Below are positions 1-64,000 of a stretch of DNA of 64,000 nucleotides, piece by piece. A program made the position numbers and the translations under genes. The notes under the pieces were generated by a model. It made no database searches, was not told where the DNA came from, and saw only the letters and a program-made list of their open reading frames with translations. How positions within the stretch are numbered: the first letter of the stretch is position 1; every line of letters begins with the position of its first letter. This stretch comes from Phoronis australis (taxonomy: Eukaryota > Animalia > Phoronida): positions 62,001 through 126,000 of the forward strand of contig NMRA01000450.1 of NCBI GenBank assembly GCA_002633005.1. Reading direction: 5' to 3'.

Positions 1-158
1 TGGAAATTGCTTTCATTACTCCAATTTTGGTACTGTAACTTGAGTAGCCCCATAAAGTTAGTTGTAAAATATTTATGTGCGTCCGGAAACTGACGCGGCC
101 TTGCATTATCTGATCTTTTATCTGGCCCCATTGTTTAACCCTTCATGTTTAATTAAAG

Positions 159-332
159 GTAACTGTGTTGATATAATGAAACCGAAATCTGACCCCAATG
201 CGTGCCGAACACATGGAATCAGTGTGTGCAGAACCTCCACCTTTTGGTGCCGAAGAGAAGCAGCCTATGGTTCATGCGATACCAGCGACGAAATTCGAAG
301 AAAGTGTTACAATACATGTTTCTGCGATACGT
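159..332 (+). CDS. Internal exon of ShKT-domain gene A (8-Cys ShKT-like domain); gene start lies upstream of the window
   Basis: AG acceptor 157-158, donor GTGAGT at 333; 174 nt, phase 1-1. Translates (G)NCVDIMKPKSDPNACRTHGISVCRTSTFWCRREAAYGSCDTSDEIRRKCYNTCFCDT, with CxD start and CxxTCxC end. The final T joins the next exon's GT to make a Cys codon. Confidence 0.75.
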
Positions 333-563
333 GTGAGTAGGTGTAACATCTTTACGTCGTGCTGCATTCCGTTTGTTTAGTCAGTATCAATCACATGAAA
401 TCGCTACAAACTGTTCACTTGAACATCATGTTAATAGCTGCTAATGTAACACGACAATAACTTGGCTTATCACGTTTCGTACAATGCCGAATGTTTTTAT
501 TTTGGCTGATAATGCAACTATCACAAAAATTCGGGGTCTTGAAGATAGATTATTTGATGGCGA

Positions 564-673
564 AGTCGTTATCCCCTATATTCTAGAGCCCGAGTGGATT
601 TTGGAGAATTATCGCCCTAGGGGCGGTAACTCTCCAAAATCCACGAGGGTTCTAGATAGGGGGGATAACGACT
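564..673. repeat. ~110-nt imperfect palindrome (hairpin) in an intron
   Basis: Left arm AGTCGTTATCCCCTATATTCTAGAGCCCGAGTGGATTTTGGAGAATTATCGCCC pairs with right arm GGGCGGTAACTCTCCAAAATCCACGAGGGTTCTAGATAGGGGGATAACGACT around a central CTAG. Confidence 0.85.
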
Positions 674-2711
674 GAGAACATGTAAGAATCTATTTATACC
701 ACATGCTGAACGAGAAACATTGCATTGAATCGATCTACCTTTCTCGACACGCCTCGGCTTTGTAACTACTTTTTATGTGAGAGGTCCTGGGACGGAGGTC
801 GTGACCTTTTAAGAAAAGCTAAGTTATTTTTGTCAACATAATGTTTTTACTCAAAATTAATTAAAAATTTAAACAAAGTAGAAAAAAGGGAATCTATAAG
901 TTAAGTTTCAGCAATTAATCTTGCTTACTACACATTTTATCATGCTGCTGGCTTCTTCCGTAAAAATATTGTCTGCTAAAGTAGGTTACTAGTGGTAACT
1001 GAGTATAATGCCCAAGTCAAAGGATGCCCACGACACGATACTCGCATTCAGACTGGAGATCGGTGATTTACAAGTGAGAGAAAATGAGAGATAAATTTCA
1101 TTGAAGTAATATATCGCTTTTATTGAAGTTATGCGTCTTGATTTTTATAGCATATAAATGTCGGTGCAGTGACGTTTGTTGAGCATGTGATTATTGCACA
1201 TGCTCGTTTAAGTATTCTATTTTCACGTTCGATGACGGCAGTTGCTGAGTGGTTCAGTGACAGTGGTAAATTCAACGACACAAAACTCGTGAGGACCGGC
1301 TTCGAAACCGCCCTCGGTTTCCCGCAAAAAGTGTTTATTTTAAGTCCTAGAAGCACACGTTTTTAACCCTTACTAAACGGTTAGAAGACATCGTAAGGAA
1401 CCATGCAATACTTATCCCATGACCAATACACAATCCGTAGTCGAAGAAAGATTAAATAAACGCGTCACTCACGATTCCGACTCGAAGATCACACCGCCAT
1501 TTTGAACTAACCACGAAACCGGAAGTAAAATTCATTCAGCAACGCAGGCTAAGTAAACGCCGGCTGTGGGACTGGAGCAGTGTCTGTTACCAGCCTGGAA
1601 ACTGTGATAAAATAATCGACAGGGGACCTCAACTTTAATAAAACCAAAATAGGGACAACTTGTACTGAAAATGTTGACAAAATATGGCAAAATAAATTTT
1701 GATAGAAATTAGTTTGCCTGGCTCGGACCTGCAGCCGATGACCCGGTGCAGACCGATCGAGGCCACTAGCACTGACAAAAGACGAAAGCATGACGTCCCG
1801 ACAGTTTTATCGGAATAAATGGTTCAAATCATGAATGCCGCATACATACAAAGACAGTTTCCGACACTTGTATAAAACTACGGACTAGTGGCAGTCCTGA
1901 GTCAACGACTGGATAACAAAAGGAGCCGACTATGGCGAGCTAGGATAAGCGTGTTTTACTAGTTTAATTAACTCTGGTAAACAAACAGTATAAACAAAAC
2001 AACGAACATGCAACATCAAATTATTGAATAAAATTGCTATACAGTTAGAATATCCTGACAGATAAACTTTCGAAAATACGGAAAATAAATTTAGACGCGA
2101 TTTCGCTAGTACGGCCGAGCGGCTGCCTGAAGAGAATACCATTTGGTGGCGAAATAACTTAAGGTAGAAAACTTGCCATCGTGCCAAATGGTATAAGTGT
2201 TAATGAGTTTAAAGTAAAAGGAACAATTCCCAGTTAGCCAGAAACATTCGTCTACACTGCTAGCCGGCAGAGCTGGACCGCCTGGCTTGCCGTGCGGACG
2301 CAGACGTCTGTGCTCCGCGGGGCAAGATGAAGACATTAATTAGCTACCCGGCCCTTGAATGAATGAAATTCCTGTGACAAAGAGATTAAAAAAGTACTGC
2401 GTCATACTCCTAACACTGCAATATTTTCCCATCGCCGACATTCAGATCATTGACTAAAATTCACTGCCCCCTCGTCCCGGTTTGGGGCGCGGAATTTATA
2501 TATTTATACAAAAGAGGTACATGTTGTAAGTTTGTTTTTGTGAGGTTTGAAAGTATATTGTCCCTGATAATTGAAAAGCAAATCCAGTTTAGCAAGTGAA
2601 TTTTCCTGGCGAAGAATCACGGCGAGTGCAGGTCGAGATTTACTGGTACTTCGCCGGTTACTGTGTCCTGGCAGAAAAATCGAGCACCCTTGTGGAGTTC
2701 ACTAGACTATG

Positions 2712-3710
2712 TCCAACCTTATTTAGTGGCCTCCATTCTAACACTTAAATCAAAAAAACTAAGCTTTGTCAACAAGTAAAAGTAAATATTTTCTGAAAGG
2801 ACAAAGACCAGGAAATATAAAATTATGTACTTTTTGTATTTATTTGTTATTATTATTTTTACGTAAAAACCTTTTTTAAGTAAAAATTTCATTTTTAAGA
2901 AAGGTACATTCATAGCAAAATAACCCCTCGGTCGATTTTAACGAAACCTTTTTAAATGAAAACTTCATCGCTTACCTCAAAAATGCTATTAGGAATTTTT
3001 GATTAGTTTGTTCGTTTGGTTTCTATGACAAATAAACTCGCAAAACGTAAGGTATTTTTGTAAAAAATTGAAGTCGTATTCGTCTTTGCCACATTACACA
3101 AAAACTAAGCTTTTATATCAAAAATCCTAACAGAGATTGGTGACTAAATATTAAGTTTGGAAAGTTTCAGCGAAATCCATTGAGCCATTTTCGAGAACTC
3201 GTGTTCCTAAGTTCAAATAAAGTCGATTTGCCGAAGCCGAGAAAAAGCCGATTAAACTGGGACACGTGAAAATCTCTAAGTCTTTGGTTAATTAGTTTGT
3301 GAAAACTTGTTTTCGGTATACATAACCTATAGAATCCTTAACTATGTCACCTATTTCAATGTTTTCTTGCAATGTCAACAAATTTTGCAGTGCGTAAGTA
3401 ACTTAAATATCATTAAAACCTCAAATAGACCTATCTTTCGCAGCCAACTTCTGCCGTTTTGTACGACCTACTTAGAAAAGTAGGTCACAGTTCATAGCCT
3501 GTACACGTCACGTGCTGGGAGACTGATACCAAACCAAGTAAGAAATGGATAACAAAAATTGAATTGGTGGTTAAAGTAAGTCGTTAACACCAAATCGAAA
3601 CATCGAAATGTTAACTTAATAATTGAATTAAGGAATAAGAGGGAGGATTTATCTCTTTTCACAACTTTCTGTGTTCATGACCAGACTGAGGCCTGAGGCA
3701 ACTCGTAGCA
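2712..3710 (+). repeat. ~1-kb interspersed repeat, copy 1 (copy 2 at 58936-59798); probable non-autonomous DNA transposon
   Basis: Long near-identical direct match from TCCAACCTTATTTAGTGGCCTCC to GAGGCCTGAGGCAACTCGTAGCATT, with indels; no ORF. Confidence 0.85.
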
Positions 3711-4384
3711 TTCGTTAAATTTCATTATATAAGCACTTTACTTTTTTGGCACATAGTCACGAATGTTTTATTTTTGAAAAAAAAATCCTAGTTTCCCGCC
3801 AAGTGATGTAAAGGGTGGAGAACGTTTGGTCAATTGACAATCAATTGCAATGGAGGAACACAGCAGATCAGAAGACGAGGACGATTTCGAGCGCAAACTG
3901 GACAATTGATATGCTGACAGAGAGAAGACAGTATACGGGCAGCACACTCAAGTGCTTGACTAATCAAACTATGAGTTCGGTTTTCCACTTTGCAAACTTT
4001 CGTCGGCTTTCAGGCCATATAAACTCAACCCACTTACACAAGAAATGCTGCAGGCACATGTGAGCCATAACCAACTGAACCAAGGAATAGTCAACATTCA
4101 TAAAATATACACTTAATAATCACTGAAAAAGGCCACAGTAATCCTGGGTGACTCGTAATTACCATAATGGAATGAGCGCCGTCTAAGCACAATGCATAAG
4201 CCTAGTACTTGTGGCACACGATCTGGGTGTGGTCGAGGGACAGACACAACTCGCCCTAGAATGGAAGCAGTTTGCTCGTTATTTATAAATTTGCAAACAC
4301 ACTTACAAGGTGGCGTAACGCCGTTTTTGAGTTTTTCGAAACAAGATTCTTTGAAATGTGTCGACCAAAGTGAGGCTCCCGACT

Positions 4385-5102
4385 GAATCGCATAACCGGA
4401 GCTTACAGGGGATCCAATAGTGTTAAGGTTTTAAATAGTCTCAAGTGGCCCAAACTGTCTACTCGACGCAATCTTCACATGATCACATTTACTTTTAAAG
4501 TAATAAACAACGTCAACAACATTTCTGTCCAAAATATTTGATCTATACACTAGACAAGGCCATGGTAATGATTTGAGATCCTCCACCCCATATGCAATTC
4601 CTACGTCATTCAGTCAGACATTCAGAAGGTTTACAGTCATGATGTGCATCAACATCTGGAATTCTCTTCCAGTCTCTGTTAAGGAAAGCAACTCTTTTAC
4701 GAGTATAAAATTAATTTTAGAACTGTTTTTCACAATTTTGATAACTCAGCACCCTTAACTCAATTCTCCCTTCCCTGCGATAACGAAATAGCATTGTACA
4801 GATCGAGTTGTGGTCTTTTCCTCAATTCTGACACGCTTAGGCATAACTTAAGTAATGTTTCTCCAAACTGTAAATGTGGTGACCATCAATCTTATCCTCA
4901 TATTTTCTTCAAATGTCCCCTGAGAGACTCACTCTGTCGTGCACTCAATGAAAACCAGTCAATTGTTAATGTTCACAATTCTTGTAATAATACCCCTACT
5001 AAAGTTACATTATTATTGAATGGTAGTCCTAACTTTGACGTCGTTCTCAATGAATTCCTCCTAAGCAACGTTAGCAAATTTTTATGTACCGTTTATCAAT
5101 AG
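4385..5102 (+). mobile_element. Decayed 3' end of LINE ORF2 (CR1/L2-group-like)
   Basis: Broken-frame peptides LNSLKWPKLSTRRNLH, INIWNSLPVSVKESNS and a C-terminal SPNCKCGDHQSYPHIFFKCP zinc-knuckle motif. Confidence 0.7.
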
Positions 5103-5762
5103 TGCTGCTTCTGATTTCCAAACATGAATCTGTACATGTTTTTGTTTTTATATATTCGCAATAGCATATCTAAATATTGGGTTACTTTTATTAGATACTA
5201 CTTAAATGTATATACCTCTATGTATATTAGTTTCATTTATGAATTGTTTACAAGCCAGATATAATGCTTCGCAATTTCTGGGTTTGTCATCATTTCTTCG
5301 TACTGAATCGCATGTTCCACACTGGCATTCCACACACTTTTGCGGCGCACAAACTGATGCCATTTCTGTGCAACTTACACGTATTTCTCAGTCAAGTTGT
5401 TGTTACTACAGCCTCCACTAACCCATCTTGTCATATTTGAAAAAGGCGCCTGTTCGCAGACTTTCCTCACAACTCCTCGGTATCGCACTGGTAAAAACAA
5501 CGTCAGAGACTGTTTCCCACTCATTACATACAATTCCGATAACATTTTTTTTAAATTTAAGCTTGTTTCTTAGCAATAGGTATACTAAAGTCTATTAAAT
5601 CTACTAAGATGTATTAATAAAATTCTTTTTGAGACACAGGGTCATGATGGGAACTTTAAACCATCTCGAACCTAGTGTTTTTGTCATGGCTTTAAGTGAT
5701 AGCTCGATTACCTTTCTTCACCAGGATACTTCGTCATTGGATATAACTCTTCAAATTTTCAG

Positions 5763-5885
5763 GTTTCAATGTCGAATCTGACGAGTATTGCGACCGAGGA
5801 GCAGCCCGTGGGCTCTGTGATGGTTCGGAACGTGCCATGAAGCACTGCGCAAAGAGTTGTCGTTATTGTGATAAAACGATAAAAG
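5763..5885 (+). CDS. Internal exon of ShKT gene A (canonical 6-Cys ShKT domain)
   Basis: TTTTCAG acceptor, GT donor at 5886; 123 nt, phase 1-1. (C)FNVESDEYCDRGAARGLCDGSERAMKHCAKSCRYCDKTIK has the MxxxCxxSCxxC signature. Confidence 0.85.
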
Positions 5886-6112
5886 GTGACGCATTTATGT
5901 TGGCTTTTCTTTGCTCTACTTCAGAAATGTGTTTAACCTAATTTGGATTATGTCCCTAGAAATTACCGAATATTGAGGTTAATCAGGAAAACGTTCTTTT
6001 TGGTTTAAGGTTATCACAGAAATTTCCGTTGTTACTATATATTTAATATGTTTAGCAAAGCAAAATACCTGATCTTCATTCTGTGTGGAAGTTTTTGTTT
6101 TTTACTTATCAG

Positions 6113-6192
6113 AGGTCAAATGTTACAAGGCTGTAACTCAAATCGAATCTCCCGCCAGGCATAGAGCAGTTCCACTACGGGATCCGGCTTAG
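6113..6192 (+). CDS. Candidate terminal coding exon of ShKT gene A
   Basis: Strong polypyrimidine tract plus AG at 6111-6112. The phase-1 continuation gives (E)VKCYKAVTQIESPARHRAVPLRDPA-stop. No homology support. Confidence 0.4.
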
Positions 6193-7120
6193 TCCTTTCA
6201 TTCACCGAGTAGCCATCATATTGAATCGAGAAGTGTATATAGGATAGAAAGATGCCAGGGAAAGCAAAGACAAAACATTGTTTGATCCTGAAGGAGTTGT
6301 GCGTCTGCATGCATAACGACGGTTTAGAACTAACGCACCGAATCCGAGTCGCCGCACGACCTTTGTGACCTTGCGATCACGAACACAGCAAGCTGGAAAA
6401 ACATACATCCTCACCAAAAGTTATTCGATTTCATGCACGATGCGCTTCAAGTGGAATTTGCACGTCAATTCCTTAGCTCTGTGATTGCGTGGTTAAATTA
6501 GTTAGAAACGCAAAATACATGTAAAGCGACGATGTGAATATGTAGTAAACTGAAAGTTTCCAAATGTTTTTAAGAGCGATTTATGTCCAAATTATCCGCC
6601 GTAAATCACTTAACCGTGTCCAGTAAGTATCTTGACGTGGTTTGGGGAAATAACACTGCATGACGCGGTCTATGTGAGCCCCTTAGGCACGACAATAATG
6701 CAAAAATCACCTCATCGCTCGGTGTAATTTTCAAATGTATAAATTTCCCGAATTTCGATGTGCACTTTCCGTGTTCTTGTGTAGTAGTATTTCGTTATTA
6801 TCGTAAAAACGAGAAAATGTTTAGAATTGCAGTGTCATCAGCAATCAAATCATGTTGATTCAGGCATTTCAAAAGTCATAATTAAACGAGGTTGTCCTCT
6901 AAGTGAAATGAGCAAAACAGGTAAAAGGGTAATGAAACTAAGCTTTTTTGATAGACAACATGTAAACAGGCAAAACACACGCTTTCCAGCATTAATGGGT
7001 GCCGCTCTTCATCAGGTGGGAAGACAAGTCATACGAGAATGGTATTGAATAGGTTGGTATACGTAAGTCTGACTTGTAAGCTGACATCTTTTTTCAACAC
7101 AGTTGGGGGGGGGCGATAAC

Positions 7121-7172
7121 ATGGGTCGCCTTCTTACTGCACATATTGTCGCATTCGTTGTTGTCACAATTG
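7121..7172 (+). CDS. Candidate first coding exon (signal peptide) of ShKT gene B
   Basis: Acceptor CTGAC...TTTTCAACACAG at 7101-7102, ATG at 7121, hydrophobic MGRLLTAHIVAFVVVTI. Joining in phase 1 to 10291 completes a signal peptide (...VSPTEG), but needs a weak GC donor at 7173. Confidence 0.4.
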
Positions 7173-7610
7173 GCATATAATGTCGCGTGTGCGACAAAAT
7201 GCGTTCAGCGTGATATTTTACACAATTACCTTTCATAGGTACAGGTCACGGTAAAAACAAATGATTCCCACGAAGTATGAGCCTTTTATCAAGAAAATGT
7301 TTTTGCAGTTGTACACTTAATATTTGGAGAAGTAAGTGACTTGAAAAAATACTGTTTTCAAATTGTCATCTAAAAGTATGAAAGTAACTACAGTGTACTC
7401 GATCGGGCAAGCTATGTACGTTCACCTTATTCGACAAAATTAAACGCTATGCGAAGGCAAGCTCAAGATTTAAAATTGATTGATGAATTTTTGATTAGTC
7501 CTATTATATTTGAAAGCTGCTGTAGACCAGTCTCCCACCACAAAACAACTTTTAGTTGAGAAGTCTAACCGTTATCAAATTGGTTTCGAATGGGGCTATT
7601 CGACAAGTTG

Positions 7611-7719
7611 TCCTCGCGGTGTCGCTGCTGTAATAGTGGTGATCGAATTGCGCATGAGTCGCTGCCTGCATGAAAGCAGCTGCTAAAAAACGGAACTGTC
7701 ATCAAAATACGTCGTCGCG
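7611..7719 (+). repeat. Short interspersed repeat (second copy at ~49975-50084)
   Basis: TCCTCGCGGTGTCGCTGCTGTA...TCAAAATACGTCGTCGCG recurs with high identity at ~50 kb. Confidence 0.75.
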
Positions 7720-10290
7720 GATGAAAATCTTCTACATATTTGCACATTGCGGCGTATCATTTCATGCGTTGAGCATGATCTTGAGGCATAACTAAGTGTT
7801 CACCGCAGCCTAGGAATCGCTTCTCACCTGAAGAAGGAACAAGTTGAGGTCAATTCAATTGCTGTGTCAACCCATTTCTTCGACAGAACACGTGTTCACA
7901 GCGTCTGCGACGGACTAGTTCTATAGTCCTGTCGTCTTTTACAAACATGTGCAAGTGGAAAAACAAGAAATATGAATATAAAATAATGAATAAACAAAAA
8001 ATAACAATTTCTGGAAAGATGGGCAACACAAAGCGCAGCACTCGGGTAAGATCAGCTACTGAAAAAACGAGGGTGGTAGTGGGTGGTAAAAATGAACGTA
8101 AGTACTGCTAAAAGGAAGGAATAACAGGAACAAACGTTAACCCTAAAACACGTGACAATCATCAACCTATAGGAGCCAGGAGCTGACCAAACTCGTGACC
8201 CATGACATAAAGAAACCAATAGTGAGGCTGGGAATGAAATGTCCTAGTGCGTTGTGCGCAAAAGACCGCATGCAAATCTACACAAAGGATTAATGGACCA
8301 GTCCAAAAACAAAAATGGGGTAAAAGTGAGACGAGTCCATATTCTCACATAAATATATTTAACGAGTGAAATAGCATTCATGTTCGACGTATGTCCCGAA
8401 AATGATTGGTGCGTTACAAGCCCCGTTTCCAGTGATAAAGAGGAGACCGAATTTAGCGAATTGAAGGTCATTTATTGTGAAGGATAACATTACAGAAATA
8501 TGAGTGTAAAATAATAAACATGAAATAACAATCTCTGGAAACATGGGCAACAAAAGTGCCACAAGAAATGTTTTAAGACATTGGAAGTTCTACCGGGAAT
8601 AAGTTAAGCCTAATCAATTAAAATAAACACCGAGGTTATAGAAAATGGTTTTTTCACGGTTTGCGATTCATGGAGTATCCGTCTTCCAAGCCACTTGGTC
8701 TTTGGAAATTTAGTTTCGCGTCCTCTGTTTTCATCGCTTAATTTCTTCATCCTATTCAAGTTGACTGTTGTATTGCAATCTGTTGCAACATCCCAATATC
8801 ACAAACTACAGACATAATCCCCACACCTATGCAATCTGAACAATTGATCTTAAAATTTGAAGCGCAATCTGTCGCTGAAGATGACTGTCGTGGAATCAAC
8901 TAACATCCAAGGTGTCTCCTGTTTTGCGATTTGGTTGATGTTATTGACATTGTTTTTGCAGAATTTATTCATTATCAGTGCTAAATGATCTCTGTTAGCA
9001 TTAAACGTTGAGACGTAAAATACTATACAATGGGCGTAGACGGATTGTCACCTCAGACATAATTTAGAAAGTATGTCGTTTCAAAATGTTTCAACTGGAA
9101 AATGCTTATAGTCAACTTTTATTCTGTGAGCGTTGTAATAACGTTTGATTACATCTGGTTGCAGAGAACACTCAAGCCACGTCCCCACCCGGTAAGTATA
9201 ATTACGGAATCCCTCGGCATCTGGCTCTGTTCTACGTGTCGATACTGTTTGCCAGTACGCCCTGAGCTGTAGGGCATTTAAAAAGATTTGGTGAATACTT
9301 TCTCCTGACAGTTTTATTTCAGCGTTCTTCGTGTCATTTAATAATAATATATGTACACAATTTAATATCAAACAGTTCCTGCATTTAAAGGTGCAAATTT
9401 TAGTGTGCTTTCCAAAAGTGTCAAAATGTTAAAATTGGAGTACGTGTACTTTGTGTCACTTGGATGAGAAATGTTGTCTCGTGCTTTTTAACAGATGCAT
9501 TTAAATGATGTCAGATTAAACAAGTTAAACAAGTGATCTTGTAGTGAAATATTTTTAAATCACAGAGTTAAAATGTAAAACTACTTTAAATTGCAACTAT
9601 CTGCGTAGTAGTAACTAAACAATTCATGGATTTTTGTTTCCGAGTTCCTCAAGTCTGCAATGTGTTCTCGGTGATACTATGCTTAAAAGTTGTCTTGGCA
9701 ACAAATTCTTTATTAGAAGTGTCTGGGTGAAACGTACATCAACATAATTCTGACTGTGGTTTGATAAAGTCTTGGGTGGCGAATAAAGTGGGCCGGGGGG
9801 CTCAGTCTACACTTTTTCAGTGCTTCACCGCTCATGATAGTGTGATGTAGTTCCATTACATAGATTCAGTCTCTTACAGAGGGGTAAACGTTGTAGAAGT
9901 CACATCAAATAATAAACATTTAAAATAACATGGGATACATCGTGACAATTCTATTCGGAATCCAAACTCTTGGATAGAATCGCAGTATCTATCAATATTT
10001 TCACGCTAACAAAAATGACCTATAAATAATCGAGTGAAGTTACTTAAAGCAGATCTTCGAACATAACAGATATTATAGAAAGTGACTTGTTATGGGTCGA
10101 CTTTTTTGCGATAGTTAAAGACAAACATTGTCCATTAATACTATCGGCCTATTTGTAATTATTTTGTTCACCTGTATGCTATGGGTTTTGTGTGAAGTCT
10201 AATGTCTGTTCGTTTTGAATGTTACGGCCTCATAGAATTACTTCTAACCAAAACCGATAATTTGCGCGATACTTAATTATTTCATTTCAG

Positions 10291-10344
10291 TTTCTCCAAC
10301 TGAAGGGCGACTGGTTGGTGGTAAGCGGTTCACTGAAGGTGACG
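10291..10344 (+). CDS. Micro-exon of ShKT gene B (signal end plus propeptide), with an alternative donor at 10321
   Basis: TTCATTTCAG acceptor and two in-frame GTAAGC donors (10321, 10345), both phase 1. Encodes (V)SPTEGRLVG[GKRFTEGD]. Confidence 0.55.
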
Positions 10345-10472
10345 GTAAGCAAATGTACACGATCTCAATGCTATCTCATACAGCTCGGATTATGCCAGGG
10401 TATAGAATCCGCAAGCTCCATTCGGCGGACACGTGTTTCTATCTTGAATGAGTGACTCAATGACAGCGTTTT

Positions 10473-13400
10473 TAGTCCAGTCATTCTAGGGCTCCAGAGG
10501 GCCCAACCTAGAAAAAATTGCAACGGAAGGTTTTTTGCATAAATGGCATCTTCAAACATCCCTTGGTGTCAGAAAAAATCTACCGAAATTGGAGTGGCGG
10601 AAGTCGGTTTTTCAAGATGGCGGAAAAATGGCCGACAAAACCGGTGATTACTGTTTTCTGGCATATTACTCTTATGTAACAGCTAAAAATAAAACAATAA
10701 AGTTTGCCATTGATTATATACTTTTCATAACAGGCATACCAATCAAAAGATGCCAATTTTCAGTAAAATAAAACCAATATGGCCGACAAAATGGCGGCCG
10801 AAAATTCAATTTGGTACACGTTGCAAAATTTCTTTTTATAATTTTGCCCTAAAAATGGCAATAGTTTTATTCTTTTGTAAGTTAGACAATTTAAAATATC
10901 TGGACCTTACAATTGGTCACTGGTTTGCGAGAAAAAATCAAGATGGCTGACAAAATGGCCGCCAAAATGACTGCCAATTCACAAACCCCAATTTATCGCA
11001 TTTACGTTCTGCAAACTTTGTTTGTAACCTGATAGCATTTACACAAAAACATTTTACAATCTACAGTCAGGGTTAATGAGTTGATTGTCTCTATAATTTG
11101 TTTTTAAGATTGATATACTAAATGTGGAATTTTAATCACATTTTAGATTATATAACATAAAAGTTGGTGTGTTTTTCAGAAAAAGGCTTTAGTTAAATTT
11201 TCATTATAAATTTCACAAACTCAATTATTTTTCTGTAAAATAATATTCATTTGAGGTATCAAAAATAATATTTGTTAGAAAAATATGTTATTTTGGTGGA
11301 GTTATTGGCTTATTCATTATAAAAAACCTTAATAAAATTGGGCAGGAAGTGGCTTTTTTCTCTGCTATTGGAGATATTATTAGTTGTTCCCAAGCATCGA
11401 TTCAAGCATCGATTTCGTCTGCTGCTGGCATGTATTGAGAATTGGCTGCTGATTTCACCTGAATTTGATGAAAAGCAAATAGGATTGTGTAACAAAAAGT
11501 TATTAATTAAATTTTAATAGTTAGGAAACATAATTTGTTTAATATACATGCTTTTTATGAACATAGGCAACTGATTTTAGATGCCTGCAAACAAAACGAT
11601 AGTGATCTACAGTCACTTATTCTTAGCCAGGCTTGGAAGATTTCATATTGAAATGTATTGGATACGTAATGTCAAGCACAGGACATCAAAGAGTTCTTGA
11701 GACGGTGTATGCATCAAACAGTGTGATCCTTATGTTAAATGGAAAAAGTGTGGATAAAGCAGTGAGGGGGCATATGTTGGTAGACTCAGCACTGAATGCT
11801 ATCATAAAAGCCAGAACATTCAACATCCCACTTCCAAATATTGACAGATCAAGTAACGCCAATCCAAAACCAATGAAGAAAGAAATTCAGGTTCTTCAGA
11901 AATTCCAGGAGTCCTGAATGTCACAAATACAGAACTTACAGATTACATGCCAAGAGGTGGAGCAGTTCAATGCTTGTACACAAATTTTGGCTCGTCAGAA
12001 TATGGAGACAGATGTATATTATGGGGCATGCCATGTCCAGCCAGTGTCTTCCGATTCTGAACCTTGGATTACAGTGGAATGCCCTCACTACAGTTGACTT
12101 CTGGTTTCCGACCTACTGTCATTGGTATATTCAAAAACGACTGAATCAGAGTATAGGTCTTCAGAATTCACAGTGACAGAGAATAGTTCGTCAGAAGATT
12201 CACTGGCCAATGATATTCTTCATGATGATTTGAGAGCTGGTCTGAAGCGGTATGATGATCTTATTGCTGGCATGACGTCTGTGTGCGATGATGTATGCTC
12301 GTCTGAGTGTCTTGTGGGTATCCATAAAAAATCAAAGCACATAAATCAGACTTGTCCATGCAAAGTCCAATCATTAGTCTTTGACTACAGTATATGAAGG
12401 TGATTGACATACTTCGACTATTTTAAAAGCAGAAATAACGCCAGATTGGGAGCTTCACCTAAAAGTAGTTTTTGAAATACTGCCTTACTCTGCAGCTGCT
12501 GGTCACAACTCTTATGCAAAATCTTCATTCATATGCTTGACTGAAGCAGACGTAGCAACTCAAAGACACCCGTCCAGACGTCTACGGCCAACAAACCATA
12601 AGACAAATAGCGCTAAAAGTGACAGATTCTGGGCAGGCTTGTCATAATGAGATATGATCTTGTAATTGAACAAACCCTCATGAAAATGTTAAAGCAACAG
12701 GAGGTTGAACTTGAGGTTGCGAAATGGGAGATACACAGAGTGCACCGTGGCTGCTTTCCTTGTCGGCATGCTCAAGTATAAATTGTGCCATGCACATTGT
12801 GACAAACTTGAGTTGTGAAACAAGTCATCAGCATAAAGAATGTACCCAGGCAAGACAGTCGCGTGACGACAAAGACATCCGCAGCATTGTTGAATTCATG
12901 CTGCTAATAGTAATTTTACAGAAGTGGATCCACGACTGCTATTTCAGCGAATCCTGACAGCTGCAAAAGACAACAGTGAAAGTTCATCAAGCCTTTTGAA
13001 GTTTGAGCTGTGTGTTGGTTCCTCTGTTCTTTTTGATACATCTGGTCTTTCCAGAGTCGCTAATAAATCAATATGGGCTGATGCACTCTGGTCCAGTAGA
13101 GGACTACCTGAGGATTTCAATTTCCAGAAAACATGGTGATGCATGTAATCGACGGCGGTTCTCTCCTTCACCGTATTCCATGGCCTAGAGATGCAACGTA
13201 TCAGTCATTTGGTAGAGTTCATGTGGATTACATCAGCAAGTGCACCCAGCCTATTGTTGTTTTTGATGGTTACTGAGATGGACCATCAACTAACGCAGTA
13301 CAAGGTCCAACTACCCTTACTGCAGACGATAGACTTGTTGGTTCGTTTGCGTTACCATGCTACTTCACAACAAGAGATACCTAAGCAAGAGGAGAGTCTG

Positions 13401-16148
13401 GGACATCAAGGAACTGCAGTTGTCTCTTGGTGCCAAAACTTGCGCAGTTTTGCCATTTGCGTATGCAATCGGCGGTTGCAACACAACATTACAGCTGTTC
13501 GGTATTAGCAAAGGCTCTCCCATTCAAGAAACTGCGTGATCGAGAATTCTGCAAAAACTCTAAGAGTGTTCACTAGACACATGCAGCTGAAGCAAGACAT
13601 ATTTGGCTGGTAAAAGTTGTATCTGTGCTTCATGGCGGTACTGGCTCTGGAAATTTGGATGATTTGCGATACAGGCAATTTGTGGATGAGGTGTCGGACT
13701 AGTCACAGCCCAAATACAGTCATTATCACCACCTTTCTTCAGTAGCTAAATTCCATGCTGCCGGGACATATTATCAAGAGCAAGAGCGGTCAAGTTTCCG
13801 TGGCAGTGGCCTAGACTTGCTGTATTGGGGATGGATGCTGGCAGGTGGAAAATTCATTCCCACGACGACGGACCATTCAGCAGCACCAGAGAACATGCTG
13901 AAAGTAGTGAGATGCTCGTGTAAGACCAACTGCAGTTCCAAGAGATGTACTTGCAAGAAGTAAGGATAGGCGTACTCGGTTGCATGTGGAGAATGCCGTG
14001 GTTTTAGCTGCAGCAATTCATTCTGAGTTGACAGAGATTAGTTGTGTAAATACTGGTTGATTGTGTATAGATTCACTAGCATTTACAACTAACTGGAAGT
14101 GACACAGACAGTGTGGATAGTATATCATTGAATTAAAGGCGAAGGCAACATGTTTTCATTTCATTTTTAGCAAAAGTGAGGTTCGTTGATTATCCCAGAC
14201 ATATTTTTCACTTATTTACTGCTTTTTGTACTTTAATTAATTACTCGTCGTACACTCCGGAAGTGACGTTTTGGGAGGCAAGAATTTCGCGCCAATTTCT
14301 TTTCATAAAGTCTGACTGTGAAAGCTGTCGAGTAAGTCATTGTTCTACCTCGGTTGTGATAAGTTTGGTCGTCGTTTGCTTTTGCTTACGATTCAGTCAA
14401 CATGCCACGCTGTTGTTGCGCACTGGGCTGTACTCATTATCGTCTCAAGTACAGAGAAAGAACTGTCCCACTTGCCCGAGTGTCCCGAGACACAATCCCA
14501 CTGGAGGGTGATCTGAGCACCCAAACTGCTAACATCCCGCCGTGTGACTCCCTCGCCACACACCTGGCACCCTCTAAATAGCTCCAATACAAGCCCACAA
14601 TAAACTTATTAAACTTAGGCTCACCGATCTGTTCATTGGAGGACGAACTGTCCTCTTCACTGGGTGTCGAACTGGGCCTGTATTCACTCCCACTACTCAA
14701 CATCGCTGCAGGGCTGCTTACAGGCTCTGGGCTAGAGACAACAGCACAGGGCGAATCACTGCTAGTTCCCGGAATTGCACGCAATGGGATACGTTCGGAG
14801 GCACGGGTGACAGTAGATGAAGTGCCTCCAGTCACTGTATATAGTGGCCGTACAGCTCGCCAGGCTTCTCGCTTCAAAAACAGACTTCTCGGGGTGGCGA
14901 CGGGGCACTGCCGGGAATCAACAGCGACGGTATGGTACCCTTCTTCAGACGTTGTTTCGCAGGGACCTTCATCAATTCTGCGTACATATCTCTGTCAGTA
15001 ATCTGACGGCAGAAAATGCTTGCCACACTCCACTGCTGTGTACGTTTCGTGGACGGGTAGCGCTGCGTTCTTCACATGAACGAGCTAGCCAAGTACCGCG
15101 AAGTGTGTCATCCTTCGGAAAGCGACGCAAGGTACCCAAAGCGCGTGTGAGACGATAATGAGTACATCCCGGCACGCAGCAACAGCGTGGCATGTTGACT
15201 GACTTGTAAACAAAAGCAAACGACGACCAAACTTATCACAACCAAGGTAGATCAATGAGCGACTCGACAGCCCTCACAGTCAGACTATAATGAAAAAAAA
15301 TTGGCGCAAAACTCTTGCCTCCCAAAACGTCACTTCCGGGTAGAGGACAAGAAATTAATCAAACTACGAAAAGCTGCAATTAAGTGAAAAATGTGTCTGG
15401 GATAATCAACGAACCTTATTTTTGCTAAAAGTGACATAAAAAAGGTTGCCTTCGCCTTTAATTGCAGAGAGTTATTTTCAATACAGCACATTTTTCAGGA
15501 GGAGAATGATCCTTCAGTTCAGGCAAATCTGATGTTTTGACCCAAATAAGTTAATCGTTAAACCATTTTGAAAATGGTAGTCGTAATCATCAAACAGACA
15601 AAAAATATTGTAATGGATGTGCTGTCTTAAAAAAACCAGGATATGGCGTGTCTCTGGAATCTGAAGTTCTTACACGAAGCAACTATTTGGTGGCCATCTT
15701 AGAATATGGCGGAAGTAATCATTAGAGCTAAACGCAATGAGTCTAAATGGATTAGTCGACCCAGAAAACCTATGATGGAGTGCTTGAAGCAAGACGACAC
15801 ACTAATCTGTTCGTGTGAAGTTGTGCGACTCAAGTAGATTTGGCGGCCATCTTGGAAAATGGCGGACGGTGTAACCACAGCCATGTAAAACCATTTCCAA
15901 TGGATTTTTGACCCACAAAACATAGGTAAACCTTTTTGAATTTTTACTCTATCACATTCCACTCTTGAGTTATAGTGCGCATCAGAAAATCTGGCGGCCA
16001 TTTTGTCCGCCATCTTGAAAAACCAACTTCCGCCACTCCCATTCCGGTAGACTTTTTTTTTCCCACTAAGGGGTGTGAAAGGATACGATTTATGCAATAA
16101 AACCTTCTGTTGCAATTTTTCCGGGTTATCCGTAGAATGACTGGACTA
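10473..16148 (+). mobile_element. Decayed Academ (AcademX-type) DNA transposon inside an intron of ShKT gene B
   Basis: Ends TAGTCCAGTCATTCTA / TAGAATGACTGGACTA, ~160-bp imperfect TIRs, TTT on both flanks (3-bp TSD), repeated AAAATGGCGGCC-type subterminal motifs. Frameshifted ORF 11.6-14.0 kb contains VRGHMLVDSAL, AAGHNLYAKS, XPG/PIN-like HVIDGGSLLH...VVFDGY and AIGGCNTT, and a C-terminal CSCKTNCSSKRCTC...CGECRGFSCSN Cys cluster. Confidence 0.8.
14137..15457 (-). mobile_element. Non-autonomous Kolobok-type element (THAP remnant), nested in the Academ element
   Basis: TTAA on both sides, termini AGGCGAAGGCAAC / GTTGCCTTCGCCT, ~280-bp TIRs. THAP start MPRCCCVPGC...RRFPKD...W at 15193, and LELFRGCQVC...LQWDCVSGHSGKWDSS, typical of the Kolobok transposase N-terminus. 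Confidence 0.8.
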
Positions 16149-16998
16149 TTTCCTGTTCAGTGACTTTACCAGACGTAGGGGGTTTTGAGCGTGTGATAAC
16201 ATATAGCTTCGTTGTTAACTGCCAAGCACCGCACTCTTTTGTCTGTTATGACAACAAGCAGCTAATATAGGTATGTTTTGATGAAGAATGTCTTTGAAGT
16301 TGAGCCTCATGTGCTTTTAGACTTAAGCTTACAAACACGTAGAGCATAAAACGCAAAAAACAATTTCAAGCTCGATTCCGAGAACAAAGATTAGGGCTTA
16401 GGGCAAGTCTATGTCTTTAAATCCCAAAGAGCTTCGTTATAAACAGCGTCTTATTCCTGTTTCAGTGATATACCTTGTTTAAAGTTACCTGTAAGAACGA
16501 CATAGGCAATGTCGTGATTGAAAAAGATCAGGCATGCCTCAAAATCCATTTCCACACGGGCTTTTCACGAACTATTCAAATATGTTATTTTCAAATTGTC
16601 AAAACGAAAATTCAAAAATACTATTGTCGCCTCTAATGTGTTTATGATGGTCTAATTATCTATAGAATGGTAACATTAGCAGCCTGAGGTGATTTAATCA
16701 ACCACAACAACACGGTGTCTTTGTTCTGAACCGGCAAATTCTGTGGTGCGCAAGCCTGTCGAGTTGCCCAATCTCTACCGGTTAGAGTGTCAACGTTGGA
16801 TTTTTTCATGAAAAAATTACATGAACATTGAATTTGAAAAGATGCACCAAATTAAGTAAAAATGTGCACTTTTAATCGCGAGAACTCTTTACGTTTGAAA
16901 AGTATACATATAAACGACACCTATTTCAAGCCTCCTACATATTAAATTCAGGTCTCTCTTGTTGTTGCTGAAATCGGCATTTCTGCCTATATTTTCAG

Positions 16999-17109
16999 CT
17001 TGTTGCGACCAAGATGAAAATTACTGCGATATTTACGCGGCTGTCACTTGTCAAAATAGTGAGGTAACAAGAAGACGTTGCCGCCTTTCCTGTGGACTAT
17101 GCAAGCAAA
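16999..17109 (+). CDS. ShKT gene B internal exon (ShKT domain 1)
   Basis: TTTTCAG acceptor, GTAGGT donor; 111 nt, phase 1-1. (A)CCDQDENYCDIYAAVTCQNSEVTRRRCRLSCGLCKQ. Confidence 0.85.
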
Positions 17110-17738
17110 GTAGGTGTTTTGTTGTCGTTGGCTTTGTTAATGTTGTTTGCTCTCCAACTCATCGACCAAAGTATCTACGTTGATTCGGTTATGAGGTTTG
17201 AATCAAACGTTTTGCATATGGAATAGCTGCGTGGCTTACTTTTAATTTTACAACGCTGAACAGTAGTAAGAATCGTGAAACCATCATTTTTCTTTGTTTC
17301 CCGTATTCAAAGAATGTGAGTTTAATTCGCTGACAGAGTATCGACGTCAATTAACTTTGGTTTTTGTGTCTTCATCGTACATTAGTTACAGCTCAGCCCA
17401 TATAATCAAATGTGGTGCGGCGTAGACGACAGAATTCAACAATGGGACCAAACTTTCTGGCAACCGGTGTGCAGCTGCATTTAGTTGCAATATGTGAGCG
17501 CCTTGCAACGCACACGAGGTGGCAAACATGAAATTCGAATGAGTTTCGACCAAAGCTGTTGCATTTGCAATGAACAGGAGAGGTCATGAGTTTTGTTCGG
17601 GGGTGGGTTATGCCCACGTGGTTACGCCAGACCAAGAGCAGGTCACTAGCACTTTGGTAGGCTGAAAATGTGATTTGTTATTTATTAGCAAGTGTTTGCT
17701 GTAGAGTGCACTTTTCAAGTCACCCTCTTGCATTACAG

Positions 17739-17908
17739 CGTGCAAAGACCGACTGCATCACTGCCATTCACTTGTTAATCAATGCCAAGATGAGAAGCGC
17801 AAAGAAGGGATGAAGTACTACTGTGCTGCCACGTGTAAATTCTGCAAATCTTGCGGATCTCGTTACCGATCAGTGGCCATCCAGAAGGGAAAGTGGGGCG
17901 ACATGTAG
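17739..17908 (+). CDS. ShKT gene B terminal coding exon (ShKT domain 2)
   Basis: TTACAG acceptor. (T)CKDRLHHCHSLVNQCQDEKRKEGMKYYCAATCKFCKSCGSRYRSVAIQKGKWGDM, then TAG. A homologous decayed copy at 62165 supports the exon. Confidence 0.85.
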
Positions 17909-18682
17909 TACATGAGACCCACTCTATTGTTCCTTTCACCTAAGTCTTCATTTACAGCTTGGTGTAAACCGTGTAGTTTACATTAAGATATCTTGAAAAA
18001 TCTTAGGACTTTCAATCGATATCCGAATACATCTGTAGTCCTTGATATTGGTTCAAGTACGTGGTTCCAGTTGCTAGGTTGTGAGTAAAGGAAATGATGG
18101 ACACTTAATCCGATGTGACGATCCTTGCGTACATCATCACTGACCTAAGACTGCTTATTCTAGAGGATATTCAGTGTTCACTTCCGGGAGTAAACCTGAA
18201 TCTTTTAGCATTACTTCAGAACTATGATGATTCTAAAACTAAGCTAGCTGTAGATGTAACCAAGCAGGTGCATAGCTATCCTATACTTGCACCATAGACA
18301 AAAATTAAAAAAACAAAACGTTACCTTGTGATTGCAAGTTCATTTTCAATATATTGTTAAGTAATGAACAAAAATGTCATCAGCAAAAGGTGAACCACGA
18401 TAACCACAATTAAACTGTCAAACTTTTGTGGCAGGAATTGTGTGTGCGTCCTAGACAAAAGTGACTAGCTACTTTCCTGTTGCGTCTGAAAAGTTTTTGG
18501 TATCAGCTTGAACCTTGTTCTCTTGGCTTTAAACTGTTGTCGTAAAAATATTTGCTTGGGGCAGTTTACCTTGGCCTCGTTGTGGCAACTGTTAATAGAG
18601 AAATTTCCATTAGTGTCATACTTTCCTTAGCCAATTTTAACCCCGCGGTAAAATTGTTACGAAAGCTGTGAAGTATATGGGC

Positions 18683-18688
18683 AATAAA
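18683..18688 (+). terminator. Candidate polyadenylation signal (AATAAA) for ShKT gene B
   Basis: AATAAA ~780 nt after the stop codon, with T/GT-rich sequence downstream. Confidence 0.35.
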
Positions 18689-20519
18689 TACAATTGTTAA
18701 ACAACAGTGACGAGATGTACTGTTTGCTTTTCCATTTAAATGTTGTAGCCTTTCATATTAGAGCCTCCTTCCAGACGGAAGCCTCTCTTTGAGGGTGGCT
18801 TCCGGCAATTACTCGTTCGTAACGTTTCTGTGAGTCCAGCACTGTGAATTACTCATAAGAGAAGTAGGCAAAATTTCAAATTGGTCGAAAAAAATGCAGA
18901 ACATGTTTTCGTGAAGCACAGCAGCATCAGTAGAGCATGCTGTCCAAACGACCAGAAATGTCGCGTTTTGTATTGAAAATACCAATGAAATTGACCACCT
19001 TCGAAAGCAAGATAGTATAAGTCCCTTTTATCTTCAGCATTTTTTACACCCGCACGTAAATATACACCGTACGTAAATCTACACTGGGTGCAAATGTAAG
19101 TTTAGATCGTGGTTGCATGGGGGAGAAGAAAGAGAATTTTGCGCCCATTACTCTACACATTTCTTTGTGAAGTCTACACGAGCAACGTTTGCTAGTATAG
19201 ACAATGTTCTTCTTGAACCTGGGCAGCTTTGGGGCTCGGTGATCGATCCCCACGGGACTGCTTTTGGAACCATCTCGCAAACGTCAAGTATGCACACATT
19301 AAGAACGGTAGAGAGTACTGGCAAAACACGAAGGGTGATTCGAAAATTGTCAAGTGTTAAATACACTTCAAACGTTATATAGGCACAATTTGCCAAGAAT
19401 TCCTCGAATGCTTTTCAAATGTATAAGACCATCCTACTGCCAGACTGGAGTCCAGTTGAAATGAATACGTACAGGATGTAGTAACCGCACTGCTGGTAAC
19501 CTGGCAGAGTTACGAATAGACGTGATTTTCTGCTCAAAATACATGCAGGATCATTTACCACAGTCACAGACAATTTCTAAAAGGTTATTCCGCGCAAAAT
19601 TTCCACAAGGCCATCCCATGAATGGTAAACTTGGGATTTCCCAATTGCGGCAGACCAGTCATGGTACCAATGAAAGTTGCATAATGATGATGGCGTCCGA
19701 AATATTTTTCACGATTTTTATTTCAACAACATGGTTCTAGTATTCGATTATTTTGATGTGTAATTACTAATACCGATTATTATATTAGTGACGTAAAGAC
19801 ATGATGGCTTGTTCATGACGTGCTGGCTTTTCAATGTTCAAAGTGAACAACCAACTTAGTTGTAAAGCTGATTTGTCCTGATGAGTTATGGGTATTAAAC
19901 CTCTTAGAGAAGATACATATCCAATTAAACCGTGGCATTAAGAATGCAAAAGTTTCCGCACTACCACCACCTTTCCAACAAAAGACCGTATCAAACCACA
20001 TGACAACGGAGGATCGTTTGGACGTTCAACAGCACATCCCAGCAGTGGCCATTTATAAATGAAAGCAGGTGGCGGCGCTGTGGTTGCAAGACGCCAATTC
20101 TATTGTTCTTTCCACCTAAGTCGTGACCTACAACTTGATGTATACAGTGTAGCTTAGATTTAAGATGGCTTGCCAAACGATAATGGTTTCAACCGATGTC
20201 TGACACATGAACTGACGTGGCCAGAAGGACGTGCAAAGGCGTTACATATGTAAGTAGGAAGTCTGTGGTGTTAGTGGACAAATTTAGAAGTTATATATAT
20301 ATCTCCTGAGGGGTCAGTCCAGTGTGTTGTAGTAAGGTGTCGACGGTTTTGAGTGCGACTGGTATTATAATTTTTTCGTTATATTTATTATCATTGATAA
20401 ACAAACAAGTACATCTATTCATACAGGAATACACACCTCAGGATAGACCATTCTCGTATCTCATATAAAGTAAACAAAAGCAATAAGGAGATTACGAACC
20501 TTACCGTCCAGATTAAAAC

Positions 20520-21140
20520 CTAACGGTAAAGGGTCGTTACCGAAAAGCGGCGGCAGGCTGTGCGGTGAAGCGGGTGGTAGCGGTCCAAGTCCGGTGGCGG
20601 AGACGGCAGCAGGTTGAGGCGCCGGTGCAGGGGCGGTGGTAGATGGAGAACATAGCGGAGGGGGGATTGGGTGGAGTGGAAGTAGGTGAAATTGTGGATA
20701 ATGCGGGTGTAAGCGTGAATGGTAGCGGGTGCGAGGGATGAGGAGAGGAGGTGGTCTAGAATGTGAGGAGGGCTGGAGGGATGGGGGTAGGGAACCGGTC
20801 GAGCCACAGAGCCATGGAGAAGGCGTCCTGAAATTGAAAACGAGAGAGCCTATCAGCGACAAAGTTGGAGGAACCGGGAACATGTTTTGCACGAACAAAG
20901 ATGTTGAGGCGAAGACAGGAGACTACGAGACGGCGAACAAGACTCATAATGTCCCTGTTGACCGATGAAGATTTGTTAATAATCTCGACCACGGCGGAGT
21001 TGTCGCACATGAAAAGGAGGCAGTGATTGGAGAGCTTGTGACCCCAAATCTCAATGGAGAGGACGATTGGGAAGAGTTTTTTGAAAGTGATGTGGAAGTC
21101 AGAGGTAGACGGGGGCCAGTAGCCCGAGAACCAGTGGGAG
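20520..21140 (-). mobile_element. DIRS/Ngaro-type tyrosine-recombinase retrotransposon fragment (RNase H plus start of recombinase ORF)
   Basis: HITFKKLFPIVLSIEIWG...CDNSAVVEIINK...AKHVPGSSNFVADRLSR is a DIRS RNase H. An overlapping frame gives LSSSLAPATIHAY, typical of the recombinase N-terminal region. Confidence 0.8.
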
Positions 21141-21914
21141 CTGAGGATGGCAGCAGTTGGCTCTTTGGTGTACCCACGTGGTACTTCATATGATATTTGC
21201 CCATTTGGCAGTTTGTACCCACTTGGTACTAATTGTTATGGATTTTGCCGTTTTGCTCGACCCAGTTGGTAGGCAATCAGCCAATACGCATTTGGTATTA
21301 TGTACCTATTTGGTACTATGCTAACCTGTACCACTTAGTATCCGATACTCAATTACACTTTGGGTATCGGAAATGTGTGTGTTATCTCTTGTAATTAAGG
21401 AACCCATCTGGTCCTTTTCACCTCATCTCGGTCTATTCCATTATTCCCTTGTATAGGACTACACGTCGTTTTTCCAGCCTTCGCATTGGTCTGCTGTTAT
21501 CACGTGCCTCGAGTTTGGTCACCTCTTGGCTTTTATAGGCTAATGATTGTCACGTGTCTTTAGGGGTATTTTTCTTTGTTATTGTAACCTCGTTTTCAGT
21601 TCACTTTGTTCCGGACACATTGTTGTACGTCAAAAACTCATTCATAATTTTGCGCCTACAACTTATTCACTTTCGCCTTCCTCTTCAACTTTTCTCGCTT
21701 CCTTTCTCCTGCACCATCAAGCCCCTCACGGTAAGCTCTTTTTTTCTTGTTCTCACCGATGCCTATTCATTGTGCTTGTCTTGTTTCGTCCTACGTTCCT
21801 ACGTCCGGCGGGACCATTTTGCCTAATCTCCCCCGAAACATTTTACTCTTGGGTTCGATCTCCTCCATGTCCCGTCTCATTTCCTCTCCCTCCTCGTTTT
21901 CTTGTACACATGTG

Positions 21915-22110
21915 CCCCACCCCTTTGCCCTCTGTGTCAGAGGCGCTTTGCGGCACCGTTTGCCTGCCTAGCACTGTGTGCATTGTGCTCCCACCCCCTT
22001 TGTGCCCTCTTGTCTGAGGCGCTTCGGAAATGTGTGCCTGACTAGCACTGTGTGCTTTCTCCCCNCATTCCTTTCACACATTGTGCTCCCACCCCCTGTG
22101 TGCCCTCTTG
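21915..22110. repeat. Degenerate ~67-nt tandem repeat containing a single N (22065)
   Basis: Repeated CTCCCACCCCCT(T)TGTGCCCTCTTGTC and TGCC...CTAGCACTGTGTGC units. Confidence 0.6.
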
Positions 22111-22243
22111 TCATTACCAAATATGGTGTAGGCAGACAAAAGTTAAGTAATTTCGATAGATAGTAGTCCTGATTATTGTTGTTGTCGGAAAGGCATCACC
22201 CCAAAGCTGACCAGTTGCAAAGAATTAAACAGTACACAATTAA

Positions 22244-23209
22244 ACAGTACACACCATGGATATTTGCACATTTCGAATTACCGGTGGCCACAGACTAAAT
22301 GTATGACGTAAAATTTAGCCAAAATTAATCTATGATTATTTTGTGTCATTAGCTCGAAGATTTCATTGCTCTTTCAATTTTGCCAATTTTCACATTTCCC
22401 GCCATGTGACATCATGGGTTGAACACAAGAGCTCAGCGACTAGCATTGAACAACGGCGGAGAGTAGGGAATTTGAAAGCGACAACGATTATGAGCAAGAA
22501 ATGAACAAATACTATGAAGAAACGTACGAGAATGGTTGCCAGGATGACGAAATGGGGTTGCACGAAAGCGAGAACGAGTTTGATATGTTTACAGCTGCGT
22601 ACTTTTCTATTTGGAGGCCTTAGGAACTGGATCCTCCCGCGAGAGAAGCAGCCTCGGGCTCGGCCAGTCAACCCAGTCATCCAACAGACGATCCTGAATA
22701 AAAAGCCGATGTTTCTGAATAGTAAATATTGTCCTTTATTGAACCAGGCCTTCATCGTAACATCTCCTCTGATTGGAGTCGAAACGCGACTCCTCAAAGT
22801 AGGCAGAACACAGAGTGGCTCCGGACGGAATCGCTTGGTCCACGCTGAGGTCCCACACTCTCGTTCGGCGCACGAAGCGATGCCACTACTGCGCAACATT
22901 GGCGTCCTTTGGAACACGAAGACGTTCTCCGTCTGACTGCTGTTGCTGCAGCCTCCGCAAACACATCTTTTCATCCCTCTACGAACCTTCTCGACGCTAA
23001 ATATACTTTACTTTCACTTCACTCTATACACTTAGTTGCTGATCCGAACAGTGTGCCGAACGACTTGGGTTCAACCCATGACGTTGTACATAATTTTTTT
23101 TTTCAATTTTTACGTGTTTCTTTATGAGCTGTACACTAAAGGCACTGAAATAAAGTAAGACATAATAATAAAATTTATTTTGAGGTACTAGAGTCATGTT
23201 GCGTACTCT
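22244..23209 (-). mobile_element. Internally deleted Kolobok-type element with THAP remnant
   Basis: TTAA flanks; ends ACAGTACACACCATG / CATGTTGCGTACTCT; inverted subterminal CATGGGTTGAACACAAG / CTTGGGTTCAACCCATG. THAP MKRCVCGGCSN...F-PKD...WHRFVRRTR...LCSAYF (frameshifted) from 22974. Confidence 0.7.
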
Positions 23210-23445
23210 TTAAAGTTACACAACTAGCGATACAAGTCACAGTTATTATTGTAAGCATCCCACAACTGGTTAAAGACATATGGTGAATCACTTCCTATGC
23301 ACTCATAGGAGGATACAAATATTGGTTAACAACCAATATATTTAAATAATTATACATCGTTCTTAAAACTTGCATAACATTGTGTTTAATTAGACTAATT
23401 ATCTACAGCATCAAAAATGTAACCAACACAGTTATTAAACTGTTA

Positions 23446-23700
23446 TTAAAGATTTCCTTCTCCTGAAAACAGCACTTTAAAAAATGTCACCATTGAATGA
23501 TCGAACCGGTAACCGAATTCTATTATGGAGTCTTCAATATCGGATGAAAGGTTTTCTGAAATTAGAAAATAATCTAGTCTGGATCGTTTATTTCCAGCTC
23601 CCCAAGTGCATTCTTTACTATTGGGGTTTAGTTCTCGCCACACATCAGCAATAGACAATTCTGTAAAATCTTCATCAACTTAGTCCACGACTTCGGGTTA
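23446..23700 (-). mobile_element. L1/Tx1-type LINE APE endonuclease fragment
   Basis: DVWRELNP...TW...SRLDYFLIS...DHSMV motif series. Confidence 0.8.
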
Positions 23701-24239
23701 TCAACATGTCGATAATTAAGCAAGATTAATAAGATTCATGGCACTCTGACATAACTCCTATTATCTGGGCAAATACCATTATACAGCCCTTCATGCTTTA
23801 TATCCAACTCCTATTTAGTTCCTACCAAGTCCGATGGTAGCGCTGTTCGTTCTCTCTCTCCAGCTTCCTGTTGGCCCAGCCTCAAGCAACAGTACATTCA
23901 CTAGTAAGTTTTCTTAATTAGACAATTTTATACCTAGTAGACTCCTTCCCGTTTGTCATTCATTGTCCTGGATACAATTTACTGCCCGTATGTATTACTT
24001 TTAGCCACAGATGTCTTTCCTAACGGCCGACTTCTTTCGATTCTAACATCCTTCAAACGCAGACCAATCCCTCGCCAATATTCGGCTACGCCTCCGCACA
24101 TGACCCTGGTTCCAAACAACCACTTCCCTGGGTATAACTGGGATATCTTGCTAAAATCCCCGTCTGCTTCACACCGGCTGGTATGCTCACTCAGCTTGTC
24201 CGGAACCTGTTTTGCAGGTTGTTATAGCCCAGTTGGCAA

Positions 24240-24353
24240 ACACCCCTCCCGACCTATCCCCATTCGGTGCTATGCCCATCTACAATCGTGGTTTGCGCAA
24301 ATGCTTATAGACAAAATGTTGCCCCCCCTTGTGATATCCTAGATCCGCCACTG
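24240..24353. mobile_element. End of a hAT-like MITE family (other ends at ~49563-49745 and ~53035-53226)
   Basis: CCCCATTCGGTGCTATG...CCCCTTGTGATATCCTAGATCCGCCACTG recurs at 53.1-53.2 kb and, inverted, as CAGTGGCGGATCTAGGATATCA at 49563. Confidence 0.65.
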
Positions 24354-25039
24354 TAATGTGCGTGTGGATGCGCTACAAACTGTCTCTTAAAAAACTCTGA
24401 GTATTTTGGTGTGGTCAAGGATACCATTAAATTAGTTAAACAGCAACTTTTATTTTTTACAAGATTAGCTCTAAGAATTTTGTGAGTAAATTTATTATAG
24501 AAATCAAACTAAATAAGCAACTGAAATTTCCTAACAGCTTTTTAGAAGTAAGTTGTGACGTATTGAATTACAATAAACTTCATAGAAATCGGCCTATGGT
24601 CATTTTACTATGAATGTACCTATTTTAAAAAAATATGTGCGCTTTTCCCTTTTCAAGTCGTAGGGCGCAGATTTCAAGAGGAGTCAAAATGCAGACACGG
24701 ACCAAAACCTTAGACCAACATTGGCATCCCAGAACCTGTGACCGTGTTCAATCAACAACCCGATGGGAGGATTATCATTCATCCCAGAACAACTCTCCAA
24801 TTGGAACTTCCATAAACTTTTGTTTTACTCTTTGTACATTAGTCCTCATAAACTTTGAATGTGTTAATGCATTATAAAGAGCTCTACATCTAAAACAACT
24901 AGTAAGTCGTCTGATCTATTCTTCGTGCTACGGCATAGATTATGACATTTACATATTTGGTAATTGGTTGCCTGTATGCATAGTCAGTAAAAGGCATTTT
25001 GGCACCAAATTTCATCATGAGTGTGTGACCTATTGATCG

Positions 25040-27387
25040 TTTAAAAACTTTGATGACCAGGCCTTCAAATCGGATCTTGCTCTTGCTCCCTGGTCTGTCA
25101 TCGAAGCCTATGATGACATGGATGATGCTCTTGATGCGTGGTACAAGTTATTTAACAGTATTTTAGACAAACATGCTCCATGGAAAACTAGACGTGTGAA
25201 GAGATTACGTCAGCCTGAATGGTTCAGTGATGACATTTTTAAAGCTGTAAAGCTCAGGGACAGTTTACGTAAGTGCGGAGGGTTACAAATAAGAGCGAAA
25301 TCGTATTGTAACAATGATTAAAAAGGCTAAGAGTGACTATTACTCTTCACTGATCAGTAGTAATCTCAAAAATTCCAAAGTGTTATGGAAAGTCATCAGA
25401 CAAGTTGCTCCTAAAGAAAAATCCTCATCGCCTTCCATGTTAAAGATTGATGAGGAGTGTGTTCATGATAAATTTCAGATTGCCAATAGTTTTAACAATT
25501 TTTTACTGACATAGCTAGCAAACTTACTCGTGATCTTAAAGATACACACGCCACTCATAAAGATTTTATTGACTTTGTTAGTTCCAGAGTTGAAAGTGAC
25601 ATTGGTTATGATATTCCTCTGGTAAATATGGAATTTGTAAATAAGTTCTTAAATGGTTTTAATCTTAATAAAGCCACTGGAATGGATGATGTCATCTCCA
25701 AAGTTTTAAAACTAGGTCATGAGGAGCTGACACCATTCATCATCTATGTTTTAAACCATAGCATTAAAGCTTCCAAGTTTCCTAGTTTGTGGAAACTTGC
25801 AAAAGTATCCCCTTTACACAAAGGCGGTGCTACTGACAATGTAAACAATTACAAACCAATTTCAATTTTACCGGTCTTGTCTAAATTGTTGGAAAAGTAT
25901 ATTCACAATACCTGTCATTTATTTTTGACTGAGCATGATTGAGTAGTTGCATCTCAGACCGGTTTCAAAAGTGACCTCTCCTGTGAAACTTCCCTCATTA
26001 ATATTGTTAACGGCTGGGCTCAGGGTGTAGATAGTGGTCACAACGTTGGTGTAGTATTTTTGGATTTAAAAAAAAGCTTTTGATCTCGTTGATCACAATA
26101 TACTTCTAAGCAAATTGTTAATTTATAAGGTGGGCAAGGTCTCCCTAGACTGATTTAAATTATATCTCTCCGAGAAGTGCCAGCTTGTATCCCTTGATGG
26201 ACATCTGTCTGAGTTCCGAGGTATCACACACGGTGTTCCCCAGGGATTCATCCTGGGACCTCTGCTGTTTTTACTTTTTATAGTCTACGAAAACACGGTT
26301 GACATGTATGCAGATGATACTACTTTGTCTGTCGTGGCAAACTCGCTGATCTCTGTAAAGGACAGACTGGATAAGGTTGCTACCTGGTGTACTGATAATA
26401 AAATGGTAATTAATGCTGAAAAAACAAAATGTACGAGTATTGCCACTGAGCAACGGCATAGTAGAAGTAATCTTGAGCTTAACATTGCTATTTCCAATGT
26501 ACGCCTCAAATATGTTGACAGTGAAAAGTTATTAGGTGTTACTGTATACAAGACTCTCAGCTGGTCTAGCCATATAAATGGGACTGTGTCCAAAATTAGG
26601 AAGCGCCGTGGTCTTCTCCGGCGTATATCACCATTTCTTCCCACAGAAGAGCATCTGCAATATTTCAGCGCTTGTGTATTCCCTCTGTTCGTTATTGTAG
26701 TACAGTGTGGTCAGGATGCAATGCAAAACTAGTTTCCTCTTTATTGAAGACTCAAAAGCAGGCAGCCAGACTTGTTCTAGGTGTGCCCTTTGACACTCCG
26801 TCAACTCATATGTTTAATAGACTGGGGTGGCTCCCTATTGACAAATATTTTACATATAGGCGTCTGTGTATGATGCATAGGTGCTTTCACGGTAATGTAC
26901 CGACTTATCTATCTCATAATCTCGTACTTATTTGAAATAGCCACCAGATCAGGACAAGATTTTCTGCATCAAACAATTTGGTTTTGCCCAGACACAGAAC
27001 ATCGTTTTAATCTAAGTCCTTCTTTATTCAGACCATCAAACAGTGGAACAATTTGCCTAATAGTCTTAAGGATGCTGATTGTTGTGATAATTTCAGGCAC
27101 CACCTCATCAGTTACCTGTGGTCGTCATAGATGTCCCTCCTTCTTGTCTTTCCAATATATTTATTTATCTTTTATTCAATTTGTTTATCCAATTTGTAAA
27201 TACTATTTTATTTAATGTATCTTATTGTATCTTAATTTAATCTGTTTATCTAACTAAATTTAATTGATTTAATTTCTTGCTGCAGAGGACCATGCTGGAT
27301 ATTAGCCTTTGGCTAAAGCATACTTTGCATTTATTGTGTTTTTATCCTCTTTAAATAAAGTTTATTATTATTGTTATTATTATTATT
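25040..27387 (+). mobile_element. 5'-truncated, decayed CR1/L2-group LINE (reverse transcriptase ORF2)
   Basis: NKATGMD, FPSLWKLAKVSPLHKGG, NYKPISILPVLSKLLEK, FLDLKK.FD, GVPQGFILGPLLF, MYADDTTL, LLGV, LGWLPI; stops and frameshifts; 3' AATAAA plus (TTA)n tail. Confidence 0.92.
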
Positions 27388-27404
27388 TTTGCATTGATTA
27401 ATCG

Positions 27405-27727
27405 AGACGATTGAATGTCACTATTGTACCATCTGCTGTTTTCCAAGCACACTATCTGAATCGCCTTTGGTGGAACAAGACAGACTGTCCTCACGTGCAA
27501 AGCCAACTTGGGCAAACCACAGGCATCTTTGGTGTGGCCTCGTCAGATACCCAAGCATAGCTGATCAAGTTACAACGAGTACCACCAACAACGCTGGTGG
27601 AACAACTAGCGACACTAGCACATTGAAGGTCAACTTAGATACAGCTGATGATAGTGTACAGTTCAAGTGTCGTGTCCAACAGGCAACGCACTTTGCATGC
27701 TGAAACTGGGGCTGTTCATGTATCTGG
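27405..27727 (+). pseudogene. Frameshifted immunoglobulin-domain (C2/CD80-like) exon
   Basis: VLTCKANLGKPQASLVW (frame from 27481) and TSTLKVNLDTADDSVQFKCRVQ (another frame) give the Ig B-strand Cys, C-strand Trp and the D-x-x-x-F-x-C motif. GCAAGT follows at 27728. Confidence 0.65.
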
Positions 27728-28909
27728 CAAGTCCAATCGCGCTGTAAACTGGTCTTCTATCTCTAAAAATATCTTTTGTCTTGGACCACGAACTATCATA
27801 AAACAGGGCTCTAGATATCTTTTACTCGGATGGGAGGTGTTCTCTGAGCTTAAAAGTGATTCTTCATTACTGCTTGAGACAAAACTTTGTGCTTGATATT
27901 ATAAGGCGTCGTGGTTAAACGATCTTGCTAATCCTGGTTGATATATAATAAAGTTCTAGGTCTTTCGGAGCCCAGATAAAACCTCTAGTGTGAGTAAGGA
28001 ACTAACTGAGACTAGTTTTCATGGTGAGTGATTCAAATCAGAACCTAGTTTTTATAGGAGGCAGGGTCCCAGCTCAGTCAACAAGTTCATTCAAAGCGGA
28101 GCAGACGACGTGCGCAGATGGCGGTATCCTATAAGCACGAGTGCTGAGTGTTCTATTGAGATTTCGATTTAATAGTTTGCTGTTCAAGAGTGACTGCCCA
28201 CTTATTAAACAGTAAAAATTGTTTCTTGTCATCAGCAAAACTACTTGCGCAAAAGGTGTTGCTTAACGGTACCTCTCGCAAAACCATTGTGGCCAGTAAT
28301 CTTGGTTCGTAAACTGCAAATAGTAAGTTAACGTGAACAACATTCAGGCGCAGCTGTGACCATTCTAGTAGAATCTACTTACATGAGATCTTGGTTTTAA
28401 CAATCTTGGTTTTGTATGATCTCCTAATCATTTAACTTGAAGACACGAGCGATTGTATTCCAAATATTTAATGTACGAGTTAGCTTTCTACCTGCCCTCT
28501 TCCGTGGCTACTTCAGCATTGGCAACGGAAACACAATGTCGACTTCTAAGGCCTTCCTGGTTTTATACAAATATAACCCTTTAATGGCGGAAATGTATGG
28601 TATGCACTGACAACTTCGAAGTTCTTGATGTGTTGTGTATGACACTCATCAGAAATAAAATCCGCAGAAGTAGACATTGGGCCTGGTGTTTTTACAAGAT
28701 GACCCAATTCAATCCAGTACTTGGGGAATTTGGGACTTGTTTGCAATATTATTCTCTTTATTACGAATTCATAAATTCTTACATGATTTAAAAATGATGT
28801 AGCTAATCATGTTTCAGAATAATAGAACAAGAGTTTGCAAATGGCAACAGGCAATGTGAATACTTTGGAAATATTGAAAAGACTTTCATTTTTATGTCAC
28901 ATTATTTAA

Positions 28910-30216
28910 AGGCAAAGGCAACCTTTTTTCGTGTCACTTTTAGCAAAAATAAGGTTCGTTAATTATCCCAGACGCATTTTTCACTTAATTACAGCTTTTC
29001 GTAATTTGATTAATCTCACATCCTCTACTCCGGAAGTGACGTTTTGGGAGGCAAGAGTTTCGCGCCAATTTATTTTCATTATACTCTGACTATGAGAGCT
29101 GTCGAGTCAGTCATTTTTCAACCTCGGTTGTGATACGTTCGGTCGTCGCTTGCTTTTGTTTACAAGTCAGTCAACATGCCAAGTTGTTGCTGCGTGCCGG
29201 GATGTCCTCATTATCGTCTCACATGCGCTTTGGGTACCTTGCGTCGCTTTCCGAAGGATGACACACTTCGCCGTACTTGTCTAGCTTGTTCATGTGAAGA
29301 ACGCAACGCTACCCGTCCAGGCAACCTACAAAGTAGTGGAGGGTTACCGAGTGTGTGGCAAGCATTTTTCTGCCGTCAGATTACGACAGAGATATGTACG
29401 CTGAATTGATGAAGGTCCCTGCGAAAGAACGCCTGAAGAAGGATACCACACCGTAGCTGTTGATTCCCAGCAGTGCCCCGTCGCCAACCCCGAGAAGTGC
29501 GTTTTTGAAGCGAGAAGCCTCGCGAGCTGTGGCCACTATATACAGTGACTGGAGGCACTTCATCTACTGTCACCCGTGCCTCCGAACGTACCCCCATTGC
29601 GTGCAATTCCGGGAACTAGTAGTGATTCGCCCTGTGCTGTTGTCTCTAGCCCTGAGCCTGTAACCAGCCCTGCAGCGATGTTGAGTAGTGGGAATGAATA
29701 CAGGCCCAGTTCGACACCCAGTGAAGAGGACAGTTCGTCATCCAATGAACCGATCGGTGAGCGTAAGTTTGATTAGTTTATTGTGGACTTGTATTGGAGC
29801 TATTTAGAAGGTGCTAGGTGTGTGGCGAGGGAGTCACACGGCGGGATGTAAGCAGTTTGGGTGCTCAGACCACTCTCCAGTGGGAGTGTGTCGCGGGACA
29901 CTCGGGCAAGTGGGACAGTTCTTCCTCAGTACGCGAGACGAAAATGAGTACACCCCAGTACGCAGCAACAGCGTGGCATGTTGTTGACTGACTCGTAAGC
30001 AAAAGCAAACGACGACCGAACTTGTCACAACCGAGGTAGAACAATGACTGACTCGACAGCTCTCACAGTCAGACTATATGAAAATGTCACTTCCGGAGTA
30101 GACGACGAGTAATTTATTAAATTACAAAAAGTAGTAAAAAAGTGAAAAATATGTCTGGGATAATCAACGAACCTTATGTTTGCTAAACATGACATGAAAA
30201 AAAGTTGCCTTCGCCT
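28910..30216 (+). mobile_element. Second copy of the non-autonomous Kolobok-type THAP element (inverted relative to 14137-15457)
   Basis: TTAA flanks, AGGCAAAGGCAAC / GTTGCCTTCGCCT ends, THAP MPSCCCVPGC...FPKD...(RVCGKHF after frameshift); colinear with the first copy along its length. Confidence 0.85.
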
Positions 30217-30543
30217 TTAACCATTTTGAATTTGTGCTGCCGCTCTGTTTCTACTGCCACAACCGAAACAACAGAGAATGAGAAATTTGCGTTCGTCAGG
30301 GCTATTGCATGTGAGCCTGCTTTTCATTGGCTAGTCTAAACCATAGTAGCCACGGTGAAGTTTAGTAACGTTAGAACTTCGCTAGAAAGCAAGACTTTGC
30401 GAGATTACTTGAGATATTGCAGTGTATTTTAAAAGAGAACACGTGACTTTGGATAGATATTAGCGAGATCCTAGCTTAGGTCCTGGCGTTACTGAACTCC
30501 ACTGACACTGACCAGCCCCAAGATGGCGCTGATCAGTTTAGCC

Positions 30544-30606
30544 AACTCGCTGGTTCCCTGAGTGCCGCTAGGTGGGGCGGCTAAGCACGCAGGGAACCAG
30601 CGAGTT
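30544..30606. repeat. 63-nt hairpin with a 22-bp stem
   Basis: AACTCGCTGGTTCCCTGAGTGC pairs with GCACGCAGGGAACCAGCGAGTT (1 mismatch); 19-nt loop. Confidence 0.85.
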
Positions 30607-32660
30607 TAGCCATTCGAGGCTTGGTGAGAACAATGAACTCTAGCCCTGGAATTTCAACTTCCAACTCGCGATGGCTGAGGTTGCACCGCACATGCGTGGA
30701 ATTTATTTGATTTCCTTTGTTCCGTGTTGGTTGTTCCTATGGAATTTGCTGCCAATAAAAATTTCACAAATCAGCCGTTTTTTTAACCGAATTGCATGAG
30801 TCGTAAGCCCTTCTTGAATGAATAAGAAGCGGTTGCCCCTCACAGAGGACATGGCTATGGATAAGTGTTCTCGTAGTTCGCTGAGGTTGAGTGGGGAAAG
30901 GGAATGCACGAAAACAGTCATTTGTTCTGCTGTTCTTTTCACAGTAAGTGCAAGAAGTGATGCGTGGACTTCAACTATGTGTGCGCACATTCTGTCCTGT
31001 GAATTGTATTGGTCTGTCAAAAGGAGTGGCATCTGGTTTGCCAAGGACACCAGTTCTAAGTGATGTTGGGTATGTTGGAGAGACCATCTTAAAAACACGG
31101 CTACGTCAATTACATATTTATTTTTACACGCAAATGGACGATTATACATGAGCACATATTTAACCATTAATGAGCTTTCTAGAGTATGTAAATGCAAACC
31201 GTTCTTGACATTTAAGTACCATTGGGCCACCGCCGTAACTTGACTGATGTTCCCACCGTCAATGCTACCACATTTGATATTACTTCTAGACACTTTAAAC
31301 TGCTGATGATACTGCTACTCTACTACACAAGCCACACGCTTTAAGGCGTGAGGCTTACTTTCACACATTTTTGGCGTGTTCCATTTTCCTACAAGAAGCT
31401 AGAATATAGTAACATTATCAATCACAGATCTTAGACTGGGAGTTACAACGTACGTAATTCTTAGATAAGGTCTCTGAGAGAGCCCTTATTTGATATTTAC
31501 CATCAAAGTTCCAGCATTTTAGTCACTAATGTGATATAGAGTTACACACATTCCGGTTAACAAGTACTAGCTATGTGATAACATACTTTTTAAACACTGA
31601 CAAAACAAGCATTTATGCAAAACACAGACCACATACACGAACACTGCTTAATGCAAATTAAATACACGTCACGTGAGTTGTAAGACCAATCTTTATGACA
31701 GAACAGCGAATTCAGTTCAGCTACTAAACATTGTTAACATTGAATTAAACACCCTACAGAAATAAAAGACACGTCAATGAGTTTTAAGGCCTAGTGTCGA
31801 AATTTGTGAGAAAATTTTGAATACAACGCGCCTTTTGATTCCATATGTATTAGAACATCTCGGCAGTTTCGTGCAAGTGTGTTGAGTTGTAACGTGATCT
31901 GTCCATCAACGTTTTGGACTGCATACGGAATGCTGAAAAGTACACAGCAAAACAAACGATCCTTTTACCGCTCTAAAGCTGTCAACATTGAATTTTTTAA
32001 AAGAATTGCTTTCATTGAGGCTCGGGAGTATTGCCACCCACACCAAATCTTGAATTGCTACCAAATTAGCTGGCAACTCGGTTCACAGACAATTTGTACA
32101 TGCGCCATTTTCGACTTTGCAGTTTCAGGGTTGGCCAACTTCAGTAAACTCCGAAATATTTTCTAGCGTTGCTTGTGGCTCTGATGCTAAAATTGGCAAC
32201 GGAAATAGAACCCTACTACTGCAAGGAATATTGAGACGCCGACTTTTGAGAGTGAACGACTGAAAATCGAATTTCCGCAAGCAAAATTTGACAAAATCTA
32301 GCTTTAAAAGTGCAGCAAACAGTATTACCAAAGTTTGTGAACGGTTTCATCTCACTTTCCGAAACCAATACATCAATTATCCTTTACAGTTCAACTCCCC
32401 AGCACAAAGCGACAGACATAATTCCATCGTTTTTGTCGTCGTTTAACTTTTGTCCCGTACACTCCTCGCTACACTACTGCTACAACAAATTGTTACTCGT
32501 TTTTTTGGAATGAAGAAGAATATTGTCAACTTCCAAATTGACCCTTGGGCAGGTAGCGAACGTAAAGATTAAGTTGTCTCACTTCACCAAACGTTACATT
32601 AGGATGCAACCTCGTTTGTACATTTTATCGACAAAGCCACCGCCAGCTTCAGACGAAAGT

Positions 32661-33712
32661 TCGACCTCACGCGACAATTCTCCTTCACGAGGCTGCACCG
32701 ATGTACCTGACGGGTTATGTTCAATGGGAATAGCAGACGTCGTTACTGGATACTGTATAGCTGAACTGCTTATTGAGGTATCATCACGCGTGGGAGTAGC
32801 CTGAAAAGCAGCCGTGGACAATGCAGTTGAAGCGAAGTTCTCTTCTTGAAAGCCAAAACTTGTATCAAAACCCTCCATTTTAGTTGGCTCAGAATTCTCT
32901 GGCACTGAAGTTTGTTGTGTTATGGGATCAAACTGCTCTTGATAACATAATTCCTCAGTTGAATGTGAAACTGAAATCTCATCAATCATGTCTTTCGGTG
33001 TCCCCCCAAAGTCGACCTCACGCAGTAATTGTCCTTCATGAAGCTGCGCCGATGTATCTAGCGGGTTATGTTCAATGGGAATAGCATACGTCGCTACTGG
33101 ATCTTGTATAGTTGAACTGCTTATTGTGTTATCACCACGTGATCCAATAGCCTGCAAAGCAGTTGTGGACAACGTAGTTGAAGCGAAGTTCTCTTCTTCA
33201 GAAACAGAACTGGTATTAAAACTTTCCATTTTAGTTGGCTAAGAATTCGCTGACACTGATGTTCGTTGTCGTATGGGAGAGGACTTTTTTTGGATAATAT
33301 AATCCCTTAGCTGAATTTGAAACTGAAATCCCATCATTCATGTCTTTCAGTGTCCCCCCAAAATCGATCTTACGCGACAATTCTTCTTCATGAAGTTGCG
33401 TTGATGTACCTAACGGGTTTCGTTCATGGGGAATAACAGAAGTTGCTGCTGCATTTTGTGTACTTGAACTGATTATTGAGGTATCACCACGTGATCGAGT
33501 ACCCTGCGAAGCAGACTTGGACAATGTAGTTGAAGCGACGTTGGCTTCTTGAAAGGCAGAACTGTTATCAAAACGTTCCATTTTAGTTGGCTGAGAATTC
33601 GCTGACACATATTCGTTGTCGTATGGGAGCAAACTTTTCTCGATAACATAATCCCTCAGTTGAATGTGAAATTGAAATCCCATCAAGCATTTCTTTAAGT
33701 GTCTTCCCAAAG
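32661..33712 (-). repeat. Three tandem ~351-nt coding-derived repeats (Ser/Thr/Glu-rich, ~117 aa each), starting inside the C-terminus of the GTPase fusion gene
   Basis: FGKTLKEMLDGISISHS / FGGTLKDMNDGISVSNS / FGGTPKDMIDEISVSHS and PTKME.F..S....EEN.AST.LS recur with period 351-352 nt. Confidence 0.9.
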
Positions 33713-36700
33713 TGTTTCAGGCGAAGCAGAGCAATTTTGACTTTCCAAATGTCATTTGAAGAAATTTCATGACCCCTGGACATGGCTTCCTTGAAAATCT
33801 GCTTTTCTGCTTCATATTCTCGTTTCAGTGTAAGGAGCCGTTTAACCACATTTTCGTGCACTTCATTTGGGGCCTCTTGTTCATGTCGTATCATTAAGTC
33901 AAGATACTCGCCAGTGGCGTCGTTATATGACTTGATTGCATTCTGTTTCAAGAAAGCTCCGTAATGAGCGCTCGCTTTTATTATGGACCTTTCTTCTTCT
34001 TTCAACTCGCGAACAGTATCATCAATGGTTTCCTTCAAACGTTGCTGCTGCTGCGTTTTCGACTCCAGCCTCAAAATTTGACCTTGTACTTCTGGTGAAA
34101 TAAACTCTTTTTCCACCTGATTTACAGTGTATGTTATGTGCATGTGGATCTTGAAATCATGGCCGCACTGATGGCATTGCGTGCCACTAATGCACCAACA
34201 CTGTTGGAGTCGGTAGTCATTTATAGTTTCAGTCGGAACTCCTTCTAAGTAACAGTGATCGTGACATTCCTGTGGATACACTGTCTCCTGTGTGTTTCCT
34301 TCACCAACAGTGACTCTTTTAATACAATTGGAGTGCGCGCAAACAGTTTTGGGATAAGGCAAATTTGTGCGTTCCAAAGTAATTCCTTTAAACCGAAGAG
34401 CTTTTTTTGTCTCAGCCAAACTCTGTCTCTGAAAATTTATAGTCGCATTTGCGTCAGTAGCTCGCTTAATATTAAGCTGTATGACTTTGGCAATTTCCGC
34501 CATTGGCTTAGTCATTGCTACAATGATCTTACGTGACTCGTTGATGCTAATTGTACTTTTGACTTGGTGTGGATCCATGTTCCGAATTTTAAGAAAAAAA
34601 TTCTTCGTTTGTTCTGCCGAATACTGCCAGCTTTCAGCAAAATCACATATTTGTTTTTTCGTGAAGGGTATGTCACTCTGAAGGCACGCAAGAAATCGCA
34701 GTGCATCATTTTCAAAACAAAAGTAATTCATAGAAGAGCACTCAATGCCAAGCGACATTTGCTTTAAAGTGCTATTTAACACTGGTACTGAGTCGCCAGG
34801 AGAAAACCCGGACGCCCGAGAATTGGTGAAACAAAAAACTACATTGTTTTTTGCAGATTTGTGCAGGTTTTTCAAGAGCTCCTGTAAACAATATCGAAAG
34901 GGCACTGTGACTCGTGAGTTGTTTGATTTCAGCAAAATACAAACCGCGTGTATTTCGTCATAAAACGAAACGTAGGAAAGAATATTTTCCAGGCTTTTTC
35001 TGTCTTCTTCGGGGTTGACACCTACGCCGGGTGTATCTATCAGACGAATCCTCTCTTCACCGGAAAAGAAAACATACGCCATTGTCTCCGTGGTCTCGGG
35101 ATTACCGTCAATTTGGGTGCTCTTGCTTCCAGCCCCAAGTTTGACAGTGACAGACTGACCTCCGACGTGATGCGTAAACTGTGACGGTATCACCGTGTAA
35201 AAGTCCGAGGCATTCATAGCATCTTCTAGGTCATCAAAAGCAAGATAATTAACAATTGCGTTGATCCAAGTTGATTTGCCAACACCAACCTCCCCCAAAA
35301 TTAGGACGTTCTTTTCGGGGTTAGCACGTAATAAATTCAGCTGATCAAAGAGGAAATTGTTAGAATACTTGACATAATCAAAGCCGTGGGATTCCTCGTT
35401 ACATCGAAAAGAGGCATTGGCTGGAGTAGATGACCCACAACTGCAGTGGAACCGTCGTGTTGTTACGCCATACTCCACCACCTCATTGCAAACAGAGCAT
35501 TCCCAAGTGACGGTCTTTCCAGAGCATTGTTTTGGACATTTTAGTTTCACAGCGGCACGTTCTTTAGGCTTTCTATCTCGCTTTACATCATGATGCCTTA
35601 TAAGGCACCTATTCATATTTTTTCCGTCTCTGGTGTACAAATTGTCGCAGGCCATGATTCCGTTTTCGTATAAAACAACCTTGGCTTCTCGTTTTCCCGA
35701 TGTCCACAAATCTGGTGTAATTGCCTCATCAACAACTTTGAAAACCGTATCATTGCGGGTTTTGAACGTACGGTGACAGCGCAAGAAAAAATTCTCTATT
35801 TGTTGTCCTCGTTTTGTATCCTCTCTGGGTTTGTACATAATGTACACGGTAGTTGCGTCATTGGTAGAAAGGCGAGCCTTCTTGCTTGTGTACCTAATGC
35901 CTCTAGCTGTCCACTCCTTAACATGCTGCAAATCTTTTAGATTGACCTGAAACCTTTGAATTTGAGAGTCATACGAAGATACGATAGATGTGAACTCTTT
36001 CACCCATGTTTCGAGAGCTGAACCGTCTTCATTCTGGCGACGTATTTCTGGTACCAGGTCTCTGAGTTTGCATCGAAATGACGATTCGTGCTTTGCGATA
36101 TCTTTTACAGACTGGTCAATGCTTACACTAACGGCTTCTTCAATGTAGTCTCCGAGCATATGCAGATCATTTTGTATGTCGTGAAGTCGTTGCCTTTGCA
36201 TTTTAATTTTCTCAGCCATCTGTACGGTTCTTTTCATTGTGTCTTCTTCAATGGACTTGAAATTAAACTGTACGTCGATCTGTAAGGAGCAAATTTTCAC
36301 CACAGATTGAAGGGGCAATAGCGTAAAGAGCAAAGGGACGCCTTTTCCGCCATTCGTTTGCTGAATACAAACTGGAAACTTTTTGGCATATTCTAAGGCT
36401 TCTTCAAATGTAAGTGTTTTATCTACTGGAAATACGTCCGAAATACACTTAAACGTGAAGCTTGAAGCTTTGTCCGGTCGTGAGTCACTGGAATCGACTG
36501 AGTCACCGGCTTTGAGAAGTTTTCTGAATTTTTCTAACTCTACTCTAAGGTCTTCTTGCACCGCGGTTTTTTCACGATCTTCCGAATTTTCATTTTCACA
36601 AGTTATCGAGCAAACTGCTCCCCATTCAATACCAACAACTACGTGAGTTGCTTCATGGCCAGCACTTTTAATTGCCATGAAAACGTCATTGTTAATATTC

Positions 36701-36984
36701 TTTTTGTGCCGCGTCAGTGAGATTTCGTCTTCTTGTGTTTTAACTTTGTACATTAATGTCAGCCTTTGTGCTCGACCACTCTTCTTTTCATTGTTGATAT
36801 ATGCACCTGACCCATTGAGTTGTACAAATTCAGCCAAAAGACTCATTTGAAGTCCTTCTTCAACGTTGAGGGCACGGAATTTTTCCTCCGTGTTATCAGC
36901 TTGTACAATATTGATCGTTGCCTCTTCATCTTTCATAACGTCAATGCTATCATCATCGAGATCTTGCTTGAACAGAGAATAATT
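33583..36984 (-). CDS. Main exon of a stonustoxin-like MACPF / P-loop GTPase (septin/AIG1-like) fusion protein, ~1162 aa spliced
   Basis: 3402-nt open exon after a T/C-rich tract and CCTCAG acceptor. SNTX-like motifs LNGSGAYIN, LMYKVKT, ATHVVVGIEWGA, GKGVPLLFTLLPL, VVLYENG. GTPase G1 GEVGVGKST (~35272-35295) and G3 LIDTPG (~35030). Two Cys/His clusters and coiled coils. Confidence 0.9.
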   Translation of the reverse strand, partial: NYSLFKQDLDDDSIDVMKDEEATINIVQADNTEEKFRALNVEEGLQMSLLAEFVQLNGSGAYINNEKKSGRAQRLTLMYKVKTQEDEISLTRHKKNINNDVFMAIKSAGHEATHVVVGIEWGAVCSITCENENSEDREKTAVQEDLRVELEKFRKLLKAGDSVDSSDSRPDKASSFTFKCISDVFPVDKTLTFEEALEYAKKFPVCIQQTNGGKGVPLLFTLLPLQSVVKICSLQIDVQFNFKSIEEDTMKRTVQMAEKIKMQRQRLHDIQNDLHMLGDYIEEAVSVSIDQSVKDIAKHESSFRCKLRDLVPEIRRQNEDGSALETWVKEFTSIVSSYDSQIQRFQVNLKDLQHVKEWTARGIRYTSKKARLSTNDATTVYIMYKPREDTKRGQQIENFFLRCHRTFKTRNDTVFKVVDEAITPDLWTSGKREAKVVLYENGIMACDNLYTRDGKNMNRCLIRHHDVKRDRKPKERAAVKLKCPKQCSGKTVTWECSVCNEVVEYGVTTRRFHCSCGSSTPANASFRCNEESHGFDYVKYSNNFLFDQLNLLRANPEKNVLILGEVGVGKSTWINAIVNYLAFDDLEDAMNASDFYTVIPSQFTHHVGGQSVTVKLGAGSKSTQIDGNPETTETMAYVFFSGEERIRLIDTPGVGVNPEEDRKSLENILSYVSFYDEIHAVCILLKSNNSRVTVPFRYCLQELLKNLHKSAKNNVVFCFTNSRASGFSPGDSVPVLNSTLKQMSLGIECSSMNYFCFENDALRFLACLQSDIPFTKKQICDFAESWQYSAEQTKNFFLKIRNMDPHQVKSTISINESRKIIVAMTKPMAEIAKVIQLNIKRATDANATINFQRQSLAETKKALRFKGITLERTNLPYPKTVCAHSNCIKRVTVGEGNTQETVYPQECHDHCYLEGVPTETINDYRLQQCWCISGTQCHQCGHDFKIHMHITYTVNQVEKEFISPEVQGQILRLESKTQQQQRLKETIDDTVRELKEEERSIIKASAHYGAFLKQNAIKSYNDATGEYLDLMIRHEQEAPNEVHENVVKRLLTLKREYEAEKQIFKEAMSRGHEISSNDIWKVKIALLRLKHFGKTLKEMLDGISISHSTEGLCYREKFAPIRQRICVSEFSAN

Positions 36985-37109
36985 CTGAGGAAAAAAGAAA
37001 TATACAAATTTAGACTCGATCCCATCATGTGATGTGGAACTAATGAAAGTAAATTTTGACCGAGGCCGAAGGTTCATATGATATACACTATTTCATTACA
37101 TGATCAGTG

Positions 37110-37266
37110 CAGTGGCGGATTTAGAGGGGGGCAGGGGGCCATGGCCCCAACTAAAATTCTACTAGATTCCATTTGGCAGTTCGATGGTGTGAACGTCTGA
37201 CGGGCAAAATCCTGGCTAATACTCTGCCCTGCCACCCCCCAACTCAAAATCATGGATCCGCCCCTG
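37110..37266. mobile_element. hAT-like MITE with apparent 5-bp TSD (intronic)
   Basis: TIRs CAGTGGCGGAT / ATCCGCCCCTG; CAGTG lies directly before (37105-37109) and after (37267-37271). Confidence 0.7.
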
Positions 37267-37284
37267 CAGTGATGTCTCTTTTAA

Positions 37285-37645
37285 AAGGATACTAAACTCT
37301 GTTTCGAAGATTTTATATAATGCTCGTTCACTCACTTGTTAGTGCATCAGCGGCGTCAATATTAAACGATGAATGCAGGAATCAACTGAAAACCCATGCT
37401 CCTTACATAACAGATTGAATATTACGGTTCTTGGAGGGTGGTCTTTCTACACAGTTGTCGTGTAATTCGTTAAAAGCGTAGGTCACGCTTGCCCATTTAG
37501 CATATTTTGAAAGGAGTTTTCAAAATTTCAAAGTTTTGACTTTTGAGGGTTCGGTGATTACAGAGCATTATTCTGCATTAGTGAATTGGACGGAAAAGTC
37601 GTTTATTATGTGTGTTGATAGGTCAAAACCCGGTTTGGAATCCTT
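37285..37645. mobile_element. TTAA-flanked MITE (Kolobok-like termini), intronic
   Basis: TTAA-AAGGATACTAAAC ... GTTTGGAATCCTT-TTAA. Confidence 0.6.
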
Positions 37646-38931
37646 TTAAATGATTTTTGTCTCGTATAGGATTGGCGTTTTCTTGCTTGTTTAAATGTAT
37701 TACACCGTCTGGTAACTTCGTTGCCAAGGTTTATGGTTTCTACAGCGTGTTATTTTTAGATTGCAAATGACGACAGTTTTTTCTAAACCCGCACAAAGGC
37801 AACTTAAGCTGAATTTGCATTTCTCGATAAAAAATGCATAACATCTCATGTGACAAAAACGAACAACATGCACATCTACATCTCTGAGACAGATGCGTGA
37901 GAACGCATATTAAAATTATTTTGGCTCTCCTGAGTTGGATCTTGCTTTTGAAAAAAGTGAACAACAAAACAGTCGTCGCGCCACGCACTCGATTTTCAAA
38001 AACAACCTACATGTAGCACAAATTTTGCTTTATGGTCTCATTAACGTCAACTGGCACCTCTGTCCTCTGAACGGCTGTAACTCGGTGTGACATCTTCCGA
38101 TATATCGCAGTATTGACCATCATTTTTCATTCATGTCGCCCGTCAGATGCCGTTGTTCGCGATATGACAAATCAGACGCAGTAGAAACCGTAAACCTGAC
38201 CTTCAAAGGAGCAGACGATGTCAAAACAACAAAGCAGGCAAGAATCTTGTTAGATACGAAAAATGGGACGACAGATACATCAGTGGTCGTGTACCAAAAA
38301 AAAATTAGACCGATATCCCTCGAGTGTATCAGGTCGTATATGCATCGGTACAGGAATGTTGCCCTCGGGCAATATTGCTTTACCTCGACCTCGGTCGCAG
38401 ATGCACCTGCTTTTCGACTGCCGTATTTGCCTCTCGGCTGGTACACAGTGTAAGGAGTCAAAAACAGTTCATACAGTTGACACGATAAACGATGCAATAA
38501 AAATGTCTAATAGCAGTAAAGAAATTATGAGGAAGCATTTTGTTCAATAATTGTCATTTTAAAAGCCTTGCGTTCATATTTTTGTCACTTCAGCTTCAGT
38601 TTTAAAATAATTTAAATGGGTAAATTGATTAATCGCTTATATCAATTATCAACGTCGTAAATTACTAACCAGCATCATATACACAAACAAGAAAATTAGA
38701 TACTAATGAATGTACGGCTTCATTTATGCTTTTGAATTATCAATTTACACCGTCAAAGTTAGGCAAATATACGTAAAGGGATAAAAACAAATTCAACAGA
38801 ATTTTTTGTATTTTATAAATCGAAATGAATCCTGATCTTTGATCCGGATACAAAATCCTGTGGAACGCGTGGCCTTGCATTCCCCAGCAACAAGTGCGAT
38901 AATCTCGGAACTGCGATAACATGTGCAACAA

Positions 38932-39330
38932 CACTCTTCCACAGTGCTACGAAAAGTAGCACTGTGGAATGTTGTTTATAATGGCTTCCCATTGGTTAAA
39001 GTAATGAAACCGACACCATAACCTTCAGCCATTCCCAGTGGTTGAAATCTGGGAAACCCCTTTCAGTTTACTGTTACGTAATATGGCGACCACCTTTGAC
39101 TTGAATAGTTGCAATTTGTTAAAACGGGCAGAGATCGAAGTAAACAAAATCAAGGAAACCCTACTCCGTGGCTAAGCCCAAACAAGTACAGTACCTAGAA
39201 GGCGTGTGCAAGTAGTGGCGATGTGATCGATAAATTTCCGACCAAGCATGCGCATTGATGCCCACACAGGAAATTCAGTGTGGCGTTTATCATGTTTCCA
39301 CAGGGTCACTTTTCAGAATAGGTGGCGCTG
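38932..39330. repeat. Interspersed repeat family with copies at ~53438-53635 (direct, internally deleted) and ~61050-61412 (inverted)
   Basis: Shared blocks ATGGCTTCYCATTRGTTAAAG, TTGAAATCTGGGAAACC, TTCCGACCAAGCATG, ATCATGTTTCCACAGRGYCACTTTTCA. Confidence 0.75.
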
Positions 39331-39414
39331 GGTCAGAGGGTAAGGTGCAACCAGCAACAATGAATTCCGTGTCCATCGTTCTATATGCAGTCGTCGATCC
39401 AAATGAATGCCTAC

Positions 39415-39501
39415 CGTGAATGTATCTGACGTGGCGTTATACAATGCTCCTATTTTACCAGATCTTCCAACTGCTGCTCGGCTTATTGATGCCCTCAGCA
39501 T
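39415..39501 (-). CDS. First recognisable coding exon of the MACPF-GTPase fusion gene
   Basis: MLRASISRAAVGRSGKIGALYNATSDTFT resembles the stonustoxin-family N-terminal (AL)GR...LG.LYD...D motif. Phase-0 GTAGGC donor matches the phase-0 acceptor at 36984. An acceptor TAG at 39526-39528 implies a further upstream exon. Confidence 0.8.
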
Positions 39502-40388
39502 GTTGGTAACTGTCGTTTCCCGTCGCTACAAATGTAGACAACATAACAGTGTGACAATCGCACAAACAAGGCACAAGCGATGTATGACATGAGTTTTCTG
39601 TCGGAATGTACTGGCGTTTATGTGTTGAAAAGTCAGTATGGGTATGAGTTATTGGGTTGTTTTTCAGGACTTTATGTATGAACAGTGATGGTGTAACAGT
39701 TGATCAGTTATTGCACCGGGTGTGTAGGCACGACATAGTCCAAAAGTGTCCATATGTTAACTAATCGGAACAATATCATGATAACCAGAACATTATGGAG
39801 TTAAAAACGTAATTAGGAAAATAATAGAATGTCTCGTCTCAAAAAGGAGTGATCCTTCACATATGTTTTATTCGAAGCACATGCGCACTAGACATCATTA
39901 CGGTCTGTGAAACAACAATGTCTGTCAGTGGTCGTCCAATGGGATTTCGCTAGATTTGTTTCCTCTCTACGGTCTCTGGCCATACCACCCGCTGGTTCCA
40001 TGCGTGTCCGCTGGGGTAAAGGTACACGCAGGTATCATTCACTACCACGCGTTTTATTACTCGTTGATGTAACCTTGGCAGTCATTGGTTAGCTTTATAA
40101 CAAATAAAAATGACGAACTGTGAACAAAAGTCAGCGACAGTAGCAAAATGCACATCGAAAAGGTACAGCCACAACTTTCCAATTCACATTTCTTGAACAT
40201 ATCCCTATAGGACTGTCCCGTATTACACAGCAACACTTGAATCTTGCTGAATTTACCCACAATGCCGTAAGCCTTCGTCAAGCACATTTGCTGCATCGTG
40301 TCCGTGGCCGACTAGAATTTCATATGTCATTTGTTGTTGTCTGATTTGTTAGTTTTTTCTCGCTTACATTACTCCATTCGTTCTTCCA

Positions 40389-40622
40389 ATGCCAGCGAAG
40401 TGTTACAGCTGTGCTGTGGGCTGCAACTCCAACGTGAAAAGGCTTGATAAACTGGACAATTACCCGTGGATGTGTGATCTGAAAATTTTCGCGATCCCAA
40501 CATCAATGAGAGACAGGAAAATGTGCCTGATTTCCAAAACAAGGATATACCCTTTCTCATCTCCGATACAAAGGAGAGTTCTATCGCCGCTCTTAAGGAC
40601 CGTTTTGTCTGTACCACCGTAA
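40389..40622 (+). pseudogene. Degenerate THAP-domain remnant (transposon-derived)
   Basis: MPAKCYSCAVGCNSN...IFAIP...RVLSPLL follows the THAP pattern, with the W and the final C/H lost. Confidence 0.45.
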
Positions 40623-41492
40623 TATACATTTTGCACTTCCTTCATCAGTCATGCCGGGTTTTTTTACTTATCAAGCGCTGCCTGTTGACAATTCTACAAG
40701 CTAATCAGAAACGTCGGTGAAAAAGTGTTTCCCCGAGGAAATTAATTGATTCCTGCTTGTCCGCTTTCCCTTTGCAGACACGAAAGGAACCAGACATGGG
40801 CGGCGCACCATAGGGGACTGGGGAACTATAGCCCCCAAGACTTTTTTCAATGCTACGCCGCCCGTGGTCTATGGGCGGTGCACCGTAGGGTGGGCTTAGG
40901 ACCTACAGCTCCCCCACCCCCTCACTTTTTTAGCGCTGCGCCGCCCATGCTAGAGAGGTCATGCCATAGAACATGCCGCGCGTGACTTACGTAGTGTGTT
41001 ATTAGACCTTTACACCCAGAGAACAGCCGAGATAGTTTGCGACTGCCTTTTCGACTGAGTTTTAATCGATTGTTATCAAATCAAGCCTAATTTCATGGCT
41101 TCATGTTCATTTTCATTGCGTTATTTTCGTTCAACAAGAGAGATTCGTGAGGTACTGTTCCAGACAACTAGCAATTTCTTGACAAAATTAATCAACAAAC
41201 AGGACGAGTGCGTTGGTCATTCTGTGTACTCATCCACCTGGAGCCCTGTCTGACTGTCGTGTATCTTTTCATTCCCAGTCTTAGAACCACTTTCTACAGC
41301 CAATCAAACTACATGCCAGGAGTTTTTAACAGGACATTTTTGGGTGTCAAAATCATGTTTCAGTATTTTACGCAAGGAAGTGACGTTTGCTTTCTGAGTG
41401 TCTGTCCTGCAATTGTAAATGAAAAGTTTAGACCCTTCTAAAAGCTGGGTTTACGTATCTTCCACAAAACTACTCGTTGCGTTGTAAGCTAA

Positions 41493-41547
41493 GCGTGCGT
41501 GCGTGTGTGTGTGTTCGTGTGCGTGCGTGCGTGTACATGTGCGTGTG
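41493..41547. repeat. (GCGT)n/(GT)n microsatellite
   Basis: Directly visible. Confidence 0.85.
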
Positions 41548-41731
41548 AAGAGCACTAATGTCTTTAGTTTTTTTCTATAATTCATTTGCGCAGTATTACC
41601 TTGTTGCTCAGGTGCTTTTTCGTTAATTCATTTTCTTAGCAGCAATGTTATCTGCAGTACTTATCTATCTCCATGGTGTGATTTCACACGCGACATAGCC
41701 CTATTTTCCCGTTCAACTAAAATTAAAGAAC

Positions 41732-41741
41732 GGGACTTTCC
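41732..41741. promoter_or_regulatory. Perfect NF-kB consensus site GGGACTTTCC upstream of the MACPF-GTPase gene
   Basis: Exact classical kB decamer ~2.2 kb 5' of the first coding exon; function unproven. Confidence 0.25.
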
Positions 41742-43418
41742 ATGGGTTTTTACGGCACCTGCAATCTCACGCTCAAATAAAAATGACAAAAAATCCACCG
41801 GGCGCTTGGAGTGTTACGTCTCCCGTTCGACAAAAAAGTGCGTTTTGGCTTAGACCCAGATGTCCCGCTTTTTATTACGAAATCTAGCTTTTCAATCCAG
41901 TTGTCCTGCTCTTTATTCTCGAATGTTGACTGCAGCTACTATGCAACAAGAGGTCTAAATAACATCACCTCTTTGTCATGAATTTCGTAATTTCCCAGAG
42001 TTACATAGCAATCGTACAAATGTGTTCCAATATCTCTTGTTTACGGTAACGTGAACTACATGTATCAGCATCAATTATTTTTACTTTCAGAAGGAACAAG
42101 ACAGTTTATTTCTAAACTTTTATGGAAAGTCCTACGCTGCAAAAATGTAATAAGCAATCCACAACATATGCCAAAGCAACGTAACAGATGTTTGACTTTT
42201 TTATCACTCAGAAAACCTTCATATGCAAATTTCGGATAGGCACATGCAGTTGGAGTAATTAGTCTAGAAAAGCAAATAGTTACGACTACAGTGAAAAAGA
42301 GTGACTAGAATTTTCTACTCACACAAGCTTCCTTCTTTTACGACATACCTTACAGAAAAGAACTTTGGATGCAGCTGTCTCCGTCTATGCGATGTCTGAT
42401 ATGAATGTGTCGCTATTGCGTGACTCGATCGTTGTCTGTGGCAAGCAACTTGAAACTTGATAGGCATCAGAAATGAGCCAATTCTTCCTATTGACGTGTC
42501 ATTTCCGACTTTCCTGTAACATATTCCGTTCTCAAATTACTCTAAAACAACTGCCAAAGTAGCGGACATTGGAACTTATATCAGACCGGCGTAAAATTAC
42601 TCACCCCTCCCTCCCCTGTGCTTAAGTGTCCAGCCTCCAACTACTGGAATTACGGGCCCGTACGTATGGGAACCCCACACATGCAAAAATGACAGTAAGG
42701 CTGAAAGACTATGTCTTGTAATCTAACCCAAAATGAAGATGATAACAGTGTAGCTACAGCTCTTAGTAAACGGAAGTAACTATGCTAATATCGAACATGT
42801 CCTATCTCTCGCAAGTGGAAACTGTGCGTAGCCACTATTATACGTCTCCAACAGATGTAGAATTAAGCGTATTCATCGTTATTGACAACGTGAAACCCAA
42901 TTTTGTTGATACAGAACAAAGTTAATGCGCGGGTCGTGGATACATCTCATGGGTGCAGTCAGGAAATGCCAAACAAGCTAACAATCAAGTGCCAGCAGCA
43001 CCTAAATTCAGCAATGTGCAAGCGTTAAGAAGGTTGTGCGATGCATTTGGGACTCCTGTGATGCATGTTAAAGACATACAAAAAACAAACGAGGAAAGGT
43101 GCCAGTTTCTGATAGAAGCACTTCACGATCAGAATTCGCATGGATAAACCATTGACAATTATTCAAGTGTCCGATGGATAAAAAAACATAAAAGCGCTAT
43201 AGAATAAAAGCATTGCAGAAATAAATTTCTAATGCCAGGTAATTGTTACCACTCAGAACCACGTGATCACGAAAATGATGACATCATTGACATGAGGAAG
43301 ATGGCTGAGCCAGAATGTCAAACTGAGATTAATCTTTTTACTAGAGTAATACCTGTAATACCTGCCACGGACAGGATCATCGGGCATATGCTGGTGCATT
43401 AATACATTCCCCAGACCA

Positions 43419-45309
43419 TCACCGTGACAGCAGAAGGCTCAGAACTCCAGGGCTGACGTTGCCTGTAAGTATCTGATTTGACAACACTCTGGCACGGCTC
43501 TTCTTGTGACTCTTAGCAGCATGGACATAAATAATACCGGCTTCGAGCAGTCGGCTACCATCATTGAACTCAGCCAGTTGGGATAAAGTCTGCTCGAGGG
43601 AGTGTTTGTGGGCCAGCAGCTTCACATCAGCCGAATATAAGACGAGGGGCTGGTTGGTGGTGCATGAGCTATTGAGGTAATCTGCACGCTCATTAATCAA
43701 GACACCGGCGTGGCCAGGTACGAAAGATCAGATCACTATATGATGAGAGTGGCGTGATCGGAAGACACCCCAGTTGGCTGGGAGGTTTCCAGATTGACCT
43801 TTCATCAACACTGCCATGGAGTCGATGGTAAAGATAATGGTGTGATTTTCCTGGTCTAGGAGTGACAACTTAGTTAGGGCACGTTGTATAGCCTCAAACT
43901 CCGCCCGCGTACATGGTGGCAGCCACTGCCCTCCGCAATGACGTTGTTAGCACAGAGTATTTGATGACCCCATATCGCACGATTAGTTTTACCACCAAAG
44001 GATCCATCTGTTGCTACAATGGTGGCATTAATACCGCCAAGATCATGCCATTGCTGACAGCACAATGCTTTGGCTACTCCAGGAGGCCATTCCCGAGCTT
44101 CCTTGTTGAAAGCAATGGTAACATTCGGTTTCTCACCGAGTTCTTGTACTGGCAGCCAAGCAGCATCTTGCGCGATCGTGTGTTCGCCGATGAGACCCAT
44201 GGTTGCGTTTGCAGCAGCGACAGTCCACGAGCACCTGAGAGGCATTGCGGAAAGGTCTAGAGCGAAGTCGATAAGCTTCTGTTGCAGGGACAGGGTTCAA
44301 GCACCTGTCAAGTGCAGTCTTCACTTGACTGCGTAACAGATGGAAGGGGCTTTGAACAGCCTTAGCTACAGTAATATCTTGTACAAGAGATTGTCTGTCT
44401 GCAATGCTGGGAACACCGACAAGGTAGCTTAATGCTGTGACTGACGTAGATCTCGTACATGACGCGAAAACCAAGGTTTTGGAGTCTCTCAAGCCTGTTG
44501 ATTTGATTTTTAATGATGTTGATCATGGGTAGAGCGCAGTCGAAGACCGGAGTGACGAGGGCTTTATAAAGCATGACGAGGTGCCTTTCTTCCGCCTTCC
44601 GACCGGCCGCATCCCTAAGGGCATTGATTCCTTTGTTAGCACAGCTGATCACACTGTTAACTTGAGTTGTTAAGTTGAGCCGGCGGTCGAGTTCTACACC
44701 CAAGTGACACATCTGGTCAGATGTTGCAATCCTCTTCCCATCGTAAGTAGGACAAGGGAATTCATCGACACTGAGGCGATTGTCCAGAGTACAGAAGAGA
44801 GGTTCACATTTGTCTTCATCGCAGTTCATTCCGCTGGTAGCACAATACTCGCAGATTTCCATCAAGGTAGACTGTGCTTTGTGGAGAATCTCCTGATGCG
44901 TTTGTCCTTGCGATGACAGCAGCATGTCGTCTGCAAAGGTGCAAAGTCGGCAGTCGGCGCTGTTCAGTCTGGTGAGTGCGAGGGTGTAGATATTGAACAG
45001 CACTGGGGACAGAGGTGAACCTTAGGGTAAGCCTGTGTTGACAGATGCCCATTTTGAACCCCATGTGCGACGTTTTAGCACGCATCTCCGGCTGTTGAGG
45101 GCACTCATCACCCATCTAATGCACCGTACAGGAATATTGAGATGAAGCATGCCATCCACAAGTTTTGGAAGCTGAAAAGACTTGTACGCATTTTCTAGAT
45201 CAAGGTCAACGAGGAGAGTGTTTTCTGTTTTCAAAACGTTGCCATATCTCATCTGCAATAGACGCTGCATTGGCCCATGAATCTCTACCAGGTCGATAGA
45301 GATGGACAT
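43419..45309 (-). mobile_element. Decayed RNase-H-containing LINE (I-group-like), RT plus RNase H
   Basis: DLDLENAY, GLP*GSPLSPVLFNIYT, TFADDMLL, HLGVELDRRL, LYKALV.P.FD, then RNase H VATDGS, IDSMAVL, VPGHAGVLINERADYL. Confidence 0.88.
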
Positions 45310-48300
45310 CTACTTTTGTGCAATTTCAAGAGGAGTGGCTATTATTCTATGCTTGACTATATAATGGCTAATGTGGACAACTTTGTAATCGTAGTTGGCA
45401 AATAATTATCCCCGTCTTCAACTAGACTAAAAGTTCGAGTGTGCACTCAAATTTCATCAAATGTTAACTTGGAATAGAAATTCATTTCCATCAACCATAA
45501 TGAACTTGTATTGAGTTCGCCCAAGCTTAGACCGGAAAATGGCAAAAATCCGAGTGGAAATATTAGATCCTGGCGCTTGGGGCCTACAATAGTCAACCAT
45601 CCACATTCCAACAGAATGCACAGAGGGGTTTGTATTTGTTGGCGAGACCATGCAATACTAATCCCCAGTGTAACGCTGCCGACGTCATCACGTTGAAGAG
45701 TCACGTGCTCCTGGATGGCCATGTGTTCTTGGATAGTCACCTGCTAACTGACATGATTGCATGGACATGATTAGGCCCTGGCATGCTACGAAATACTTCT
45801 AATGACTCGTTTATCCATATCTGTATCAGTACAAACAGTACTGATTCATGTTTTAGCACCAAAATGATGTAAAAGTGCTGGTTTTTAAAAATAATGAAGT
45901 AGGAAATAGTTTTGCTCGTACGAAGTCAACTACAAAAGCCGGATCACGAAGACCTGAATTTTAAAGCATTGGACACGGAAGCTATTCATGGGCCGCCAGT
46001 AATAAGATACAGTACATTATACTTTCGCCGAAGTCAATATGTTGGTTTTCAGACCTCAAAAATGTGATAATGGTCGAGTAGGAGCTAAAAAGTTCAGAAG
46101 ATTGTCCCCAAATTTGACTATCAGTGTTACCGAGGTTTCGACATGAAGGTCACGAATCGTTAAGCGTGTATGTAGTCAATCATCCGTCTGTTGCCAAAAA
46201 TGATTTTTGGCGGTAAGTTATCACTGGTTCTCTTATGACAGAAACGGCTGAAGTCATCAACTCACATCCGTAAATTGAAAATCGAAAACCAAATTGATTC
46301 CATTTTTCATATTCACTTGCAAAGTAGAGAATTAAGAAACCGAAACCGCCTCTGATTTTTCGATTTTTCCACACAATGTAAACCGATAGAGCCTATAATA
46401 CAATGACTTCAAGCCAATCAGAAACGTTAATTTTACGTGTTATTTAACTCCACCCCCCAATTGAGCTGGTCTCATCCGGTGGACCAGACATCTATTAAAA
46501 TAAATATGTCGAAGTTGGAACAGCATTTTGATCACACAGCGAATCTTGCGAAACGAGGAAATCTCAGTCATCTTGATGCAAGATCGTGGTGTAGATCGAC
46601 GCGTAGCAACAGTCAAACAACCTTGGAATAGCGATACGCATAACAGGCAAACCCCCTCACAGACTTAAAAGAGAACAATATTGGATAGACAAACTGAATA
46701 CAATAGAACCTCATGGATTGAACATAAAAACTTAAAATATGTCATTGAATTTTTTACGCAAAAATGTATCATTTTCATTACACCATATCTTATATGTCAA
46801 TTGTCATTTCGTGTTTGATTTTACTTTATTTCTGTTTTTGTTGATAAAGGAAGTTGTTACCTCCGAAAATTTCAAATTTCAGTTGATCCATTCTTGTTGT
46901 TTTATTTACCGATTTATATTCTTCATTTCACGAAACAATAGTATCCTTGGGAGGATCTGGATCGCCTTATTTAGTTTCAGATATATTTTCTAGGCAAACA
47001 AAAGTATACACAGTTGCATTTGTCCTTTCTAAAGCGATAAGCACCTCACTGGGCCAATAGTTAGGGCTGATGCCTACATCTCATTGGTCGGCTAAGACGT
47101 TTGACTTTGATTGACATTCAAAATATTTGCCTGTGTTACTTTACCTCCTTATTCACCGATTCGAAATGTGCGTACGAGAAAAGTAAAATTCTGAGTCACT
47201 TCTAGTTTTCTATCCTCTGCAATTTGCAGTAGAGTTTTGATTTTCGATTTTTCCACATAAAACGAAAATTTATTACTTGATTCAGTTTTCTAATTAAGAA
47301 ACCTTCTAAGTCAGAGTGTGAATAGGTAATAGAGTTAGGAGATATATACGCATTGCCTTATGAAATTACAAAGGATCCCAACAATAGATGGTTCCAATTT
47401 AGAATATTACACACCTTTTTAGGAATGTCTTCCTGTACAAGATTTTTGGAAGGACTTCTGAAAACTTCTTCAAAAGTGTCTCATTAATCTTCTTAACTGT
47501 GTCTCTTACAAACGTGTTATTCATGGACTTTATGAGACACATTTTACTATTACTAACCAAACAGTAGGACAGCTTCTCTGGGAAATGGGAAAAGTTTATT
47601 GTTCACGTTAACTACATGTAGCACTTGTTTACTTTATACGAGATACGAGAATGGTCTCTCCTGAGGTGTGCATGCCTGAATGAATGGGTGTGTTTATTTG
47701 TTTGTTTTTTTTGCACTTGTTTATCTGGCTGTACTTCGGGAGCACGTTTTTGGTTATACAGAATTGGTTAAATGCGCGACACTTTTCGTTGTTCACAGTC
47801 TTTTTTCCGTTACGTTCAAATCTGCGGAACTTGAAAATGAAACAAGTATGTTTCGAAATACCGTGTGTCTTTTAATTATGTCGCTAGGTCAGTTAGTTTA
47901 TTTTCAGTTGAGAGAAGAGTTTTGTTCCGCAGGTATAAACATAACGGAATAAAGACTGAACAATGAAAAGTGTTATGCGTTTAACCAATTCTGTATAAAT
48001 TGTTTATCTATGATAATAAATAACTAAAATTTTTTTTGAAAGATTTTCTTTGAGCAACTGCTGTTTTTCATCAATTTAATTGATAGTTCGATGATACTCC
48101 ATTTTTGCTAACACAAAAATAGAAAAATATTGAGACAAGTTTGGTGCACTTTTTATAGATCTCCTTATGTGAGATTACTGAGTTGGAATGCCCGATACGC
48201 GAACATTTCTAAGAAATGCTCATTGCAATAGTTATCAAGAAAATAGGTGAATGACAGTTTGCAATAATCTGTGATTATTATGTTTTGCAACTTTTCAACT

Positions 48301-48315
48301 TGCACATACTATGAA

Positions 48316-48470
48316 TCAGACTAAAATTTAAGCCTTACCTTTTGTCAAAAACACACGTAAATCTATAGCTACAAAGCATCAGATTAAAAATTATGTCTTA
48401 CCGTTTGTCAAAAAGACACGTAAATCTATAGCTACAAAGCATCAGATTAAAATTTAAGTCTTACTGTTTT
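48316..48470. repeat. ~62-63-nt tandem repeat, about 2.5 copies
   Basis: ATCAGA.TAAAA..TA.G.CTTAC..TTTGTCAAAAA.ACACGTAAATCTATAGCTACAAAGC repeated. Confidence 0.8.
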
Positions 48471-50124
48471 GCAAAGAGAGGCACCAGTTTTAGCTAGAAA
48501 CAGTGTGAACCACCCGTCTTCCTGGGTGGATGTAAAATAAAAAAGTCACGGAGGTTTCCCCGAATTTTGTTCGAATCCGAAACCAAAACGTATTTGTGAC
48601 AGGTTTATCGGAATTGCAGGCATGACTGTTATTTACATAACTATTTTGTGTACAAAACATCTAGGGTATTGATTTGTGTAGCCATGTAGCATTGCATTAA
48701 TAGCTAACAACAACGTCAAAACACGCTTTATTGGCGGTAGAGGGTCTGGGACCAGGGGTATAGTGTCCCACAGCAACGCGCAAAGCACTTGCAACATCTT
48801 AGAGGTTCAGCTAAACGAATGTGAGTCAACAATGGTCACATTGCCAGAAGAGGAGTACATTTGTGGGAAAGAGGTGGCGACTGGGGGTCGGGTAGGGCAT
48901 CATTGCAACATAGTTATATAGTTCCTGGTGATTATAATCATTGGCCAAGGTATAAAAATTCTTGGCTGCTGTTATTTTTGTTTGCTTTGAATATTTCAAT
49001 TCAAAGCATTGTTTTATTTGCTTTCATTAAATATTACCGGAATTGAGATGTTTTGGAACATGAAACACCCATTAGAGAGTTTCCGCCACACGTTGAAAGC
49101 AAACGCGAGCCTGTGATGTCGGCATTATTTGCTTACTACGTCACAATGTTGACCAACATTTTCGCGTTCAGGCTGGTCACACGAGCGGGAACAAACCGAA
49201 GACTGCTGATCTCACGTAGGTGCAAAATGTGAGTTTTAACTGCAGGCTCATCACAAAAGATCGTTAGATGTATGCAGCTTTTCAGGTTTTTAGGAAATTT
49301 AGCTTCCCAAGAGGTGGTGTACCTTAATGCATATGTCTTACTCGATTGCCTTACTTTTTTTTAAAGTCCTCCTCGCATTGTTGATTTTTCACAGAAAAGC
49401 CACTGTAATCGGGTGGTAACAAATGAAAAAGAAATATTATACAGAAATATCTGCCAAAACATCTCAATTTCAGTAATAGTAAATTATGTAAAGATGACAG
49501 GAATACTTTGATTATAAATTGCCAAAGCAAGCAGTATTAATTGAGTGTTTAGGAATTACACACAGTGGCGGATCTAGGATATCATGAGGGGACCCAACAT
49601 TTGGCCTCCTAAGCAATTGTGCAAAGCTCGACTGATACTGATAATGAGTGGAGGTAGGAATTTAGGAGGAACCCCCTCCCCCCGCTTTCCATTCAAGGGA
49701 AACGTTTGTTTTTACCTCTGAAAACAAGCATTTTCCTTGATTTCTGAGGGCCAGGTCCACTAGCGCGGCAAAATTCCCTCGACTCAGATCGCATTCTGGA
49801 ACCCAACGTCGCCGCACGGCAAGTTTTCAACTTGTCAAGTTGCCACTAAAAACGCAATTGATCCTAGACTTTCACTTACTTTACGTATTTTTGTCCCAAT
49901 GGCGAACAGGTACACAAATGGACATACTTTATGTGGTCATGACGCATGCTCAGATGGAGTTATTCTGATAATTCTCCTCGCGGTGTCGCTGCTGTACTAG
50001 TGGTGATTGAATTGCGCATGCGTCGCTGTCTGCATGTAAGCAGCTGGTAATAAGACGGGATTGTTATCAAAATACGTCGTCGCGCTAAGCCTTAATATTG
50101 CTATTTTTCTTGGTGCAAGTCTTC

Positions 50125-50960
50125 GTCTGGTGGTCACAAATTCCCAAAAAACCTAAGGTTACTACAGGCGTGGAGATTTGCGGTTAAAAGGGTCAACTAA
50201 CTGACAAAACGTGTGTGGATGCCGAAGCCTCAGTTTGTGTTCTATGCCTTCCATACATAACGTTACTTGGTAAGTTTTTAGCAACCAGTTCCTGTTGACA
50301 TCGTTCGGTGATGTTATCCCCACCAGTTACCCCACTGAATAACGGGTTTATTCAGTGGAACTATGTGTCTCTTTTCGGAAACTCACCCGGGACCCGTATG
50401 GTAGGCTAGCAGCACATATTCACATTGTCCTGGGTGGGAGTGCCCCCAATATAAGAGGCGTATGGTACGTGACACTCAGAAGACAAGGGTGACTTTTTCA
50501 CAGCAGTTTCTCTTCAAAACTATGCTATGTCCAATAAAATTCTCTTGGTGAGTAAGTTTCCTTATTTTATAGCGGACCCCACCCCCAGGACTACCAGATT
50601 AGTTACCGAATTAACATGAATAAGCTATTCAGTAAATGTCATAACATTGCATTGGAATAAAAGTTGACAATTAGAATGAATTTTATTTGTTGAGATCAGA
50701 AACATTTTAAAAATATTCATTGTAATATCACGTTTAGCCTGTTTCTCATATTTTAATTCAGATCTTAAATAAGACTGGAATACAAAGATCATTAGTTTCT
50801 ACATATAAACATGAAGATGAAACGTCAAGTATGTCCTGCCTTACAAAAGTAGTTTTGTCTTGTGTTTTTTTATAATTTGCTAATATTTATCTGACTATTC
50901 TGTTACAGGTGAGAGAAAACGACTGAAACCAGCCGCCTGACCGTCTATTTTACCTTTGAA
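50125..50960 (+). pseudogene. Interrupted THAP-domain remnant (transposase N-terminus)
   Basis: HKFPKNLRLLQAWRFAVKR...WMP at ~50135-50230, donor GTAAGT at ~50270, then after a TTACAG acceptor RKRLKPAA*PSI (AVPSIF-box-like) at ~50910-50950. Confidence 0.55.
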
Positions 50961-52454
50961 CAAAGTGAAAAGCAATCCTGCTGCAATAACCTGAGAGAAT
51001 TGAACCTAATTCAGAAAGTCAGCCCTTGATATGCCCGATTATGGATTCCGTTGCATTGGGAAAATTACAATTGTTTTTTTTTAAATGATGGATAATCTGT
51101 CTGTTGTTTAACAGTAATTACAAATCGTGAGGCACCATAAAGATGCACTTTTTTCAAAAAATGGCTGTCGTTTGAATTTATAAACGACTTGCAACATTTC
51201 AAGGCTATCCAGTCATTGAGAATTCAAAAAGTTTAATATATTTTTATGGGTTTACAATGGATAGCAAAACAGTTTCATGAAATAAACTTGAAGGAACTTC
51301 GTGAAGGTTAAGAATTACCTCACCATTCTCTTTCCCCCAGATACTATTACCTGTTATTTCCAGACATTCAGTTGCACCAAATTTTACAACCCCAACCCGC
51401 TATGCCAACCCCCCGCTAAGGACCTGAATAAGTAAATTAAGAAAACGAGTTACATATTGAAAAATACATGTAGCTGTACTTTTTCAAAGGCATTGTTCGT
51501 TGTCTCTGATGTATAGAAAGTAGGCTTTGACAACAGATTTGCACTGGATGGGAAAATCTTGCTGGTTAGCTGCTATCAACTGCTTCAAACCAATGTTTGT
51601 CCATTCAGGGGCGGTGCAGAAGCGATGCATATCTCCTCTGCACGGTACAAGCTAACAAACCTAAAAACCAAAGGTCACGTGGAAACTGACATGATAGATT
51701 TCCATTTCAACGTGTAATAGATTTCCGGAAGACATTTGCCATTGGGCTTGGTTGTAATTTAACGCACCAACCAATATCGAGTTGACAGCATGAACATTCA
51801 GCATTGATTGATGTAACTGTCACCGATAAACCTGTTAGAAATCAATCCAAACATTTGTAATACTGCTTTGATGTACGAAAAGATCCCGAGTGCTACGTCA
51901 AGTATCGTAACACACATCACAACAAAGATTAACCCGACTGTCGCGAAGTCGACATCGGCGAGTACCTCAGTTAACAGGTATCAGTAGAATAAACATGGAA
52001 TAATCGTAAAAACAATCACAAACCCCACCTTTGCATAAGGTCGTGCTTACTTCCTCTCATAGAAGAACCCTTTTCACGCAATCTCAGATTCAGTTGGCAC
52101 AGCTGCAAACCATTTCACCATGTATTTAAAGGGCTCTCGAAATCGAGGCTGCTTAATGTATCACCTCTAGTACACGCGCTCCCTCTTGTAAATGTGAATT
52201 TTCCAAATAGCCCCAATGCTTATTTAAGCATGATAACACTCTGTGGGCATAGGCGGATTTAGGGGGGCAGGGGGCCCAACCCCCCCCCCCTTGGCTGCCG
52301 CAAAACAATAAAACAGCAAGAGCGTAGGGAAATGTTGGGTTTATCAATTAACCCCGGTAATTAAAATTATACGGCTGAAACAAGATTTAAATGTGTGCAG
52401 TCTTAGTGTTTGGGGGGATCAGATCCAATTTCAAGTGTCAAATTCGGAACACGG

Positions 52455-54110
52455 CGCAATCGTAACGGAACTATGGCTAAGTATAGGCCTCCCGCGATAT
52501 CACAGGCGACCGGCAGTGGCGCTGGGCACTACTACTCCGTTTCCGTCGTCTGCTCCACTGTGCAATGAAGAAAATTACTTCATTCTTTAAAGAAAATGGA
52601 ATCTTTGTGATGATGAAAAAACAGAAGCTTCAGGTAAGATGTCAATTTTAATCGAAGCCTTGGTGAATCACTCAGAAACTCATAATTCTCTCTTTGTCAA
52701 ACCTTAACTTAAGACAATTTCCAATGCAATCGCGTCATTATTGCCAACACAAAAAACGGATTTGGTGTTTTGGGCAATTGAAGACTATTTTAAATACAAT
52801 AGTTTTGTTACAAACTGATTGCACAAAATATAAAACATGTAATAAGCATTACAAAAAGAAGTTTTCGCTGTGGACCATCAACAAATAGGTCTCTTGGTCT
52901 CAATGTAGAAGTTAAATCGTGTTGGTGCAGTGGTAAAGCAAGCGCGATCTATACGCCATATCGTGAGTTCGAATCCGTGGCTCTTGCAGTTGTTCCTGTT
53001 TGATTTTTTTTTTTGCCTTTTTTTCTTGAATAATACTTCGGGAATCAAGGAAAATGCTTCATTTTTAGAGGAAAAAAAACAGAAAAATTTCCTGGGCGGA
53101 AGGGTGGCAAACCCCCCTCCCGACCTCCCCCCATTCGGTGCTATGGTCATCTACAATCGTGCTTTGAGCAAATGTTTACTGACGAAATGTTGGAGCCCCC
53201 CTTGTGATATCCTAGATCCGCCACTAGTGTGTATTAGCATCACCTCCTGAAAGAAGATTTTATAAATAACCAAATTAATTAATTGTTTTGAAGTATTAAA
53301 ACAGTTTAACCGCGGTATTGCAGTTGATTTATAAATGGAAAATTCGTAAATTTGCCAGGATTCACTTCTGGTCAGAGTGTTCGTGCTCTTCAATTGCGCC
53401 ACCACGCTCCCAGTTAATACACAAAGCTAGGAGACTACACTCTTTCACGAAAGGTAGCACAGTATTGTTTAAAATGGCTTCTCATTGGTTCAAGTAATGA
53501 GGCCAACTTGCGCACGAGGTGGCGATGTGATCGTAAACTTCCGACCAAGCATGTGCATTGATGCTCACACACGGAATTTCGTGTGTCGTTCATCATGTTT
53601 CCACAGAGCCACTTTTCAATATAGGCGGCGCCGTTTCAGAAAGTAAGAGACTTACTTGTTTATGGTGTACAGCGCTCGTGCGAAAACCTGCTTCTTAACT
53701 TAATGTTTATCACACGTTTTCGATTTTGTGCAACCAGTTCGTAGCAGAAGTTGCTGGGTTTAAAACAGTCTTAAAGTGCCTAAAAGACCAAATCCATTTT
53801 TTGTATTGGGTTTAACCACGCGCTTGCTTTGCAAATCTTCTTAGTTTTCATGTTTGACAAAGAGAGAATTGTGAGTTTATGAATGATTCACTGAGGCTTC
53901 AATTAAAATTTATATCTTACCAGCAGCTTCTGTTTCTTCGTCACCACTCAGCGTCCGTTTCCTTTGAAAAAATGTAGTAATTTTATTCATTGCACAGAGG
54001 CGCAGACGACGGAATCGGAGTGGTAGTGCGGAGTGCCACTGCCAGTCGCCTAGGATATCACGTGCATATCTACTGCGAGCGGCATTACTTAGCCATAGTT
54101 ACCATTACGG
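52455..54110. repeat. Two diverged ~350-bp inverted copies (52455-52795 and 53757-54110)
   Basis: AACTATGGCTAAGTA...TTCCGTCGTCTGC...TGTGCAATGAA.AAAATTACT...AATTCTCTCTTTGTCAAAC matches the reverse complement of 53757-54110. Confidence 0.75.
52921..52985 (+). other. tRNA-derived fragment (SINE head or tRNA pseudogene)
   Basis: A-box-like TGGTGCAGTGGTAAAGC and B-box GTTCGAATCC at tRNA-like spacing; no clean cloverleaf. Confidence 0.45.
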
Positions 54111-57100
54111 ACACTTAAATCGCGTCTCTACTGCTGAGGCTATCTTCACATTGTTGCAGTCCATGTAACAAAACTGTTACGTACATGTACAGTGTAAGCA
54201 AAGAATGCACGTTTGCGTTCGCGTTTAACGTGTAGCCGAAGCTCTTTGTTGAACAAAAGCAACCCAGAGCGAAGATATTCGCCCATCGTCCGCAATATAT
54301 ACAGAAATGAGGAACGTAAATATTTCCGCGGTATGTCAGATGCATCCAAAATAATTCAGCATCACTTATGCAAGCTCGCCTCATCAGTAGAGTAGGGCGC
54401 AGGATTGTACCAAATTATTAGGTTCGTAGCCCCCCCGGGGGATTTGATCGAACCCCCAACGAGGAAGAGGTCCAGCCCTAGCCTATCCGATAGGATAAGG
54501 TATTATTTAGATGCACAACAAAATTGTTGTAGCTGCTAGTTCTACTAACCACAATCACGAGCAAGTTAATAATAATTTTGAATTTGCTTCCGATGTAAAG
54601 CGCTTCACATAAACATCGGGTCGTATCCGGCCTGATCGGTGACTACGTTGATGGGCGATTAGACTGAGAAGGCTTTATGTTATTCATCGGCATTGAAAGC
54701 GGGTGATCTCTACACCATACAGAAACACGGGAGTCTAGAAGTAAATGTCTATGCCTGGCACAAACTACCGGATATATAGCATTGAGAGAGCTCCCCAAAG
54801 TAGTGCGGTGTGAATGCCTTAAAATCGAACAAGAAACAAAAGAGCAGAAGATGGATTTGTTATTTGCTACTTCGGTGTACTTTCTAGCATAGTATGGATA
54901 AAGTGCAAGCATCTTCAAATTTCAAATTGAAAGTGATCGTCAAATATCTTGTTCATCAAGTGTACACTTTAATTGTGGATTGGTAAATTGACAGGCACGC
55001 GTTTATACACGTGTGTGCGTTTCCGTTCTTTTAAATTCAGTACACGCCGACGGTAAGTTCACTGACTACTGTGTCGTTTCTCAAAAATCAGACATTTATC
55101 TACCGCGTTTTCTTGCACTGAAAAATCCCCGAATGTTCATATTATTAGGTAAGTCTAGACCTAATTAAAACTTTGGTCAATGAAGAAAGTCTTCTCTTGT
55201 AAATCAATGTCAATGGTGCACAGCCTCGCAAATTTTTTACCAGCAACAATCTTGATGGAAAAGATTTCCAAGGTTACTTGTCCGAAGGTTCACTACTCCG
55301 AATGTTCGCTACCTTCGAAAGTTCACTACTTCGAATGTCCAAAATTCCGAAACTCGGACTGCGACAGTTCATTACTCTGATTTTCTACTAATGATTCGGA
55401 ACTGACATGAAAAAAGTATTAGTTTGTGTCCTTTTAGTAACCATTTAAATGGTGTGCAATTGTTCAATAGTCCCAAAAATTTACTTCCGAAATGTAGCTG
55501 TCAATGTCTGTTGTCATCTATGAAAGCCGATCATAACATCTTACTCGAAGACGTATGGTCGTGGTCATTCACTTCAGAATAGGATGGGACTTACCTTGTA
55601 CGTGAGATATAGAGGGTTTGTGGCTGTCGTGTGAAGAGGCACAGGGTTATCGCCGGCGCCCAAGTAGATTGACCATTTCATTCACTTCAAAGGGGGAGAA
55701 AAACATTCAATGAATCATTAGTATGATCAGGAAAATCATCCGCAATCTAAGTAAAAATGGAATGATACAAGTGAAAATGAATGGAACATGGAAAAGCCCG
55801 AAAGAATGATGCTCCTGTTCGATTCTTTATTATAAGGAAATGGCCACCAACTACGTGACCAAAGGAAAGGGAGAGTAGAATTTAGGGAATTTTTTATTCT
55901 AATTAATACAAAGTTTATAAGCCCTTTACGCCATACATTGAAGGTGCAACCACTGCTCACGGGCAAACAATTGGACGTTGTTAATTTGCGATTCTTGATC
56001 ATTCCGCGGTTGTTCAAACAGGCCTTATGTGGTTAAATTTTGCTGGTAAACTACTGTAGCACCATTTACATGCTTGGTGGTATTCAGAATTGATGAACTG
56101 TAGGTCTTATGGTCATGAGATTGACTGCTACCTTCCTTGTACGATTGGTAAGAAAATGTGGAAGACATTTTTGACAGAAGACGAGCTAATCGTAAGTTAC
56201 AGTTAGAAAATGTACGATAGTAAAACTGTTGTATTAATAATTTGCGCACTTTTAAATTGCAACATTTAAAAAATTAGAGCTTTATTTTGATATAAGCTTA
56301 CAACATATTTTAAATGATATTGAAACATATTATAAATATTTGCTTTGATTTGTCATGTACATGCAGAAGACTTAGTGCTACAATTTATTATGTATAACAG
56401 ACTCTCGTTTCGTGGCACGATGCGATGCTGCTAATTTTTGGCAAAAATCAAACGCCATAGGGACTTGATTTCTAACTTGATTTGCGCAATATTATGTTGA
56501 CCTATAAAAGTGTACTGGTTGATGCTGGCACTAGTCATCTTTGCTCAATTATTTGCAAGCTCAAACTCTTATAAAACTGTTGGCTTTATAAGGTAATCCC
56601 ACCCGCCATTATAAACAAAGATACTGGTAACTATAAAATCTTTGTTATAAAGGAAACAACAATGCTAGATGTGAATCTCCTTCAACATTAGTGACAAATA
56701 AACACCTAGTTCTTGGTGTATTCGGACCATATTTTTCCTCTTCTTTTTAAAGAAAACCACGTACATCTTGAGGGTATGCAATTTTTATGTATGGCTACTA
56801 TTCACCAATGCTGCTTATTCGAATGTTTGCAAATAAACGTCTCCGGGAAGCCTTTTAAGGCTCGTGTAAACCGGTTAGGAGTCCGTCCGATTTGTCAAAA
56901 ACAACGACCATTTCGATGACGACATTGTTACCTGCTGAACAGTCTAACTATTATGCTTAGAATTAGGTGAAACCGTTACCTGGGGTAAATTACGTACTGA
57001 ATTTGATAGTAATCGTTGTGCTCGATGGAAGTTGAGTAAAATCCGCAGTATAACCTAGGAATAGGTCTATCTATCAGTGTTGTGTCTGAAACTGAGTGTA

Positions 57101-57287
57101 ATGTTATTCTGGTTAGATAGACCCTGTTTGTCACTCGATGGTCGTGGATTGGATTTTTACCTGCTGGCAATTTTCAAACTTTGAATTTTAGTTACAAAAT
57201 TATTCGCGCATTTTCATTGCCAAAAGAAGCGACGACTATCACCAGGGAGTCTACACTCTACTAACCAGCTAGCTAGTCCACTTGAGC

Positions 57288-57600
57288 ACAAACCAGTGGA
57301 TGAGCGATGTCAGCCTCAGGTTGAATGCAGGCAAATTGGGTAGTGTTTGTAGACCGAAGGTTGTTGTGAGAAAAGTGAGACCATACAAAATCAAGCGTGG
57401 GAGTGGGAGGCAACCAGTTTGATGCCTGTTATTTAGTGGAGAAACCTGGTTCTCAAATTTCAGGACCCTTGGAGTCGTCATATCATTTTATAGGACAATA
57501 TACTATGAACGGGACTTCCACAAAGGTAAAGGGGTATGGCCAAAGGCAGATCAGTAGAAGCATTAACAAAGGTTGGTCAGATTACATCTCAGATGACTGG
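57288..57600 (+). mobile_element. Highly decayed L2-like LINE fragment
   Basis: QWMSDVSLRLNAGK resembles the post-RT WMxxNxLxLNxxK motif; later QRQISRSI. Confidence 0.35.
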
Positions 57601-58935
57601 GTGTAGTTTGTCTTTGAATTATCAGTGGTATAGTTCCGATTGGGTAACTAAAGGGCTGGGAACAAGGGAAGGTTGGTAAAAGTGCTTGCTTTTATCTTAT
57701 GTACAAATAAATTTACTTCCCTGTCATTTTAATGTTCATTTTTGCGTCCAAAGGAGGGGAGCAGGATCCCTGCCCCGTAACCTTAAATCGGGGTCCAATG
57801 AAGGTGGAACTCACTCAGAAGAAGGAGAAGATGTTGACTTCAGTTAAAACCCGTATCGCTTACGAAGATGACGCCCAAGCAACAATTTGACATGAATTCC
57901 ATACTAATGATACTTGGTCTAAATGAAAAGTTGGTCGTTGTGTCAGAAGGCAGGTTTATATTTACTCTAAATTCCAATAGAGCATAGAGTCTTTACAAGA
58001 GCAGAAACGAACCTTTGATGCAGATTGTGAGGATGCAGGTGACCAAGAAGACAAGGTCAAGGGTGAACAGCAGCTCTGAATCCCTGCAAGACGACAATAG
58101 TGACATTTGTTAGAAGACCTTCAGTTTAAAATTCATTCTGAGGTCCCTTTACTGAAAAATCAGACTTGTATTTATGAATTTGAAACAGTGACATTGAATC
58201 GGCAGTTTGGGTAATACATGGGCAAATTTAGGGGATACGAGGGGCTCAGGTCGCATTTTGGACTTGGAATGGGTAACTAGGCAAAATACTGGCTTACAAT
58301 TATGTTGATGGTTGTAAATCATGGGTTTCATGTGCACACACAATAGGCCTTTTGAAATTGACATGCAAGTGCAGTGAAAGTAGTTCCTTGTGAAGCCTGT
58401 TTGTGGTCATACAACTATCCCGGTTGACCTATGTAAATAAACAAAGGGTTTTTAGACCTGGCTGAGATAATATTTTTTTTATTACGCCTATGAGTTTTGA
58501 ATGGCCAACCTGGAATGCTACATTATGGCCAAGATGATAAATTGTTTTTGGGCAATCACAAGAAGGTCTTTGGAAATCGTGATTGTTCCCCACACCAAAA
58601 TGATACACAGAAATTCAACCAGCAATTGGAGTTAGATTGTAGTTGTACTTAAGTTTTAAGCCAGTTGAAAATGTTCACATACGAATTAGGTACTTTAAAA
58701 CTGTTTTTTGTTCAACTGGATTTCAACTGGACGTCCCTGTGCCACTTGAAAAAGATGGTAACGTAATAATATTAATGGCACTTAATTATAGTCAGTGATC
58801 TTTTATCTTTCAGAAAATATATACTTTTACTGGTTGACATAGCCTGTTGTTATATATGAGTTAAAGTGGATTTCAGTAAATAAGGTTCGAGGTAACTATT
58901 TAATGTGGCATCAATATCCCCACTTAAGGTTATTT

Positions 58936-59798
58936 CCAACCTTATTTAGTGGCCTCCATTCTATCACTTATATCAAAAAACTAAGCTTTGTCAACTAGTA
59001 AAAGTAAATATTTTCTGAAAGAACAAAGACCACGAAATCTAAATATACTTTTTGTATTTATTTGTCATTATTATTTTTACGTAAAAAACTTTTTTAAGTA
59101 AAAATTTTATTTTTAAGAAAGGTAAATTCATAGCAAAATAACCCCTCGGTCGATTTTACCGAAACCTTTTTTAAATGAAAACTTCATCAATTACCTCAAA
59201 AACGCTGTTAGGTATTTTTGTCAAAAATTGAAGTCGTATTCGTCTTTGTCACATTACACAAAAACTAAGCTTTTATATCAAAAATCCTAACAGCGTTTTT
59301 GAGATTGGTGACTAAATATTAAGTTTAGAAAGTTTCATCGAAATCCATCTAGAGAACTCATGTTCCTAAGTTTTGGTTAATTATTCTGCGAAAACTTGTT
59401 TTCGGTATACATAACCTATATAATCCTTAAATATGTCACCTATTTCAATTTTTTTTGCAATGGACCAATTTTGCAGTGCGTAACTAACTTAAATATCATT
59501 AAAACATCAAATAGACCTATCTTTCGCAGCCAACTTTTGCCGTTTTGTACGACCTACTTAGAAAAGTAGGTCACAGTTTATAGCCTGTACACGTCACGTG
59601 CTGGGAGACTGATACCAAACCAAGTAAGAAATGGATAACAAAAATTGAATTGGTGGTTAAAGTAAGTCGTTAACGTGAAATCGAAACATCGAAATGTTAA
59701 CTTAATAATTGAATTAAGGAATAAGGAGGAGGATTTATCTCTTTTCTCAACTTTCTGTGTTCATGACCAGACTGAGGCCTGAGGCAACTCGTAGCATT
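58936..59798 (+). repeat. ~0.9-kb interspersed repeat, copy 2 (see 2712-3710)
   Basis: Direct near-identical match to 2712-3710 with internal deletions; preceded by TTAAGG. Confidence 0.85.
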
Positions 59799-60850
59799 TG
59801 TTTTCAACGTCAACGGTCGTATGCATGTAGACCCACAACTCCTTTAGGATAAAAACTACGTTTTGTATTCGTTTTCCCCGGGACCATTCTCTCATAACCA
59901 CACCTCGTTGGTTCAGTGTTATGGCAAATTTGTGAATGAAAGGACTGAGGGTATACCGAAGCTGTTCTGTACCTGGCGGGAGACTCGGTTTACTTGAAAG
60001 CCCTTTAACCTTTGACCTTGGATAAGTGCTAAATAAATATCCACGCGGTTGTGCGGTTCCAAGGTGGTTCTGCCAAATCTTTTTTTCTCGCTACGCAGTA
60101 TATAATTCGTATTTGAAGTTCCCCGAGAATGAAGATAAGGTATTTTGCTAGACACAAGTGAAATTTTGTAAAAATGGCCAATTTTTGTGAATAAGGTTGG
60201 AAATATCCTTAAAAGTGGACTACGATTACTCTGAAAATCTTGGGTACGAAATTTAACGCTCTTGTCAAGTTGTTTCTCAATATAAACTAATATAAAATCA
60301 CTCACGAAAGAGACTTTTGCTTTACCCAAACTAGTATTCTGGTGACAAAAGAGCAAGTCAGTAGGCCAACGAAGACGAAACGCAATTGATGAGATTCTTG
60401 TTTTTTGCATTTTTCTCATCTAATAAATGTTTCCTTTTCATACAGAAAATTGAGACACATAAGAAAATCGAGGGTACCTGCCAGAGCAGACCCACCTAAA
60501 GTAATAAAGCTGGGTTCATCCCTATTAATGGACTCATCCCGGTAGGTCCACCTACATTTATATATAGCTAGAACACCCCAGTGGGTCAACCTATTTAAAC
60601 ATAATTCCCCGCCCCAACAGGTGGACCGTTCCCAGCCGTTCACAGATAGGACTTAGTTCCTCTACATTTATGTAGGTGGACCAGTTAGTGTGGGTACACG
60701 TATAGAGGCGGGTTCCTCCCAAATGCTATGCGCGCACCCGCCATGGTTGGTAGTTTACGCCATGGCAGGTCCACTTGCCCTGACAGATGCTCTTGCTAGA
60801 TCTATTTATAGATGTAATCCCCCCTTGTTTATGCACGCTCAATGTGATAT

Positions 60851-60984
60851 GGGATTAAGTAATCTTTGAATGTAAAACTAAAACTGGGTGCATGGGAAAA
60901 TATTTACAATGTGACGAGGGATTAAGTAACCTTTGAATGGGAAACTGAAACTAGATGCATGGGAAAATATTTACAATGTGACGA
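60851..60984. repeat. 67-nt tandem duplication
   Basis: GGGATTAAGTAA.CTTTGAATG...TGCATGGGAAAATATTTACAATGTGACGA twice. Confidence 0.8.
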
Positions 60985-62164
60985 AACCTATACGGAGGTA
61001 CTAACACACTAGAAGTAGAAATACGTTCAGCAAAACAATTAGTATCCTCTGACACAGCTCTACTGAAAAGTGGCCCTGTGGAAACATGATGAACGACACA
61101 CCGAATTCTGTATGTGGGCATCAATACGCATGCCTTGGTCGGAAGAATACTGATCACACCGCCATCACGTTATGCTCTGTACTTATTTGGGCTTAAACCA
61201 CTGGATAAAGGTTCCCATTTTTAATAAAATGTAACTATACAAGTCAAAGTTGGTCGCCATACTTGGTAGCTGTAAACTGAAAGAGGTTTCCCAGATTTCA
61301 ATCAATGGGAATGACTGAATGTAAGACGTCAGTTTCATTTCTTTAACTAATGAGAAGCCATGTTAAACACCATTCGACAGTGTTACCTTTTGTAGAACTG
61401 TGAAAGAGAGTAAACAATTAGTAACACGGTTAACACTGATTGATATCTATTTATTTGACTTTTGTGCTGTTTCGGCAGCTACTGTAGAATTGATTTGCAA
61501 GACAGCATGCGGATCAACAACCGTGTCCAAAGATAACTGAAAAAACATTAAGGAAACACATGGAAATACTAGGTCAAAGATCAATAGGTAACATACAATA
61601 ATCCATCATTACTTCAGTAAGATAAGTTCACTAAATGGCTGGACAAAACTCTGTCTACCAAGTACTTTAGCCATAAAACATGTTTCTTAACCTAGACACT
61701 TAAGACAAACTATGTAGGTCTTGAAAGTGCACGGTGTGCCTACTTTTAGGCGTGGCTGATAAAACTAGCCAACAGTGTGGTCACTATCCAAGAACTTGCA
61801 TTAATACTGAACAACTCAGCATTCATTTGAAAAGTGAAAATTTCTAATATATCATAAAGCATTTTTTAAATGCTGAAATTTTTTTTCGGTTTTGACTAGA
61901 TACAGTTACCCAAAGATTATGCCATCAGGTTTATACACACCTGAACGGAACACCAGTTAGGAATCAAGAAGTGTTTACCTATCGTTTGAGCAAAGTTTGA
62001 GTACAATGAACTTTCCTGGTTGGACCAACAACTACATTTTATGATTAACACTTCAGTAGGCTGAAAAATCAGTTGCTAGGCTGGCCTAAGAAAAAAAGAA
62101 AAGTCCAAATATTAGCAACTTTTGCAGCAAACTACACTTCCCAATTCGTCCATTTGCTTTACAG

Positions 62165-62309
62165 CGTGCTAGGATCGACTGAATACCTATATTTATTTGT
62201 TAACCAATTCCAAGATGAGACGCGCAAGGAAGGGATGAAGTACTATTGTGCCGCCACCTGTAATTTCTACAAATTTTGCGGTTCTCCTTTCCAAGCAGTG
62301 GCCAAATAA
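62165..62309 (+). pseudogene. Pseudogenised paralog of the ShKT gene B terminal exon, with homologous 3' UTR to ~62683
   Basis: Same TTACAG|CGTGC acceptor, then in-frame TAG, a frameshift and Cys>Phe/Tyr changes. Retains QDE.RKEGMKYYCAATC.F..CGS. Downstream sequence aligns with 17950-18256. Confidence 0.8.
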
Positions 62310-64000
62310 ACGTGAAACCAGGTGGTACAGTAGCGCAAGACAACAGTTGTATCGTTCATTTCTTTAAAACCGTGATTTACAGCTTAATGTACACAGTTTA
62401 GATTATGAGGGCTCGCCAAACGTTATGAGAATCAAGCGATAACTAATTCATGCGTAGTCTTTGAAATTGGTTCAACTTCGCGATTCGAGGTACCAGGTTT
62501 GAGTAATTGAAATAAGCAGTATGTACCTTCATTCGATTCTTGCACACAACACCGCGGACATTAGTTTCCTTATTCCAGAGGTTACATCTGCAAGATATTC
62601 ACGATTCACTTCCGGAAGGGAACCTGGATTTTGTAGTATTACTGTAGAGCTATCGTTATTCTAAAACTGAGTTAGCGGTAGATGGTATGAGGAAAAGTTT
62701 ATTTTTTATTTTTGATTCAGGACTTTTGGTTTCTTCGTCATAAATGAGGAACTGGCAAGAGTCTACTGCAATGATGTACTGGCCTTCGACAAAGTTACCA
62801 ACTACAATAAAATGCGCCTACCCCAACATTTTTTCGCAATACAAGGGTTATGTCAAAAATAATACTGCTGTATCTACTTTGCTTGCAGTCAAACAAATTT
62901 TGTTATTTACTAAGGCACCATATTTTATGTGCCTAATGCATAAAGTTGTATATTCGTTTTGTCTACTACTTAGTACTCAGATAATTGTGATTTCTTTGTG
63001 GTACTAATAAACAAAATTTATGCCCAATACCATTTCTTAGTTTCATACTGAAAATCGGATGATGACTTAAATGTAATGAAACAGCATTAGTTGCTACAAA
63101 CCAACATTCCATCAGCAATAAAGTAACTTTTGATTAACACCATTTTCTGAATCAGACCTCCTATCAGTAAGTTTCTTTACCCAGGTGAGGATGGGTTTCT
63201 TGGTTTGTAACAAATTCATCTACAGAAAATGACAAGCTGTTTCAAGCCAATTTGATAAACTGAGGCTTGAGCTATAACGAACTGTCAGTTCTTTCTAATT
63301 CCAGGAATCATTTGTACTCTGTGTAAGGAATGGGTCGAGACAATAAATAGTCAAAATCAAGAGTTGGTTTAATTGAAAGAAGGCAGGTTTATAGCAGCTT
63401 TAACAGCAATGACGTAATCATATTAACAAACAAAATGAATTTCCAGTGCCAAAGTTTAACATGTACAACATCAAATGCATTTCACTGCAGTAATTCTCAA
63501 CATAACAGAAATGTAAATGCAAACAAGAATTGCTGCATGACATGTAATTAATCGAAATATGTTTGACGCCATGGACACATTTATTTTAATTACGTAGTCA
63601 ATTCACAGAGCCACGTGGATCAACAAAAGCAGATGATGATGGTTGATAGACTCAACATGAACCAAGTTACACGAACACTTCAATTACAGAGCAGGTACTG
63701 TATCGCAGTTTTGGAGTCACATGTAGGCAAACAGTGATCAAGTATTGTTGGTTGACATATGTAAAAGTAAAATGTCAGACTTAGATGCTGTACGGTAAAT
63801 GAGTAAGATGAAAATTATAGCTGTGTCCTTTTGTATTGACAACAGTCTTTATCCACGTCAAGCTACTGTGCAAAGGTAACTTTAAAATTAGTGTCAAATG
63901 TTCACTGAATCAGTGATAGTTTCTTTTGATAGATAAAATAACATTTGTTGTCATTGATCGTCAAGGCAATGAACTGGGTGGCCCTGGAAGCCATGTGTCA

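Follow-up and report, generated by a model that had tools for sequence, protein, structure and literature searches.

An intact, divergent MACPF-GTPase fusion from Phoronis australis and its family of possible GTP-gated pore formers

Introduction

Can a pore-forming module and the GTPase that would switch it be carried on one polypeptide chain? The question is raised by a gene in a 64,000-nt stretch of Phoronis australis DNA (contig NMRA01000450.1 of assembly GCA_002633005.1, positions 62,001-126,000 of the forward strand), hereafter the window, for which a preliminary description had proposed a GTP-switched, membrane-perforating effector combining a stonustoxin-type module with an immunity-type GTPase. 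The controls described so far for MACPF pores are proteolysis, pH, receptors and partner subunits, and we know of no described pore of this kind that is governed by a GTPase in the same chain; our literature search found no functional description of the MACPF-GTPase fusion family. If true, gating of a perforin by GTP would add a new route by which invertebrates and fungi could achieve cell-autonomous killing or regulated cell death. It would also give GIMAP-type GTPases, of whose effector output little is known, a direct link to a pore.

Gene structure and transcript

The gene is real and encodes one intact spliced protein. It lies on the minus strand, and its open reading frame and translation give two coding exons and 1162 aa (Table 1), as had been described from an uninterrupted 3.4-kb exon and a 29-codon upstream exon. 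The 1133-codon stop-free run has a chance of about 10^-33 at the local base composition, and the 29-codon piece alone matches positions 2-24 of the Pfam MACPF_SNTX profile (E 0.014). The exact coding joint is found in one contig of run X1, which was taken as RNA by guess, no listed run being recorded as RNA; both halves of the fusion lie in a single exon, and the X1 contig joins it to the first coding exon. Since both halves share this exon and the fusion is conserved, an artefact or mis-joined exons can be ruled out. The transcription unit extends beyond the two coding exons first described, with four GT-AG joints in X1 in total, among them 39525/42349; the exons upstream of 39525 are 5' UTR because the 42349-42512 exon has in-frame stops, which also rules out an N-terminus extended by them. 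The 3' end of the reading frame falls inside a thrice-repeated 352-bp unit, and no second gene copy exists within the 64-kb window. All motifs quoted in the preliminary description are present, but the first reads GRSGKIGALYNATSD, with three residues rather than two between R and I.

Table 1. Features of the locus. Positions are those of the window; domain residues count from exon-2 residue 1.
Feature	Position	Strand	Remarks
352-bp unit, three copies	32661-33711	strand-neutral	~80% identical; repeat the final ~45 codons of the gene and the downstream sequence
Exon-2 coding	33583-36984	(-)	1133 codons + stop
Returning stalk and C-terminal helices	33583-34104	(-)	residues 961-1133; short tail, stop
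Cys/His-rich domain 2 (DUF8206 region)	34105-34389	(-)	residues 866-960; inserted at stalk tip
Outgoing stalk helix	34390-34539	(-)	residues 816-865; from model
Paraseptin-type (Toc34/GIMAP-like) G domain	34540-35334	(-)	residues 551-815; P-loop, switch I and switch II altered
Cys/His-rich domain 1	35335-35616	(-)	residues 457-550; 7 Cys and 1 His at 109-110 of 110 rows
Thioredoxin-like domain	35617-35904	(-)	residues 361-456; VIA alignment; DUF7656 in homologues
Helical (FAT-like) bundle	35905-36279	(-)	residues 236-360; model helices; PF21109 matches homologues
Stonustoxin-type MACPF/CDC domain	36280-36984	(-)	residues 1-235; TMH1 ~28-72, TMH2 ~132-175
Intron	36985-39414	(-)	GT..AG, phase 0, 2430 nt; exact joint in one X1 contig
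First coding exon	39415-39525	(-)	24 nt UTR, ATG at 39501, 29 codons (39415-39501); MACPF start
5' UTR exon, ~164 nt	42349-42512	(-)	in-frame stops; X1 contig joins to 39525
Alternative upstream 5' UTR exon	51350-51376	(-)	donor side only; X1 joint 42512/51350, GT..AG, depth 15
Upstream 5' UTR exon	55594-55900	(-)	donor ~55594, 5' end provisional; X1 joint 42512/55594, GT..AG, depth 87

The N-terminal stonustoxin-type module

The reading of the N-terminal ~490 aa as stonustoxin-like MACPF, helical and thioredoxin-like domains is borne out, over ~480 aa, by both sequence and predicted fold. This copy matches Pfam PF24674 (MACPF_SNTX) with 42.2 bits against a cut-off of 27 (E 7e-11) and, as a single sequence, PDB 4WVM (E 5e-17); the family profile matches SNTX with E 4e-51 and aligns through the helical region. 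Residues 16-453 of the predicted model superpose by VIA on SNTX-beta 46-506 (Z 17.0, rmsd 5.0, 363 aligned). Foldseek, the check that had been suggested for the stonustoxin MACPF and its two TMH regions, returned 4WVM as the top match of the model, in which a four-strand core (14-27, 73-88, 114-131 and 176-182) is interrupted by the helix clusters TMH1 and TMH2. The helical and thioredoxin domains stand after the MACPF domain, as in stonustoxin proper; a Pfam search did not detect DUF7656 in this copy, nor a PRY-SPRY domain at E<=1, the region of the latter being filled by a Cys-rich domain and the GTPase. The MACPF signature is Y-X6-[FY]-G-T-H-[FY] (PMC7593815); here the motif reads ATHVV, identical in the SNTX chains, and T113, H114 and G122 are present in 109-110 of 110 rows. 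TMH1 and TMH2 of the family show a hydrophobic/polar alternation that is clear for TMH1 and weaker for TMH2, and the lipid face of TMH1, assigned like that of TMH2 from the family profile itself, is uncharged in 85 of 109 homologues.

The GTPase, the Cys/His-rich domains and the stalk

The C-terminal half had been described as a TRAFAC GTPase near septin and GIMAP with coiled coils. The GTPase and the helices hold, but two Cys/His-rich domains had been missed, one before the G domain and one in the stalk. By VIA the G-domain model is closest to Toc34 (Z 18.0, rmsd 2.9-3.4, ~205 aligned), followed by GIMAP7 (Z 16.0) and septins (~14). Assignment to the septins proper is not supported, the domain having no Pfam Septin match and a structural Z about 4 units under that of Toc34; Pfam AIG1 scores 23.6 bits, under its cut-off of 27, which some relatives pass, and NCBIfam and PADLOC gave weak P-loop matches only. 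The G1 motif GxxxxGKS/T, the switch-I Thr and the G3 motif DxxG (K570, S571, T572, T631, D650 and G653) are invariant and kept, and a beta-hairpin is inserted between G1 and switch I. The G4 motif is FTNxR and lacks the usual Asp family-wide, and GTP specificity is therefore only presumed; a conserved acidic pair follows strand 6 and may specify guanine as in Toc34. The loop after strand 4 contains R691, shared by 107 of 110 rows; a sequence search for its equivalence to an Arg finger yielded no alignment of this part to Toc34 or GIMAP at residue level.

Cys/His-rich domain 1 likely binds zinc. Domain 2, whose Cys and His residues are invariant and whose model is confident (pLDDT 87, pTM 0.85), coincides with PF26633 as precomputed for homologues, the Atlas serving as a further basis, and is a candidate sensor. 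The model of the stalk and Cys-rich C-terminal region has no Foldseek match at E<=0.001, and its best VIA Z is 6.9 on generic helical hairpins.

Distribution of the family

Related uncharacterised fusions had been guessed to exist, and indeed a large family was found: both halves are carried by 113 of the 120 homologues listed, from octocorals, echinoderms, nematodes, fungi and one further clade that is probably cyanobacterial. The suggested survey across taxa thus finds the fusion recurrent in animals, fungi and probably cyanobacteria. The database family combines MACPF_SNTX, DUF7656, a G domain and DUF8206 with 27-47% identity over the full length; its entries are named 'G domain-containing protein', some being auto-named neoverrucotoxin. 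Elsewhere the GTPase module is fused to CARD, to a kinase or to FYVE and a kinase, a galectin is present in one MACPF-bearing member, and several relatives show two G-domain matches. Close paralogues are common and the trees are patchy. Introns are absent from the fungal and putative cyanobacterial members, and natural half-proteins exist. A survey of 401 sampled cyanobacterial genomes did not turn up PF24674, but the controls were silent there as well. A first metagenome scan gave no relatives; a second gave 13 loci, mostly fungal or other eukaryotic-looking, and one cyanobacterium-like GTPase half, with no full-length cyanobacterial gene context. No relatives were confirmed on viral contigs or plasmids. 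Actinobacterial matches (L002-L005) were weak (26-27%, G domain only) and were set aside, L002 being read as a dynamin-like gene.

Proposed mechanism and alternative readings

We tentatively favor the reading, drawn from sequence and models, that this intact but divergent protein belongs to a widespread family of intracellular, GTP-gated pore-forming immune effectors, within which it may act as a modified subunit or regulator. Since inspection by eye shows no signal peptide, the monomer would be cytosolic. Recognition of a pathogen or a damaged membrane would fall to the Cys-rich tip and the thioredoxin-like domain, which in most relatives would have the aid of an amphipathic C-terminal tail; the GTP-bound G domains would then pair head to head, as in Toc34, GIMAPs and septins, and this dimerization would set the MACPF sheets edge to edge in a prepore, from which TMH1 and TMH2 would unfurl into a beta-barrel. 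A GTP-switched perforating effector, as first proposed, is plausible for the family, but is weakened for this copy by departures in the P-loop, switches, TMH1 and tail.

This copy departs at 10 of 71 near-invariant G-domain columns (family median 0, next highest 4) and, alone among 110 rows, lacks the P-loop Thr pattern together with the Asp that follows DTPG; in a wider set of 133 G domains, 13 likewise do not fit the strict switch-II pattern, most of those listed keeping the Asp. The predicted lipid face or tip of TMH1 carries two Glu, a charge count on the assigned face that 1 of 109 homologues matches; the assigned lipid face of TMH2 likewise has two charged residues. The P-loop and switch residues form the dimer interface in septins, and because they are changed and TMH1 carries the two glutamates, this copy would hydrolyze, pair or insert differently, for example by joining canonical paralogues in hetero-oligomers or by acting as a brake on them. 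Nucleotide binding is probably preserved, since the G1 Lys-Ser-Thr, switch-I Thr, DxxG and conserved Arg are kept. These retained residues would also suit a pore former or cell-death executor that is GTP-switched and fully active, its substitutions only retuning kinetics or target specificity, as would a MACPF core that is kept or conservatively changed, a mean TMH hydrophobicity inside the family range and a spliced reading frame open in two alleles; we consider this unlikely in view of the switch-II and P-loop losses unique among 110 rows, the TMH1 glutamates and a short C-terminal tail without excess hydrophobic moment.

It is a little less likely still that the whole family consists of membrane-coating or remodelling GTPases of the GBP/IRG/dynamin type, with the MACPF domain as an assembly scaffold that forms no lytic pores. 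The model has a clear GTPase-stalk-tip layout, the GTPase half is the best-conserved part of the family protein and often occurs without MACPF (45 of 133 G-domain proteins, some possibly fragments), and TMH2 is variable and gappy; however, fungi and animals alike conserve the TMH1 alternation and the hinge glycines, among solved structures the nearest relative forms lytic pores, and a stand-alone MACPF half is found in a Nostocaceae genome.

That this copy is a paralogue under relaxed selection, heading for loss with no distinct function, appears improbable. Its two halves have long branches (0.63 and 0.74), because of which the G-domain changes may be part of a general acceleration; their enrichment is weak, with a Fisher p of 0.03 when compared with the Cys-rich and C-terminal domains and 0.09 once MACPF is included. 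Allele differences against X1 comprise 24 non-synonymous and 9 synonymous nucleotides (pN/pS ~0.7), indistinguishable from neutrality (p 0.26), the 3' end is rearranged, and in raw RNA runs X2-X4 read depth on the exon never exceeds 2.3 and junction reads are absent. Against this, no stop or frameshift has arisen after ~0.6-0.7 substitutions per site, every Cys/His ligand is kept, none of 29 invariant positions in the Cys-rich and C-terminal domains is changed, diversity at non-synonymous sites is below that of the adjacent intron (p 0.01), and the gene is spliced at good contig depth in X1. Of 21 allele changes, 5 fall within 27 codons of the Cys-rich tip (p 0.016 for a post-hoc window; 0.13 for 50 codons); this clustering is a lead and not evidence.

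A secreted venom or defensive toxin, as the SNTX homology and the SNTX-like candidate toxin transcripts of nemerteans and myxozoans could suggest (excerpts of PMC4986456 and PMC8083181), is very improbable given a GTPase and probable zinc domains that would point to the cytosol, the lack of a PRY-SPRY domain and the same architecture being common in fungi.

Comparison with known systems

Like stonustoxin alpha/beta (4WVM) and SNTX-like fish proteins, the Phoronis protein carries MACPF, helical (FAT) and thioredoxin domains in the same order, but the PRY-SPRY domain is replaced by ~680 aa comprising a Cys-rich domain, the GTPase, the stalk and a second Cys-rich domain. Toc34/Toc33 and GIMAP/AIG1 share the closest G-domain folds and probably the conserved Arg after strand 4; unlike them, the present G domain is fused to MACPF and two Cys-rich domains, has the FTNxR G4 and the hairpin insert, and shows no evident transmembrane anchor. 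With the database family it shares the whole architecture, differing in switch residues, TMH1 and tail. Chordate proteins with an AIG1/septin-type GTPase and stonustoxin helical, thioredoxin and FN3 domains also pair a paraseptin-type GTPase with SNTX domains, but carry FN3 and have no DUF8206 listed; they are Atlas clusters (scores 0.81-0.84) and leads only. In GBP/IRG and gasdermin pathways and in NLR effector-NTPase-sensor proteins, an NTPase switch controls an intracellular membrane-damaging effector. They serve as a working analogy, but rely on separate proteins or on STAND ATPases, with other pore folds, whereas here MACPF and a TRAFAC GTPase form one chain.

The G-dimer mechanism is described for Toc34, GIMAP and septins in excerpts of PMC5084822 and PMC10996617; the G interface holds the switch regions and P-loop, with paired Asx in switch II (excerpt of PMC8640212), and loss of G-interface residues after gene duplication is tied to hetero-oligomers (PMC10996617). 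SNTX itself is a ~700-aa four-domain alpha/beta toxin, according to part of PMC10566576, and an immune role is proposed for fish SNTX-like genes in a section of PMC12107551. By this comparison, stonustoxin would derive from an intracellular immune family through a swap of the C-terminal half. More speculatively, the family may represent cross-kingdom single-chain immune effectors of invertebrates, fungi and filamentous cyanobacteria, spread probably in part by horizontal transfer, in which a dimerizing paraseptin GTPase would gate an intracellular perforin-type pore, the GTPase being swapped onto CARD, kinase or lectin modules and switch-altered paralogues serving as hetero-oligomer partners or brakes.

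Gene structure and transcript evidence

The open frame of the gene, read from the translation of the window, ends at the stop at 33583 on the minus strand; residues are numbered from exon 2, in which residue 1 is the codon at 36984 and the full-protein number is 29 higher. The preliminary description of an intact protein of about 1162 aa with a 29-codon upstream exon is borne out by this frame and by the joint of the phase-0 intron, which is present in a contig of the sequencing run X1 and gives a length of 29 + 1133 = 1162 aa. Translation is placed to start at 39501 because exon 42349-42512, reached through further X1 joints, has in-frame stops, and this start agrees with the N-termini of homologues. 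X1 is RNA by guess only and also covers introns at lower depth; its four canonical splice joints favour RNA. On whether transcripts span both halves, a point on which the preliminary description had staked its fusion, the answer is partial: one X1 contig, which begins at residue 328 and reaches the stop, links the thioredoxin-like domain to the GTPase, and a second carries residues 1-305 and the upstream exon, but no one X1 contig bridges MACPF core and GTPase, the 67-nt gap lying within a single exon. In the raw reads of the runs X2-X4 (about one fifth of each sampled), exon depth was at most 2.3, with zero junction reads.

The 3' end of the gene is triplicated; the extra units encode look-alikes of the last ~45 residues and hold two open frames, 161 and 214 codons long, and the region, where X1 contig depth is high, may be a long 3' UTR. 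The repeated element of the intron resembles a small mobile element with inverted repeats.

Coordinates of the gene, of other elements in the window and of homologue-bearing loci (L numbers)
Feature	Position	Strand	Remark
Gene	33583..39501	minus	
Intron	acceptor 36985, donor 39414	minus	phase 0, GT..AG
Further X1 joints	39525/42349, 42512/55594, 42512/51350		GT..AG
Triplicated 3' end	32661-33711		352-bp units, ~80% identity
Cluster of allele differences	34200-34285		five non-synonymous in 27 codons of Cys-rich tip
Intron element	37106-37270		short, repeated; attracts most reads of X1-X4; joints between arms
Frame fragments	25496-26732, 44362-45021, 4683-5102, 20756-21235		resemble reverse-transcriptase/retroelement proteins (by eye)
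Frame with C-x-C-x-x-C start	22390-23007	minus	THAP zinc finger-like (by eye)
Stand-alone MACPF + helical + DUF7656 gene G476 (Nostocaceae genome)	L023:9240-10715		491 aa; flanked by unrelated genes
GTPase half directly behind related gene	L001:4422-7845, L013:1323-5159		cyanobacterial/cyanobacterium-like; gene ahead w/o Pfam or NCBIfam match

Domain architecture and predicted folds

Pfam recognises MACPF_SNTX (E 7e-11) and generic GTPase profiles in this copy, and among solved sequences its single sequence matches stonustoxin alone (alpha, E 5e-17; beta, E 2e-16); a profile of 110 family members reaches E 4e-51 across residues 6-415 of stonustoxin (SNTX). The AlphaFold2 model has a mean pLDDT of 86 and a pTM of 0.57, so that domain packing is uncertain; Foldseek with this model placed stonustoxin first and GIMAP7 next. 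The N-terminus is thus of the stonustoxin MACPF type, as had been claimed. VIA-align returned Toc34 with Z 18.0 (rmsd 3.4 over 210 aligned residues), stonustoxin-beta with Z 17.0 (rmsd 5.0 over 363 residues, model 16-453), GIMAP7 with Z 16.0 and septins with Z ~14; of the septin/AIG1(GIMAP) kinship proposed for the GTPase, the GIMAP side holds, with Toc34 ahead of it, but septins score lower.

The domains follow in the order MACPF, helical bundle, thioredoxin-like, Cys/His-rich domain 1, G domain, stalk helix, Cys/His-rich domain 2 and returning helices, and the ligands of both Cys/His-rich domains are near-invariant across the family. Modelled on their own, residues 812-1110 (pLDDT 87, pTM 0.85) form a helical hairpin that bears the Cys-rich part as an insert at the tip; structural searches with this model gave nothing significant.

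Distribution of the family

The first homologue search returned 270 proteins at E<=1e-10, and in 113 of the 120 homologues among the matches listed the MACPF and G regions are each more than half covered, so the related uncharacterised fusions that had been expected in databases do exist. Named sources include Dendronephthya, Patiria, Holothuria, Amphiura, Lytechinus, Strigamia, nematodes, a tardigrade, Glomeromycota and many ascomycetes; among Atlas clusters sharing the Pfam set, Rotifera are most frequent. When 50%-identity representatives were searched, 963 matched at E<=1e-30; the best 150 of them comprise 136 new proteins, of which 88 have both halves and 45 a G domain but no MACPF (some may be fragments). 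The GTPase module is joined to CARD in one of 20 proteins scanned, to a kinase in one of 11, and to FYVE plus kinase in one of 31 chosen proteins; one of those 31 is a MACPF-bearing member with an inserted galectin. The homologues P0229, P0190, P0335, P0049, P0222, P0224 and P0234 are variants that carry an inserted galectin, a CARD, FYVE together with a kinase, a kinase at the N-terminus or two G-domain matches per chain.

The constituent domains are catalogued in Pfam (PF24674, PF24676, PF26633), and family proteins are labelled uncharacterised or 'G domain-containing'. Nothing on this architecture was found in the literature, in a search largely outside subscription journals, and a Pfam/PANTHER identifier query returned 0. 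Ellisdon et al. in 2015 reportedly described SNTX-like domains from many eukaryotes and a role that they may have in immunity, and GTPase fusions are perhaps mentioned there or in the supplement. We conclude that the feature is genuine and that the large family it comes from is apparently undescribed, its architecture being already present in databases.

Cyanobacterial members probably include full-length genes, rated no higher because none was seen in the assembled genomes examined (samples of 389 and 401 included). In a Nostocales MAG, one contig has the GTPase half amid cyanobacterial genes. The full-length homologue P0033 was matched in three of 389 genomes in a sample of that MAG's taxonomic family (one GTPase half, one MACPF half of 491 aa and one fragment) and in two of 401 in a sample of the order, and its 90% cluster includes a 242-aa protein of Dolichospermum planctonicum. 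Full-length metagenomic proteins and the genomic cyanobacterial halves form one group with SH-aLRT 100 in both half-trees, which were built from 90 and 46 selected rows with quick LG+G4 and lack a reliable root. Both trees depart from species relationships, a patchiness that, on these alignments, would fit transfer or old paralogy, and we claim no direction; the window's protein sits on a long branch adjoining the Dendronephthya group. P0194, a GTPase-half protein of Gregarina, is nested within an ascomycete clade through either transfer or contamination. For the 491-aa gene G476 the alternatives are a natural half-protein and a truncation. The gene ahead of the GTPase half is ~430 aa in L013 and in pieces in L001, where a 749-aa HTH/NTPase-like gene lies upstream; in L007 (912 aa), a region of similar appearance is joined to a distant GTPase relative. 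The L001/L013 arrangement may be a bacterial conflict system.

Divergence of this copy

This copy has changed 10 of 71 near-invariant G-domain columns (family median 0, next highest 4) and keeps all 29 that belong to the Cys-rich and C-terminal domains. Of 110 it is the only one to lack both the P-loop Thr pattern and the Asp three residues past DTPG; its switch II has a two-residue gap. The X1 allele has zero listed differences at these deviant sites, and sequencing errors are therefore excluded. The strict switch-II pattern occurs in 120 of 133 G domains in a wider set, most listed exceptions retaining the Asp; the family DTPGIGD aligns, weakly (E 0.6), with DTPGFGD of the yeast septin Cdc10, and according to PMC8640212 the P-loop, both switch regions and the paired Asx of switch II lie in the septin G interface. 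In the first MACPF helix cluster, TMH1, the family shows clean alternation; this copy has Glu at residues 43 and 52, predicted lipid-face or tip positions, and of 109 homologues 85 have no charge on that face, 23 have one and one has two. Its TMH2 lies inside the family spread. The tail past G1093 is 40 residues (median 69; 5/104 equally short), and its helical hydrophobic moment does not exceed shuffles, as it does in 87 of 104 relatives. That this copy is nevertheless fully active would agree with its retention of K570, S571, T572, T631, D650, G653 and R691, against which stand the unique P-loop and switch-II losses, the two TMH1 Glu and the short tail. On another reading the protein would coat membranes without lysing them.

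A decaying paralogue is a further alternative, consistent with the fast evolution of both halves and with 24 non-synonymous and 9 synonymous differences from X1, for which neutrality is not rejected (p 0.26; two near-end differences left out); against decay, diversity between this copy and X1 is lower at non-synonymous sites than in the intron (p 0.01). The X1 sequence may come from a very close paralogue instead of an allele. Fast evolution and a ratio compatible with neutrality also count against a special role of this copy, which may not be the family's best representative. The Cys-rich tip domain is among the more variable ones in several close paralogue pairs.

Proposed mechanism and comparison with known systems

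Toc34, GIMAPs and septins are described as forming head-to-head dimers (PMC5084822), and MACPF pores as oligomerising before their TMHs unfurl (PMC7593815). Paraseptins are reported to carry arginine fingers, whose loss after duplication is tied to hetero-oligomers (PMC10996617), and for fish SNTX-like genes a defence role and horizontal movement between fishes are proposed (PMC12107551). We infer that in the family the Cys-rich tip would sense a target and GTP would drive dimerisation, nucleating a MACPF ring, and that this copy may act as a partner or brake. The protein is probably cytosolic, no signal peptide being seen by eye; a venom toxin is the remaining alternative.

This copy unites stonustoxin and GIMAP modules and is neither protein proper: stonustoxin has a PRY-SPRY domain, which this copy lacks, and against the GIMAPs it scores under the Pfam AIG1 cut-off.
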